From an uncultured delta proteobacterium (GTDB taxonomy: Bacteria > Desulfobacterota > WTBG01 > CAIYCZ01), in assembly GCA_963803975.1 (NCBI GenBank), contig CAWDOY010000014.1, positions 96,001-160,000 of the forward strand: DNA of 64,000 nucleotides, in the 5' to 3' direction. The notes below the pieces were generated by a model. It made no database searches, was not told the origin of the DNA, and was given only the letters and a program-made list of their open reading frames with translations. The position numbers and the translations under genes are program-made. Positions 1 through 64,000 of the stretch are shown in pieces. Positions within the stretch are counted from its first letter, which is position 1; every line of letters begins with the position of its first letter.

Positions 1-150
1 AGCCGGCTTGCTCGGCGCTGCGCTTGTCGTTACCGGGTTTTGTGTTTCTCTTCTATTTTCAACTGCCGCGGGTGATCCTTCGGTCAGCTCTTCAACCTCT
101 GCCTCAAATAATTTGCCATCTATCTTTATTTTAAATTTCCGTACCGACAT
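1..150 (-). CDS. Biotin/lipoyl carrier protein of a Na+-translocating decarboxylase (N-terminal part, runs off window)
   Basis: Manual translation MSVRKFKIKIDGKLFEAEVEEL followed by an Ala/Pro linker, typical of MmdC/GcdC-type carriers. AGGAG RBS upstream; follows an OadG-like gene. Confidence 0.75.
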   Translation of the reverse strand, partial: MSVRKFKIKIDGKLFEAEVEELTEGSPAAVENRRETQNPVTTSAAPSKPA

Positions 151-164
151 GACCCGACTCCTTT

Positions 165-467
165 CTATTCATGCATGTTCATTCTTCTTCTCATTATTTC
201 CTGTCTTCCAAAAAATCTCCAGGAAGAAACTTTTTCTTGTTTTCCAGACAAAACTATTTTCTTTATTCTAAAGGGTTTTTCCTCCATCATCATGGCTATC
301 GCTGCAACAAGTGCCGGCTTTTCATAATCATCACTTTCTCGTGTTGACTGCTGAGGAGGCAGCTCCTTTTTTTCTTCTTTTCTATAATTAAAAAAACTAT
401 AAACTAATGTTATTATTATTAAAATAACGGCAAGGTAACTTAAGGGTTCAATTGTTATTGGCTGCAT
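165..467 (-). CDS. OadG/MmdD-like decarboxylase anchoring subunit
   Basis: Single N-terminal TM helix, 'ALVAAIA' and C-terminal 'SSWRFFGRQEIM' motif; adjacent to a biotin carrier gene. Confidence 0.65.
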   Translation of the reverse strand: MQPITIEPLSYLAVILIIITLVYSFFNYRKEEKKELPPQQSTRESDDYEKPALVAAIAMMMEEKPFRIKKIVLSGKQEKVSSWRFFGRQEIMRRRMNMHE

Positions 468-469
468 GA

Positions 470-1597
470 CTACTCCGAAAGCATCGGCATTATAATATAG
501 GTTGAATTGGGCTTGGTGAGTGGATGAAAAATAAGCGGTTTGTTTTTATCTGAATCATTAATCTCCATCATTACATCATCATCTACCGCATTCAATATGT
601 CTAAAAAATATTTTCCGTTAATACTGAAGGAAATGCTCTTCTTAACTGCTTCTTCAATTTCCACTTTTTCCTGAACGCTTCCCACCTCATTGTCTTCAGT
701 AGATAATTCTAAAATATTCTCTTTAAAATTGAAGGAGACCGGCCGCTTATTCTCACTTGCTATAATTGACATGCGGCGCAGCGCTGATTTTATTTTTTCT
801 TTTTGTGCTACTATCTTTAGTTCGTTTTCTCCAGCCGGCGGGATTATATATTTATATTCAGGGAATTTTTTTTCTATCAGGCGTATAAAAAGCTCTATTT
901 CTCCTATTTTTATACTGAGGCTGTTTTTTATTACCTTTACCAAAATATTTTTTTCTTCTTTTTTGTCTGCTAAAACTTTTCTCAGTTCAATAATTCCTTT
1001 ATATGAAACAAGTATTCCCTCGGTTAGAGATATCTGTTCACCTATTTCTTCGTCTATCATTGACAGCCGGTAACCATCGGTTGTTACCATTCTCAGTTTA
1101 TTGTCTTCCAGCCGTTCAATAAAAGCTCCTGCTATATTTATTCTGGTTTCATCTCCAGACATTGAAAAAGCTGTATAGTCAATCATTATTTTAATTTTTT
1201 CCGTATCCCACTGACTATAAGCCGTTGTATCCTGCTGAAAAAAAAGAGGAAAATCCTCCGGCGGTAATCCTATAATATTAAAGCGCACCTTGCTGCTGGT
1301 AATTTCTATATGATAATTATCTTTTTCATCAATAGTAATTTCTTCTTCAGGTAATTCCCTTATTATTTCAAAAAATTTGCGTGCATTTACGGACAGTGTT
1401 CCCTCCTTTTTAATGATAACTTCATTATAGTGAGCTATCATGCCTATTTCCAGATTGGTGGCACTAACGGTTAATATGTTTTCCTTCGCCGTTATAAGAG
1501 CATTTGCCGTAATGGGCATGATACTGCTCTTCTCAACAACACTCTGAATTCTCGAGAGAGCAAGGAGAAGAACGTTTTTATTGATAATTATTTTCAT
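470..1597 (-). CDS. dnaN: DNA polymerase III beta sliding clamp
   Basis: 375 aa; ATNLEIG, TTDGYRL and C-terminal YIIMPM motifs; downstream of dnaA. Confidence 0.97.
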   Translation of the reverse strand: MKIIINKNVLLLALSRIQSVVEKSSIMPITANALITAKENILTVSATNLEIGMIAHYNEVIIKKEGTLSVNARKFFEIIRELPEEEITIDEKDNYHIEITSSKVRFNIIGLPPEDFPLFFQQDTTAYSQWDTEKIKIMIDYTAFSMSGDETRINIAGAFIERLEDNKLRMVTTDGYRLSMIDEEIGEQISLTEGILVSYKGIIELRKVLADKKEEKNILVKVIKNSLSIKIGEIELFIRLIEKKFPEYKYIIPPAGENELKIVAQKEKIKSALRRMSIIASENKRPVSFNFKENILELSTEDNEVGSVQEKVEIEEAVKKSISFSINGKYFLDILNAVDDDVMMEINDSDKNKPLIFHPLTKPNSTYIIMPMLSE

Positions 1598-1856
1598 AAA
1601 TAGTTCCGTTTCTAATATTAAATAAGAAGTAAATAAATATAATAAGCAGTAGTTATACCGTCACGTATCTGTTTAAAAGATATCTAACCCTTAGATATCA
1701 GAGATTATTTATACTGTATTCCCTGTTGATTGTTCTTTTAAAAGAGACTCATAAAAAAAATAAAAAATTAATACAGCAAAATTACACGAAGTTTTACAGA
1801 AGTCAAAAGAAATATTTTTATGGTAGTGCACAGCAAAAAAACAGTTAAAATAAAAA
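1598..1856. other. Candidate replication origin (oriC) in the dnaA-dnaN spacer
   Basis: Very AT-rich spacer with a DnaA-trio-like tract (minus strand AACTACTGCTTATTAT) before dnaN, recurrent ...ACAG half-boxes and a GATATCTAA-CCC-TTAGATATC palindrome (1679-1699). No perfect TTATCCACA. Confidence 0.6.
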
Positions 1857-3152
1857 TTAAAAATTTTGTATGATGGAGTCAATAATATTTTTTATTTTAT
1901 AGTCGCGCGTTATCTGTAACTCTATTTTTTTTATTGAATGAATTACCGTTGAATGATCCTTTCCACCAAAAATCTGTCCAATTTCCGGATAAGAAAGAGT
2001 GGTTAGTTTTCTCATCGCATACATGGCAACCTGCCTTGGCAAGACCACCGCACTGTTTTTTCTTTTGGTTTTTAAATCAGAAACCTTGGCATTAAAAAGT
2101 TTACAAACTAATTTTAAAATATCTTCCGGGGTGGTTTCTTTTTTTACTGCAATAACTTCTTTAAGAACCTCTTTTGTAAAATCCAGAGAGATATCCGTGC
2201 CGTAGAGGGAAGAATAGGCAATGAGACGGTTTAAAAAACCCTCCAGTTCTCTAATATTAGAACGGACATTACTGGCAAGAAAAAAAGCAACGTCGTTAGG
2301 TAGGTTAATGTTTTCTAAAACAGCCTTTTTTTTAAGAATGGCAACCTTGGTTTCTGTATCCGGAGATTGAATATCAGCAATCAGTCCCCATTCAAAACGG
2401 GAGCGCAGACGGTCTTCCAAACCCGGTATTTCCCGGGGGGTTTTATCGCTGGTGACAACCAGCTGTTTTTTTAATTCAAACAGCGCATTGAACGTATGAA
2501 AAAACTCCTCCTGGGTTCGTTCTTTTCCGGCTATAAATTGTATATCATCCAGGAGCATCATATCCATGTTTCTATATTTATTTCTAAAGGCCGTCATTTT
2601 TTCAAAACGTATGGAGTTAATCATCTCATTGGTAAAATTTTCCGCGGTAGTATAACAAATTTTTAACCGGCTGTTGTTACTGAGACACTGCTGAACAATA
2701 GCATGGAGCAGATGGGTTTTTCCCAGCCCGACACCACCATACATAAAAAGGGGATTATAGGTTCTTCCCGGGTGATTTGCCACAGCCATACAGGCAGCAT
2801 GGGCAAACTGATTACTGGAACCAACCACAAAATTATTAAAGACATATCTGGAATTTATGTTTTTAGGTATAAGTGCTGCTTGATCAGTATTGTCTGCCGG
2901 CAGTTCCGGGGTGTTTTTAATGGTAAAACATATTTCTGGCCGGGTGCCGGTTAAGGTAAACAAAACCCCTTTTATAATATCCAGATAGTTTTCTTTTAAC
3001 CAATCTGAAAAGAATTGGCTGGGGACCTCAATAGAGATAGTAGAAGCAGACAGGCTTTTAAGCTGAAGGGGCTTAAACCACGATTCATATATCTGCGCGG
3101 AGGTCTTTTCTTTTATGCTGTTTAAAAAATTTTCCCAGAAGGTTTTCAACAA
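1857..3152 (-). CDS. dnaA: Chromosomal replication initiator DnaA
   Basis: YNPLFMYGGVGLGKTHL Walker A, LLDDIQF Walker B, GGKDHSTVIHS domain IV. Confidence 0.98.
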   Translation of the reverse strand: MLKTFWENFLNSIKEKTSAQIYESWFKPLQLKSLSASTISIEVPSQFFSDWLKENYLDIIKGVLFTLTGTRPEICFTIKNTPELPADNTDQAALIPKNINSRYVFNNFVVGSSNQFAHAACMAVANHPGRTYNPLFMYGGVGLGKTHLLHAIVQQCLSNNSRLKICYTTAENFTNEMINSIRFEKMTAFRNKYRNMDMMLLDDIQFIAGKERTQEEFFHTFNALFELKKQLVVTSDKTPREIPGLEDRLRSRFEWGLIADIQSPDTETKVAILKKKAVLENINLPNDVAFFLASNVRSNIRELEGFLNRLIAYSSLYGTDISLDFTKEVLKEVIAVKKETTPEDILKLVCKLFNAKVSDLKTKRKNSAVVLPRQVAMYAMRKLTTLSYPEIGQIFGGKDHSTVIHSIKKIELQITRDYKIKNIIDSIIQNF

Positions 3153-3308
3153 TAGATCCTTTATGACCGGAGAACGGGAACGGGTTCACGCCTCGTTGCC
3201 CGCGCCAGCAGAAAACTTTGACAGGTCCGTAGAAACTTGAAACAGAAAAGCACTTTATAATTACTGACAAAAAATTTCAAGGGGTTTCCCCTCTCGCGGG
3301 GCGCGAAA

Positions 3309-4413
3309 TTATCTTTGATATTTAAATTTGCGCATACCAACATTTAATAATAGACCAACAGCAAACAGGCTTGATAACATCGAAGAACCGCCATAGCTGA
3401 AAAAGGGCAGCGGAACACCCACAACCGGAAATAAACCGATGGTCATGCCCAGATTGATTATTATTTGCCAGAAAAGGATAAAAACAATACAGATGGCCAG
3501 AAGAGACCCGGAAACATTTTTTGCATTAAAGGCAATGCCCAGGCCGCGATATAAAATAATAAAAAACAGCAGCAGCAGAACCGCGCAGCCGACGAACCCC
3601 CACTCTTCCCCCCAAACAGAAAAAGCAAAATCCGTATGCTGCTCAGGAAGAAACCGCAGCTGACTCTGCGTTCCCAGGGTAAAGCCCTTTCCCCAAAAAC
3701 TGCCAGAGCCAATGGCAATCTTCGATTGAATAATCTGATACCCTGAGTGCAGCGGGTCCAGCTCGGGATTTAAAAAAGTGAGGACCCGTTTTTTCTGATA
3801 ATCTTTTAAAAAAAACCACAGCAGCGGCAGGAACAGACTCGCTGATATACCACAGGCAATAAAAGATTTTTTATCAACACGCACGAAAAAAAGCAGAGAA
3901 CAGAAGACCAGGACAATAATGCCGCCCGTTCCCAGGTCAGGCTGAATGTAAATAAGGAAAAACGTCAGAACCAGAAAGGAAAAGGGGAATAACAGATCGA
4001 GCAGGCGAAAGGGTTTCGCTGAGCTGTTTTCAAAATAAAACTTGCACAGGGCGAGGACAAAAGTAATTTTTGCCAGTTCCGATGGCTGGATGGTAATGGG
4101 CCCCAGGGACAACCAGCGCTGGGACCCCAGCTTTGTTTTCCCGAGGAATATGACCACCAAGAGAAGCAGCAGGGTAAATGGCATGGAGATAATAGGAGTA
4201 GCGGATAATCGTAATATAGTTGACCGGGATGACACAAAAAATAACTACCAACCCCAGCGCAACCCAGTACAGCTGCCGGTAGAAATAGATGGAAGAGGCT
4301 TCCCAGGAAGAAGAGCAAATACTGTACAGATTTAAAAGCCCCAGTGCGGTGACCAGAAAAACCGCAATAAACAGCCCGCCATCAAAATTTACTAATAACC
4401 GTCGGTCAAACAT
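3309..4413 (-). CDS. rodA: Rod shape-determining SEDS glycosyltransferase RodA (one +1 frameshift near 4177, probably an assembly error)
   Basis: N-terminus MFDRRLL... in ORF 4030-4428; the rest (QPSELAK, QPDLGT, LPEQHTDF, LPFFSYGGSS) is in ORF 3309-4235. Confidence 0.92.
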
Positions 4414-4420
4414 AAGGCCC

Positions 4421-6274
4421 TTAGTCAAGCACCTCCGGCAGCGCCGGAGGGATATCAGTGCTTACTGAAGAAAGATGCAAAAAACTTTTTATAACTTCCT
4501 TTGCCACGGGAGCAGCTGCGCTTCCTCCGTGGCCGCCATTCTCAATGAATACGGCAACGACAATACGGGGGTTTTCAACCGGCGCCATGGCCACAAACCA
4601 CGCATGGTCATTAGTAGTAGACGGCGCTGAACCGGGAGAAGGGCTGCTCTGGAGGCTGATAACCTGAGCAGTTCCGGTTTTACCCGCGACGGTTATGCCA
4701 TCAATGCGTGCCCGGCCACCGGTTCCCCGCGGATCATTGACCACCCCCGCGATAGCATCTTTTATAAATGAAACCGTCTGGGGAGTAATGGTCAACAGGG
4801 TTTTTTTTGCGGGCGGAAAAGAGATGGTTTCCGTGCCCTCTTTTACTTTCAGCACCAGCCGCGGCTTGGGTATAAAGGAGCCATTGGCGATGCCGCAGAA
4901 GGCAGCAGCAATCTGCAGGGGCGTGGTAAGCACAGAGCCCTGCCCGATAGCAGTATTAATGGTTTCTCCGCGCTGCCATTTGGTACCGTAGCGTTTTAGT
5001 TTCCATTCCGGCGTTGGCAGCAGACCGCTTTTTTCTTCGTCAAGCTCGATGCCGGTTTTTGTCCCCAGCCCGAGCAGGGCCGCATATTTTGCGATGTTCT
5101 GTATGCCGATGGCATTTCCCAGCTGATAAAAATAGACATCACAGGATTCCACAATGGCCCGGTGCAGATTCACCGCACCGTGTCCTTCTTTTCTCCAGCA
5201 ATGGAACACATGGCTGCCCATATCAAAATATCCCGGGCAGGCAAATTCTTTCTGTGGATCAATCAGCCCCTCTTCGAGCGCGGCAAGGGCAACGATTATT
5301 TTAAATACCGACCCGGGCGGCTGCTGGCTCTGCAGCGCCCGGTTCATGAGCGGATTATTGGGGCTTCTGAGCAGGTTTTGCCACTCCTCTGCATCTATGC
5401 TGCGCGAGAACAGATTTGGATCAAATCCGGGAGAGCTGACCATAACCAGCACATCACCCTGCCAGGGATCCAGCGCCACCACCGCACCCTTTTTATCTTT
5501 CAGCAGCGCCTCCGCTGTCAGTTGTGCTTCGCGGTCAATAGAAAGAAACAGGTCACTGCCCGAGACCGGGTCGATTTGTGCCAGGATGTTTTTTTTATGG
5601 CCCAGAGCATCAACTTCTGTTTGATATCCGCCCGGCTCTCCCCGCAAATAAAGTTCCCCCCATTTTTCTATCCCGCATTTGCCGATCAGATCCCCGTGGG
5701 CATAATCGCTGTAAAAGTCTTTTTTTAGTTCCTGGCGGCCAATCTCTCCTAAATAGCCTAACAGATGTGAGGACCCGGTGCCGAGATGATATCTTCGCTG
5801 GGGTACGACTTCAATAGTAACACCATTAAGGTCTATTCTGTTGGAAGTAATGGCAGCCATCTGCGTCCAGGACAGGTTTTGTTTCAGCACGATGGGCTCA
5901 AAGGGCGGCCGGCCCTTGCCTTGAGCAAGCTTTTTGGTCAGGACGTCTATTGGTTCCCGGAGCAACCGGGAGAGATTCTGTAGAACCCCCGTCTTATCCG
6001 GCGCATCCTGTGGCGTGAGGGTCAGGTCAAAGGAAGGGATATTTTCCACCAGCGCAGCCCCCGTGCGATCAAAGATGAACCCGCGCGGCGCCGTTATGCT
6101 GGTAATCCGGATCCTGTTATTTGTTGACAGATCGCAATATACCGCGCCCTTTAAAATTTGCAGATACCACAGCCGGAAAAAAACAAAAAAACCACAGATG
6201 AGCACAAAGGTAACCGCCAGGGGGATTTTTTTGTTCAGATCTTTTTCAAGCGCTGGATTGGACTGTATATACAT
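4421..6274 (-). CDS. mrdA: Penicillin-binding protein 2
   Basis: PGSVFK (SxxK), SCD and KTGT motifs; within the mre operon. Confidence 0.96.
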   Translation of the reverse strand: MYIQSNPALEKDLNKKIPLAVTFVLICGFFVFFRLWYLQILKGAVYCDLSTNNRIRITSITAPRGFIFDRTGAALVENIPSFDLTLTPQDAPDKTGVLQNLSRLLREPIDVLTKKLAQGKGRPPFEPIVLKQNLSWTQMAAITSNRIDLNGVTIEVVPQRRYHLGTGSSHLLGYLGEIGRQELKKDFYSDYAHGDLIGKCGIEKWGELYLRGEPGGYQTEVDALGHKKNILAQIDPVSGSDLFLSIDREAQLTAEALLKDKKGAVVALDPWQGDVLVMVSSPGFDPNLFSRSIDAEEWQNLLRSPNNPLMNRALQSQQPPGSVFKIIVALAALEEGLIDPQKEFACPGYFDMGSHVFHCWRKEGHGAVNLHRAIVESCDVYFYQLGNAIGIQNIAKYAALLGLGTKTGIELDEEKSGLLPTPEWKLKRYGTKWQRGETINTAIGQGSVLTTPLQIAAAFCGIANGSFIPKPRLVLKVKEGTETISFPPAKKTLLTITPQTVSFIKDAIAGVVNDPRGTGGRARIDGITVAGKTGTAQVISLQSSPSPGSAPSTTNDHAWFVAMAPVENPRIVVAVFIENGGHGGSAAAPVAKEVIKSFLHLSSVSTDIPPALPEVLD

Positions 6275-6277
6275 ATT

Positions 6278-6835
6278 CTATGAAGCAGCTGTTTTAGCAG
6301 ACGAAGGTTGGAAAAAACCCCTGAAAAGATTAATTGCATTATTCTGCGACACGCTGTTTATTACATAATCGAGAAACAGCAGGACCACGGGAGCTACTGC
6401 GACCGTGAATGCCAGCTGTTTGGGAAGAATGTTTTTTAAGCTCGCGAGCAGGTGCGGATTCTTGTGAAATAACCAGCATAACATAAAGACCAGCCCCCCC
6501 TCAAGGATGCTGCCAAAAACAACCAGCAGTATCTGGAGATAAATGGAGCGAAGATCAAAAGCGTTTTTTAGCAGGTCGATGGAGACGAAGAAGAACAGAT
6601 ACACGAAAGCATACAGGCCAAAAGGGCCGCCGGAAAACACGGCACAGAAATAACCCAGCAGCGACACCAGGACTGCGCCCGCGCCCAGTTCCAGCTCCGG
6701 CCGGGTTCCCAGGTAAAGCACCAGAATCAAAACCAGATCCGGGCGAATGCCCTGCTGTGTAAAGGGCAGGAGCGGGTGTGCTTGAATACCTAAAAGAGCC
6801 ACACCGAGCAGAACATACAGGAGATATAAACGCAT
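6278..6835 (-). CDS. mreD: Rod shape-determining protein MreD
   Basis: Hydrophobic protein with RPDLVLILV motif between mreC and mrdA; ATG at 6835 has a GAGG RBS. Confidence 0.85.
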   Translation of the reverse strand: MRLYLLYVLLGVALLGIQAHPLLPFTQQGIRPDLVLILVLYLGTRPELELGAGAVLVSLLGYFCAVFSGGPFGLYAFVYLFFFVSIDLLKNAFDLRSIYLQILLVVFGSILEGGLVFMLCWLFHKNPHLLASLKNILPKQLAFTVAVAPVVLLFLDYVINSVSQNNAINLFRGFFQPSSAKTAAS

Positions 6836-6874
6836 CTCATCCTCACCTTGTGTGCGTTGAGAAAAAAACATCGG

Positions 6875-7687
6875 TTACGGTATCACCACGAACACCTCTT
6901 CCAGCTTAGAAAAATCAACAGCAGGCTTTATCTCGACCAGCTGAAAAAACCCCGGGCTGTTTCTTACCACATTCACCACGGCACCGACCACGATCCCCTT
7001 GGGAATTATCTCATCTAACCCGGAGGTTACAATAATATCTCCGTTTTGGAGGTCTTCGTTTTTTGAGACGAAGCGCAGCTCACAGCGCTCTTCAGTGCGT
7101 CCCTCTATGATACCCTTGGCACGGGAGCGCTGCACCAGGATATCAAGAGCACTATTACGGTCAATGATTAAGAGAACTTTTGCTGTCGTCTTCTGCGCTT
7201 CGAGAATTTTCCCCACAATCCCGCGCGCCGTCATCACCGCGGCTCCGCGCCGTATGCCGCTGTCTGTTCCCTTATCAATCATCAGGGTGCGAAACCAGCT
7301 CGAGGGGTCCCGGCCAATAATTTCCGCGGGAATAAAGTGGTACGGGAGTTTTTTTTTGAAACCGAGGAGCTCGCGCAGGCGGCTGTTTTCAAGGGCTGTT
7401 TCCTGCAGCAGCTGATTTTCACGCTGCAGGTCTGCGACCGCTTTTTGCAGCAGAACATTTTCGCTGCGCACGCTAACGAGATTGAAATAGCCCAGCCAGA
7501 GGCGATAGGCTTTGTTGAAGGCTATGGTAGAAAGCTTTAACGGCGGGGAAAGAACGGGTATGATTATGGCATCAAAAAGTCCCCCTCCTTCTCTTTTCTC
7601 GATATCCCGGGCCAGCAGCGTTAACGAGACCAGAAAAAGCACGGCAATAAGAATAACCCTTTTTCTTTTCAGAAGAAACTGCAGCAT
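6875..7687 (-). CDS. mreC: Rod shape-determining protein MreC
   Basis: TM helix, coiled coil ENSRLRELL, IDKG, VTSGL and LEEVFV motifs. Confidence 0.95.
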   Translation of the reverse strand: MLQFLLKRKRVILIAVLFLVSLTLLARDIEKREGGGLFDAIIIPVLSPPLKLSTIAFNKAYRLWLGYFNLVSVRSENVLLQKAVADLQRENQLLQETALENSRLRELLGFKKKLPYHFIPAEIIGRDPSSWFRTLMIDKGTDSGIRRGAAVMTARGIVGKILEAQKTTAKVLLIIDRNSALDILVQRSRAKGIIEGRTEERCELRFVSKNEDLQNGDIIVTSGLDEIIPKGIVVGAVVNVVRNSPGFFQLVEIKPAVDFSKLEEVFVVIP

Positions 7688-7706
7688 TGCTGACCCTGCC
7701 CCAGCC

Positions 7707-8825
<1,119 letters not shown>

Positions 8826-9020
8826 TTATATTAAAAGGAACTGATGTATATGAAAATCAATTATATGTTTTCGACTAATAGCAGACACGGTACAGAAGTG
8901 CAAGAAAATAATAAAATGCCTTGAAAAACTTAGCAGTTTTTACTAACATTGAAAGACTAACCGTTAACAGATTAATTAAAACAGTTTTGTATAGTGGTAT
9001 AACCGCGCGGAGGCACGAGC

Positions 9021-10934
9021 ATGTTAAGCTTTATGAGGAAAAATGCAAAGTCGTGGATTGTTAAAATCCTGTTCGTCATTATCATTCTGGTTTTTGTTTT
9101 CTTTTACGGATATTCTGACATGCGCCAGGGAAAAGAAACCGCACTTGCTTCAGTGGGAAAGAAAAAAATAACCATTGGCGAATACCAGGAGGCATATAAG
9201 AACATGCTCCAGTTTTACCGCAATATCTACCAGGGCCAGCTTACGGAAGAGATGATCCGGCAAATGGGGCTGAAGCAGAAAGCGCTGGAAAACCTGATTG
9301 AGCGCGAGATCCTCCTCCAGGAAGCCGGCAGGATGAAAATGCAGGCAACCGCTGAAGAGGTGCGAACGAACATTATGAAGACCCCGGCATTCCAGGAGAA
9401 TGGCAGCTTCAGCCAGCAGAATTATGAACGGACACTGCGCTATTATAACCTATCGACAGCTGATTTTGAAATGAACCAGGAGAAAGAGATAATCATAAAA
9501 AAGCTCGAAGACCTGGTAAAAAGCGCTGCCCGGTATTCTGACCAGGAACTGCGCAACCAGTTTCTCCTGGAAAACGAAAAGGCGACCATAGAGTACCTGG
9601 CGTTTAGTCCTGAGGCGATCAAGGAAAACCCTGCGGTGAGCCCCCAGGAGATAGAGAATTATTATAAGAAACATGCCGAGGAGTTTCGCCTGCCGGCAAT
9701 GGTTAAGGCGCAGTATATACTGTTTTCCCCCGAGAACTATGAAAACAAGGTGACGGTTGCGCCGGCAGAATTAAAAGAATATTATCAAATGGATACGGAG
9801 AGGTTTTCAGAACCAAAGAAGGTGAAGGCCCGGCACATACTTTTAAAAACCGGCAAAACCGACACCCCGGAAAAGGTAGCGGCAGTGAAAAAGCGGGCAG
9901 AGGAGCTTCTGCAGAAAATAAAAAAGGGTGAAGATTTTGCAAAGCTGGCAGAGAAGAATTCCGAGGACACCGGCTCTGCAGCAAAGGGCGGAGACCTGGG
10001 ATATTTCAAGAAGGGCGACATGGTAAAGCCGTTTGAAGAGGCGGCCTTTAGCCAGAAACCCGGCGAGGTGAGCAGCCCGGTTCAATCTACCTTCGGGTTT
10101 CATATCATCCGGGTTGATGACGTGAAAGAGGCGTATACCAAAACCTTTGATGAAGTTAAGGGGGTTATAGAAAAAGAGCTCAAGCAGGAGGCAGCTAAAA
10201 AGCTTGCCCGGGAAGAAGCACACCGGGCGTACAACCGGCTCTTTAAAAGTAAAGATATTGCCGGCTATGCAAAACAGAACGGGCTTAAAATAGAAGAGAC
10301 CGATTATTTCACCTCCGGCAGCGGCCCGGAAGACGCGACAGAAAAGAACGCTTTTTCTGAGGCAGCGTTTTCCATCAACGCCGGGGAGATAGCGCCGATT
10401 TTTGCGTTAGGCCCAAAATATGTTTTGCTAAAGCTGGAAGGGAAAAAAGCATCCCGCATTCCGCCGGTACAGGAAGTAACGGACGCGGTTAAAAAAATCC
10501 TGGAAAAGGAAAAGAAGACCGCGCTGGCAAAAGAGCAGGCAGAGAAACTGCTTGCCGGCCTGAAAAGCGGTAAAGAAGAGTGGGCAGCAGCCGCTAAAGC
10601 GAACAAACTGGAAATAAAAACGACTAAAGAGTTTACCCGCAGGGGTGATTTTATTCCGGAGATAGGGCCGGCGCGGCTGCTGAAAGAAGCGGCATTTACC
10701 TTGAGCGAGAAGAACCCGTATCCAGACAAAGTTTTTGAAACAGATAAGGGTCAGCTGCTTATCCGGTTAAAGGCGCGCCAGAAGCCGGGCGAGGAAGAAT
10801 TTCTGAAACAAAAAGAGCGGCTGCAAAAACAGCTGGTACAGATGAAGAAAGAGGAACTGTTTAATCAGTTTCTGGAAGGGCTGAAGACAAAGGCAGAAAT
10901 AAAGGTGGATAAGAAGCTGCTGGCTTCAGACTGA
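9021..10934 (+). CDS. ppiD: PpiD/SurA-N domain peptidyl-prolyl isomerase
   Basis: N-terminal TM, SurA-N region and parvulin domain (ARHIL, GGDLGYF, STFGFHII). Confidence 0.9.
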   Translation: MLSFMRKNAKSWIVKILFVIIILVFVFFYGYSDMRQGKETALASVGKKKITIGEYQEAYKNMLQFYRNIYQGQLTEEMIRQMGLKQKALENLIEREILLQEAGRMKMQATAEEVRTNIMKTPAFQENGSFSQQNYERTLRYYNLSTADFEMNQEKEIIIKKLEDLVKSAARYSDQELRNQFLLENEKATIEYLAFSPEAIKENPAVSPQEIENYYKKHAEEFRLPAMVKAQYILFSPENYENKVTVAPAELKEYYQMDTERFSEPKKVKARHILLKTGKTDTPEKVAAVKKRAEELLQKIKKGEDFAKLAEKNSEDTGSAAKGGDLGYFKKGDMVKPFEEAAFSQKPGEVSSPVQSTFGFHIIRVDDVKEAYTKTFDEVKGVIEKELKQEAAKKLAREEAHRAYNRLFKSKDIAGYAKQNGLKIEETDYFTSGSGPEDATEKNAFSEAAFSINAGEIAPIFALGPKYVLLKLEGKKASRIPPVQEVTDAVKKILEKEKKTALAKEQAEKLLAGLKSGKEEWAAAAKANKLEIKTTKEFTRRGDFIPEIGPARLLKEAAFTLSEKNPYPDKVFETDKGQLLIRLKARQKPGEEEFLKQKERLQKQLVQMKKEELFNQFLEGLKTKAEIKVDKKLLASD

Positions 10935-11080
10935 CAGGCTGTTGAAAAACACCCATCTGCTGCGTTGCGCTTATCCCTCGTCATTGCAGCGTACCGCGCA
11001 GTACGCCTCATTCCTCGTGATTGCGCGCGCCTTGCATCTGAATGTTTTTGACCAGCCCGAAACATTTTTTCAATAACCTG
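10935..11080. mobile_element. MITE-like palindromic repeat element
   Basis: Terminal IRs CAGGCTGTTGAAAAA / TTTTTCAATAACCTG (13/15 match), internal palindromes (GCGTAC...GTACGC), no transposase; starts right at the ppiD stop. Confidence 0.7.
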
Positions 11081-11126
11081 CTAATACAGCAGCTACAGTT
11101 CGCAGAGTCCGGAGAATGGCTGAATA

Positions 11127-11579
11127 ATGGCTGGTGGAGAGAACCCGGAGTTGGTTATCGATAAGGAAGGGACCTGGCTTTATAACGGACAGCCGATTGT
11201 AAACAAGGCTATTTATCTCTTCTTTAATCAGAACCTGGAATATAGCCCGGCGGGCGGATACCAGGTCCGGGTCGGCGCAGAAGTCTCCCCGGTTGCGGTG
11301 GAAGATACACCGTTTGTGGTTACGGACGTGGTTTTGGTTGAGCAGGGGGAGAGCTTTTTTAAAATTCATCTCAATGACGAAACAGAAGAGCCGCTTGATC
11401 TGGAATCGCTCTCGGTGGGAAAAGATAATGTGCTCTACTGCGCGGTAAAGAGCGGAAAGTTCAGTGCCCGCTTTCTACGGCCCAGCTATTACCGCCTGAC
11501 CGAGCACATGCAGCAGGAGGGAGAAGACCGGTTCTATATTCCCCTGAACGGGAGGAAGTATTATATAAACAGTGACTAG
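11127..11579 (+). CDS. DUF1285-like protein
   Basis: 'IDKEGTWLYNG', 'VEDTPFVV' and 'ARFLRPSYYRL' resemble DUF1285. Confidence 0.7.
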   Translation: MAGGENPELVIDKEGTWLYNGQPIVNKAIYLFFNQNLEYSPAGGYQVRVGAEVSPVAVEDTPFVVTDVVLVEQGESFFKIHLNDETEEPLDLESLSVGKDNVLYCAVKSGKFSARFLRPSYYRLTEHMQQEGEDRFYIPLNGRKYYINSD

Positions 11580-11596
11580 TGCGTGCAGCGACAGGC

Positions 11597-11728
11597 AGTG
11601 GAAAGTGGAAGGTGAAAAGTGAAATTTCCCATTCACCTATTCACCGACTCACCCATTCACCGCAATCCCCTCGCCCCCTGAACCCTTTTATATTCCTGTG
11701 TGCCTATTGCCTGCTGCCTGTTGCCTTT
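11597..11728. repeat. Patch of short-period tandem repeats (7- and 8-nt units, partly inverted)
   Basis: AGTGGAA/GGTGAAA x4, TCACCnAy x4, CCCCTnnn and TGCCTnn x4 between convergent stops. Confidence 0.75.
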
Positions 11729-11729
11729 T

Positions 11730-12547
11730 TTATTTCCCCAGCTCCCTTGACCTCTGCGTTGCCGCCTCCACCGCATCCATGACCAGCCCCTTAAAGCCCG
11801 CCTTTTTCAAGAACATGCAGGCCGCTTATGGTGGTGCCGCCCGGCGAGGTGACCTGCTCTTTCAGCTTTGTCGCTGATTCCTGTGTTTCCTTTACCAGCG
11901 TTGCCGCGCCATAGATTGTCTGGGCCGCAAGCTCTGCGGCAACAGCTCTTGTCAGCCCCACTTTCACCCCGGCATCAATTAATGCTTCGAGAAAGAGAAA
12001 GACATAGGCCGGGCCGCTGCCGCTAAGGCCCGTCACCGCATCCATGAGCTTTTCATCAACGAGCACGGTTTTTCCCAGCGCGGCAAATATTTTCTCCGCT
12101 GCAGCCAGGTCCTGGCTGGTTGCGCCGGGGCCGGAGCAGAGAGCGGTTGCGCTTTCAAGAACCCGCGCTGCAGTGTTCGGCATGGCACGTATTACGCGGC
12201 AGTTGCCGGAGAGAAGCCCTGCAATAGCATCGGTCTTAACGCCGGCTGCGATGGAAAGGAAGAGTTTTGTTTTGTCTGAAGCCGCCGCGCATTCTTTCAT
12301 GACCGCGGGCAGAACCTGCGGCTTTACCGCGATGATGATGACGGAAGAATCAGCGACCAGCTTTTTGTTGTCAGAGCAGGTCTTTATTTTGTAGGAGTCC
12401 TTAAGAAATTTCAGCCGCTGCGCGGTGACGTCAGAGACGGTAATCTGCTGACGGAGAAAAGACTTTTGCCTTGATAATGCCGCGGATGATGGCCTCACCC
12501 ATGGCCCCGCCGCCAAGAATGCCAAGCTTTACTTTCTTTAAATCCAT
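11730..12547 (-). CDS. proC: Pyrroline-5-carboxylate reductase (frameshifts near both ends, probably assembly errors)
   Basis: MDLKKVKLGILGGGAMG start with RBS; AVKPQ, RAMPN, SGSGPAY and VTSPGGTT motifs; tail ...AVEAATQRSRELGK lies in a shifted frame. Confidence 0.92.
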
Positions 12548-12565
12548 AACCACTCCCTCCTTTTA

Positions 12566-12604
12566 TGTCATTGCGAGTCCACCTTGAGTGGACGAAGCAA
12601 TCTC
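12566..12604. repeat. REP-like palindrome
   Basis: GTCATTGCGAG-TCCAC-CTTGA-GTGGA-CGAAGCAATCTC hairpin; degenerate partner GGAATGAC near 12646. Confidence 0.55.
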
Positions 12605-12820
12605 CTGTTATGATAAAGCCATTCACATTTTAGTGTGAGTTTATGGAATGACAAGGTCATTGTCAACTGGTTTGACAGGCTCCCACAAGCGAAATCCCCG
12701 TATTAAGCTAAAAATCTTGACAGCTTAGCCATTTACTTTATATTGAGAGAACAATATAAAGAAGAAGCATAAAAAACAATGTTATGACGCTCAACCAGCG
12801 CCAGGGAGATAGGAATCCAA

Positions 12821-15363
12821 GTGTCCGACAAGGAAGCCACAGCCCGTATCAAGATCAATAAGCTGCTCGAAGCGGCAGGCTGGCGTTTCTTTCCGCAGAG
12901 GAAGCGCGCCCGCCAACATCCGCCTTGAGCCCAGCGTGACGATCAAGTCATCCGATCTGGAAGCACTTGGCGAGAACTTCGAAAAGACGAGCAAGGGCTT
13001 CATCGACTTCCTGCTTTTAGACACCAAAGGCTTCCCGCTCATCGTCCTTGAGGCCAAGTCCGAGGACAAGAACCCGCTCGTGGGCAAGGAGCAGGCCCGC
13101 AAATACGCCAAGTCCCAGAACTGCCGCTTCGTCATCCTCTCCAACGGCAACCTGCACTACTTCTGGGATCTGGAGCGCGGCAACCCCTACCTCATTACGT
13201 CCTTCCCTACGCCGGACTCGGTGATCGGCTACCAGCAGGTCACGCCCAACCCGCAACGCCTCGTCGAGGACCAGGTCAACGACGACTACATCGTGCTGAC
13301 CCAGCGCCCGAACTACCAATCCGAAGCAGCGTGGAAGAGCGAGGCCGAGCGTCCCGGCTACATCCAGGCCAATAAACTGCGTTTCTTGCGGCCCTATCAG
13401 TTGAAGGCCATTCACGCCCTGCAACGGGCCGTGAAGGACGGCAAAGACCGCTTCCTGTTCGAGATGGCCACCGGCACCGGCAAGACTCTCACTGCCGCCG
13501 CCGTCATCAAGCTCTTCCTCCGTTCCGGCAATGCCCGGCGCGTGCTGTTTCTGGTGGATCGCCTCGAACTGGAGGATCAGGCCAGGAAGGCCTTCAAGGC
13601 GCTGCTGTCTGCGGACTTTCAGACGGTGATCTACAAGGAGAACCGTGACGACTGGCGGCGGGCGGAAATCGTTGTCACCACGGTGCAGTCGCTGCTCTTC
13701 AACAACAAGTACCAGCGGCTCTTCTCGCCGACTGATTTCGACCTGGTAATTTCCGACGAAGCCCACCGCTCCATCGGCGGCAACGCCCGCGCCGTCTTCG
13801 ACTACTTCATCGGCTACAAGCTCGGCCTCACCGCCACGCCCCGCGACTATCTCAGGCGGTTTGACAACACCAACCCTTCTACCCGCGACCCGCGCGAAGC
13901 CGAGCGCCGACTGCTGCTGGATACCTACCGCACCTTCGGCTGCGAGAACAGCCAGCCCACCTACCGCTATTCGCTGCTCGACGGCGTGAAGGAAGGCTTT
14001 CTGATCAACCCCACCGTGGTGGATGCCCGCACCGAGATCACCACCGAACTGCTTTCCGAAGAGGGCTTCGTCGTCTCGTTCACCGACGATACCGGCGAGG
14101 ATCAGCAGGAGGCCTTCAAGCAGCGGGAGTTCGAGAAGCGATTCTTTGCCAAGGCCACCAATGAGCTCTTCTGCAAGACCTTTCTGGAAAACGCCCTGCG
14201 CGATCCGGTCAGCGGGGAGATCGGCAAGTCCATCATCTTCGCGGTCAGCCAGAACCACGCCGCCAAGCTGGCGCAGATCCTCAACCAGATGGCCGACCGC
14301 ATGTTCCCCGGCAAGTACCAGTCCGACTTCGCCGTGCAGGTCACATCAACGATTCCCGACGCCCAGCAGTTCACCATCAACTTCACCAACAACAACCTGC
14401 TCGGTTCGGCCAACTTCCTGCCCGCTTACAAGACCAGCAAGGCGCGTGTCTGCGTTACGGTTGGCATGATGACCACAGGCTACGATTGCACCGACATTCT
14501 CAATCTCGGCATGTTCCGCCCGATTTTCTCGCCGACCGACTTCATCCAGATCAAGGGGCGCGGCACCCGCAAGCACAATTTCCTCGAACAGCTTTTCGAC
14601 GACAGCATCAAGGAAGGCGTGACGCAGCCGCAGAAGTCCGCATTCAAGCTCTTCGACTTCTTCGCCAACTGCGAGTACTTCGAGGAGGAGTTCAACTACG
14701 ACGAGGTGCTGAAGCTCCCCCGGCCTTCAAGCAAGGGTGCTGGCACAGGCGGAGGCATAGGCCCGGTGGTATTTGGCGGCACCTACGAGCACCTCGGCGC
14801 GGATATCCTCTCCTCGATCAAGGTGGCAGAGATCGGTAGCGAAGGCATGAAGATTGACCGCATGTTCTTCGAGAAATTCGAGGACACCGTGCGCGAGAAC
14901 GAGACGATCGCCGCCGCCGTCGAGTCAGGACAATGGGATCGCGTCATCGACTACGTGAACCGCGAGGTCTTCGACAAACCCGAGGAGTACTACACCCTCG
15001 ACAAGCTGCGCAAAGCCGCTGCCGTGGATCGCCGCCTGACCCTGCGGGAAATCCTGGAGAAGATCTTCGGCCTCATCCCGCGCTTCAAGTCCAAGGACGA
15101 ACTGCTGGAAGAGGAGTTCGCCAAGTTCGTCGCCGACGCCAAGCCCGACGAGGCTGGGGCCATCCCGGCTATCAAGAACTATTTCAAGGCGTACCTCACC
15201 AGCGATCAGGTGCGCCACATCATCGAGAGCCGCCACTTCACCGACCTGGCCACCAACCCGGTCTTTTCCACCCGCGACTTTCAGCGCCGTGCCGCAGAAG
15301 TACCGGACGCTGATCCCTGAATACGTCAAGGACTACGTCTCCTTGAACCAGTTCGCCGCATGA
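12821..15363 (+). CDS. hsdR: Type I restriction endonuclease subunit R (frameshifts near 12895 and 15282)
   Basis: N-terminus MSDKEATARIKIN from GTG 12821; D...LEAK nuclease motif, MATGTGKT, DEAH, TATP, QIKGRGTR; true C-terminus ...YVSLNQFAA in a shifted frame. Confidence 0.9.
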
Positions 15364-15376
15364 GAGAACGAATGGT

Positions 15377-16026
15377 ATGACCGCCAACGAACCGTTGATC
15401 ACCGAAGCATGGTGGCTACCGAAAGCTCAAGAGCTTTCAGGTGGCGCAGCTGATGTATGATGTGACGGTCCGTTTTTGCGACCGCTACATCGACAAGCGC
15501 AGCCGTACCCACGACCAGATGGTGCAGGCGGCGCGGTCGGGTGTGCAGAACATCGCCGAAGGGAGTCAGGCCTCGGGAACCTCGAAAAAGACCGAACTCA
15601 AACTCACCAACGTGGCGCGGGCCAGCCTGGAAGAGCTGCGGCTCGACTACGAGGATTTCCTGCGCCAGCGCGGCCTGCCGATCTGGGAGCGTGACGATCC
15701 TCGCCGGCAAGAATCTGATTGACCGCCGGTGCGCCACTGCCGATGAAGTGGCGCGTGGGTGCGGGAAGAGCATGATCGTGGACGGGGTGGACAAAGTGGA
15801 CCCAGTGGACAGAAAAGTCATCGTCCACAGTCCACCAGTCCACCTTCCCCGAGCTTGCCGCCAACGCCGCACTGGTGCTGCTGGCGGTCGCCTGCAGCCT
15901 GCTCGACCGCCAGCTCGCCGCCCAGGCAAAAGCGTTTGAAACCGAGGGCGGCTTCACCGAACGCCTCTACCGCGTTCGTTCGAAAAGCGCGTTCGCCCCG
16001 TCCACTTCGTCCACCAAGTCCACTAG
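15377..16026 (+). CDS. Four-helix-bundle protein with suffix domain (TIGR02436/TIGR04258-like), frameshifted
   Basis: KHGGYRKLKSFQ, DQMVQAARSGVQNIAEG, ARASLEELRLDYEDFL and FETEGGFTERLY segments; internal GTGGAC/GTCCAC repeats. Confidence 0.85.
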
Positions 16027-16040
16027 CACTGAGGTTTCTC

Positions 16041-18625
16041 ATGCTCGACACCGACACCAAACGCCGCATCGACACCGCCCGCGACATCCTCGTGGGCAAG
16101 GTGCCCGACCCCAAGAGCCAGGTCGAGCAGATCACCATCGCCCTGATCTACAAGTTCATGGACGACATGGACGCCGAGAGCGAGGAGTTCGGCGGCAAGC
16201 GCAAGTTCTTCGCCAAGGAGTTCGCCCGCTACGGCTGGGCCAAACTCATGCGCTCCGGCCTGGGCGGCCACGAGACCCTGAACCTCTACGCCGAGGCCAT
16301 TACCAAGATGCCGGAGAACCCCGGCATTCCGCCGCTCTTCCGCGACATCTTCAAGAACGCCTATCTGCCCTACCGCGACCCCGAAACGCTCAAGATGTTC
16401 CTCAAGGTCATTGACGAGTTCACCTACGACCACAGCGAACGCCTCGGCGACGCCTTCGAGTATCTGCTCTCCGTGCTCGGCTCCCAGGGCGACGCCGGGC
16501 AGTTCCGCACCCCGCGCCACATCATTGATTTCATGGTCGAGATCATCGACCCGAAGAAGACCGAGACCGTGCTCGATCCGGCCTGCGGCACCGCCGGATT
16601 CCTGATCTCGTCCTACAAGCACATCCTGCGAGCCAACAGCTTCAAGACATGACGTCCACATGGTAGCCAGTCCAATCCACCCTGTCCACCTGCAAACCCT
16701 TACCCCCGACGAGCGCGGCGAGGCTCGCTGCACAACTTCAAGGGCTACGACATCTCGCCCGACATGGTGCGCCTCTCGCTTGGTGAACCTGTATCTGCAC
16801 GGCTTCGCCGACCCGCATATCTACGAATACGATACCCTTGCCAGCCAGGACCGCTGGAACGATTACGCCGATGTCATCCTTGCCAATCCGCCCTTCATGT
16901 CGCCGAAGGGGGGTATCATGCCCCACAAACGCTTCTCGGTGCAGTCCAAGCGCAGCGAAGTGCTCTTTGTGGACTATATGGCCGAGCACCTCACACCCAA
17001 CGGCCGCGCCGGCATCATCGTGCCCGAAGGCATCATCTTCCAGAGCCAGACCGCCTACAAACAACTGCGCAAGATGCTGGTGGAGGAGTACCTCGTCGCC
17101 GTCGTCTCGCTGCCGGCGGGTGTGTTCAATCCCTATTCCGGCGTCAAGACCTCGATCCTGATCCTCGACAAGTCGCTGGCGAAGAAGACCAACACCATCG
17201 CCTTCTTCAAGGTCGAGAACGACGGCTTCGGCCTCGGCGCCCAGCGGCGCGAGATTGACAAGAACGACCTGCCCGCCGCTTTAGCCGGCAATTAAGAAGT
17301 ACTGAATTAGGACATTATGAATGGCGAGGATGTCCTGGCTCCTGACTTCACAATTCATCCTTCGGCCTGCATCATTGTGCCAAAGGAGAAGATCGCCGCG
17401 AACGGCGACTACAACCTGAGCGGGGAGCGGTATCGGGAGGGGGCGATGCAGCCATCTCGTTTCCGCTGTGTCTCCTTGGCGACATCGCAGACTATTCCGA
17501 GTCGAAAGCGGTGGAACTCCGAAGTCCGACGTAGAAGAGTACTGGAACGGCGGCATTCCCATGGGCGACGCTGGTCGATCTTCCGCAACAGATTTCATCA
17601 CTGAAATCACGTCGACGCAAGCGAACGTATCTCCGAGCGAGGTCTGCGCGAATCTTCAGCGAAGATGATCCCAGCGAACTCGGTCGATCGTCTCGACACG
17701 TGCAACTATTGGACGCATTGCCATCAATCGCGTTCCGATTGCTACGAATCAAGGATTCAAGAACGTCGTGATCGAAGACGTCGACACGGGCACTTCCTGA
17801 GTATGTCGCGCTTGCTACTGCACAGAGCTTGTGCCGACGATGGATGCATGGGCGACTGGCGGGCACATTCAACGAGATTTCAAAGTCGAAGTTCTGCGAA
17901 CTCCAAATCCCCCTGCCGCCGCTGGAGGTGCAGAAGGAGATCGTGGCGGAGATCGAGGGCTACCAGAAAGTCATCGACGGCGCCCGCGCCGTCCTCGACA
18001 ACTACCGCCCCCACATCCCCATCCACCCCGACTGGCCGATGGTGGAGTTGGCGAAGATCTGCACGAATCACTCAAGGCAAGCTCACGCCGCTCGAAGGCG
18101 ATCCGATTACGTGGAAGGCTACGATCCGTTCTATGGGTGAGACATTCGTCGATTACAGACGTCAATGGATCAGCCTTGAATCTGACGTCATCGCAAGAAG
18201 GTCGAACGAGTATGCCGACTGGCTCGGCAAAAGCGAGCATTGCTAATCATTGCTCGTCAGTGGTGCATCGGCAGGCTATCTGCGATTGTGGCAATCGACG
18301 CGCGCATTCAACGGTTTACTGACGGCATTCAGACTATAATGAGATCGATCAATCTGACGATTCTTGATTCCTACTTCTTCAAATGCTCGATTCGACGAAT
18401 TGATCGGAGAATAAGTCGAGTGCGAGCAGCCATGCAAGCTACTCAGCAATCGATCATGAAGGAAGTCTCGAAATCCCCCTTCCACCCCTCGCCACCCAGC
18501 AAGCCATCGTCGCCGAGATCGAAGCCGAGCAGGCGCTGGTCGCCGCCAACCGCGAACTGATCGCCCGCTTCGAGAAGAAGATCCAGGCCACCCTCGCCCG
18601 CGTCTGGGGGGAGGATGAAGGATGA
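16041..18625 (+). CDS. hsdM: Fused type I methyltransferase-specificity subunit (HsdM-HsdS), many indels
   Basis: GQFRTP, DPACGT and NPPF motifs, then HsdS conserved regions IPLPPLEVQKEIVAEIE and QAIVAEIEAEQALV...ARVWGE with two TRDs. Confidence 0.85.
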
Positions 18626-18689
18626 GGGATGAATTATGAATGATGAATAAAGAATAAAAAAGGAAGAAGGATGAATTGTGAATGATGAA
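18613..18689. repeat. 11-unit heptamer array (nnATGAA-type) upstream of a four-helix-bundle gene
   Basis: GGATGAA GGATGAG GGATGAA TTATGAA TGATGAA TAAAGAA TAAAAAA GGAAGAA GGATGAA TTGTGAA TGATGAA. Confidence 0.9.
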
Positions 18690-19055
18690 AGGAAGAACCA
18701 GGAGCCGAAGGATTTGCAGATTCGGACGAAGGAATTTGCGTTACGGGTGATTCGGATGTATTCCGCATTACCAAAGTCAACCGAAGCGCAGGTGTTGGGC
18801 AAACAGGTCCTACGTTCCGGCACATCCGTTGGCGCCAATTACCGCGAGGCCAATCGGGCGCGTTCAAAACCGGAGTTCATCGCCAAGATCGGGGACTGCC
18901 TCAAGGAACTCGACGAAACCGCCTATTGGTTTGAGCTGCTGGCCGAGTCGTCGATTGTACCCAATGCGAGACTTGCCGATCTGCGTGATGAATGCGATCA
19001 ACTCTTGGCAATCTTCACCACCATCTCAAAGAAGACGAAGGCCAATGCTTCATAA
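18678..19055 (+). CDS. Four-helix-bundle protein (TIGR02436 / 23S IVP / Avd-like fold)
   Basis: RTKEFALRVI, QVLRSGTSVGANYREA and ELDETAYWFELL motifs. Confidence 0.9.
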   Translation: MNDERKNQEPKDLQIRTKEFALRVIRMYSALPKSTEAQVLGKQVLRSGTSVGANYREANRARSKPEFIAKIGDCLKELDETAYWFELLAESSIVPNARLADLRDECDQLLAIFTTISKKTKANAS

Positions 19056-19083
19056 TTCAACCTTCATCATTCATGCTTTCCCC
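19049..19083. repeat. Inverted heptamer array (TTCATnn) at the four-helix-bundle gene stop
   Basis: TTCATAA TTCAACC TTCATCA TTCATGC TTTCCCC, complementary to 18613-18689. Confidence 0.85.
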
Positions 19084-19110
19084 CTGGAGGCGTGAGCCCG
19101 CAACCATTAA

Positions 19111-19608
19111 TTGGAAAAAGATAAAATGACACTGCTTGAACCAGCACGTGCAAATGCTTTCCTTGCCCAATACAAACGTCTCCTGTGCACCATTGCAGCC
19201 AAACCGCTGAAGATCATAAATGACTACAGCGAGGTTCGCAAAGTGCTTTATAAGGATGGCTTCAACAAATCCTTTGTCTTTGACTCGTCATACGAGGAAT
19301 CGTTTGTCAATGCCGTAAGAAACGCGACATACGGCATGTTTGTCTATGCCAAGAAATACAGGAGTGGCTATGCACTCAAGGTCTCGGACGACACCTGGTT
19401 TTGCGTTAAGGCGCTGACAACTCCTCTGGAAGAGTTGATCCCGGAGTGGTGCGTCATTGACACGGCGGTGCTACCCTATTGCGGGCTTATCATTTGTGAC
19501 GGGCTCATTGTGGACCGGCACGTATCCATTGGCCCGAACATGATCGCATCCATGACGCAGGAGCTGAAAACAGAAAGAAAAAAGTGGTCAGCCACGAAGG
19601 CAATTTAG
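19111..19608 (+). CDS. Hypothetical protein
   Basis: Intact 165-aa ORF (alternative ATG at 19126); family not recognised. Confidence 0.65.
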   Translation: MEKDKMTLLEPARANAFLAQYKRLLCTIAAKPLKIINDYSEVRKVLYKDGFNKSFVFDSSYEESFVNAVRNATYGMFVYAKKYRSGYALKVSDDTWFCVKALTTPLEELIPEWCVIDTAVLPYCGLIICDGLIVDRHVSIGPNMIASMTQELKTERKKWSATKAI

Positions 19609-19680
19609 GAGAGGCTTGGAGGGTCGGTCACTCGCCATGTCAAAGGTAGACCCCATAACATACTGGGGGGCGAAGAAGTT

Positions 19681-20067
19681 GTGTGGGGAATAAACTATCG
19701 TAGTCTGCCTAAGCGCCCATCTTTATCGCTCACCGAAGAAAGACGCCTCATAGCTAAAGCGAAGAGAGGATATAAAGCAGAAACCGAAGAGCTCGTCCTG
19801 CGCTATGTTGGCTTTATAATCTTTCGCATCCACAAGAAGGCCTTTCCATCCTATGCAGCCCGCTTTGGTGAAGAGATTCTTGCCCAAGCGGTGTTTATTT
19901 TGTACGACAAAATTAAGACCTATAACCTTCGCTACAGGGATAAGAATGGCGATTTAAAGCCGGTCAGGTTTTCCTCATATATCTGGAAGAGGATCGATGG
20001 GTTCATTCTGGATTCTTTGAAAGAAGAACTGGCAAGGGAAAGGCGTCAAGTAAGCCTTGACTGGTGA
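19681..20067 (+). CDS. Stand-alone sigma-70 region 1.2/2-like protein
   Basis: LSLTEERRLIAKAKRG...EELVLRY and RFSSYIWKRIDGFILD resemble sigma regions 1.2-2.4; no region 4. Confidence 0.55.
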   Translation: MWGINYRSLPKRPSLSLTEERRLIAKAKRGYKAETEELVLRYVGFIIFRIHKKAFPSYAARFGEEILAQAVFILYDKIKTYNLRYRDKNGDLKPVRFSSYIWKRIDGFILDSLKEELARERRQVSLDW

Positions 20068-20109
20068 AGTTATGAGCATCCACCGGACCCAACAATATAT
20101 AAATAATAC

Positions 20110-20138
20110 TTGACCGCTTCACCCAGGATGGCTATACT
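20110..20138 (+). promoter_or_regulatory. Sigma70 promoter of mazEF
   Basis: TTGACC-17 nt-TATACT, then AGGAGG RBS. Confidence 0.7.
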
Positions 20139-20164
20139 TTGGATATACATTAGGAGGTGGTCAC

Positions 20165-20413
20165 ATGCTTGCAAAAATTCAAAAATGGGGAAATAGCCAG
20201 GGACTTCGTCTTGCGAAGAATCTGCTCGCAGATTCACACCTCGGTGTCGGGGATGAAGTGGATATTAGCGTAAAAGACGGCACGATCATCGTTGCCCCGG
20301 CAAAAAGGATGCGCGGGCGGCATAATCTTAAGGATCTTGTGGCGGGTATTCCTAAAAACCACCAAACAGGCGAATTTGAATGGGGGGAACCTGTCGGCAA
20401 GGAGGTTTGGTAG
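20165..20413 (+). CDS. mazE: AbrB/MazE antitoxin
   Basis: KIQKWGNSQGLRL N-terminus and EWGEPVGKEVW C-terminus. Confidence 0.92.
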   Translation: MLAKIQKWGNSQGLRLAKNLLADSHLGVGDEVDISVKDGTIIVAPAKRMRGRHNLKDLVAGIPKNHQTGEFEWGEPVGKEVW

Positions 20414-20749
20414 ATGGCCGCATATATTCCCGGGCAAGGGGATATCATCGCAATCACCTTTGATCCACAGTCTGGTCATGAACAGAAAGGACGGCGCCCT
20501 GCTTTTGTTGTCAGCAAGGACCTGTTCAACAGAAGCACCGGTTTGGCTATGGTGTGCCCAATTACAAAAACAGATCGGGGGTTTCCCTTTCACGTACCTA
20601 TCCCGGAAGGCAGTAAACTGACGGGCTTCATTATGGTAGAGCAAGTTAAATCGGTCGATTTCCGTGCTCGTCAGGCTAAGCGCATTGAACACGGCAACGA
20701 TGAGTTGCTATCAGAGGTGCTCGCCATATTAGACGCCTGTATCTACTAA
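20414..20749 (+). CDS. mazF: PemK/MazF endoribonuclease toxin
   Basis: FDPQSGHEQKGRRPAFVVS, CPIT and EQVKSVD motifs. Confidence 0.93.
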   Translation: MAAYIPGQGDIIAITFDPQSGHEQKGRRPAFVVSKDLFNRSTGLAMVCPITKTDRGFPFHVPIPEGSKLTGFIMVEQVKSVDFRARQAKRIEHGNDELLSEVLAILDACIY

Positions 20750-20845
20750 CCAGCCAACCTGTCGCTTCATGGGAAATCCGGAAACACCTTACTGGTTTTA
20801 ATTGACAAGGCTGTTCTGTTGTATAAACAAAACACCTTCAACCCT

Positions 20846-20911
20846 CTCCCCCGCCAGATCATAGGTAAGCCCGCTGGTAATTTTCACCTTCACAAATGAC
20901 CCGGCCGCAGC
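20846..20911 (-). repeat. Direct repeat R1: copy of the rimO 3' end
   Basis: Matches 22738-22802; a 37-nt core (20874-20910) is identical; reads AAGSFVKVKITSGLTYDLAGE on the minus strand. Confidence 0.95.
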
Positions 20912-20981
20912 GCACCCCTTTTTAATATACAGAACCCCGTTAAGATCAGAGACCTGGAATCATCCAAAGAAATAACTTCTC

Positions 20982-21010
20982 TTGACGCCCGTGCGTCATT
21001 GGCGTATAGT
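20982..21010 (+). promoter_or_regulatory. Sigma70 promoter with overlapping palindromic operator
   Basis: TTGACG-17 nt-TATAGT; TGACGC-CCGT-GCGTCA palindrome; ATG at 21017 lies about at the expected TSS (possibly leaderless). Confidence 0.7.
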
Positions 21011-21016
21011 TTAAAT

Positions 21017-21331
21017 ATGTTGTTTATTGAAACCCCCGTATTCACTAAAGAAATCCAGAGGCTGATTACAGATGATGAATACAAGAAGCTGCAACAGGAT
21101 CTAATGCTGCGGCCCGCAGCCGGGAGAATTATAAAAGGAAGCAGGGGTTTGCGAAAAATTCGCTGGCAGCTTCCTGGAGAAGGCAAAAGAGGCGGATTGC
21201 GCGTAATTTATTATTGGGATCCCCCAGAGATTATATATATGCTGTTTCCATATAAAAAAACCGAGCAGGAGGATTTGACACCTGCTCAAGTGAAGATACT
21301 AAAAAAAATGGTCAAGGAGTGTTTGTCATGA
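21017..21331 (+). CDS. RelE/HigB-family toxin
   Basis: FIETPVF, GLRKIRW and GKRGGLRVIYYW motifs; toxin-first organisation. Confidence 0.9.
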   Translation: MLFIETPVFTKEIQRLITDDEYKKLQQDLMLRPAAGRIIKGSRGLRKIRWQLPGEGKRGGLRVIYYWDPPEIIYMLFPYKKTEQEDLTPAQVKILKKMVKECLS

Positions 21332-21618
21332 AAGAGAAGGCGTTTACAAAACTGTTAGCAAGTATTAAAGAGGCCGGGCAGATTAGGGCGGGCCGTAAAC
21401 AGCCAGGCAGAATTTTTAGAATAGACCCTCCGAGCATTAAAGCTGTGCGAAGGAAGCTGCATCTTTCACAAAGTGAATTTGCTCTTATGATTGGTGTCAG
21501 CACCAGCACCTTGCAGAACTGGGAACAGGGCCGGCGAGAGCCGGATGGTCCGGCGAAGGCTTTATTAAAAGTTGCCTCTCAAAACCCCGAAGCTGTTATG
21601 GAAGCACTGCATTCCTAA
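21328..21618 (+). CDS. HigA/NadS-like XRE HTH antitoxin
   Basis: LSQSEFALMIGVSTSTLQNWEQGRREPDGPA; ATGA overlap with the toxin. Confidence 0.9.
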   Translation: MKEKAFTKLLASIKEAGQIRAGRKQPGRIFRIDPPSIKAVRRKLHLSQSEFALMIGVSTSTLQNWEQGRREPDGPAKALLKVASQNPEAVMEALHS

Positions 21619-21627
21619 TAAAACATA

Positions 21628-21672
21628 CGCAGGTCAGGAAAAGAAGAGGTAGCGTTATATGAAGGCGAGTGA
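21628..21672 (+). pseudogene. C-terminal remnant of a BrnT-like toxin
   Basis: Reads RRSGKEEVALYEGE*, overlapping the antitoxin start as in BrnT-BrnA pairs; the rest of the gene is absent. Confidence 0.6.
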
Positions 21673-21883
21673 ATTTGACAAAAAGTTCAATGAGGGCCGG
21701 GATATTTCCAAACACCTGGACATTGCAAAAGCGAAACGGCAAGGACGTGAACAAAAAAGAGTCAATGTGGATTTTCCTCTGTGGATGATTCAGTTATTGG
21801 ATAAAGAAGCAAGGCGTTTGGGTGTTCCGCGACAGTCCATCATAAAGGTGTGGGTAGCCGAGCGTCTTGAAAAAGCCTCTTAA
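21659..21883 (+). CDS. BrnA-like CopG/RHH antitoxin (orphan)
   Basis: MKASEFDKKF...KRVNVDFPLWMI..LDKEA.RLGV.RQSIIKVW. Confidence 0.85.
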   Translation: MKASEFDKKFNEGRDISKHLDIAKAKRQGREQKRVNVDFPLWMIQLLDKEARRLGVPRQSIIKVWVAERLEKAS

Positions 21884-21909
21884 TTTTAAAACAAAACTTC
21901 TCTTCAGAT

Positions 21910-21977
21910 AATCTCTCCCGCCAGGTCATAGGTAAGTCCACTGGTAATTTTCACCTTCACAAATGACCCGGCCGCAG
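21910..21977 (-). repeat. Direct repeat R2: copy of the rimO 3' end
   Basis: 37-nt core 21941-21977 identical to 22765-22801; reads ...TSGLTYDLAGEII* on the minus strand. Confidence 0.95.
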
Positions 21978-21999
21978 AGCTTCATATAGCTGAAAAGCC

Positions 22000-22028
22000 T
22001 TGCTTCACAAGCAAGATGACAATATAAT
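22000..22028 (+). promoter_or_regulatory. Sigma70 promoter of the nucleotidyltransferase cassette
   Basis: TTGCTT-17 nt-TATAAT. Confidence 0.55.
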
Positions 22029-22072
22029 AGAAAAAAACGAATTCAAACTTCAGGAGCACCTCGCATAGAGAT

Positions 22073-22271
22073 ATGCCCCGTCTGGATAAAACGCAACTTA
22101 CTATATCTTCCCTTGATGAATTTACGGAAGAGAAACAATATTGGCTATCCCGGGAGCAAGGCTGACCGCTTGAATGCAATCGAGATTAACCGCAGGATGA
22201 TTTATGGCACAGATCGAACTGCAGCCAGACTTCAAAGAATTCTTGAAACTGCTGAACTCTCATTGCGTTGA
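22073..22271 (+). CDS. Small partner protein of the nucleotidyltransferase (one frameshift)
   Basis: MPRLDKT...EEKQYWLSR/SKADRLNAIEINRRMIYG...RLQRILE; overlaps the NTase start. Confidence 0.55.
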
Positions 22272-22663
22272 AGTATCTTGTCGTTGGCGGATATGCTGTG
22301 GGGTATTATGGCTATCCGCGGGCCACTGGCGACATGGATATTTGGATCGCAGTAAGTGAAGTAAATGCCGAAAAGACCGCGCAGGCTACTTGCGTGAGTT
22401 TGGCATGCCGGAGAAAGCAGGCGAACTTAAAGATTTATTCACTCGAAACAGGACAAGATAATTCGAATGGGTGTTCCCCCTGTCCGGATCGAAGTAATAA
22501 CCAGGAGCCTCTGGTGTAAACTTTGAAGAATGCTATTCGCGACGAGAGGTAATAGACATAGACGACATACCGGTGAATTTCATTTCGCTCGAGGATCTAA
22601 GAGCCAACAAGCAGACCTGCGGCAGGTATAAGGATCTGGAGGATTTAAAACATCTCGCCATAA
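22204..22663 (+). CDS. DNA pol-beta-superfamily nucleotidyltransferase (TA-associated), several indels
   Basis: DFKEFLKLLN, YLVVGGYAV..YGYPRATGDMDIW and NK...GR.KDLEDL segments across frames. Confidence 0.75.
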
Positions 22664-22697
22664 CAATCGAGTCAACCCGGGCCGGCAATTCCGCTGC
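22658..22697 (+). other. 5' half of an attC-like site
   Basis: CCATAAC(AA) core overlapping the probable stop, then ...CCGGCAATTCCGCTGC, truncated before the 3' arm. Confidence 0.45.
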
Positions 22698-22724
22698 AAA
22701 AAAAGATTTACTTTTAAGCTATTC

Positions 22725-24083
22725 TCATTCAACAATCTCTCCCACCAGATCATAGGTAAGTCCGCTGGTAATTTTCACCTTCACAAATGACCCGGCCGCA
22801 GCACGACCTTCTTTTATATAGACCATCCCATCCACCTCCGGCGCCTGGAACACTGCCCTGCCCTGCAGCGCAAAGCCCTTTTTCTGCGACGGGCCTTCAA
22901 CCAGCACTTCTATTTGTTGTCCTGTCCGTGCGCGGTTTTTCTTGCGCGAGATTTTTGCCTGCAGGCTCATGATGGCGTGATAGCGCTCTTCTTTAATTTT
23001 CTCCGGAACCTTGGGCAAGAGTTTTGACGCAGGGGTTCCTTCCTCGTCCCGGTAGCGAAAAACCCCCAGGTGCTCAAATTCAAATTCAGCAACAAATTTT
23101 AAGAGGGATGAGAAGTCCCGCTTTGTCTCCCCGGGGAACCCGACCATAAAGGTGGTGCGCAGGGAAATGTCCGGCACCTTCTCCCGCAGGGCGTAGAGAA
23201 GCTTTTCAATGCGCTGCCCGGTTATCCTCCGGCCCATGCGCTTCAGAACCGGGTCGCTTATGTGCTGCAGGGGAAGATCGAGATAGCTGCAGATTTTCTG
23301 TTCTGCGGCAAGCAGGGAAATTAATGCATCAGTGATTGTCAGGGGATGGCAGTACAGAAGGCGCAGCCAGGTTATATCGGGAATGCGCACGAGCTTTTTT
23401 AACAGCGCGGCCAAATCGTCTTTTTGCCCGCGCTCCAGACCATACCGGGTTGTGTCCTGGGCAATGAGATTGATTTCCTTTACGCCCATTGCCGCAAGGT
23501 TTTTAACTTCCGCGACGATTGAGCGGGGCGTGCGGCTTACATACGGCCCGCGGATTTTGGGAATAGTGCAGTAGGTGCAGCAATGAGAGCAGCCCTCGGC
23601 AATTTTTACATACGCGGTGTAGCGGGGCGTTGCAAGAATGCGGGGCGTAGCAGGGTTTAAAAGATACGTTGCATGATCAGTAAAAATTTTTGCTTTTTGT
23701 TGTCCAGCTTCCAGTTTTTTTATGTAGCGGGCAATGTGCTGAAATTCTCCAGTGCCGATAAAAAGATCAACTTCCGGCAGCTCCTGCACAAGGCTCTCTT
23801 TATATCTCTGGGGCAGGCAGCCGCACACAACGAGATATTGGCAGGCGCCTCGTTTCTTCTCCTCGGCCAGAGATAGAATGGTTTCTATGGCCTCCCTGGT
23901 TGCCTCTTCAATAAAAGCGCAGGTGTTTACTATAATAATGTCTGCAGCTTTTCTGTCCGGAGTCAGCACATGGCCGGCCTGTACCAGAACTCCCTGGATG
24001 ACTTCGCTGTCGACCAGGTTTTTCGCGCATCCCAGGCTCACCAGATAAACGGAGCGGCTCGCGAGAGCAGGGTTTAATTCCAC
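22725..24083 (-). CDS. rimO: Ribosomal protein S12 methylthiotransferase RimO
   Basis: SLGCAKNLVDSE, KIAEGCSHCCTYC, APEVDG and C-terminal TRAM domain ending YDLVG. Confidence 0.96.
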   Translation of the reverse strand: MELNPALASRSVYLVSLGCAKNLVDSEVIQGVLVQAGHVLTPDRKAADIIIVNTCAFIEEATREAIETILSLAEEKKRGACQYLVVCGCLPQRYKESLVQELPEVDLFIGTGEFQHIARYIKKLEAGQQKAKIFTDHATYLLNPATPRILATPRYTAYVKIAEGCSHCCTYCTIPKIRGPYVSRTPRSIVAEVKNLAAMGVKEINLIAQDTTRYGLERGQKDDLAALLKKLVRIPDITWLRLLYCHPLTITDALISLLAAEQKICSYLDLPLQHISDPVLKRMGRRITGQRIEKLLYALREKVPDISLRTTFMVGFPGETKRDFSSLLKFVAEFEFEHLGVFRYRDEEGTPASKLLPKVPEKIKEERYHAIMSLQAKISRKKNRARTGQQIEVLVEGPSQKKGFALQGRAVFQAPEVDGMVYIKEGRAAAGSFVKVKITSGLTYDLVGEIVE

Positions 24084-25048
24084 GAATCTCCTTTTTCAAA
24101 GTCCGGCAGAAACTCGCCGTTTATCTCTTCGTATTCCTGCAGCCAGCCGTTCTCAAAACCCAGTGCTGTCAAGGTTTCGATGGCGCGCTCATATTCCTCA
24201 GGGGAGGTTCTTTTGCTTATCTCTTTATGCTGGTGAGCTTTATGCGCGGGCAGATACTGGCACATAAGGCTGATATGCACATCAGCGCCAAGATGAGATT
24301 TAATTCTCTCCAGCACCTCTTGCGTGCCGGCGATATTTTCCGGAAGCACCAGGTGCCGGATGATAAGCCCGCGCACGGCAATGCCGTGTTCATCTAACAC
24401 CAGGGGGCCGACCTGGGCATACATTTCCTTGAGCGCCGCCAGGTTAATTTGAGAGTAATCTTTTGCCTGCGAATATTTTTTAGCCAGGGCATCATTAGCA
24501 TATTTTGCGTCAGGAAGATATATATCAACGACTCCCGAGAGCAGCTTCAGGGTTTCAAGTGATTCATAGCCGTTTGAATTATAGACCAGAGGAAGCGATA
24601 GCCCTTCAGCGGCTGCAATGCAGAGGGCCTCTACGATGTGCGGCAGGAAGTGCGTCGGCGAGACGAGGCTGATATTGTGGCACCCCGCTTTCTGCAGGGA
24701 AAGCATCTTCTGCGCAAGCGCTTCAACGGTGAGCTTTTCACCGAGACCTTCCTGGCTGATCTGATAATTCTGACAGAAGCAGCACGTGAGATGGCAGTGG
24801 CTGAAAAAAATGGTGCCCGCGCCCCGGGTACCCGACAGAACCGGCTCTTCACCAAAATGAGCAAGTGCTTTAGCGACCTTCAATTCACCGGGTGCCTGAC
24901 ACTTTCCGCGCTGACCGCTGGTGCGGTCAGCGCCGCATTGCCAGGGGCAGAGCCGGCATGAGGAAAACAGCTGCCATAACAGCTCAGCACGCTTGCGCAG
25001 GATTCCCGCGTCATGAAGTTGTTTATAGCCGGGTAATGTGGTATACAT
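24074..25048 (-). CDS. Radical SAM protein (PflX-like activating enzyme family)
   Basis: CRLCPWQC, HFGEEP, CHLTCCFCQN and IRHLVLP motifs. Confidence 0.85.
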   Translation of the reverse strand: MYTTLPGYKQLHDAGILRKRAELLWQLFSSCRLCPWQCGADRTSGQRGKCQAPGELKVAKALAHFGEEPVLSGTRGAGTIFFSHCHLTCCFCQNYQISQEGLGEKLTVEALAQKMLSLQKAGCHNISLVSPTHFLPHIVEALCIAAAEGLSLPLVYNSNGYESLETLKLLSGVVDIYLPDAKYANDALAKKYSQAKDYSQINLAALKEMYAQVGPLVLDEHGIAVRGLIIRHLVLPENIAGTQEVLERIKSHLGADVHISLMCQYLPAHKAHQHKEISKRTSPEEYERAIETLTALGFENGWLQEYEEINGEFLPDFEKGDSWN

Positions 25049-25176
25049 AAAAAAATTATAGGTGCCAGAGCACCTGATGTCAATTCTGAAAACAGCAATA
25101 CCGTGCCGACGGGCTTTTTCGCTTCCAAATAACGGCGCGTAAGCACAGCACCCAACCGCCCCTTAATTGTTTCTTT

Positions 25177-26034
25177 ATGAGCTATCGGATTATAGTATTA
25201 GTAAAGCAGGTGCCGGATACCAAAGCAATTTCTTCTAAGGCGATGAATCCGGACGGTACCCTCAATAGAAGCGCACTCCCGGCCATCTTTAATCCGGAAG
25301 ATTTGCATGCCCTGGAAGCAGGATTACAGCTCAGGGAGCGCTACGGGGGAATAGTTACCGTCATCACCATGGGGCCTCCGTCAGCAGCAGAGGTGCTCAG
25401 AGAGTCTCTCTACCGGGGAGCAGACGAAGTAATTCTCTTAACCGACCGTCAGTTTGCCGGCTCTGATACCCTTGCCACCTCTTATATATTAAGCCGGGCC
25501 ATCAGCAAGACCGGGCACTATGATATTATTTTATGCGGTCGGCAGGCAATAGATGGGAATACTGCACAGGTGGGTCCCCAGGTTGCGGAAAAGCTCGGGC
25601 TGCCGCAGATAACCTCTGTTGAAGAAATAGTACAAATTGACAGCGGAAAAATCTCGGCCTGGAAAGTGGTAGAACGGGGTAAGGAGCTTTTAGAAGTTCC
25701 CCTGCCTGCGGTTCTCACCGTTGTTGACACTGCCGGCAAACCCCGGCCTCCGTCAGCAAAAAAAATCATGCGCTTTAAAAAAGTAAAAGCATTCGGAGAG
25801 GCAACGCCCGAAGAGGCGCAGGCATTAAAAGAACGGGGACTGCTTATTCGAGAATGGAATGCAGAGCAGATAGGCGCCGATCTTTCCCGGTGCGGGATTC
25901 AAGGCTCACCAACGAAAGTACAGAAGATTAAAAAAGTAGTACTGAAGGCAAAAGACATTAAACAGTATGCGGCAACAGATGAGAGCCTCTCGCAGTTGTT
26001 GCAGGAGCTGATACAGGAGCATACGTTTGATTGA
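25177..26034 (+). CDS. etfB: Electron transfer flavoprotein beta subunit
   Basis: VKQVPDT, AGSDTLATS, GRQAIDGNTAQVGP and GSPT motifs. Confidence 0.95.
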   Translation: MSYRIIVLVKQVPDTKAISSKAMNPDGTLNRSALPAIFNPEDLHALEAGLQLRERYGGIVTVITMGPPSAAEVLRESLYRGADEVILLTDRQFAGSDTLATSYILSRAISKTGHYDIILCGRQAIDGNTAQVGPQVAEKLGLPQITSVEEIVQIDSGKISAWKVVERGKELLEVPLPAVLTVVDTAGKPRPPSAKKIMRFKKVKAFGEATPEEAQALKERGLLIREWNAEQIGADLSRCGIQGSPTKVQKIKKVVLKAKDIKQYAATDESLSQLLQELIQEHTFD

Positions 26035-26124
26035 TTGGGGAAGCAGACAGGTGTTGGCGAGAAGGTTATAGAAGCAGCGACTATCTGCGCAGATCAGCGT
26101 CCAAATAAAATTATTTTAAAAAGC

Positions 26125-27147
26125 ATGAAAACAGACGGCGAAGTCTGGGTATATATCCAGCGGCAGGGCCAAGAGATAGCAGAAGCATCACTGGAAATTT
26201 TCAGCAAGGGAAAAGACCTGGCCAAACAGTTGGCGGTCCCGGTTGCAGCGGTGGTTCTGGGAGCTGAAGCGCAGCAGGTTGCTGAAACCATGTCACGCTA
26301 CGGAGCGCACAAGGTCTATCTCCTGCAGGCCCCGCAGTTTGAACAGTATACCACACTCCCGCAGGCACGGGCTATTACCCGACTGGTTAAACAGTACCAG
26401 CCCGCTATTTTTCTGCTTGCTGCAACACCCCAGGGCCGGGACCTTGCTCCACGGCTTGCCTCAGCCCTTGGCGTCGGGCTGACCGCAGACTGCACTGACC
26501 TCAGGATCGGCACTTATGCTGACCCCAAAACGAAACAGAAGCATGCCAATCTGCTGCTGCAGATCAGGCCGGCCTGGGGCGGGAACCTCATCGCCACTAT
26601 CGTCAATCCGGAAACACGGCCGCAGATGGCAACGGTTCGCGAGGGCATTATGCGGCTTCCCGAACAGCAGAACAGCGGCACAGCTGAAATTATTACTATC
26701 CCGTCCAATGTCAGCAGCGAAGACCTCCTCCCCCGGATTATAGGCCAGCAGATAACTGAGCGGAGAGTTAATTTAAAACAGGCTAAAATAATAGTTTCCG
26801 GAGGAGCCGGCGTCGGGACCAAAGAGAAATTTCACCTCATTCACCAGCTGGCCCAGGTGCTGGGAGCGGAAGTTGGCGCAACCCGGGCAGCAGTAGATGC
26901 CGGTTTCATAGACCACGACCATCAGGTCGGGCAGACCGGAACCACGGTACGACCAAAGCTCTATATTGCCTGCGGCATCTCTGGAACGATACAGCATTTG
27001 GCCGGCATGGAAGAATCCGGGAAAATACTGGCCATTAACACCGATGCCGAAGCCCCGATTTTCAGCGTTGCGCACTATGGCATAGTGGGTGACCTGCAAG
27101 ACGTTATTCCGGCATTGATACGATTATATAAAGCCCAGCGACCGTAG
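26125..27147 (+). CDS. etfA: Electron transfer flavoprotein alpha subunit
   Basis: GLTADCT, RPQMATVR and QVGQTG..VRPKLYIACGISG motifs; ATG at 26125 preferred. Confidence 0.95.
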   Translation: MKTDGEVWVYIQRQGQEIAEASLEIFSKGKDLAKQLAVPVAAVVLGAEAQQVAETMSRYGAHKVYLLQAPQFEQYTTLPQARAITRLVKQYQPAIFLLAATPQGRDLAPRLASALGVGLTADCTDLRIGTYADPKTKQKHANLLLQIRPAWGGNLIATIVNPETRPQMATVREGIMRLPEQQNSGTAEIITIPSNVSSEDLLPRIIGQQITERRVNLKQAKIIVSGGAGVGTKEKFHLIHQLAQVLGAEVGATRAAVDAGFIDHDHQVGQTGTTVRPKLYIACGISGTIQHLAGMEESGKILAINTDAEAPIFSVAHYGIVGDLQDVIPALIRLYKAQRP

Positions 27148-27153
27148 GGAGCC

Positions 27154-28884
27154 ATGAACTATTTTACTGATAATGAGGACCTGCAATTTATATTGGACAC
27201 CAGCGATCTTGCCGGAATAATAGAGATGCAGGAGCGCGGCTTTAGGGAAAAAGAGACGTATGATTATGCCCCGGCAGATATTGAGGATGCGCTTGACAGC
27301 TACAGAAAAATTCTGACCATCGCCGGCGATATTGCGGCCAATACCATCGCACCGCTCGGCGAGCGGATAGACCGGGAACCGAATAGTTTAGCGCAGGGCA
27401 AAGTCACCTATTCCCAGCCCATTAAAGACTGCCTGCGCGCACTCTCGCAGGCAGAGCTTATGGGCTGCGTCATCTCGCGGCAATACGGCGGACTGAACCT
27501 GCCCAATTTCATATTCACCATGCTGGTCGAGATCATATCCTGTGGTGATGCCAGCATCCAGAACATCTTTGGCCTGCAGGGCATTGCTGCTATTATTGAA
27601 ACATTTGGCGATGAAGGCACAAAGGCCCGTTATCTGCCCCTGCTTACGTCGGGCGCAGCCACCGGCGCTATGGCGCTTACTGAAGCAGAGGCAGGAAGCG
27701 ACCTGCAGAACATTAAAGCAAAAGCAGAGCAGGCAGCTGACGGCACGTGGAGGATCTCCGGCGTTAAGCGTTTTATAACCAACGGGAACGCAGACATTAT
27801 TCTGGTTCTTGCCCGCTCTGAGCCGGGCACTATTGATGGCCTGGGATTAAGCCTTTTTCTGTGTGAAGGCGATGATACCGTAGTTGTACGCCGGCTTGAG
27901 GATAAGCTCGGCATTCATGGATCCCCTACCTGTGAGCTGCAATTCACCGGCACCAGGGCCATTCTCATCGGTGAGCGGCAACGGGGTCTTGTTACCTATG
28001 TGCTGGCTCTTCTCAATGGTGCGCGGGTAGCAACGGCAGCCCAGGCAGTAGGCATTGCCCAGGCAGCATTTACTGCAGCTCGCAGCTTTGCCCACAGCAG
28101 AAAACAGTATGGACGAAGAATCGAAACTCTGCCGCCGGTAGCAGAGATGCTCACCAGCATGAAGATTGCAATTGAAGCCTCCCGGGCGCTTACCGGTGAA
28201 ACGGCCCGGATCCTTGATCTTTCGCAACTGACCGCGCAGCGGCTTGCAGCAGAAGACCTTGATAACAATACCAAAAAAGAGCTGCGCAAGGAGGCAAAGC
28301 AGCTTGAAAGGCTTACCATGCTGCTTACCTCTCTGGCCAAGTACTATACTTCCGAGATGAGTGTCTGGGTAACACGGGATGCACTGCAGGTGCTGGGCGG
28401 AAGCGGCTATATGAGAGATTACCCGGTTGAGCGGTATTACCGCGACGCCCGCATCACCACTATCTATGAGGGAACGTCGCAGCTGCAGGTTCAGGGCGCT
28501 TTCAGGGGCATACTCAGCGGCACCCTGGAAAAATATTTTGCAGACCTGAGCGTGCAGGGATTTCCTCGCCCTCAGGCCAGCCTGGTAAAAAAGCTGGAGC
28601 GCTGGAGAAAAACCCTTGCCCGTTCTGTTGAGCAGCTCAACCGCAAAAAAGACGCGCAGCTGCTTGAGTTGTATGCGCGGCCGGTAGTGGATATGGGTGT
28701 TGAAATTCTCATGGGATACCTGTTGTTAAGACAAGCGCAGGCGTCTTCCCGCAAATTGAAGATAACAAAAATGTATCTTAACGAACGAGCACCCTTGATA
28801 GGGATGCGGGCTGACATTATCAGGCACGGCAGCAAGCACTGCATAAAAGACTATGAACTTATCGTCGGAGCGGCAGTTATATAG
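27154..28884 (+). CDS. Acyl-CoA dehydrogenase
   Basis: MALTEAEAGSDL, KLGIHGSPTCEL, QVLGGSGY and IYEGTSQLQ motifs. Confidence 0.93.
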   Translation: MNYFTDNEDLQFILDTSDLAGIIEMQERGFREKETYDYAPADIEDALDSYRKILTIAGDIAANTIAPLGERIDREPNSLAQGKVTYSQPIKDCLRALSQAELMGCVISRQYGGLNLPNFIFTMLVEIISCGDASIQNIFGLQGIAAIIETFGDEGTKARYLPLLTSGAATGAMALTEAEAGSDLQNIKAKAEQAADGTWRISGVKRFITNGNADIILVLARSEPGTIDGLGLSLFLCEGDDTVVVRRLEDKLGIHGSPTCELQFTGTRAILIGERQRGLVTYVLALLNGARVATAAQAVGIAQAAFTAARSFAHSRKQYGRRIETLPPVAEMLTSMKIAIEASRALTGETARILDLSQLTAQRLAAEDLDNNTKKELRKEAKQLERLTMLLTSLAKYYTSEMSVWVTRDALQVLGGSGYMRDYPVERYYRDARITTIYEGTSQLQVQGAFRGILSGTLEKYFADLSVQGFPRPQASLVKKLERWRKTLARSVEQLNRKKDAQLLELYARPVVDMGVEILMGYLLLRQAQASSRKLKITKMYLNERAPLIGMRADIIRHGSKHCIKDYELIVGAAVI

Positions 28885-29116
28885 CTTCTCTGATTAGCAC
28901 GGCAGGCCTCTTTAACAAGGCTGCGGCGCGGGAAGCGGCGTTAAGGCCGGGCTTTTGTCGCAGGCGGGATATTGACAGAGCGGGTTTTTTTAGTTAACAA
29001 ATTAAGAGTGAGCGCGCGCAGGAGCGTGTAATGGTTAGCCGTAACAGGACCGGCAGGCGCTAAGGCGGCACGGCACCATGGTCAGCAATGCAGTACGGCA
29101 GTGGTAAGGATACAGA

Positions 29117-29497
29117 ATGAATTTAATGACTTTTGAAGAGATGAAAAAAAGGTATGGAGGCGGAGAGGATTCTCTGGAACTTACCATCGAAAAATGGGCC
29201 CGCATCAAGCAGTTTTCAAACAAAGCTTTTCTCATCAGCCACTATCAGGATATACTGCGGGCAGCAGTAGTGCCCATTTTTCTTTGCACGGAATACGTTA
29301 ATCAATGCACCCTGTGTCCAATTTATGAAGTATGTCAACAGGGCCGATCAGATGAATGGATAACCGTAATGAGGGTAATCCAGGCGTATGCTATCGCGGG
29401 AGATCTTCTGCCCAAAGAGCCGTTCACGGGACACATCGAACAATTTCTGGGGAAAATTAATACGTGTCGAGAAGAAGCTGTGGTAAAGGCACATTAG
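29117..29497 (+). CDS. Hypothetical Cys-cluster protein
   Basis: 126 aa with LCTEYVNQCTLCPIYEVC; AAGGA RBS. Confidence 0.7.
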   Translation: MNLMTFEEMKKRYGGGEDSLELTIEKWARIKQFSNKAFLISHYQDILRAAVVPIFLCTEYVNQCTLCPIYEVCQQGRSDEWITVMRVIQAYAIAGDLLPKEPFTGHIEQFLGKINTCREEAVVKAH

Positions 29498-29597
29498 GAG
29501 CCGCTGGCATACGTTCTGCTCGGGCTGATGAACACAGGCAGCAGGTACCCAACGCGGTTGACCAACAACGCACCAACACGGTTTCTTGAAATAATCA

Positions 29598-29822
29598 ATG
29601 AGCGGGAAAACAGAATTAGCTAAACTGAAGAAACAACGCAAAGCAGATGAACTGGAGAACCTCTTTGACCAGTTTGATGAACAGCTGCATGCATTTGAAG
29701 AAAAAATTACCACGATTAAAAAAAGCATGGAACAGTTTGAAGCAAAAAAGATACTGGATGAAAATAATGTAGAAGAAGAAAAAATAGAAGCCCTTCACGA
29801 AGACGTAATAAGCCCCGGCTGA
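29598..29822 (+). CDS. Small coiled-coil hypothetical protein
   Basis: 74 aa, charged and helical. Confidence 0.6.
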   Translation: MSGKTELAKLKKQRKADELENLFDQFDEQLHAFEEKITTIKKSMEQFEAKKILDENNVEEEKIEALHEDVISPG

Positions 29823-29923
29823 TTTTAACGCAGCAAAAGCCAATAATAAACCACCCACAACGACTCTCCCCCGGTTCCCTGGCAACCGTCGTCATCCTCC
29901 AAAACCATGATCAACAATTAAAT

Positions 29924-29971
29924 TTACAACATATGGTATTTTTTATTGACAAACCATACTATATTTAGTAA
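29924..29971 (+). promoter_or_regulatory. Tandem NrdR boxes flanking a -35 element
   Basis: TTACAACATATGGTAT (29924) and ATACTATATTTAGTAA (29956), 32 bp apart, match acaCwAtATaTwGtgt; TTGACA at 29946. Confidence 0.7.
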
Positions 29972-30075
29972 ACAGCAAAATAACCGCAGGGTTAAAAAGA
30001 CAAAAAACAGTTAGGCAGGGGATTTTATTAAATCAGGAAAAATTAATTTAATTAAATGAAAAGGAGGGAAAAAGT

Positions 30076-30282
30076 ATGCCCGAGATACTGACCCCAAAAG
30101 AAGTCGCACATTATCTTAAAATGTCTGTGTTAACCGTTTACAAGCATGCAAAGGAAGGGGTTATTCCAGGCTTTAGAGTGGGGAATTCCTGGCGCTTTGA
30201 TAAAACCAAAATAGATGACCTGTTGATTGGTTCTCAAGGAAAAGAGGAATTAGCAGGACTGAGAAGCGCAACCATGAGATAG
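30076..30282 (+). CDS. Excisionase/BldC-like HTH_17 DNA-binding protein
   Basis: ILTPKEVAHYLKMS..TVY...EG.IPGFRVGNSWRF; AAGGAGG RBS. Confidence 0.88.
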   Translation: MPEILTPKEVAHYLKMSVLTVYKHAKEGVIPGFRVGNSWRFDKTKIDDLLIGSQGKEELAGLRSATMR

Positions 30283-30298
30283 CGGTAAAAACCGCCTC

Positions 30299-30503
30299 TG
30301 CCGGGCAAGAAACCAGCACCTGCAAGCGGACCCGGTTTCTACCGGGGGAAGTCGTATCCCCTGAAGCGTTACCATGTACAGGGCACAGACTTGGTCCTCA
30401 GCGGGAAACCCGGAACACAGCGTCAAGAAGCTGCCGTTATATGAGACGGTATCTGCAACGCAGATGATTAATGTATCTCTATATAAGAGAGCCTTGCCCG
30501 ACA
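30299..30503. ncRNA. Candidate structured RNA (multi-branched)
   Basis: 11-nt closing helix (30299-30309 with 30493-30503) enclosing at least seven hairpins; family not recognised. Confidence 0.5.
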
Positions 30504-30537
30504 ACGGACAAAAACAGGATTCAAAGGAAGGATAGAA

Positions 30538-30729
30538 ATGGCTCAGCTACGTAAAACAGCACCAATAAGCGATGAAGCAATAAGAGAGGATATCTGCAGC
30601 ACGCTGAGAATGTGGGATCAGTTTAATAAAATGGAAAAAGAAAAACAGGAGAGCCTGGTTGAATACTTGTTTGAATCATATGGGCATCTGTATCGTGCAG
30701 ATAATATAAGGATTGAAAAGACCCAATAA
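30538..30729 (+). CDS. Small hypothetical protein
   Basis: 63-aa ORF with AGGAAGGA RBS. Confidence 0.6.
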   Translation: MAQLRKTAPISDEAIREDICSTLRMWDQFNKMEKEKQESLVEYLFESYGHLYRADNIRIEKTQ

Positions 30730-30849
30730 GGGCTGCAGGCAACAGCAGCGCAGGGGTGCACAATTTAAATTAAACATATGCGGACGGTCTTTTACAGTAA
30801 TACCCCGCATCGGGCAGCATTGTTAATCAAGGGCAGGTTAAAGATAACG

Positions 30850-30882
30850 GGCAGAGGCCAACACAGGCTTTTGCCTTTTTTT
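30850..30882 (+). terminator. Intrinsic terminator
   Basis: GGCAGAGGCC-AACACA-GGCTTTTGCC followed by T7. Confidence 0.65.
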
Positions 30883-30978
30883 GTGCAAGAAGGATGCGCA
30901 AAAAACTGGTATTAATAGAGTACCCATAGTATACAGCATATAGCAGCCAACGCACCGAGAATTTCAACAAAACAGACA

Positions 30979-31677
30979 ATGACAGGAAAAGGACTGCAGT
31001 ATTTGTCACCTCAGGGAGAGTGGCATTCCCTGCTTAAAACAGGAGCCACAGCCATCAATGTCTCCCTGTCTGAAGAGCAGGTGGAGCTTTTTTTTCTGTA
31101 TTGGAGAGAACTCCAGGAGTGGAACAGCTACACTAATATTACTGCTATTAGCAGCCTCAGGGACACTATCATTAAACATTTTTTAGATTCTTTAAGCGCT
31201 ATAGGGAGCATTCCCGGTTCCGGACGCCTGGCTGACATTGGTTCTGGAGGCGGGTTTCCCGGAATCCCGATAGCGATAGTACAGCCAGCTCTCAAGGTGG
31301 TCCTTATTGAGGCTGCGCGTAAAAAGGCAAATTTTTTGCGTCAGGCGGTGCGCGTTCTCGGCCTGAAGACGGCCGAGGTTTATCATGGGCGTGCTGAAAC
31401 ACTGAGCTTTAGCGAACGATTTGAGTGTATTGTGAGCAGAGCATTCTCAAGCATAGAGACGTTTTTAAAGATAAGCACGCCATTGCTTGCCGATGATGGG
31501 ATTATTATTGCCATGAAGGGAAAAGACATAGAACAGGAATTAAAGGAGGCAGAACAGGAAATAAAAAAGGCGCAGCTCATAATAGCAGAAGAAAGACATT
31601 TTGTGCTGCCCTTTCGCGGCGGCACACGCACCATTATAGTATTTAAGAGAAATGTTTCACGTGAAACATTGGCATAA
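30979..31677 (+). CDS. rsmG: 16S rRNA m7G527 methyltransferase
   Basis: KHFLDSL, DIGSGGGFPGIP, VSRAF and AMKG motifs. Confidence 0.95.
   Translation: MTGKGLQYLSPQGEWHSLLKTGATAINVSLSEEQVELFFLYWRELQEWNSYTNITAISSLRDTIIKHFLDSLSAIGSIPGSGRLADIGSGGGFPGIPIAIVQPALKVVLIEAARKKANFLRQAVRVLGLKTAEVYHGRAETLSFSERFECIVSRAFSSIETFLKISTPLLADDGIIIAMKGKDIEQELKEAEQEIKKAQLIIAEERHFVLPFRGGTRTIIVFKRNVSRETLA
31653..31668. other. parS centromere site
   Basis: Perfect TGTTTCACGTGAAACA (20-bp palindrome 31651-31670) in the rsmG 3' end, upstream of parAB. Confidence 0.93.
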
Positions 31678-31803
31678 AAATGCAGTGTTTTTATTTTGCA
31701 AAGACAGCGCTTTTATGATATGGTAACTCGAGTTTTGAGCACTATTAACCTTCTATTTTAGCTTATTTTTTTAAAGTCATTTACAGGAAAATCCCCAAAA
31801 ACC

Positions 31804-32574
31804 ATGAGCGGCAAAGTAATCTGTGTAGCAAACCAAAAAGGAGGGGTGGGAAAGACCACAACAGCCATAAATCTGGGCACCTCTCTGGCGCTAAAGGGCA
31901 AACACATTCTCCTCCTTGATATTGATCCCCAGGGCAATGCGGGCAGCGGCATAGGTTGCGGCAAAGAACAGATGCGGGAAAACATCTACCATGTCCTGGT
32001 TCTGGAAAAGGATATGGCAGCCATTATCCAGAAGACAGCGGTTTCCAACCTTGATTTTATTGGTTCTAACATTGATTTAATCGGAGCGGAAATAGAGCTG
32101 GTAAATATGCCCATGCGTGAAAACAGGCTGCGCAATGCTCTTGAACAGATAAGAAATCAGTATGATTTTATCATAATTGATTGCCCTCCCTCGCTGGGTT
32201 TATTAACCGTAAATTCTCTCACCGCCGCAGATTCTGTGCTTATCCCCCTGCAATGTGAGTATTATGCGCTCGAAGGCCTCAGCCAGCTATTAACGACCAT
32301 CAGGCTTATAAAGAGCAGCTTAAATCCCCAGCTTGCTATTGAGGGTATCCTGCTGACCATGTTTGACAAGCGCAACAGTCTGTCCCATCAGGTGGCAAAT
32401 GAAATACACGAGCATTTTTACAGCAAGGTATTCAGGGTAATAATTCCCCGGAACGTGCGTCTCGCAGAAGCACCCAGCCATGGAAAGCCGGTCTATTTCT
32501 ATGACAAAACTTCCCCCGGTGCGCAGACGTATCTGGAGCTGGCAAACTGTATTATCCACAACGAGAGGAATTAA
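31804..32574 (+). CDS. parA: Chromosome partitioning ATPase ParA/Soj
   Basis: NQKGGVGKTTT, DPQGN, DCPPSLG and RNVRLAEAPS motifs. Confidence 0.97.
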   Translation: MSGKVICVANQKGGVGKTTTAINLGTSLALKGKHILLLDIDPQGNAGSGIGCGKEQMRENIYHVLVLEKDMAAIIQKTAVSNLDFIGSNIDLIGAEIELVNMPMRENRLRNALEQIRNQYDFIIIDCPPSLGLLTVNSLTAADSVLIPLQCEYYALEGLSQLLTTIRLIKSSLNPQLAIEGILLTMFDKRNSLSHQVANEIHEHFYSKVFRVIIPRNVRLAEAPSHGKPVYFYDKTSPGAQTYLELANCIIHNERN

Positions 32575-32575
32575 C

Positions 32576-33427
32576 ATGGTGCAGAGAAAAGCCCTGGGAA
32601 GGGGGCTGGAAGCCCTCATTCCCGGCATGAGCGAAGGTGGCCCTGGAAAGCCTGAGGGACTGCTGCTGGTTGCTCTTGATGAAATACAGCCCAATCCGCT
32701 TCAGCCGCGGCGGACCTTTGACCAGGAAAAAATTGAAGAACTGGCCAATTCCATACGGGAAAACGGCATCATTCAGCCCCTGCTGGTTAAAAAAGGGGTT
32801 GACGGTTTTGAGCTTATAGCCGGTGAGCGGCGCTGGCGAGCGGCCCAAAAAGCAGGACTTGATAAGGTTCCGGTAATAGTAAAAGAAGTCGAAGAAAAGC
32901 ATCGCCTGGAGCTTTCACTCATAGAAAATATCCAGCGAGAAGATCTCAATGTTATGGAAGAGGCCGAGGCCTATCAAAAGCTGATAGAGCAGTTTGGCTA
33001 TACCCAGGAGGAAATCGGTAAGCGGGTCGGTAAAAGCAGAACCAGTATTACCAATACGCTGCGCCTCATTAAGCTGAACAAAAAAATCAAAGATGATTTG
33101 ATTCAGAATAAAATCAACATGGGACACGCCAGGGCCTACCTCGGGCTTGATTCAGCCGCCCAGCAACAGGAGGCCCATGCCCGTGTGCTCAAGGGAAACC
33201 TCTCTGTCAGGCAAACAGAAAATCTTGTCAAACGGATGAAACGCGGGGTTAAAGAACGGCCCACCGGGAAACAGGGTCATAAGCATGAGTTCGTCCTTGC
33301 AGAATTGCGCAAGCGACTGGGTACAAAGGTAGCTATAACCACCCGGGGAAAAGGCGGGAAACTCATAATTGAATTTTATTCTCCAGATGAGCTTGACAGG
33401 ATTTTTGAGCTTATACGGGGACAATAG
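32576..33427 (+). CDS. parB: ParB/Spo0J CTPase
   Basis: ALGRGLEALI, QPR, AGERRWRA and ENIQREDL motifs. Confidence 0.97.
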   Translation: MVQRKALGRGLEALIPGMSEGGPGKPEGLLLVALDEIQPNPLQPRRTFDQEKIEELANSIRENGIIQPLLVKKGVDGFELIAGERRWRAAQKAGLDKVPVIVKEVEEKHRLELSLIENIQREDLNVMEEAEAYQKLIEQFGYTQEEIGKRVGKSRTSITNTLRLIKLNKKIKDDLIQNKINMGHARAYLGLDSAAQQQEAHARVLKGNLSVRQTENLVKRMKRGVKERPTGKQGHKHEFVLAELRKRLGTKVAITTRGKGGKLIIEFYSPDELDRIFELIRGQ

Positions 33428-33444
33428 AGGATAAGGGAGGGTAA

Positions 33445-35898
<2,454 letters not shown>

Positions 35899-35936
35899 AT
35901 TAAACATAGATTAATAATATAAATATATTTTATAAT

Positions 35937-38366
35937 ATGGATAAAATAGCAAACATTGTTCCAGTAAACATTGAAGATGAAATGCGCAAGTCCTATATGG
36001 ACTATGCCATGAGCGTCATCATCGGCAGGGCCTTGCCAGATGTGCGGGATGGCCTCAAACCGGTGCAGCGCCGAATCCTGTATGCAATGGACGATATGGG
36101 GCTGCAGTGGAATAAACAGTATAAGAAATCAGCCCGACTCGTCGGAGATGTCATAGGTAAATATCATCCCCACGGCGATTCGGCAGTGTATGAGGCCACG
36201 GTGAGAATGGCACAGGATTTTTCCCTGAGAAATCCCCTCGTGGACGGCCAGGGAAATTTTGGCTCCATGGACGGTGATCCGCCTGCTGCCATGCGCTATA
36301 CCGAAATCAAGCTGGCGCGTATTGCATCGGAGATGCTTGCAGACATTGACAAGGAGACGGTCAACTTCACCGGCAACTATGACAACTCTCTTCAGGAGCC
36401 GGTCATCCTTCCGTCAAAAGTCCCCAATCTGCTGATCAATGGAAGCGCTGGCATTGCTGTTGGCATGGCGACCAATATTCCGCCGCACAACCTGGGAGAG
36501 GTTGTGGATGCCCTGGTCGCGCTCATAGACAATCCGGAGATATCAATCAGAGAGCTTATGAAGCTTCTGCCGGGGCCGGACTTTCCTACCGGCGGATTCG
36601 TGCACGGCAAAGAGGGATTGAAAGATGCCTATGAAACCGGAAGAGGTACCATTCAGCTCAGGGCCCGATCCTTTATTGAAAAGAGAAAAAAGGGAGACCG
36701 GGAAGATATTGTTATTTCTGAAATACCGTTTCAGGTAAACAAGGCTCGGCTCATTGAGCGGATTGCCGAGCTGGTGCAGGAGAAAAAGATAGAGGGAATC
36801 GCGGATGTGCGCGATGAGTCAGATCGTGACGGTGTGCGCATAGTGATTGAACTGAAAAAAGACGGGATTGGCAGCGTCATCTTAAACCAGCTGTATAAAT
36901 TGACCCCGATGCAGTCCTCGTTTGGGATAATGCTGCTTGCCATCGTTGACAATCAGCCGCAGATCCTCACGCTCAAAGAAATACTGGAACATTTTATAGA
37001 GTTCCGCAAAGAGATAATCACGCGCCGGACGCAGTTTGATTTGCGCAAGGCAGAAGAGCGCGCCCATATACTGGAAGGCTTAAAGATTGCCATTGACCAT
37101 CTGGATGCAATCATAAAACTGATTCGCTCCTCCCAGTCTCCTGCTGAAGCGAAAGAACGGCTTATGCAGGACTTTAAGCTCTCAGATGTCCAGGCGCAGG
37201 CAATCCTTGATATGCGGCTACAGCGGCTCACAGCGCTGGAGCGGGAAAAGATCAATGCGGAATACCTTGAAACCATTAAGCTTATGGAACAGCTCCGGCA
37301 CATACTGGAAAGTGAGCGCCTGGTGCTGGAGATTATAGGCGATGAGCTCAAAGCGCTTAAAGAAAAGTTTGGCGATGCACGCAGAACAGAGCTTATCGAC
37401 AAGACCGAAGAGATACGCCTGGAAGATTTGATTGTCGAAGAACAAATGGTGGTCACTGTTTCCAACACCGGCTATATCAAGCGCAATGCCATCAGCCTGT
37501 ACCGGACACAGGGCCGCGGCGGCAAGGGCGTGACCGGCATGACCACCAAAGAGGAGGATTTTGTAGAAACGCTGTTTGTGGCGTCGACGCACGATTACGT
37601 GCTCATATGTACTAATAGGGGTAGGGTCTACTGGCTTAAGGTTTATGAAATACCCGAGGCCGGGAGGGCTGCCCGCGGTAAGGCAATTGTAAACCTGGTC
37701 AAGCTTTCTCCCGGGGAAAGCCCGGCGGCAATTTTACCGGTAAGCGGGTTTGAAGAAGGCAACTATGTGGTAATGGCCACCCAAAAAGGCGTGGTAAAGA
37801 AGACCGACCTGAGTGCCTACAGCCATCCGCGCGCAGATGGCATTATAGCCACCGTCATCGACCCGGGCGACAGCTTAATTGATGCCAAGCTCACCGACGG
37901 CAATAAGGAAATATTTCTCGGCACCAAGAATGGACTTGCCATACGATTTAACGAGCAGGATGTGAGATCCATGGGCAGGGTTTCTCGCGGGGTGCGCGGC
38001 ATGTCTCTGGCAAAGGATGACGAAGTGGTTGGCATGGAGATTTTAAGCGGTGATGCGACGATTCTCACCATCACCGAACATGGCTACGGAAAAAGAACCC
38101 GGAGTTCAGAATACAAAATACAGGGACGCGGCGGCAAGGGAATTATCACCATCAAGACCTCGGAACGCAATGGCTCTGTCGTTGGCATTAAACAGGTAAC
38201 CAACGAAGATAGTTTGATGATGATTACCAGCACGGGAAAAATCATCAGAATTGCCGTTTCCAAGCTTTCCGTTATCGGCCGGAACACCCAGGGCGTACGC
38301 CTCATCAATATAGACAAGGACGAGAAAGTTGTGGGCGTTGCCCGGCTTGCAGAAAAAGAAGAATAG
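35937..38366 (+). CDS. gyrA: DNA gyrase subunit A
   Basis: HPHGDSA, AAMRYTE and GyrA-box QGRGGKG. Confidence 0.98.
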
Positions 38367-38428
38367 CGACCCAAGAATCATGCTTGAGAAGAGTTCGAGC
38401 CTGAGCAACTCACAGCTCTTTTTTTAAT

Positions 38429-39442
38429 ATGCGCGAACATAAAATAGGCATCATCGGAGCAGGAAGCTGGGGCACCACGCTTGCCAATCTGCTGGCAGAT
38501 AAGGGGTTTGAGGTTACCCTGTGGGTGTATGAGGAAGAGCTTTTACAGAAACTCAAATGCATGCGCTGCAATACCAGGTACCTGCCCGGGATTACGCTCA
38601 ATGCCGCCCTGCGCTACACCCGGAGCCTGAAAGAGGCTGTTTATGGCAAGCACGTCATCCTCTGGGTAACGCCCTCTCAGGTCTTTCGTAAACTGTTTAG
38701 CGAAGCACTTCCGTTTTTCCCGACCGAAGCGATACAGGTGAGCGCTTCTAAAGGGATAGAGAATGAATCGTTAAAACGTCTTTCTGAAATTGCAGAAGAC
38801 CAAAACCCGGCCTTTAGGGACCGGAAATTTGTTGTTCTTTCCGGCCCCAGTTTTGCCCTGGAGGTCTGCAGAAAGCTCCCGACGGCTGTGGTGGTCGCTT
38901 CCCGGGATAGAGAAAGCGCAGCCAGCATACAAGAGGTTATGGCAACGCCGCTGCTCAGAATCTACACCAGCCAGGATATTGTCGGGGTAGAACTGGGCGG
39001 AGCACTTAAAAATGTTATTGCCCTCGCAACCGGCATAGCAGATGGATTGGGTTATGGGAGCAATACCCGGGCAGCCCTCATTACCAGGGGCCTTGCTGAA
39101 ATGATGCGGCTTGGTATTGCCCTGGGCGCGGAGCCGATAACATTTTCCGGCCTTTCCGGCCTGGGCGATCTGGTGTTAACCTGTACCAGCACTATGAGCA
39201 GAAACTATAGTGTGGGCTTTCAGATTGGCCAGGGAAAAGCTCAGGAACGGATTTTACAGGAGATGAACGCAGTAGCAGAAGGGGTCTTCACAACCCGCTC
39301 AGCGTTTTTCCTCGCCCAGAGCCGTCAGGTAGCTATGCCCATTACGCAGGTGGTTTATCAGGTGCTGTACGAGAATAAACCAGCGCCACAGGCAGTACAG
39401 GACCTCATGAGCAGGGAGCTCAAACAAGAAACCCCTCTTTGA
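38429..39442 (+). CDS. gpsA: NAD(P)H-dependent glycerol-3-phosphate dehydrogenase
   Basis: GAGSWGT, SKGIE, SGPSFA, LKNVIA and GDLVLTC..SRN motifs. Confidence 0.96.
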   Translation: MREHKIGIIGAGSWGTTLANLLADKGFEVTLWVYEEELLQKLKCMRCNTRYLPGITLNAALRYTRSLKEAVYGKHVILWVTPSQVFRKLFSEALPFFPTEAIQVSASKGIENESLKRLSEIAEDQNPAFRDRKFVVLSGPSFALEVCRKLPTAVVVASRDRESAASIQEVMATPLLRIYTSQDIVGVELGGALKNVIALATGIADGLGYGSNTRAALITRGLAEMMRLGIALGAEPITFSGLSGLGDLVLTCTSTMSRNYSVGFQIGQGKAQERILQEMNAVAEGVFTTRSAFFLAQSRQVAMPITQVVYQVLYENKPAPQAVQDLMSRELKQETPL

Positions 39443-39500
39443 ATAGGTAACGGGGCCATTGAAGGGCCGCGGGATACCGTTCTAATCCAGCAAGAATGAC

Positions 39501-40697
39501 ATGCAGATAGCAATACCCAAAAGAACCCTCTACACCCATATTACCAAAGAGCTTATGAGCCCCTTTATTCTGGGGCTTTTGATTTTTACTTTTATTTTGC
39601 TCACCAACAGAATCCTCAAGCTTATGGACTTGGTGGTGAATAAGGGGGTGGGTCTGGATGAGGTTATTAAACTCATAACGTATCTTCTCCCCTCTTTTTT
39701 TATGCTCACCATTCCCATGTCTGTTCTTCTGGCAATTCTCATAACGCTCGGCAGGCTTTCAGCGGATGGGGAGCTCATTGCCATGAAAGCCTCGGGAATA
39801 AGCCTTTATCAAATACTACCCCCCTTTATTGCCCTGTGTGTAACAGGCTTTTTGCTCACCAATATGTTGTCGTTATTGCTGCTCCCGCAGGGAAACAGAG
39901 CCTTCAGGAATCAGCTCTTCAGCCTGTCTAAGCGGCACTCAGAAGCAAACCTGCAGGAACGGATATTTAATGATGACTTTGAAGGCCTCATCATATACAT
40001 TAATGAAATCCCCGGCCAGGGGAAGCATATGCAGGGAATAGTGATTTCAGACAAGCGGGAGACAGAAGTCCCCAGTTTAATTATTGGCGAAGAGGGGATG
40101 ATTATCTCAGATCAAAATGAAAGGAAGGTTACCCTGCGGCTTTTTAACGGAAGTATTCATCGTGCCGCAAACGATTCGCTCGCGTATCAGAAGGCAATCT
40201 TTAAGACCTATGATATGAACCTGCAACTGAGCAACGAGGAGTCAGAAAACGATACGGACGTAAAATACAGCGAACAGAGTATAGCGGCGCTTTTAAAGCT
40301 TTTAACCGACCGGAGCAAAGAAAAGAAGTCTTCGATTAAGATCCAGACAGAGATTCACAAGCGGTTTGCCTTTCCCTTTGCCTGTGTGGTACTGGGGCTG
40401 GTGGGAATACCGTTTGGTGCATATCGGAGAAAGGGGACCCGGTCGTACGGGTTTGTCCTGTGCATCATAATCCTGTTCCTTTACTATGTGTTTCTGAATT
40501 TCGGGGAAACAATGGCAAAGCGCGGCATCCTCTATCCGGCGCTGGGCATATGGCTGCCAAATGTCGTATTGGGAATTATGGGCTGCTATCTGCTCTCTGT
40601 GGTGAGCAGGGAAAAACCAATCCCGGGGTTATACTGGATAGATGAAACAATAAACCGTCTGAGCACGACCCTTAAGAAACGGTTCAAACGACAGTAA
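39501..40697 (+). CDS. lptF: LPS export permease LptF
   Basis: GRLSADGELIAMKASGISL, EIHKRFA and WLPN motifs; paired with lptG. Confidence 0.9.
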   Translation: MQIAIPKRTLYTHITKELMSPFILGLLIFTFILLTNRILKLMDLVVNKGVGLDEVIKLITYLLPSFFMLTIPMSVLLAILITLGRLSADGELIAMKASGISLYQILPPFIALCVTGFLLTNMLSLLLLPQGNRAFRNQLFSLSKRHSEANLQERIFNDDFEGLIIYINEIPGQGKHMQGIVISDKRETEVPSLIIGEEGMIISDQNERKVTLRLFNGSIHRAANDSLAYQKAIFKTYDMNLQLSNEESENDTDVKYSEQSIAALLKLLTDRSKEKKSSIKIQTEIHKRFAFPFACVVLGLVGIPFGAYRRKGTRSYGFVLCIIILFLYYVFLNFGETMAKRGILYPALGIWLPNVVLGIMGCYLLSVVSREKPIPGLYWIDETINRLSTTLKKRFKRQ

Positions 40698-40723
40698 TGC
40701 GTTCATAACAAGGCTGTGTTCTC

Positions 40724-41806
40724 ATGTTAATTATTACCCGGTATTACACCAGAGAATTTCTTAAGATCTTTGCGTTGTGCCTGGCATCCTTTGTGGTCCT
40801 CTATCTGCTGGTGGATTTATTTGAGAATTTAGACAGCTTCATAAAGAACAAGGCTTCGCTTGCTGCCGTTATCCGCTATTTTTTATACAGCATACCGCTG
40901 ATTATCTATCAAATATGTCCGCTGGGAATGCTCCTGTGCACGTTTATCACCATAGGGCTGTTTGCGCGCTTTAATGAAGTAACCGCACTTAAGGCGCACG
41001 GCATAAGCCTTTTTACTGTTTTTAAAGTGTTTCTTTTTATTGCAGCATTTACCTGGATCTTTTCGCTTTGGCTTCAGGAGTATGTTCTGCCGTATACCAA
41101 CCGGCAGATGAAAGAGATAAAAAATGTCCAGATAAAAAAGAAAAAAAGCGTTGATATGCTTGCCAGGGACCATTTTTGGTATCGCAGCCAGAATGCTATT
41201 TACAACATAGAAATATTTTATCCTGATAAAAACAGGATTCAGGGAATTACGATATATTATTTCACCCCGGATTTTCGCCTCCAGGAGCGCATTGATGCAA
41301 AATGGGGGGAGTGGAAGCAGAATGGCGACTGGACTTTTCATGACGGGGTGGTTCGGGCCTTTCAAAACGAAGGGGAGATACGGACTGAGGCCTTCAAGGA
41401 ACGGCTCATTACTATTCATGAAACCCCCGATGATTTTAAAATGTCGCAGAAGCTGAGCGAGGAAATGAGCTTTAGTGAGATCAGGGCGTACATTAATAAA
41501 ATAGGGGCGGAGGGATATGATACTACTCCGTATGAAGTGGACATGCAGGCCAAGATTTCCTACCCATTTATAAATATAATAATGGCTATGCTCGGGATTC
41601 CGTTTGCTTTGATGATTGGCAGAAGCGGGGGAATGGCGCTGGGCATTACGGTAAGTGTTCTTTTTGGGTTTTTCTACTGGATATTTTTTGCCCTCTGTCT
41701 CTCGCTCGGCAAAAACGGGTCCCTGCCCACGTTTCTTTCGGCATGGATGGCAAATGTAGCCTTTGGCTCCCTCGGCCTTTACCTGTTCCTGCAAGTGAAA
41801 CAGTAA
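40724..41806 (+). CDS. lptG: LPS export permease LptG
   Basis: NEVTALKAHGISL, KISYP and AWMAN motifs. Confidence 0.9.
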   Translation: MLIITRYYTREFLKIFALCLASFVVLYLLVDLFENLDSFIKNKASLAAVIRYFLYSIPLIIYQICPLGMLLCTFITIGLFARFNEVTALKAHGISLFTVFKVFLFIAAFTWIFSLWLQEYVLPYTNRQMKEIKNVQIKKKKSVDMLARDHFWYRSQNAIYNIEIFYPDKNRIQGITIYYFTPDFRLQERIDAKWGEWKQNGDWTFHDGVVRAFQNEGEIRTEAFKERLITIHETPDDFKMSQKLSEEMSFSEIRAYINKIGAEGYDTTPYEVDMQAKISYPFINIIMAMLGIPFALMIGRSGGMALGITVSVLFGFFYWIFFALCLSLGKNGSLPTFLSAWMANVAFGSLGLYLFLQVKQ

Positions 41807-41951
41807 GCACCGTGCCGGGCCCGGGGCACCAATCCGCAACGATAGCGCAGTTTAAATATACATTGACTTTTAGATAAAACTCTTTTATTAGGAACAATCT
41901 AACGTTAACAATGCATGTTTTCATAGATTCATAAGGGAGGACATATAATCC

Positions 41952-43118
41952 ATGTCAATGACGAGCTACTTATTTACCTCAGAGTCGGTAACAGAGGGAC
42001 ATCCGGACAAGGTGGCAGACCAGATATCTGATGCAGTGCTGGATGCGATCATAGCAGAGGACAAGAAGGCGCGGGTGGCGTGCGAGACGCTGGTGACGAC
42101 GGGGCTGGCGATGATAGCAGGGGAGATCACCACCGACTGTTATGTGCATTTGCCAGACATCGTGCGGGAGACGATCAAGGGGATCGGCTATAATGACTCG
42201 GCCATGGGGTTTGACTGGGAGACGTGCGCGGTAATGAGTTCGATAGACCGGCAGTCGCCTGACATTGCCATGGGGGTGAACGCGACAAAAGAGCATGAGC
42301 AGGGAGCAGGTGATCAGGGCCTGATGTTCGGGTACGCATGCACGGAGACGGCGGAACTGATGCCGATGTCGATACACTACGCGCACCAGCTGAGCAAGCG
42401 GCTGGCGCAGGTGCGAAAAGAGGGAATTCTTGATTTTTTACGGCCGGATGGCAAGACGCAGGTGACGGTAGAGTATCACAACCGGAAACCGGTACGGTTG
42501 GATGCGGTTGTGGTGGCGTCGCAACACACGCCGGAGGTAAAGGACGCGCGGCTGCGGGAAGGGATTATAGAAGAGGTGATCAAGAAGGTAATCCCTGGCA
42601 ATATGATGGATAAGAACACGAAGTTTTTCATCAATGCGACGGGGCGGTTTGTGGTCGGGGGACCGAAGGGCGACTGCGGGCTGACGGGGCGGAAGATAAT
42701 CTGCGACACGTACGGCGGGCAGGGGAGCCACGGCGGGGGAGCTTTTTCAGGGAAGGACCCGTCGAAGGTGGACCGGTCGGCCTCCTACATGGCGCGGTAC
42801 GCGGCCAAGAACATAGTGGCGGCGGGGCTGGCGACGCAGTGCGAGGTGCAGGTGGCATACTGTATCGGGGTGGCAAAGCCGGTGTCGATAATGATCAATA
42901 CCTTCCGGACGAGTAAAATTCCACCGGATCGGATAGCCGAGATAGTGAATGAGGTGTTTGATTTTCGGCCGGCGCAAATCATAAAGCACCTGAATTTATT
43001 GCGGCCGATATTCAAGAAGACCGCAGCGTACGGGCATTTTGGGCGGGAGGATAAGGACTTCACCTGGGAGCGTACCGACATGGCAGCTGTGCTGAAGGAG
43101 AAGGCGGGAGTTGACTAA
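41952..43118 (+). CDS. metK: S-adenosylmethionine synthetase
   Basis: [19 protein letters not shown] and [16 protein letters not shown] motifs. Confidence 0.98.
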
Positions 43119-43334
43119 AAGCGCTTTCAGCATGTAGCCGGTAGCTATAAGGTTGCTTTATTTGTTTCTATTCTAATGTATGAACGGACAGACTTAACGC
43201 TACATTACCAAATTATCAAGGTGGATGCTGACAGAAAGCGTCTGCCTTTTTTGTTTTTTTATAAAAAAAGCATACAAAACCTCTTGACAATTGCAAGCAA
43301 AACACATAATAAACATGCATTACATATATCAGAG

Positions 43335-43958
43335 ATGGGTTTTTGCTTGCAAGTTTCAGATAAGACAAAAGAAATAATCCTCAGCGCTGCAAAAGAACTT
43401 TTTGCCCAGAAGGGCTATTTTAAGACCACGTACGCTGATATTGCACGGCATGCAGGAGTTAATCAGGCAACGGTTTATCGCGGATTTAAAACGAAAGAAA
43501 ATATATTTACCTGCCTGTTAGAGGAAGAATACCAGCACATAACCCGGGAAACCTATAACGCGTTTACTGCAGATGAACCAACACCCCAAAAGCTGAAAAA
43601 GATAATAACAACAAACTTTACCTTAACAACCCGAAGCAAGCTCCTGAAATATATACTGCATGATGAGTATAGCCAGTTCCGCACAATTTTTAATACCAAA
43701 GACAAAAAAGCTTTTGACGAAATCCGCGCCATCATTCAGGAGGGCATAGCAAAAGGTGAAATAAAAAATGAAGACCCCTCCTTTCTGCTGGCAGTGCTTA
43801 ATTCGTTTCGCTTTTGCCTGCTCAGCCTGTATCGGAGTGAAAACATTCTCCTGGAGAGCAAGTACAGCCTTGATCATTTGATAGAAACCATAAACGATAT
43901 TTTTGTAGAGGGGTTTCTCAAAAACTTTGCAACCCATACAAAATTAAACATTGAGTAA
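43335..43958 (+). CDS. TetR/AcrR family regulator
   Basis: IILSAAKELFAQKGY.KTT..DIARHAGV...TVY..FKTKE; start uncertain (43335 or 43347). Confidence 0.9.
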   Translation: MGFCLQVSDKTKEIILSAAKELFAQKGYFKTTYADIARHAGVNQATVYRGFKTKENIFTCLLEEEYQHITRETYNAFTADEPTPQKLKKIITTNFTLTTRSKLLKYILHDEYSQFRTIFNTKDKKAFDEIRAIIQEGIAKGEIKNEDPSFLLAVLNSFRFCLLSLYRSENILLESKYSLDHLIETINDIFVEGFLKNFATHTKLNIE

Positions 43959-43991
43959 CAGCAAAGATTATATTATTAAAGGAGGCATATC

Positions 43992-44162
43992 ATGATACAA
44001 GTTGACAGGGAAAAATGTGTTGGCTGCGGAGGCTGTGTTGACCTTTGTCCCCGGACAGCAATTCGCTTTGTGAAAGATCGGGCGTTCATTGATGTAGATC
44101 TGTGCCTTGAGTGTAAGACCTGCGTGCAGGTTTGTCCCATGAAGGCACCCGATGAGCTGTAA
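43992..44162 (+). CDS. 2x[4Fe-4S] ferredoxin (56 aa, not in the ORF track)
   Basis: MIQVDREKCVGCGGCVDLCP...CLECKTCVQVCP; AAAGGAGG RBS. Confidence 0.92.
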   Translation: MIQVDREKCVGCGGCVDLCPRTAIRFVKDRAFIDVDLCLECKTCVQVCPMKAPDEL

Positions 44163-44235
44163 GCAACTTGGGGAATACTAGCACGACGCTTGCAGAAGGG
44201 ATACATCCTTAAATTACAAGGAAAGGAGATTACGC

Positions 44236-44517
44236 TTGGAATCAACTGCTAAGTTTACAAAAAGCATGGTAGAGTGCTCGCTGCTCGATAAGGAGTTGGG
44301 CCGGCCGTTTAAGCCGGGAACCAGGAGAGAAGCGACCCCCGAATGGGATAAAGACAAATGCGTACGGTGCGGGCTGTGTTATGTGTACTGCCCTGATGGC
44401 GCAATTTATAGAACAGAAGACGGTTTTTTTGAGGCCGACACGGACAAATGCAAAGGATGCGGCATTTGTCACCGCGAATGCTGGTTTGGTGTCATCAGCA
44501 TGGTGAAGGAGGATTAA
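44236..44517 (+). CDS. PorD-like 2x[4Fe-4S] subunit
   Basis: KPGTRR..P..DKDKCVRCGLCYVYCPDGAI...CKGCGICHREC. Confidence 0.85.
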   Translation: MESTAKFTKSMVECSLLDKELGRPFKPGTRREATPEWDKDKCVRCGLCYVYCPDGAIYRTEDGFFEADTDKCKGCGICHRECWFGVISMVKED

Positions 44518-44520
44518 ATA

Positions 44521-45234
44521 ATGGATAAGTTCAGTCTTTTTGTCCCCAACTTTTTGCCCTTTAAGGAATATTTTGTCCCTGAAAAAAATATCGCCTGCTC
44601 TGGCTGTGGCCTGGCGCTCGCTATCAGACAGACCTATAAGGCCCTCGAAGCAGTGATAGAAAAGGCCGAGTGGGTGAAAGCCGGCGATGGGAAGCTTTTT
44701 GCCCGGCTGTTTGATAAGTCCCCCATGGGCAACAGCGAGCCGTCACTGCTGCGGATAAAAAAAACCGGCGGAGAACTGATCATCTGCTTTGACAATGAAG
44801 CAGGAGGCAGTCTTGAGGAGGCAGTAAAGAAAGCAATGCCTGCTATAGCCGTAGCCGAGGGGTTCCACTATGTAGCCACTGCATGTCCCAGCTATCCCTT
44901 TGATCTGTATGAAAAGGTTAAAAAGGGCCTGGAGGCCGAGGGTAAAGCCTACCTTCACATACTCTGCCCGTGCCCGGTTGCATGGCAGTTTGATCCGGAA
45001 CTCACCGTGAAAATAGGCCGCTGGGCAGTTGAAAGCAGGGCCTTCCCGCTGTATGAAGTGGGCAGTGCCTCTGCCTATCACATGACCGTTACCACCGCAA
45101 AGCCGCGACCCCTGGCAGATTACCTGAAACCGCAGTATCGCTTTGCCGAGATCTCTGAGCAACAGATAGCAGACCTGGGCGCTGCGGTGGAGAGTGACTA
45201 TAAAAAATTAACCGAGAAGATGCAACCAGCATAG
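44521..45234 (+). CDS. PorB-like subunit lacking the TPP-binding motif
   Basis: ACSGCG, YVATA, LCPCP and AVE...FPLYE segments match 2-oxoacid:ferredoxin oxidoreductase beta; no GDG...N motif. Confidence 0.7.
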   Translation: MDKFSLFVPNFLPFKEYFVPEKNIACSGCGLALAIRQTYKALEAVIEKAEWVKAGDGKLFARLFDKSPMGNSEPSLLRIKKTGGELIICFDNEAGGSLEEAVKKAMPAIAVAEGFHYVATACPSYPFDLYEKVKKGLEAEGKAYLHILCPCPVAWQFDPELTVKIGRWAVESRAFPLYEVGSASAYHMTVTTAKPRPLADYLKPQYRFAEISEQQIADLGAAVESDYKKLTEKMQPA

Positions 45235-45292
45235 AACAGCGGTAGCATACTTATTTGCACAGATTACTTAATTGCCTGAAAGGAGCGGGAAA

Positions 45293-46219
45293 ATGGCAGA
45301 TATAAAATGGTCGCCAGACGGCAAACAGATGTTTGAGAAGCTTATGGGCGCTGTACCCGAGGCGATGAGAGAGGCAGTAAAACCGATGCTCCTGGAGAAA
45401 CTTGCCGGCAGGGCTGCCGGTAAAGCGGTTACGCAGGACATCGTTGCCACCATGGTGCAGGAGGATCTGCCGGAGCCTCAGAAAAGCGCACTTATGGAAG
45501 TGCTTGGTCTTAAGAAAAAACCTGCAAAAAAGGAGCCGGCACCAGCTGCCCCTGCAGCGCCTGCCAAAACTGAGTGGCAGGGGAAAAGTGAAGCAATGTT
45601 TGAACGCATGCTTCAGGAAGTTCCTGAAGCATTACGCGGCGTCTTCCGGGGAAAACTGATGCAGGTTCTCCAGCAGAAAGCAAAAGGCGGTCCCGCTGCA
45701 GAGAGCCATGTGACAGAGATCGTCCACGAGATGGTCCCGGAGCCTTTCAAGAGTAATATTCTGAAAGCATTTTCCACCATGGGTGATATTGACATGAATG
45801 TGGTGGAGGAGATTATTAAGAACAATCCTGGCGGACAGGAAACAGTCATCTCCATACTTCATGCCATCCAGGCCAAGTGCGGCTACTTACCGCAGGAAGC
45901 GCTCATACTGGTGAGCCAGAAGAAAGACATATTCCTGAGCAACCTGTATCGACTGGCCACATCCTATAGCGCCTTTCGTATAAAGCCGCTGAAAAAATAT
46001 GCGGTTACCGTGTGCAATGGAACCGGATGTCATGTTAAAGAAGGCGGGCAGATCCTCAAGGAGCTGGAAAAGAAAGTATCAGGAAATGGCTCACAGATAA
46101 CCCTGGAGAAGGTTAGATGTCTTGGCTGCTGTGATATGTCTCCCGCAGTAATGATCAACGGTGAGCTGTATGGCGGTGCTCAGGCACAGGCCAGGATTGC
46201 AGAAATCTTACACGAATAG
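45293..46219 (+). CDS. NuoE/HydC-like [2Fe-2S] subunit with duplicated N-terminal helical domain
   Basis: CNGTGCH...CLGCC; two repeats W...MFE.....VPEA.R; AGGAG RBS before ATG 45293. Confidence 0.85.
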   Translation: MADIKWSPDGKQMFEKLMGAVPEAMREAVKPMLLEKLAGRAAGKAVTQDIVATMVQEDLPEPQKSALMEVLGLKKKPAKKEPAPAAPAAPAKTEWQGKSEAMFERMLQEVPEALRGVFRGKLMQVLQQKAKGGPAAESHVTEIVHEMVPEPFKSNILKAFSTMGDIDMNVVEEIIKNNPGGQETVISILHAIQAKCGYLPQEALILVSQKKDIFLSNLYRLATSYSAFRIKPLKKYAVTVCNGTGCHVKEGGQILKELEKKVSGNGSQITLEKVRCLGCCDMSPAVMINGELYGGAQAQARIAEILHE

Positions 46220-46234
46220 AGGAGAGCGAGACCT

Positions 46235-47947
46235 ATGAAAATAAATAGAGCCAGTGACCTTTCTAAAATAAAAAAACAGGGTTTGGATTTGCTCTCTCCG
46301 GCCACGACACGCATCACCGTAGGATCAGCAACCTGTGGCTTGGCAAAGGGAGCGGGAAAAGTTCTGGAAGCACTGAAATATGAAGTAAAAAAACAGAAGA
46401 TACAAGCTGAGGTGGTAGCGGTGGGATGCAACGGCCTCTGCTATGCCGAGCCGATTGTTGAAGTAATCCAGCCGGGCAAGCCGCGCATTACCTATGGACC
46501 GGTCACCGTGGAAAGAGTCGGTGAATTGCTGAAAGCAATCAAAACAGGCAAGGTGGTGCAGGACCTGGCGCTGGCGCGGCACGATGAAGAAGCCTACTGC
46601 CTGAATATCGCTCCGCTTAAATACGCAAAAGGGAAAGTTCCCGCAGCCCTGTCCGGCATCAAAGAATACCGGAAGCAGGATTTTTTCAAAAACCAGTTAA
46701 AGCTGGTGAGTAAAAATGCCGGCACCATCAGCCCGTCGCGCATTGAAGAATATATTGCCCTGGATGGCTATAGGGCTTTGGCAAAAGTGCTCACGGAGAT
46801 GAAGCCGGAGGACGTGATCAAAGAAGTTACGGCTTCAAAGCTCCGGGGCCGGGGCGGCGCAGGGTTCCCGACAGGGCTGAAATGGCAGGCATGCCGCTCT
46901 GCAGCAGGGGATAAAAAATATATTGTGTGTAATGGCAGCGAAGGTGACCCTGAGATCGGGATGCATAGAAGTTTTCTTGAATCCGACCCCCAGGCCATAA
47001 TCGAAGGCATGGCCATAGCAGGCTACGCAGTTGGCGCAGATGCGGGTTACATATACGTCAATGACCGCTATGTTGTCGCGCTGGAACGGCTGGAAGAGGC
47101 TATCAAGCAGGCAGAACAGACCGGTCTTCTGGGCAGCAATATTTTAGGAAGCGGATTTTCCTTCTCGCTTACGGTGAAGCGCGGCGGCGGCGCCTATGTG
47201 TGCGGCGAGGAAACCGCGCTGCTCAATGCGCTTGAAGGCCTGAGCGGAGAACCGCGGCCGCGGCCGCCGTACCCTGCACAGCAGGGTCTTTTCGGCAAGC
47301 CGACGGTAGTCAATAATATTGAGACGCTGGCAAATATTCCCCTCATTGCCCTGCATGGCGGAAAATGGTTTGCAAAGATCGGCACCGCATCCAGCACCGG
47401 AACCAAGATTGTAGCGCTCTCCGGCGCTGTGGCTCAGCCCGGCTGGGTAGAGGTGCCCCTGGGAACGCCGGTCAAGGCCATCATTGAAACCTTTGGCAAG
47501 GGAACCGGAACAGGGAAAAAAGTAAAAGCCTTTCAAACCGGCGGGCCGTCCGGAGGAGTGCTCCCCGCCTCTCTTCTCAATATTAAGCTTGATTATGATC
47601 AGCTCACCAAGGCCGGAAGCCTGCTTGGCTCCGGGGGACTGCTGGTCATGGATGAAGGCACGGACATGCTTGACATGGCGAAGTTTTTAACCGACTTTTT
47701 TGCAGAAGAGACCTGCGGCAAATGCAGCACCTGCCGGGAAGGCGTTAAACGGCTTCAGGAAATCATTGACAGCATTATGCAGGGATACGGCACCAAGGAG
47801 CACCTCAATCTGGTAAAACGCATGGCTGCTGCAATGTCAGACACTGCGGCATGTGCTTTGGGTAAAACAGCGGCCGTTCCTTTTCTTTCCGTACTCAAAC
47901 ATTTCCCCAAGGAAGTGGAAGGTAAGCTGCTCAGAAAGGGCGCTTAA
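46235..47947 (+). CDS. NuoF/HydB-like flavoprotein
   Basis: N-terminal thioredoxin-like Fe-S domain (TCG...GCNGLC), LRGRGGAGFP, GAYVCGEETAL, GGPSGG and CGKCSTCREG...CALG. Confidence 0.9.
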   Translation: MKINRASDLSKIKKQGLDLLSPATTRITVGSATCGLAKGAGKVLEALKYEVKKQKIQAEVVAVGCNGLCYAEPIVEVIQPGKPRITYGPVTVERVGELLKAIKTGKVVQDLALARHDEEAYCLNIAPLKYAKGKVPAALSGIKEYRKQDFFKNQLKLVSKNAGTISPSRIEEYIALDGYRALAKVLTEMKPEDVIKEVTASKLRGRGGAGFPTGLKWQACRSAAGDKKYIVCNGSEGDPEIGMHRSFLESDPQAIIEGMAIAGYAVGADAGYIYVNDRYVVALERLEEAIKQAEQTGLLGSNILGSGFSFSLTVKRGGGAYVCGEETALLNALEGLSGEPRPRPPYPAQQGLFGKPTVVNNIETLANIPLIALHGGKWFAKIGTASSTGTKIVALSGAVAQPGWVEVPLGTPVKAIIETFGKGTGTGKKVKAFQTGGPSGGVLPASLLNIKLDYDQLTKAGSLLGSGGLLVMDEGTDMLDMAKFLTDFFAEETCGKCSTCREGVKRLQEIIDSIMQGYGTKEHLNLVKRMAAAMSDTAACALGKTAAVPFLSVLKHFPKEVEGKLLRKGA

Positions 47948-47995
47948 TTAACAGGACAGAACATACGTAACTGCTATTCTTTAATTATATAGGGG

Positions 47996-48943
47996 ATGAA
48001 ACCTATGGCGACACTTAAAATTAATGGAAAAAAAATTACCGCACCCGATGGTGCAACGATTCTTGAAGCGGCGCGCGAGCACGATATCAAGATTCCCACG
48101 CTATGCTCAAACGAAGCCCTGAAGCCGTACGGCGCCTGCCGCCTGTGCATTGTGGAAGTCACTAAAAACGGCAGGACCACCATTGAAACATCATGCACCT
48201 ACCCCGCCGAAGACGGGCTGGATGTAAAGACTGAATCGCCGCGGGTAGCTGAAGGCAGAAAGCTGGTTATTGAGCTGTATCTTGCCCGCTGCCCCAATGT
48301 TAAGATCATCCGCCAGATGGCAGAGGAGTACGGGATTAAGGAAAGCGCCCCGCAGATGGGTAAAGACAATGACTACTGCATTCTCTGCGGACTCTGCGTG
48401 CGCGCCTGCAACGAAGTGGTCAAGGCCGGGGCCATACAGTTTGCCGGAAGCGGCATCAATAAAATCGTTGATTCGCCCTTTCATAAAACCGCCGAAGACT
48501 GTGTTGCCTGCGGCTCGTGCGCATTTATCTGCCCCACCGGGATAATTAAAAAGAACGATCTGCCGTCCACATCGCAATGCACTCCCGAGGGCTGCACGCA
48601 AACCGGAGCGCAGCGGGAAATTTTAAACTGGCAGGTTGAGCATAAGCTGAAAGTGTGCACCAAATGCGGCAACCCTTATTCCCCGGAACCCCATCTGACA
48701 AAGATCACCCGGCAATATTATTTCCTGCCGGAATTTTTCAACATCTGCCCGTCATGCCGCCAGTATCCGGTGGTTGACGAGGAAAAGTGTCTGGGCTGCG
48801 GCGGATGCATGGAAAACTGCCCCATTGGAGCGCTTGAGCTTGAAGACAAGGGCGGTTATGACAAAAAAGCCCATGTCTTTACTGAGAACTGCACGGCCTG
48901 TCATACCTGTGAAGATTACTGCCCGATGAAAGCAATTAGCTAA
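47996..48943 (+). CDS. NuoG/HydA N-terminal-like polyferredoxin (no catalytic domain)
   Basis: IPTLC..GACRLC [2Fe-2S], CILCGLCVRAC, CVACGSCAFICP and C-terminal 2x[4Fe-4S]. Confidence 0.85.
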   Translation: MKPMATLKINGKKITAPDGATILEAAREHDIKIPTLCSNEALKPYGACRLCIVEVTKNGRTTIETSCTYPAEDGLDVKTESPRVAEGRKLVIELYLARCPNVKIIRQMAEEYGIKESAPQMGKDNDYCILCGLCVRACNEVVKAGAIQFAGSGINKIVDSPFHKTAEDCVACGSCAFICPTGIIKKNDLPSTSQCTPEGCTQTGAQREILNWQVEHKLKVCTKCGNPYSPEPHLTKITRQYYFLPEFFNICPSCRQYPVVDEEKCLGCGGCMENCPIGALELEDKGGYDKKAHVFTENCTACHTCEDYCPMKAIS

Positions 48944-48977
48944 ACGGTATTTAATATAGAGATAAGGAGGAGTCATA

Positions 48978-50267
48978 ATGGTTTATGATCTCGCAATAGT
49001 TGGAGCAGGCCCCGGCGGACTGCACGCGGCCAAATGGGCTAACAAAAAGGGGCTGAAAGTCGCAGTCATAGAGAAGCGCAAAGATATTTCTAAAATTACC
49101 CGATACTGCAGCGAACATATCATTCTGGATGAAGACTACAATGGAGATACCATTAAAGTTGACACTGCCGCGGGAAAAATAATCTCAACCAAGAACGGCT
49201 GGGAAGTTAACTACCGGGGAGAATTATGTCCGGTCACGGATAAATACTATTCTTCTCCCAAGCTGTACCACTGCCATTTTGCCTGGCCGGATAAGCGGCC
49301 TTTTGCCTATAAATACGGCAAGGGAACGCTCCTGAAGGGACTGCTCGAAGAGTGCCTTGCCTTAGGGGTTACCTATATTACTGAAACAACGGCCTATGAT
49401 GCCACGGACAGCCCCGCAGGGGTTGAGCTCAAATGCGTGAGCAAGGGAAAGAAATTTAAGATCCAGGCTAAGAAACTTATCGCTGCTGATGGCGCAAGCG
49501 CCCAACTGGCGCAGAAACTGGGAAGAAATAATGAGCGAGCCTATCTCGGGTTTGCCTTGGTCCTAGCGGTATATATGTCCAATGTAAAAAACTACAGCAC
49601 TTCCGAATGGAGGGGCTGGTGGGGGCGCTGCTATGGCACAAACCTGGCGCCGCTCATGGGTACCGGGCCTGAAGGTCATTTTGACTGGGCCGACATGATT
49701 ATTCTTGGCAGCCCCAAAGAGCCACCCGAAAAGACCTTTGAATTTTTTACCAAAGAGGGGCCCATGGCATTCATGTTTGAAAATGCCAAGATAGAGGCCA
49801 AACACTGCTGCTCTACCAAAGCATATACGCCGCTAAAACAACCGGCCAAGGGAAACTGCATTATGATTGGTGATGCCGCGGCGTTTGTCGAAACCCAGGC
49901 CCAGGGAGCTCTGAGCTGCGGCTTCAGGGCAGCTGAAGCCGTGGCGAAAGAACTTGAGGGCAAAAACGGCTTTGAAGAATATAACCAGTGGTGGCTCAAA
50001 TCGTTTGAATTTAACGACGAAGGGATGATGCAGGTAACAACCGGGTACGCGCTCATTCCTACCTATACGGACGACGAGATTGATTATCTGTTCTCCCTGT
50101 GTCATGGTCATACCATGGAGGGGAGCTGGAGCCAGTACAAGTCCCCCAAGATGATGTGGAACCTTATTCTGAAAGACCCGGAAAAGATTAAGCGGGAGCG
50201 GCCGGAAGTATGGGCAAAGATTCAGACCCGCGGCACCCAGACGCTTTCCGACAGCATCAACAAATGA
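48978..50267 (+). CDS. FAD-dependent oxidoreductase (geranylgeranyl reductase/FixC-like)
   Basis: GAGPGG Rossmann motif, IAADG and IGDAA motifs. Confidence 0.8.
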   Translation: MVYDLAIVGAGPGGLHAAKWANKKGLKVAVIEKRKDISKITRYCSEHIILDEDYNGDTIKVDTAAGKIISTKNGWEVNYRGELCPVTDKYYSSPKLYHCHFAWPDKRPFAYKYGKGTLLKGLLEECLALGVTYITETTAYDATDSPAGVELKCVSKGKKFKIQAKKLIAADGASAQLAQKLGRNNERAYLGFALVLAVYMSNVKNYSTSEWRGWWGRCYGTNLAPLMGTGPEGHFDWADMIILGSPKEPPEKTFEFFTKEGPMAFMFENAKIEAKHCCSTKAYTPLKQPAKGNCIMIGDAAAFVETQAQGALSCGFRAAEAVAKELEGKNGFEEYNQWWLKSFEFNDEGMMQVTTGYALIPTYTDDEIDYLFSLCHGHTMEGSWSQYKSPKMMWNLILKDPEKIKRERPEVWAKIQTRGTQTLSDSINK

Positions 50268-50299
50268 TGTAACCGGCTTTCAAAAAATACGATTGCCCC

Positions 50300-50334
50300 A
50301 AAGGGGGTGGGTTTTAAAAACCACCCCCTTTTTT
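50300..50334 (+). terminator. Intrinsic terminator of the redox operon
   Basis: AAGGGGGTGG...CCACCCCCTTTTTT. Confidence 0.8.
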
Positions 50335-50343
50335 CATTTTATT

Positions 50344-51603
50344 ATGGGATTGCAAAGGTTTTTTATTATTGCAGGCTTTGCTCTGTTTTTTATTGCCGTG
50401 CAGCTGGTAACCCTTTATGGCTGCTACAACACCTTCCGCTCCTTTAAGAATAAAAAAACCCTGATAGCGGCCCTTGTCTATATCCTGTTTTTAAATCTCT
50501 CCTACCTGTTTCTTTTTTACCGCTATCCGCTTCCGGCCGAGCTTAAAACGACCATTAACTATATCCTTATCTACCCCTACTTTATCTACATGCTGCTGTG
50601 CCTGGTGCTGTTCCCGTGGTTTGTGCTGAACGGGCTCTTTGTCTCCATTAAGAAGCTGTGGGCGGAGGTTGCGGCGCTGATTGGTTATGATGATACAAAG
50701 ACAAAACGAACCGTGTCGGAAGGCCGAAGGGACTTTTTAAAAGTAGCGACATCGGCGTTGCTGCTGCCGGTTGGCGGCTGCTCACTCTATGGCACATATA
50801 TCGGGAGGAATAGAATAACCATAGAGGAGAAGACCATTTCCTTCTCTGATTTTCCTGCAGCACTGGATGGCTTGAGCATTGTGCAGATAAGTGATCTTCA
50901 TGCAGGGGTTTTCATGGAGGGATGGGAGCTGGAACCCTACATAGAGATGGTAAATGATTTAAAGCCGGACATTGTTGTCATTACCGGCGACATCATCAGC
51001 TGGGGGGCGCATTACATAGAACCTGCGGTTGCTGCCCTGGGGAAAATAAAATGTAATCATGGTGTTTATGCGATAATGGGCAACCATGATTTTTACGGAG
51101 ATATCGATGCGCTCTGTGAGAGCCTTGAGAAATCGGGCATCACCGTATTGCGCAACAAATGGAAAAAACTAGATTTCTTCAGCGAAGCCGCCCCGCTCTA
51201 TCTCATCGGGGTTGATGATGTCTGGGCAACCAGATATTTCAAAAAAAGGAATATCTCCTTACGGGATATTGTTTCAGGGATTCCGGAAAGAAGCTTTAAA
51301 CTGCTGCTCTCGCATAACCCTATCCTCTTTGATGAGGCTGCCGCACACGGGATACACCTCACCCTTTCAGGCCACACCCATGCAGGACAGATTATTCTTC
51401 CGTTTCCACAAGAACACGGCTATTCCTTTGCCCGGCTTATTTATAAGAGAGATTACGGCCTTTATCGCAACGGTGATTCATTTCTGTACATCAACCGGGG
51501 ACTCGGTGTCATCGGCCCGCCCCTGCGCATCAACTGCCCGCGGGAAATTACCCGGATTGTTTTAAAAAGCAGCCCGCGCGAAAAAGGCAGCACTAACGGA
51601 TGA
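50344..51603 (+). CDS. Membrane metallophosphoesterase (YkuE-like)
   Basis: Three TM helices; SDLH, TGD, GNHD, SHNP and GHTHAGQ motifs. Confidence 0.9.
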   Translation: MGLQRFFIIAGFALFFIAVQLVTLYGCYNTFRSFKNKKTLIAALVYILFLNLSYLFLFYRYPLPAELKTTINYILIYPYFIYMLLCLVLFPWFVLNGLFVSIKKLWAEVAALIGYDDTKTKRTVSEGRRDFLKVATSALLLPVGGCSLYGTYIGRNRITIEEKTISFSDFPAALDGLSIVQISDLHAGVFMEGWELEPYIEMVNDLKPDIVVITGDIISWGAHYIEPAVAALGKIKCNHGVYAIMGNHDFYGDIDALCESLEKSGITVLRNKWKKLDFFSEAAPLYLIGVDDVWATRYFKKRNISLRDIVSGIPERSFKLLLSHNPILFDEAAAHGIHLTLSGHTHAGQIILPFPQEHGYSFARLIYKRDYGLYRNGDSFLYINRGLGVIGPPLRINCPREITRIVLKSSPREKGSTNG

Positions 51604-51639
51604 GCTCTTATTGATTTGATCGCTGTAGGGGGATGACGC

Positions 51640-52131
51640 TTAAAACCCGGAACCGCAGTAAATAAATCGTTCCGGAGTTGGGGGGGTGCCATCTTTGGTG
51701 AAAATGAATGTCCTTGTTCCACTGCCTGCCACTAAGCGGTTCCTGAACCCCATGGGCCGGACCCTGAAGTCATACTGAATTTCAATGTCCTCCTGGAAGT
51801 CCGGGTCAAAAAATTTGCCGGTCGTTCCCTGGGCATGAAGCAGAAAAAAGTTTTCCTGATGATATGTTCCCGTAGCGGGCTGTATAAAAAGGTCTGACCT
51901 GATAGAAAAGGTGTTATCGCTTAACAGGGTAAGGTCAATTACTTCGGGAAGAAAAAAGACGGTTCCCAGTAAAAAGGCGATATATTCTCTATCTAATACT
52001 GGCGGGGCGACCTGCACCGCAGATGCAGGATAGGCATTATGGTGAGGAAGTATTATTATAAAAAAGACTGCTGTGCAGAGGGTAAGACAAAAGCGCCTTT
52101 TGGTAACCGTAATATGAGCCATTCTGAACAC
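51640..52131 (-). CDS. Hypothetical exported protein
   Basis: Signal-peptide-like N-terminus; family unknown. Confidence 0.55.
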   Translation of the reverse strand: MFRMAHITVTKRRFCLTLCTAVFFIIILPHHNAYPASAVQVAPPVLDREYIAFLLGTVFFLPEVIDLTLLSDNTFSIRSDLFIQPATGTYHQENFFLLHAQGTTGKFFDPDFQEDIEIQYDFRVRPMGFRNRLVAGSGTRTFIFTKDGTPPTPERFIYCGSGF

Positions 52132-52212
52132 CAGAAAATAAATTTAAATTAATTACATGCTGAAAGCATTTACGGTGTAGCATAGTGCAACCATTGTATG
52201 CAACGCGAAGCA

Positions 52213-52671
52213 TTACTTTACCGCCTTGATGGCAAGGGTGGTTCCTTCTGCTGACCACCGCCCTGCATTACCGACACTGTCAAAATAAATCCCGTAGCCT
52301 TTAAGTACAACCGTCCCCTCCCCGTTCACCCGTGCACCAATATTTGCTCCGGCAAAACTTATCTCCAGGTCTTCACCATCAATCAGGGTTTTACCGTTTA
52401 TATGGGTATAGACAACACCGGCATTTTGCCTGATATACTGCTCTGGTTCGTCTTTCGGGAAAAGATTTTCCGGGAGCGTTACCGATGCATTTTTATTGAC
52501 GACCAGTGACCCCTCTCCGGTTATTGAAAGTGGCCCAGTGCCTATAAAGGTAATCACGCCGTTACCCTTGGCTATTAAAATATCGCCATCCTCACAATTA
52601 CCGGTCTGCCCGTTTATGAGCCAGCAGGCGGCAATAAAGGCCAGCATGATCAGTATATATTTTCTTTTCAT
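52213..52671 (-). CDS. Hypothetical exported Gly/beta-rich protein
   Basis: MKRK signal peptide; AAGGAG RBS. Confidence 0.7.
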   Translation of the reverse strand: MKRKYILIMLAFIAACWLINGQTGNCEDGDILIAKGNGVITFIGTGPLSITGEGSLVVNKNASVTLPENLFPKDEPEQYIRQNAGVVYTHINGKTLIDGEDLEISFAGANIGARVNGEGTVVLKGYGIYFDSVGNAGRWSAEGTTLAIKAVK

Positions 52672-52874
52672 AGTACTTCTCCTTAGTCCCGGATTATGTA
52701 TGCGCTGTAAAAGTATGACACAGCCTTTCCCTTATTTAAACCCTTTAAAACACAGAAAGTTTTCATCTTTTACGGGTATATACATTATATAACAAAAAAC
52801 GTATAAAGTAAAGATTGATAGCAGTGTCAACGAAGAGAGATTTTCGGTTTTCCGGCAAATTTTCAACTATACCA

Positions 52875-53063
52875 TTACACAATCCAGCGAATTGAGATTC
52901 CGGGAGAGAGCTTTCAAAGTTCTGAATTACCAGTAACCAGAGGCTCTTTTAACTGTGAGGAAAGTGCCGCAGCACAGCAGTCAGCATACGCAATTTTGTA
53001 TTGTGCCTTCAGCTTTGCCGCATGGTACGTTAATTCCTTGTCAGCATTTACAAGATTAACAGG
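52875..53063 (-). pseudogene. PIN-domain (VapC-like) toxin remnant
   Basis: Reads ADKELTYHAAKLKAQYKIAYADCCAAAL...LVTGNSEL*KL...IRWIV*; N-half missing and internal stop present. Confidence 0.7.
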
Positions 53064-53099
53064 ATACCGAGAAGGTCATGTCCGGTCTAACCGATTGTT

Positions 53100-53801
53100 T
53101 CACTCCAGCGGCAGCTCGATCTGCCCGCTTATGGTCACTGATACCATGCTCTCGCCTGCCTCGATGGGGGCCGGGGCTGCTTCTGCCGCATCCATGCGTG
53201 CCGAGCGCATCATCATCGGCATTACCGGGGGCTGGCCCGCGTTGCCTATATTCATTTGTCGGATGCAATAGGATTTTTTCAGAGCACCGGCGATAAGGCT
53301 GGCCTTTGCCTGAAAGGCGGCAATGGCCTCAAGCATGGCCTCTTCTTCGGCTTTTTTCCGCGTCTCGGGTGAGGGCTGCAAAACAAGCTGGCTGACGGCG
53401 AGCGTTTCCTGCAACCTGCCCAGAAGCTCGGAGAGCGCGGTCATGTCGCGCGACTCAAGCCGAAGCTCAGAGCGCATGCGCCACCCGCTGATGCGGCCTT
53501 CTTTACCGTAGGTGGGGTAGGTGTGGGTGCCGCTGCTTTGAGTTTTTACTTTGCTAAACGCCTTGGCGGTCTGCAGCGCCGTTTCAATGGTGCTGTTCAC
53601 CTGTTTGGCAAGTTCAGCCGGGTTCGTGCCGCTTACCTCAGCATAGACCGTGGTGCGGGCCATGTCATTGGGCGCGGACCGGGAAGCCTCGGCCGAGAGG
53701 TCGATCAGCGTGCCTTTGGGTTTGGCGTCCTCAGCAGCAAGGCCCGTGGAAGCAATAACGCAGACAATGATTGCCATGAATAGCATTAGATATTTGTTCA
53801 T
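53100..53801 (-). CDS. SIMPL (DUF541) domain periplasmic protein
   Basis: Signal peptide; ...EAIAAFQAKA..IA..L and APIEAGES.VSVTISG segments. Confidence 0.85.
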   Translation of the reverse strand: MNKYLMLFMAIIVCVIASTGLAAEDAKPKGTLIDLSAEASRSAPNDMARTTVYAEVSGTNPAELAKQVNSTIETALQTAKAFSKVKTQSSGTHTYPTYGKEGRISGWRMRSELRLESRDMTALSELLGRLQETLAVSQLVLQPSPETRKKAEEEAMLEAIAAFQAKASLIAGALKKSYCIRQMNIGNAGQPPVMPMMMRSARMDAAEAAPAPIEAGESMVSVTISGQIELPLE

Positions 53802-53865
53802 ACAACGGCTCCCTTTGATGTGAGGCTGAAAAAACCAGTGAATCTCTGGTGTGCTATAGAAACAT

Positions 53866-54024
53866 CTATCCTGGTATTCGTGATGGTTTTTTGTTTTCTG
53901 CAAGAGTGGAATAATGTTTGCCCATACGGCTCACCTCAGACTGCACTGCTTCAAGTAAGGATTCCGGCCCGATAACTTCTGCCTTCGCGCCCCAGCTCAT
54001 AACCCATGACACCAGCTCCACTGC
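53866..54024 (-). pseudogene. C-terminal (WCX) remnant of a WYL-domain regulator
   Basis: Reads ELVSWVMSWGAKAEVIGPESLLEAVQSEV; no upstream portion. Confidence 0.65.
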
Positions 54025-54435
54025 CTGGATAGCTGATCACCCCTGGCCATCAAGCCCCCTGTTTTGGAATGTAACCGCAGAAATCGCTGTGGAATACTTC
54101 CTTTCTCTGTGACCCTTGTGGTTTTGCTATTACAGGATTAAAAAGATTAAAGAAGTAAAAAGTTTATAGCAATATTTACTCTCAATTGACAACAGAATTC
54201 TTGGGGCCGGGCCGCTTAAAAAACCTAAAAATAATTTTTTCACTGTGACCGTATCTGTCAAACTGCCGGATTATTCTGAACCGCAGAGAAGGAAATTCAG
54301 GAGTTAGAGAGTAAATGAGTTGAGGAGTCTGAAGGTAGTTAATTGAGAAAGAACACCGGAACTATCTGACTCCACAACTCTCCAACGCATAGATATCTGT
54401 GGTTAAACAATTATTATAACCAAGAGGAAGTGAAG

Positions 54436-54561
54436 ATGGATATTTTCCCCCACGTCAATCTTATTCTCATAATGCTGTGGCTCGTCTTTTTTGTAATTGT
54501 CCCTGCCTGGTGTGAGCTGAAGCCTAAACCGTTCCGCGGCATCCATGAGCTGAAGGAATAG
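54436..54561 (+). CDS. Candidate 41-aa single-TM small protein
   Basis: MDIFPHVNLILIMLWLVFFVIVPAWCELKPKPFRGIHELKE; GAGG RBS. Confidence 0.5.
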   Translation: MDIFPHVNLILIMLWLVFFVIVPAWCELKPKPFRGIHELKE

Positions 54562-54874
54562 TTGCCGCGCCTAATATATATAAAAAATGGAGCAGCAGTT
54601 ACGCGCTACTACCTTTCTTTAATGTTGTGCAGGGGGAAGGTATTATTTATTATTTTGAAGATGAAGATATTAAAAAAATAAATTTAGCCGCCCGCAGGGC
54701 CCGGGGCCGGATAGTAAACCAGGATATACTGTAAATATAATAAGTTATAAAAACGCCGGAAGCAGCTATACGAAATAAGTAGATTTTTATGTATATTGAC
54801 ATACAAAAGCATTGTGTTATATCCATTAACAGGCAACGCCCTCCAGCATTAAATCTACAGAAAGGGAGCATTTT

Positions 54875-55702
54875 ATGAAACGCAGAGATTTTATTAAAAT
54901 CGCAGGTATCGGCTGTCTTGGCTGCTGCTGCCCGCCTGGCCTGCTGGTCAAAAGCGCCGGCGCAGCGACCGGCGCGCGCGGGGCAGCCAGTGCTTTTCCC
55001 TTCCGGCTGGCTGGTCTTGGCACCGGCCCATTTTCCCTGTCTGCTGCCGGCAGGGCCTATGACGCCCAGGAGCTGCTTGCAAGCTATGACGATGCCGAAT
55101 ACGCAAAAAAGCGGCGGGATATGTACCTCGAGATTTTTGACGGGGGAACAGTCGACAAGATACTGGCTGAGATGCGTGTCTCATACGAAGCGCTTATCCC
55201 GGAGATACCCTTCATCGGAAAAAACAATTTCCACCTGCAGTGGGTCATCCCGAACATGGAGAAACTCGCCGAGTATATTGTTGCGAGAAATTACGGCATC
55301 ACGGCCGACGTGTTCAGCCGCATGTACATCAAGCGGGCAACCTATGACCTGCTCGCACAACCTGAGGAGGAGCGGAAGATGATCGGGCAGATGCAGTTCG
55401 GACCGGTGGCGGAAACGCTGATGCGGTACGTGGCATTCCGCTCGCAGCTGAAGCTCTTTCCTGATGACTACATCCTGAGCTTTGTTCCGGGAGACGGGAA
55501 AGATTTCGACTGGGGGCTTGACTACACCCAGTGCACCAATATCATTGTGTATAAAAAGTATGACGCGCTGGAAGTTCTGTACCCGATGGTCTGCGCCATG
55601 GATTATGTTGCGGGCATGACCATGCGTGTCGGCTATTACCGCACCAAGACCCTGGTAAAGGGGGATTCAATCTGCGACCTGCGGTGGAAATGGCAGGGAT
55701 AA
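54875..55702 (+). CDS. Tat-exported ATC-hydrolase-like protein
   Basis: KRRDFIK Tat motif; DYTQC...C.MDY.....RTKTL..GD..CD C-terminal pattern. Confidence 0.7.
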   Translation: MKRRDFIKIAGIGCLGCCCPPGLLVKSAGAATGARGAASAFPFRLAGLGTGPFSLSAAGRAYDAQELLASYDDAEYAKKRRDMYLEIFDGGTVDKILAEMRVSYEALIPEIPFIGKNNFHLQWVIPNMEKLAEYIVARNYGITADVFSRMYIKRATYDLLAQPEEERKMIGQMQFGPVAETLMRYVAFRSQLKLFPDDYILSFVPGDGKDFDWGLDYTQCTNIIVYKKYDALEVLYPMVCAMDYVAGMTMRVGYYRTKTLVKGDSICDLRWKWQG

Positions 55703-55790
55703 TAGTTGACCGGAAGACGGCAGAGCAGGGCCCTTATTCATAAATTCAACGTCTGGTATGATACGGTGCTTAACCGGATAGGAGGAGAAG

Positions 55791-57062
55791 ATGAGACAAC
55801 CAGGTAATTATTTTCTAGTTCTATTGCTTTCAGTCTGTGTCTTGTGCGGCGCCGGCTGCAAACAGGAGACATCCTGCGAGCCCGGGATAAAACAGTCCTG
55901 CTACTGCCCCGACGGTACAGTTAAAGAGCAGACATGCAGGGATGACGGCAAGGGCTGGGATGCATGCCAGTGCACCTATTATTCAGTCTGGTGCGACGAC
56001 AGCTCGGGCCTGTGCTGGCAGGACCCGCAGAAGGACGGCTATGACAATACAGAGGGCGGTGTCGAGCCTGCTGATGCGGTACGGTACTGCGAGCAGGTGG
56101 CCTTCGGCGGCTATGCCGACTGGCGCCTGCCCACTATTGAAGAGCTGCGCACACTGGTCAGGGGCAATCCCGCCACCGAGACCGGCGGTGAATGTCCGTT
56201 GGTTAATGATAGTGTCAGCTCCGATATGAACGATCCAGCATGCATGCCCGTTACCCTGTACGGAGGCCCCGGCACAGGGACTGCTGAGGGCTGCTATTGG
56301 CCCCCGGAGCTTACCGGCACCTGCAACAAGCCCGACCCTGCTTCGAAGGGACATCCGCTTGAGTATGCTTCCTCAACCCGGTGTCCTGATGATCCGACCA
56401 AGGGCTGGTATGGCACGATCATGTTCGAGAATGGCGCTGTCTGCTGGAACCATATCAATACATTTGCCGACGTGCGCTGCGTGCGCGACGCTCCGACGCC
56501 CATAGCAACCTGCACTGAAGAGGCGACGTGCATGCCGGGTGCAACCAGGAAGTGCATTGGCAAGAATTTCAGGCTCGGCGCACAGGTCTGCGCCGAAGAA
56601 GGCAACTGCTGGGGCCCCTGCGACAGCATGGCATTCAAAAAATCGCCCCCCCGAATTGATGTCTGCCCTTCTTGCGATCAGATCAAGCTGACCGTCAGGG
56701 TGCCCGAGAAGCTTGCGGTGAAGCCCGCTCAGCTCATGGCCTTCCTGTATGCTGCTGACACCTGGACATGGCCGCCCAACAGGCAGCCAGATGGGGGCAA
56801 TTCCGATTGCCAGGTGAAGGATCCCGTCATTGACGTGGACACACCGTTTACTCTGACAGTGCCCGCCTGCACCTATTATCGCATGAAATGCCTCAAGGGT
56901 CAGTATATGCTGTATGTAGCTATTTTGCAGACCGATACCATGCCGCCGGTCATGAAAGAGGGCGACTACTGGTGGGGCATGGATCAGGAGCCGCTCACGC
57001 TGGGCGACGGGACGGCAAAGGAAATTCCCATGGATATCACGCTGGTGCCCTGGACAAAATAG
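55791..57062 (+). CDS. Cys-rich lipoprotein with DUF1566 (Lcl C-terminal) domain
   Basis: Lipobox GAGC; GLCWQ...AVRYC...GGYADWRLPTIEELRTL...VRCVR. Confidence 0.8.
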   Translation: MRQPGNYFLVLLLSVCVLCGAGCKQETSCEPGIKQSCYCPDGTVKEQTCRDDGKGWDACQCTYYSVWCDDSSGLCWQDPQKDGYDNTEGGVEPADAVRYCEQVAFGGYADWRLPTIEELRTLVRGNPATETGGECPLVNDSVSSDMNDPACMPVTLYGGPGTGTAEGCYWPPELTGTCNKPDPASKGHPLEYASSTRCPDDPTKGWYGTIMFENGAVCWNHINTFADVRCVRDAPTPIATCTEEATCMPGATRKCIGKNFRLGAQVCAEEGNCWGPCDSMAFKKSPPRIDVCPSCDQIKLTVRVPEKLAVKPAQLMAFLYAADTWTWPPNRQPDGGNSDCQVKDPVIDVDTPFTLTVPACTYYRMKCLKGQYMLYVAILQTDTMPPVMKEGDYWWGMDQEPLTLGDGTAKEIPMDITLVPWTK

Positions 57063-57233
57063 ATGCGAACGTTTTGATACTGGAAAGAGAGGTTGGATGC
57101 GATGAACATAGCATAAAAGATCACCAAGCAGAACCGGTCGCAGGCCATGTCACGCGTCGTGATTTTCTGTAATGGCAACGGCATCGGCGATGCCTGCGAG
57201 AGTAAATAAAATTTTGCTGTTTCGCTTCTGTCT

Positions 57234-57268
57234 AAAAAAGGGCTCAGCCTGTGGCTAAGCCCTTTTTT
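57234..57268. terminator. Bidirectional intrinsic terminator
   Basis: AAAAAAGGGCTCAGCC-TGT-GGCTAAGCCCTTTTTT. Confidence 0.85.
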
Positions 57269-57271
57269 ATG

Positions 57272-57300
57272 GTGCGCCCGGCATGGGCGATAACTTGGAG
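57272..57300 (+). mobile_element. 5' stub of a group IIC intron
   Basis: GTGCGCCCGGCATGGGCG begins 3 nt after the terminator T-tract, the known IIC target context; no RT ORF or domain V seen. Confidence 0.7.
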
Positions 57301-57505
57301 ATGCGGCATTGACTGAGCTTACCCGGTATTCTGAAGACTATGGCACGAAAGCTGCCATTCAAAAAGTTTGACTGCAAACCCCGGACAGTTGATTGCAGCA
57401 TGCAGGGCTGCGAGCGGGCTGTCCCTGTGCAGGAGCAGACCAGCTCGGACGTTACCGGGGGATTGTGCCGTGCTGGCTCAGATGATCTCTCCGCCAGCAA
57501 CACGG

Positions 57506-59308
57506 TTACGGGTTCTCAAAAAGGCTCAGCACCCCAAGCGAGAGGGCCGGGACGTAGGTGATGAGGAGCACGCCGAGGCCAAGGATGAGGAGAAACGGCA
57601 GGACATAGCGGTAGAGCGCGACCATGGGTTTGTTAAAGCGCGACGAGGAGAGGAACAGGTTGAGGCCCACCGGCGGGCAGAGAAAACCGAGTTCCAGATT
57701 GGCCAGGATGATGACCCCCAGGTGCACCGGATGGATCCCGAAGGCCGTACCGAGCGGGATGATCAGCGGCGTCAGGACAACGATGGCTGAGAAAATTTCG
57801 AGCACGCTTCCCAGCACCAGCAGCACCACATTGAGCGCGAGCAGGAAGACCAGCGGCGAGTGGATACGGGTCTGAACCATGGTCAGCAGCTGGGCGGGGA
57901 CCTGGGCATCCACCAGGTAGCTGGTGAGTCCCATGGCGCAGCTGAGCAGGATCAGCACCGCGCCAACAAGCGCGGTGGCCTTCAGCAGAACCGGCGGCAG
58001 CTCCCAAAACGGGTGCAGATCCCGCTGGATGAAACAGGCGATGACGATAGAGTAGGCGCAGGCAAAAGCGGAAGTCTCCAGCAGCGAAGCGAGCCCGGTA
58101 CCAAACAGCACGGCCATCACCAGAGGGATGGAGAGCTCCCATTTGGCTCCCCAGGTCGCCTTCAGCAACTCATTCCACATGAATGGCTGACGCGGAGTCC
58201 GGAGTTTGCGGCCAAAGATGATGCCATAGGCCGCCACCAGCAACAGGAGAATCAATCCCGGTACCAATCCGGCAATAAACAGCTGGTCAGCTGGAACCTT
58301 TGCAACCACGCTGTAGAGGATCACGGGCAGACTCGGCGGGAAGAGCAGACCCAAACTGCCCGCTGCGGTGACCAGACCCAGCGAGAACTGCTCTGAGTAG
58401 CCATCTTCGATGAGAATCGGATAGAGCAGCCCGCCCAGCGCGATGATGGTGATGCCCGAGCCGCCGGTGAAGGCGGTGAACAACGCACAGACCGCGCTCA
58501 CCAGCACCGCGACACCACCGGGCATGAAGCCGAACAGCGCGTGAAAGAAGCGCACCAGCCGGTGCGGGGCTTGCGTTTCGGCGAGCACAAAACCGGTTGC
58601 GGTCAGAAGCGGGATAGCGGGAAGTGTCGGCGACGCGATCAGCCGGTAGATCTCAGCAGTGACCGCCGACACCGGCGTGGACTCCCGCCAGAAAAGGGTC
58701 ATGCCCAGGCCTGCCATCGCAGCGAAGACGGGCAACTCGAGCAGCGTCGCTGCCAGCAGCAGTAAGCACAAAAGCCAGGTGACAGGGCTCGTCGGGCGCA
58801 TCAGCCCGAGCGCGAATACAGCACCCACGATGGCAACCGCACCAGCCCGTCCGGACCAGCTCCTGGAGGACTTGCGCACATAGGTCAGTGTCATCAGTCC
58901 CAGCGCAAGAGGCATCACACTCTCGCTGATCCAGGTCGGCAGCCCAAAGGACAGCATATTTCCCTGCTGACGCTCGGCCAGCACCACACTGACGCTGGCG
59001 TACGTCAGCATTGCCGTGACTGAGGCCGCAGCGCAGGTCGAAAAGTACTCTGCGCACCTCCGCACAGTACCCTCCGGGAGCAAACCGGCAGTGGAAAGCG
59101 TCAGCTGTTTTCCCGTCCAGGTGGCAACGAGACCGCCAAGGAAAGCCAGATAGAAGGTGAGCTGCTGCGTGTAGGTTGCAGAACCGGGAATGTGAAAGCC
59201 GGCGAGCGGACGCCCGAGGAAGTTTACCAGCGGCACTGCCGTAAGCAGCATGAAGGCGGCGACGAGGGCTCCCTGCCCGGTGCCGCGGATAAGGGAGCGC
59301 GCTGTCAA
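57506..59308 (-). CDS. TRAP transporter fused DctQ-DctM permease
   Basis: GSLGLLFPPSLP and LCPPVGLNLF motifs; TTG start overlaps the dctP stop. Confidence 0.9.
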   Translation of the reverse strand: MTARSLIRGTGQGALVAAFMLLTAVPLVNFLGRPLAGFHIPGSATYTQQLTFYLAFLGGLVATWTGKQLTLSTAGLLPEGTVRRCAEYFSTCAAASVTAMLTYASVSVVLAERQQGNMLSFGLPTWISESVMPLALGLMTLTYVRKSSRSWSGRAGAVAIVGAVFALGLMRPTSPVTWLLCLLLLAATLLELPVFAAMAGLGMTLFWRESTPVSAVTAEIYRLIASPTLPAIPLLTATGFVLAETQAPHRLVRFFHALFGFMPGGVAVLVSAVCALFTAFTGGSGITIIALGGLLYPILIEDGYSEQFSLGLVTAAGSLGLLFPPSLPVILYSVVAKVPADQLFIAGLVPGLILLLLVAAYGIIFGRKLRTPRQPFMWNELLKATWGAKWELSIPLVMAVLFGTGLASLLETSAFACAYSIVIACFIQRDLHPFWELPPVLLKATALVGAVLILLSCAMGLTSYLVDAQVPAQLLTMVQTRIHSPLVFLLALNVVLLVLGSVLEIFSAIVVLTPLIIPLGTAFGIHPVHLGVIILANLELGFLCPPVGLNLFLSSSRFNKPMVALYRYVLPFLLILGLGVLLITYVPALSLGVLSLFENP

Positions 59309-60345
59309 GGGCCGCCAGCCTTGCCCGCCTGCCGGCGACACTGGTCGCGTCGCTTGAGCGCGGCATCGAGGGCTTCCGCAGGCAGGAACGAACCCCGTAC
59401 CTGCGGCAGGACCCCGTCAATGAGCTGTCGCCACTGGTCGAGCACTGCGTTGTCCACGGCGACCACCTGGACTCCGTGTTTTTGCAGGACTTCGATGTCC
59501 CTGGCCTCCGACTGCCGCGAGAATTCGCTGAGGCGCCGGCAGGCTTTGCGCGCCGCCTCCTTTAGTAATGGACGCACATCAACGGGCAGCTTCTCCCAGG
59601 TTGGCTTGGCCACCACAATAGCGCCAAGGAACACCGCCCATTTAAGGTCGGTCATATACCTGACCTGCCGGTACCACTGGAGCAGTACAACGCCCTGGAC
59701 CGTCGAAGTAACGGCGTTGACCAGCCCGGTCTGGAGCGCTGTGGAGATTTCCGTCGAGGGCAGCGGCACCGGGTTGAAGCCGGCCTTCTTCCATAGCTCG
59801 GCATACCGGTCATCGCCGGCCCAGACAAACATTTTCAGCTTCTTCATGTCATCCGGTGTCCTGACCGGCTCCCTGGTAAAGAAATGAGCCCAGCCAGCGT
59901 CAGACCAGCCGAGCAGGACAAATCCCCGGGCCTCGATCTGTTTCTCAAGCTGGGGGCCGAGTTGCTCGATGGTGCAGTCCAGCTCGCGGTAGTTGGCATA
60001 GGCCAGCGGTACCTGCAGCGCCAGCACACCGCGGTCAATGTCGGTGAGCCCATCGGAGCTCAGCAGTGCCACGTTGAGGGTTCCGAGCCGCATCTTGCGC
60101 ACGACGTCGGCGTCGTCTCCTGCCACTCCCCCCGGGTAAAGGCGGAACTGCACCTGGCCGCGGGACGCCTTCTCCCACGCCGCGCCCATTTCCTGAAGGA
60201 CCTGGTGCCATTCGGAGCCTTGGGGAGCAATCGTCGCCATCTTGATGACCATCTCGTCAGCCGCCCAGGAGGCGTGCGCCGCTGCCAGAAGCAACAGCAT
60301 CGCAAGCCAGATCAGCAGGCCCCGGCTGCAGGTGCGTCTATCCAT
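59305..60345 (-). CDS. dctP: TRAP substrate-binding protein (DctP/TatP-like)
   Basis: IKMATIAPQGSEW, YPGGVAGD and ALQTG motifs. Confidence 0.9.
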   Translation of the reverse strand: MDRRTCSRGLLIWLAMLLLLAAAHASWAADEMVIKMATIAPQGSEWHQVLQEMGAAWEKASRGQVQFRLYPGGVAGDDADVVRKMRLGTLNVALLSSDGLTDIDRGVLALQVPLAYANYRELDCTIEQLGPQLEKQIEARGFVLLGWSDAGWAHFFTREPVRTPDDMKKLKMFVWAGDDRYAELWKKAGFNPVPLPSTEISTALQTGLVNAVTSTVQGVVLLQWYRQVRYMTDLKWAVFLGAIVVAKPTWEKLPVDVRPLLKEAARKACRRLSEFSRQSEARDIEVLQKHGVQVVAVDNAVLDQWRQLIDGVLPQVRGSFLPAEALDAALKRRDQCRRQAGKAGGP

Positions 60346-60361
60346 TATCGAATCTCCTTGT

Positions 60362-61327
60362 TCACTCGACAAATAACCGGTCCATCCGGGCCAGCAGCCA
60401 TTGCGCCCGGCGCTGCGCGATCACGTTCGCCAGGCGCTGTTCCGGCAAGGCATTGACGTCGATCGCCAACGCCTGATTTAGCAGTTTCACAAACTCGGCC
60501 CGGTTCTGCAGGCCGACATCGACCGTTTCGGCGAATGCTACCAGCGGTGCCGCGCGCCGTCCCTTGGAAAGCTGCAGCGCCCGGCCCAGGCTGGCACGGG
60601 CGCGTTCAACAGAACCGCCAGCAGCAGCCGGCCTTCCTCCTTCGTAGGCGATGAAAAAATCATGGATGGCACCCAGGTCGTAGCCTTCGTCGAGTTCCAG
60701 GGCGCGGCGCATGAGCACCTCGACCTGAGGCAGGTCGGCACCCAGTTCAGTATCAGTCTTGTTCAGCGCAATCGCCGCCCCCCAAGCCATTGCCGTCCAG
60801 TAGAGCTGTGCCACGTTCGCCTTGCGGAACCGGGATAGCGCCGCGCTCGGGTCGGCTCTAAGCGACGTGCGCACGCCGGGCTGGACTTCCTCCAGGCCGC
60901 GCATACCGTAACCCAGCGCCCGGCAGTAGAGATGGCCCGCCTGCTTCCGGAGTGCCGTGGCCTGTGCCAAATCACTATCCTCAACAAAATCAGCCCTGGT
61001 TTGCACAAAGGCATAGGCATATTGCGTGAACCCGCTGGTTGCGGCGAGGAGCAGCTCTTTGTGGTGCGGGGACTGCAGCAAGAGGCCTTCGATAGTCTTG
61101 AGACCGAAAGGCAGTGCCGCGCCAACCAGCTCCGGGTCGTCGTCAATGGCGTACACCGAGGAGCCGGTGGCGAGAGCATCACCCAGGCGGTTGACGGCAA
61201 ACTGCTTAAAGGAGCAGCCGGGTAGTGTCAGGGCTCCCAGGAGCAGAGCCAGTCCCAGAATTTTTCTCTGCCGCAGCGCACTTCGCTGCGCGTCGCTCCG
61301 AGATAAAAAATAAAAAAAATCTGACAT
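60362..61327 (-). CDS. TRAP-associated TatT-family lipoprotein
   Basis: Lipobox LPGC; DDDPELVGAALPFGLK; helical; upstream of dctP; start uncertain. Confidence 0.82.
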   Translation of the reverse strand: MSDFFYFLSRSDAQRSALRQRKILGLALLLGALTLPGCSFKQFAVNRLGDALATGSSVYAIDDDPELVGAALPFGLKTIEGLLLQSPHHKELLLAATSGFTQYAYAFVQTRADFVEDSDLAQATALRKQAGHLYCRALGYGMRGLEEVQPGVRTSLRADPSAALSRFRKANVAQLYWTAMAWGAAIALNKTDTELGADLPQVEVLMRRALELDEGYDLGAIHDFFIAYEGGRPAAAGGSVERARASLGRALQLSKGRRAAPLVAFAETVDVGLQNRAEFVKLLNQALAIDVNALPEQRLANVIAQRRAQWLLARMDRLFVE

Positions 61328-61662
61328 GCTTACTGTGCGGAAATGAATTGCCGGGGCCACTATCGAACAGATAGAAACTCTTTTTTTGGACGGGGTAAGT
61401 ATAGGCAGGGGGCGATTGTGTGTCAATGAAAAAGTCTTCATGAAAAAGTCTTCTCCAGAGATGGAAATGCTTAATAAGGTTACGCAAACCAAGGAGTCAA
61501 ACAAGGTAAGCGAAAGGTGAGAACAAGAAGCAGTGTCAGTAATGGCTATATTTGCCCTCTTTTTTATTGCCTTCTTATTTCAATTTCACTATAGTTAAAA
61601 AAACGCAATCATGCTCCTGTTCGCATTCCACAACAGCTCAAACGTATTACAGGTAACGGCAG

Positions 61663-62931
61663 ATGAAATTCCTTTTTAAAAGTCTCTTCCTGGTAATTGC
61701 CATCAGTTGCTTCTCTCTTCTGCACGCTTCTGCTGCCCCGGCACCGCCTGCAGCTCCCTCCTTCCAGGTCACCGCCCGGTCAGCACTGCTCATCAACGGC
61801 CTGACCGGAAAAATTGTGTTCGAGCAGAACGCGGATGATAAGATCCCTCCCGCGAGCCTGATTAAAATCATGACCCTCTATCTCATCTATGATGCCATTG
61901 ATAGCGGCAACGCCAAAATTACGGACATGGTTACCATCAGCCAGCGGGCCTGGAAGTTCGGCGGCTCGCAGATGTATTTGGAAGTCAATATGCAGGTGAC
62001 GCTCGCTGACATTATAAAGGGTATTGTGGTGGTCTCGGGGAATGATGCCTGCGTTGCGGCGGCTGAACACCTTTCAGGCACGGAAGAGGTGTTTGTCGAA
62101 AAAATGAACAAAAAGGCTGCTGAGCTCGGGCTGACCAGCAGCCTTTTTAAAAACTGCCACGGCCTTCCGGTGGACGGGCAGTACACCACAGCCCGCGACA
62201 TGGCGACCCTTGCCTATAATTATCTTACGCATCATCCCCATGCTACGGACATACACAGCATCAAAGAATTTACCTTTAACAACATCACCCAGCAGAACAG
62301 AAACAAACTGCTATGGCGTGACGCAAGCGTGGACGGGTTAAAGACCGGGTGGATCAGGGAGTCAGGCTATCATCTCATCGCCACCGCACACAAGGATAAT
62401 GACCGGTACATCGCGGTTGTGATGGGCGCAAAGAACCATACCATCCGCGAGGAGGAAGCCCTGAAGCTGCTTAACTACGGCTTCAGAAATTTCAAAACCA
62501 GCGAGCTGGTGCAAAAGGGAAAGCCCGTGGCAGCGCTGCCGGTGTGGAACGGAATTGAAGAAGAAGTGACGCTGGCAGCTGTCGAATCATCGTTTGTGAC
62601 CGCTCCCCGCGATCAGGCCGGTGCCGTGCAGATTCAGCAGGATGTGCCTGCAGGTATTTTTGCCCCGGTGGCAAAAGACCAGAGAATCGGCTCCCTCAAG
62701 ATCATGGTTGACGGGAAGCCCTATGCCGAGATCCCCTTGGCAGCGCTGGCAGCTGTAGATAAGACCGGTTTTGTAAAACAGGTGCTGCAGACCATCGGCC
62801 GTTCTTTTACTGCCGCGCCGTACTGGGGTATTATTGCGGTTGTCCTGATCGTCATCCTGTTCTTTGTCGGCGTATCCAGAACAAAAGGGAGCAGCGGTAA
62901 AAAGAAGAAAGATAGTTCTCTGGTCTCATAA
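61663..62931 (+). CDS. dacA: D-alanyl-D-alanine carboxypeptidase (S11)
   Basis: PASLIK, SGNDA, HGL and KTG motifs. Confidence 0.93.
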   Translation: MKFLFKSLFLVIAISCFSLLHASAAPAPPAAPSFQVTARSALLINGLTGKIVFEQNADDKIPPASLIKIMTLYLIYDAIDSGNAKITDMVTISQRAWKFGGSQMYLEVNMQVTLADIIKGIVVVSGNDACVAAAEHLSGTEEVFVEKMNKKAAELGLTSSLFKNCHGLPVDGQYTTARDMATLAYNYLTHHPHATDIHSIKEFTFNNITQQNRNKLLWRDASVDGLKTGWIRESGYHLIATAHKDNDRYIAVVMGAKNHTIREEEALKLLNYGFRNFKTSELVQKGKPVAALPVWNGIEEEVTLAAVESSFVTAPRDQAGAVQIQQDVPAGIFAPVAKDQRIGSLKIMVDGKPYAEIPLAALAAVDKTGFVKQVLQTIGRSFTAAPYWGIIAVVLIVILFFVGVSRTKGSSGKKKKDSSLVS

Positions 62932-63032
62932 TATTCCGGCACTGCCGCAGGAGAATGCGTGCGCCAGAAATCAGGATCATAATAATATAAATAGTGCCCG
63001 CACCGCTGTAATCTGTCTCATGTACTCTGACT

Positions 63033-63767
63033 ATGAAAATCGCCGCCATAATTCCTGCCCGCTATGAATCAACGCGCTTCAGAGGAAAACCCCTTGCCCC
63101 CATCTGCGGCAAGCCCATGATCCAGTGGGTGTATGAAGCGGCCCGGCACTGCGATTTCATTGACCAGGTCCTTATCGCCACTGATCATGAGGAGATACGC
63201 GCTGCCGCGGAAGCCTTCGGCGCATGCGTCTGCATGACCGCTGCCACTCACGCGACCGGCACGGACCGGGTTGCAGAGGCTGCAGAGAGCCTGGACACCC
63301 ATATTGTTATCAACCTCCAGGGCGATGAGCCATTGATTGAACCGGAGGCAATACGGCAGGCAGTAACCCCGCTCCTAAAGGACAGCTCAATAGTACTGGG
63401 AACCCTTAAAACCAGGATAACGGATGAGCGCGACCTGGGGAATCCCCATGTGGTCAAGGTAGTGACCGATGCCAAAGACTGCGCCCTCTATTTTTCCCGG
63501 TCTTCTATTCCATTTATGAACAATACGAACAGCGCAGCGGCCGCGTACCGGCATATCGGCCTGTATGTTTTCAGGAAAGATTTCCTGCGCACCTTCACCC
63601 GGCTGCCGCAGACAACGCTTGAGCAGAGCGAGAATTTAGAACAGCTCCGGGCGCTTGAACACGGGTATCGCATCAAGGTCCCCACCACCAGCTATCAGCC
63701 AATTGGCGTGGACACACCGGATGATATAATCCGGGTTGAAAATATGCTAAAAAAAGCTGAGAGCTGA
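63033..63767 (+). CDS. kdsB: 3-deoxy-manno-octulosonate cytidylyltransferase
   Basis: [20 protein letters not shown] and LEQLRALE motifs. Confidence 0.96.
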
Positions 63768-63819
63768 CAGCCATCAGCTTTCAGCCCCAGCTGCTAATAC
63801 CGCAACCAGGAGTCTCTTG

Positions 63820-64000
63820 ATGAAACCAAAATTTATCTTTATAACCGGCGGTGTGCTCTCTTCCCTGGGCAAGGGTCTCTCCGCGGCATCAATCGGGGCC
63901 CTTCTTGAATGCCGGGGGCTGCGGGTTACCTTCCAGAAACTTGATCCCTATATCAATGTTGACCCGGGAACCATGAACCCATTCCAGCACGGCGAGGTCT
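63820..64000 (+). CDS. pyrG: CTP synthase (5' part)
   Basis: [19 protein letters not shown]...[20 protein letters not shown]. Confidence 0.96.

What the first reader, a model, noticed from the sequence alone, without database searches (positions are those of the whole stretch)
20846..22802. Integrase-free array of TA cassettes delimited by allelic copies of the rimO 3' end
Seen: the last ~66 nt of rimO occur three times in direct orientation. A 37-nt core is identical at 20874, 21941 and 22765 (spacings 1067 and 824 bp), and all copies lose similarity at almost the same point (...GGCCGCAG). Between copies sit compact modules with their own promoters, antisense to rimO: RelE-HigA plus an orphan BrnA, and a small protein plus nucleotidyltransferase. 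The copies differ mainly by synonymous third-position changes (GGA/GGG, GAT/GAC, AGC/AGT) plus V>A, and end in different C-termini (GEIVE*, GEII*, GERVE...). Inference: each copy was once a functional rimO tail, and ~1-kb circles carrying a replacement tail integrated serially, growing an integron-like array off a housekeeping gene. No recombinase is encoded in the window, so it would act in trans or via homologous recombination.
Basis: partly seen in the sequence, partly recalled or inferred. Interest (0 to 1): 0.82.

Follow-up and report, generated by a model that had tools for sequence, protein, structure and literature searches.

The report
Shuffled toxin-antitoxin array behind rimO
In an uncultured sediment bacterium, spare copies of the last codons of the housekeeping gene rimO separate small toxin-antitoxin modules whose content and order differ between relatives, likely because ordinary homologous recombination, with no integrase, keeps adding modules that bring their own replacement gene end.

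Summary
The repeats are real (exact 37-nt core at 20874, 21941, 22765). Relatives show a variable array: extra rimO tails in 2 other genomes of the family and 2 metagenome contigs, 8 different upstream/downstream pairings among 14 tails, and two modules in reversed order between the window and its genus-mate. The window's R2 is the tail that ends rimO itself in four other loci. The fixed att core is not supported. Copies are about 22-39, 67-75, 125-135 and 150 nt long. A four-base allele block reassorts with both flanks. The genome's two full tyrosine recombinases are XerC and XerD; recA, comEC and dprA are present. Three unrelated genes of this genome carry the same downstream tail copy. Best reading (0.6): homology-driven 3'-end displacement, the kind described as 'insertion with long target duplication' and as rhs C-terminal displacement, here on a housekeeping gene with toxin-antitoxin cargo. 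Circles were not testable. A 17-bp inverted repeat that coincides with the ends of R2 is unexplained. The scan has noted integrase-free gene-tail arrays at other genes in other genomes before. New variant of a known kind; interest 0.5.

The parts
22725..24083 (-). rimO, intact, 452 aa; anchor gene; its last ~75-135 nt are the repeat
   Evidence: TIGR01125 487 bits
22204..22662 (+). nucleotidyltransferase-like gene, frameshifted in the window (likely assembly indels); end approximate
   Evidence: 74% DNA identity to an intact 159-aa G003 gene with weak DUF6036/DUF2204 hits; extra bases absent from other contigs
22073..22271 (+). small gene (MPRLDK..., 67 aa intact in L031), no family hit; frameshifted in the window
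21978..22040 (+). promoter-bearing arm next to R2 (TATAAT at 22023-22028, weak -35 at 22000; read by eye, not listed by the scan); the same arm precedes a ParE module in L053
   Evidence: sequence; alignment of arms
21905..21977 (-). R2: displaced rimO tail ending GEII*, 64/67 identical over 21911-21977; its ends form a 14/17 inverted repeat
21659..21883 (+). orphan BrnA antitoxin
   Evidence: NF047399 118 bits, cut-off 60
21626..21658 (+). last ~35 nt of brnT, joined to the HigA end; marks a deletion that fused two modules
   Evidence: match to L031 brnT end and overlap of L055 matches at 21626-21636
21319..21618 (+). HigA-like HTH antitoxin
   Evidence: PF01381, PF15731; NF041265
20999..21331 (+). 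RelE-family toxin
   Evidence: PF06296 27.1 bits, cut-off 27
20982..21010 (+). sigma70-like promoter TTGACG-17-TATAGT of the RelE-HigA module
   Evidence: conserved in L055 and G002
20837..20959 (-). R1: displaced rimO tail, near-identical over 20846-20911 (63/66), degenerate but in frame to ~20959 (29/48)
20165..20749 (+). MazE-MazF pair with promoter at 20110-20138; distal module behind the G-x-VEGVLF tail in the window, L053 and L055
   Evidence: PF04014, PF02452
19681..20067 (+). unnamed 128-aa gene (homologue has a faint sigma-factor hit); its 5' part is itself duplicated in L054 and L055
12550..22724 (.). whole variable interval between proC and rimO (10.2 kb here), including frameshifted type I restriction-modification genes

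Best explanation
The repeats are old rimO ends pushed downstream, likely by homologous recombination with DNA from relatives that carries the end of rimO followed by a different small module. Step 1 (inferred): a fragment anchored by homology in rimO is joined at its other end, by a rare illegitimate joint or by circularisation and one crossover, to a point inside the resident rimO tail; rimO is restored by the incoming end and the old end is left behind the new module, at whatever length the joint gave. Step 2 (shown as pattern, inferred as process): once a module is bracketed by two tails, RecA-type crossovers between tails, or between a tail and rimO, would insert, excise and reorder modules, with the crossover anywhere in the shared stretch. 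Step 3 (shown): secondary deletions fuse modules and remove toxins while antitoxins stay (orphan BrnA here; HigA without RelE in L055 and L057). Toxin-antitoxin pairs likely accumulate because they are small, carry their own promoter and resist loss. Uptake is likely by natural transformation (comEC, dprA, recA present; competence untested). Whether the intermediate is a circle or linear DNA is open.
For: Variable arrays: L031 (G001) rimO-BrnA-BrnT-copy-small gene-copy; L053 BrnT-copy-ParE module-copy-MazEF; L055 rimO-BrnA-DUF6933-HigA-copy-MazEF; L054, L057 and G002 with other neighbours. 14 tails show 8 of 20 possible upstream/downstream pairings. BrnA lies before the small gene in L031 and behind it in the window. 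Copy lengths differ: ~67-75, ~125-135, ~150 nt, and 22 and 39 nt in G002. A block of four substitutions (-23, -18, -17, -16 from the TYD codon) shows all four gametes with the upstream arm and with the downstream module, so exchange occurred on both sides of it. The long copy in L053 is 46/48 identical to modern rimO over -93..-46 while the same-arm copy in L031 is 39/48. The three most diverged long copies show a synonymous excess (P 0.005, 0.02, 0.02, uncorrected, of 7 tests), as expected of once-functional foreign alleles. No candidate integrase: PF00589 gives 3 hits (XerC, XerD, one 41-aa fragment), PF07508, PF00239 and PF02371 none; no integrase remnant in 11 loci, 72.9 kb. recA, comEC, dprA present. 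Of 3265 long ORFs, 4 have a free tail-only copy downstream and 0 upstream; at the hydrolase, G001 has the same AbrB-PIN module with no tail copy and its homology ends exactly at the copy's junction; at the HAD gene G001 and G003 are empty sites. Experimental precedent: 109-950-bp duplications of the lacZ end by single crossover in E. coli (PMC3240628, passages).
Against: Near-identity to rimO begins at the same point (-46/-45) in R1 and R2, and G002's copy is deleted from about that point; a preferred breakpoint is what a site-specific enzyme would give. R2's ends coincide with a 14/17 inverted repeat (z -4.8; 3 of 1500 gene ends reach 14). The 22- and 39-nt copies of G002 are short for RecA (general knowledge). 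rimO is a reported island target in Acidithiobacillus (PMC10322971). The genome is a 98% complete assembly that may lack mobile elements. Mosaic alleles could come in part from chimeric metagenome contigs. The four short or recent copies give no synonymous signal (P 0.13-0.70). No recombination event was observed directly.
Confidence: 0.6

Rival explanations
1. The modules are decayed remnants (CIME-like) of integrase-bearing islands that entered the rimO end one after another by site-specific recombination and were trimmed to their addiction modules; homologous recombination only retouched the repeats later.
For: Tandem CIMEs of 1.2-13 kb at 3' ends of housekeeping genes are documented (PMC7563491, passages). 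rimO hosts a validated island in A. ferrooxidans, with no integrase listed in the table (PMC10322971). Shared breakpoint at -46/-45. A type I RM region lies further down the interval.
Against: No integrase or fragment in 11 loci; modules sit directly against rimO with no element in between; no tail match in viral contigs (the 1 hit has no DNA match to the tail); extra tails at E<=0.05 in 2 of 42 class genomes (G002's short copies were missed by this search); four copy lengths; same pattern at three unrelated genes.
Confidence: 0.2
2. A dedicated recombinase acting in trans (encoded elsewhere or on a visiting element) recognises the 37-67-nt core, perhaps as a single-stranded hairpin, and captures small circles as an integron does.
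For: R2 folds on the coding strand at -14.7 kcal/mol, z -4.15 to -4.8, arms at the exact ends of the repeat; the L031 copy of the same type has 13/17, z -2.3. One promoter arm serves two different cargoes. A GTTRRRY word sits at the end of rimO. Y1/HUH transposases exist in the genome, 8 matches, none on this contig.
Against: 14 of 16 tails have no significant hairpin (z above -1.4) and neither do the three other tail-duplicated genes. No RYYYAAC or GTTRRRY box in R1 or R2. No IntI. No dif likeness (best 9-10 of 15). Crossovers are not at one site.
Confidence: 0.1
3. The copies arose by local tandem duplication inside one chromosome, followed by deletion and replacement of the duplicated genes.
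For: Direct repeats in tandem; partial duplication of a neighbouring gene in L054 and L055.
Against: The intervals hold unrelated genes; the tail variants are the functional ends of rimO in other strains; long copies show synonymous excess; module order differs between genomes.
Confidence: 0.05
4. The array is an assembly artefact that strings together strain haplotypes at a repeat.
For: The window has many single-base errors in this region; no public contig spans the whole stretch; the junction of R2's arm to BrnA is seen only in the window.
Against: Two internal copies on one contig in G001 and in L053, one in L055; a 442-nt unitig with two copies; a 748-nt unitig spans the RelE-HigA-BrnA fusion; the copies differ in sequence.
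Confidence: 0.05

Closest known systems
Insertion with long target duplication (Furuta, Abe, Kobayashi 2010, PMC2853133; passages and sections 14, 15, 18 read)
   Same: Insert flanked by long, variable, imperfect direct repeats, no mobile-element gene, repeats often at a stop codon so the target gene stays intact, mostly in competent species.
   Different: Described for single restriction-modification inserts; here serial, reordered modules of toxin-antitoxin genes, and no nuclease in the modules to supply a break.
C-terminal displacement at rhs loci (Jackson et al. 2009, PMC2935791; abstract and passages read)
   Different: At rhs the new tip changes the protein and is the selected cargo; here the tip is nearly neutral, the anchor is a housekeeping gene and the cargo lies antisense with its own promoter.
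T6SS effector-immunity arrays of Vibrio cholerae (Kirchberger et al. 2017, PMC5361080; abstract and passages read)
   Same: Integron-like growth without integrase, homology-facilitated illegitimate recombination proposed, toxins lost while protective genes stay.
   Different: Co-oriented effector-immunity pairs in a secretion locus; no housekeeping-gene tail repeats.
CIMEs in tandem accretion at 3' ends of rpsI, rpmG, fda, rplL (PMC7563491; passages read)
   Same: Integrase-free cargo units of about 1 kb in tandem at the 3' end of a housekeeping gene.
   Different: They derive from ICEs/IMEs and keep att sites; no such element was found at this locus.
rimO-integrated island of Acidithiobacillus ferrooxidans (PMC10322971; passages and tables read)
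   Same: Same target gene, direct repeat of rimO, no integrase listed.
   Different: 53-165-kb conjugative island; position of the repeat in rimO not seen in the passages.
Integrons and CALINs (definition recalled)
   Same: Ordered array of small modules with the newest likely next to a fixed anchor; self-promoted TA modules.
   Different: No IntI, no attC boxes, repeats are coding alleles of the anchor gene.

Membership tests
Insertion with long target duplication | Direct repeats longer than 30 bp, variable in length, matching a single target copy | tested here: met
   67-150-nt copies; G002 copies 22 and 39 nt
Insertion with long target duplication | Insert under 20 kb with no integrase or transposase | tested here: met
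   0.4-1.1-kb units
Insertion with long target duplication | Empty site in a related genome | tested here: met
   rimO followed directly by BrnA in L031, L051, L055, L056 is the empty site for the first module
Insertion with long target duplication | Restriction-modification genes inside the insert (criterion of the 2010 survey) | tested here: not met
   modules hold TA and small genes; the type I RM genes lie outside the repeats
rhs-type C-terminal displacement | Displaced 3' ends of variable length downstream of an intact gene, same strand | tested here: met
rhs-type C-terminal displacement | A displaced end is the attached end in other strains | tested here: met
   GEII*-BrnA displaced in the window, attached in four loci; GEIVE*-small gene attached in the window and L057, displaced in L031
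rhs-type C-terminal displacement | Tip encodes a variable toxin domain fused to the anchor protein | tested here: not met
   tips are the same TRAM-domain end with 2-5 variable terminal residues
rhs-type C-terminal displacement | Circular intermediates | not testable with these tools
   only assembled contigs were served; a circle junction cannot be told from a chromosomal repeat
Integron / CALIN | IntI integrase in the locus or genome | tested here: not met
   3 PF00589 hits: XerC, XerD, one fragment
Integron / CALIN | attC sites (RYYYAAC ... GTTRRRY hairpin) between cassettes | tested here: not met
   no box in R1 or R2; hairpin in 2 of 16 tails only
CIME / ICE accretion | A related integrase-bearing element at the same site in some strain | tested here: inconclusive
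   none in 11 loci or in viral contigs; few genomes of the family exist
CIME / ICE accretion | One fixed crossover point shared by all att sites | tested here: not met
   four gametes on both sides of the -23..-16 block; but a shared -46 boundary exists
Xer/dif modules | dif-like sites at module ends | tested here: not met
   best 9-10 of 15 consensus positions; a dif candidate lies on C3 (consensus recalled)

The most novel reading that the evidence does not exclude
The rimO tail is a population-wide, integrase-free cassette platform: tail-flanked TA modules circulate as small circles or transforming fragments, always enter next to rimO, and use a latent 17-bp hairpin at the tail as a preferred, possibly enzyme-recognised, recombination site; the same principle works at several genes of this genome and would be a general route by which solitary TA pairs move without any mobile element.
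Probability: 0.2. Interest if true: 0.8.

Novelty: new variant of a known kind. Interest (0 to 1): 0.5.

Why it matters
Chromosomal toxin-antitoxin pairs often appear and vanish with no transposase or integrase beside them, and the mechanism of 'insertion with long target duplication' has been open since it was described. This locus gives attached and displaced states of the same gene ends, reversed module order and mosaic repeats in one small region, plus three more cases in the same genome. That turns the question into a simple test: is a 70-150-nt gene tail plus RecA enough to build and reorder an array? It also warns that a duplicated gene end is not by itself proof of an integrase.

Tried and rejected
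Site-specific recombinases in the genome: PF00589, PF07508, PF00239, PF02371; only XerC/XerD and a fragment. G001's two other integrase contigs carry no rimO tail. Xer/dif: rejected. attC: rejected. Phage attP with the tail: 0 matches in two pattern scans, 1 weak protein hit without DNA match. Wider distribution: of 401 phylum genomes, 380 had a rimO-tail match; 15 with more than one match were re-examined, and only G343 had an adjacent second copy (265 nt apart, not followed up); G030's second match is weak and 25 kb away. The profile misses copies under ~40 nt, as G002 shows, so this is 'not found in those searched'. L052 (1 of 7 metagenome loci) was dropped as a 25-nt chance match. Circles: no raw reads were served; depth tables were not used. 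The promoter scan found 8 sites against 4.1 +/- 1.9 expected, and no terminator excess. Literature searches for this arrangement with TA cargo listed no paper whose title or abstract start describes it; subscription papers are not covered and no supplements were read.
Full report
Observation. The window lies on contig C14 of a 4.25-Mb, 98% complete genome; related records are titled as uncultured delta proteobacteria and the runs laid are sediment metagenomes. rimO (22725-24083, minus strand) is intact. Its end recurs twice downstream, spacing 824 and 1067, with an exact 37-nt three-way core and nowhere else in the genome. R2 matches rimO at 64/67. R1 matches at 63/66 and then continues in frame but degenerate for another 48 nt (29/48) before falling to background (14/50). 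Between the copies lie plus-strand genes: a small gene and a frameshifted nucleotidyltransferase-like gene; BrnA; HigA-like and RelE; beyond R1, MazEF. Two sigma70-like promoters were found by the scan, a third by eye.

Relatives. A pattern scan of metagenomes gave 7 loci, 6 of them this locus (L052 dropped). With G001 (same genus), G002 and G003 (same family) the maps, read from rimO outwards, are: window, rimO-NTase-small gene-R2-BrnA-HigA-RelE-R1-MazEF; L031 (G001), rimO-BrnA-BrnT-copy-small gene-copy-other gene; L053, BrnT-copy-ParE pair-copy-MazEF-proC (contig starts in brnT); L055, rimO-BrnA-DUF6933-HigA-copy-MazEF; L057, rimO-small gene-DUF6933-HigA; L054, rimO-DUF6933-dipeptidase, no copy; L051 and L056, rimO-BrnA (short contigs); G002, rimO-DUF6933-HigA on one contig and two short copies (22 and 39 nt) around a Cache gene on the proC contig, adjacency not shown; G003, no copy. 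Each module travels with its own last codons: GEII* with BrnA, GEIVE* with the small gene, GEIVET* with ParE, G-x-VEGVLF with the MazF side. So R2 with BrnA is the real rimO end in four loci, and the window's present end is a displaced copy in L031. BrnA and the small gene are in opposite order in the window and L031. Fourteen tails give 8 of 20 possible pairings of four upstream and five downstream types. Unitigs of four runs add at least three more downstream neighbours and a unit of 326 letters between two copies. The R1-R2 interval is a fusion: brnT is cut to ~35 nt and DUF6933 is gone; an independent 748-nt unitig covers this fusion.

Is the crossover fixed? For: near-identity starts at -46/-45 (counted from the TYD codon) in R1 and R2, and G002's copy lacks the stretch from about there. 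R2's ends form a 14/17 inverted repeat (z -4.15 and -4.8; 3 of 1500 gene ends reach 14). Against: copies start at about -110, -93, -46 and -9 or later. A block of four substitutions shows all four gametes with both the upstream arm and the downstream module. The L053 long copy is 46/48 identical to modern rimO over -93..-46 while its counterpart in L031 is 39/48. Fourteen of 16 tails have no significant hairpin. Contig chimeras could explain part of the mosaic; depth-matched unitigs seem to carry the block with both arm types, which is my inference from the tables. Three long copies show a synonymous excess (P 0.005, 0.02, 0.02 uncorrected); four copies are uninformative.

Enzymes. The genome has three PF00589 matches, XerC, XerD (a partial ORF, best hit TIGR02225, under the cut-off) and a 41-aa fragment, and no serine recombinase, resolvase or IS110 match. 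Eight Y1 transposase matches lie on other contigs. No recombinase family appears among the window ORFs scanned (ORFs of 1-12900 were read only). Four integrase queries found no remnant in 11 loci, 72.9 kb (best E 0.23). The tails are not dif-like and have no attC boxes. recA, comEC and dprA are present with open frames. The assembly may lack mobile DNA.

Not only rimO. Among 3265 long ORFs, after removal of paralogues and dispersed repeats, four have a free tail-only copy downstream on the same strand and none upstream; the same filter gave 6 free mid-gene and 4 free head pieces. The other three are an alpha/beta hydrolase (68 nt, around an AbrB-PIN pair), a HAD phosphatase (194 nt plus ~100 nt of downstream DNA, around 4.4 kb) and a 1302-aa gene (48 plus ~110 nt, around an efflux-type operon; label by eye). 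G001 has hydrolase-AbrB-PIN with no tail copy, and its homology stops at the base where the copy begins; G001 and G003 have the HAD gene without insert. This is what a donor-like state and empty sites would look like, though a later loss in G001 is not excluded. Extra rimO tails were found in 2 of 42 class genomes by profile and, of 15 multi-match genomes from a 401-genome phylum sample, adjacent in one only.

Mechanism. Shown: allelic tails, attached and displaced states, reassortment, reorder, loss of toxins with retention of antitoxins. Inferred: a first joint inside the resident tail, then RecA-type exchange among tails. A linear fragment rimO-module-tail can pair with the rimO body and with the resident tail and so insert the module next to rimO; a circle with one crossover gives the same product. 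These data cannot separate the two. I put 0.6 on this, 0.2 on decayed integrase islands, 0.1 on a dedicated trans recombinase, 0.05 each on local duplication and artefact.

Comparison. It works like 'insertion with long target duplication' (PMC2853133; passages and sections 14, 15, 18) and like rhs C-terminal displacement, for which recombination with circles of variable core length was proposed (PMC2935791; passages), and like the V. cholerae immunity arrays (PMC5361080; passages). Variable gene-end duplications by single crossover were obtained in E. coli (PMC3240628; three passages). It is not an integron and no CIME parent was found (PMC7563491; passages). rimO is a reported island site in Acidithiobacillus (PMC10322971; passages). 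Six searches listed no paper on a TA array built on a housekeeping-gene tail; I saw listings only for most of them, and no supplements. The scan's own notes hold similar arrays at other genes in other genomes (49 findings by words, 8 shown; none with all the words for rimO); these are unchecked notes and not evidence.

Verdict. Real, variable, integrase-free as far as can be seen; a new variant of a known kind. Interest 0.5: the layout has precedents, but the set of attached, displaced, reordered and mosaic states makes a long-open mechanism testable. The hairpin at R2 and the shared -46 boundary remain unexplained.

Noticed in passing
G000:C3:31654-34122 (L058): Alpha/beta hydrolase, AbrB-PIN pair, 68-nt copy of the hydrolase end, then two nucleotidyltransferase genes; G001 has the pair without the copy.
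   Followed up: partly
G000:C1:91305-96714 (L059): HAD phosphatase with a 297-nt, 86% copy of its end and downstream DNA 4.4 kb further on; G001 and G003 lack the insert.
   Followed up: partly
G000:C47:57010-63755 (L060): 159-nt repeat (48 nt of a 1302-aa gene's end plus downstream DNA) brackets a 6.5-kb efflux-type operon next to xerC.
   Followed up: no
window 19681-20067; L054, L055: Unnamed gene with a faint sigma-factor likeness; its 5' part is duplicated upstream in two related loci, the mirror image of the tail copies.
   Followed up: partly
window 21911-21977: The ends of R2 form a 14/17 inverted repeat (z about -4.5); 13/17 in the matching G001 copy, background level in the other 14 tails.
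   Followed up: partly
window 21978-22040; L031; L053: The same promoter arm is followed by the small gene in two loci and by a ParE pair in a third; one unitig joins it to the end of the 19681-20067 gene.
   Followed up: partly
window 18604-19083: Four-helix-bundle (23S rRNA IVP family) gene inside inverted arrays of an ATGA/TCAT-rich word; a second IVP-like ORF at 15441-15722 lies within the RM genes.
   Followed up: no
window 12790-18560: Type I restriction-modification genes of higher GC (0.56-0.60) with many frameshifts; absent from the same interval in L053 and G003.
   Followed up: no
G000:C3:237618-242252: Several housekeeping genes, including xerD, are split, in line with indel errors in this assembly.
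   Followed up: no
G000:C3, minus strand, 137803 from the contig end: dif-like 26-mer, a candidate chromosomal dif site.
   Followed up: no
G343:C19:22486-22897: Two rimO-tail matches 265 nt apart in a distant genome of the phylum.
   Followed up: no
G003:C18:2020-2611 (L069): Intact small gene plus nucleotidyltransferase pair at an unrelated site, with no flanking repeat found.
   Followed up: partly
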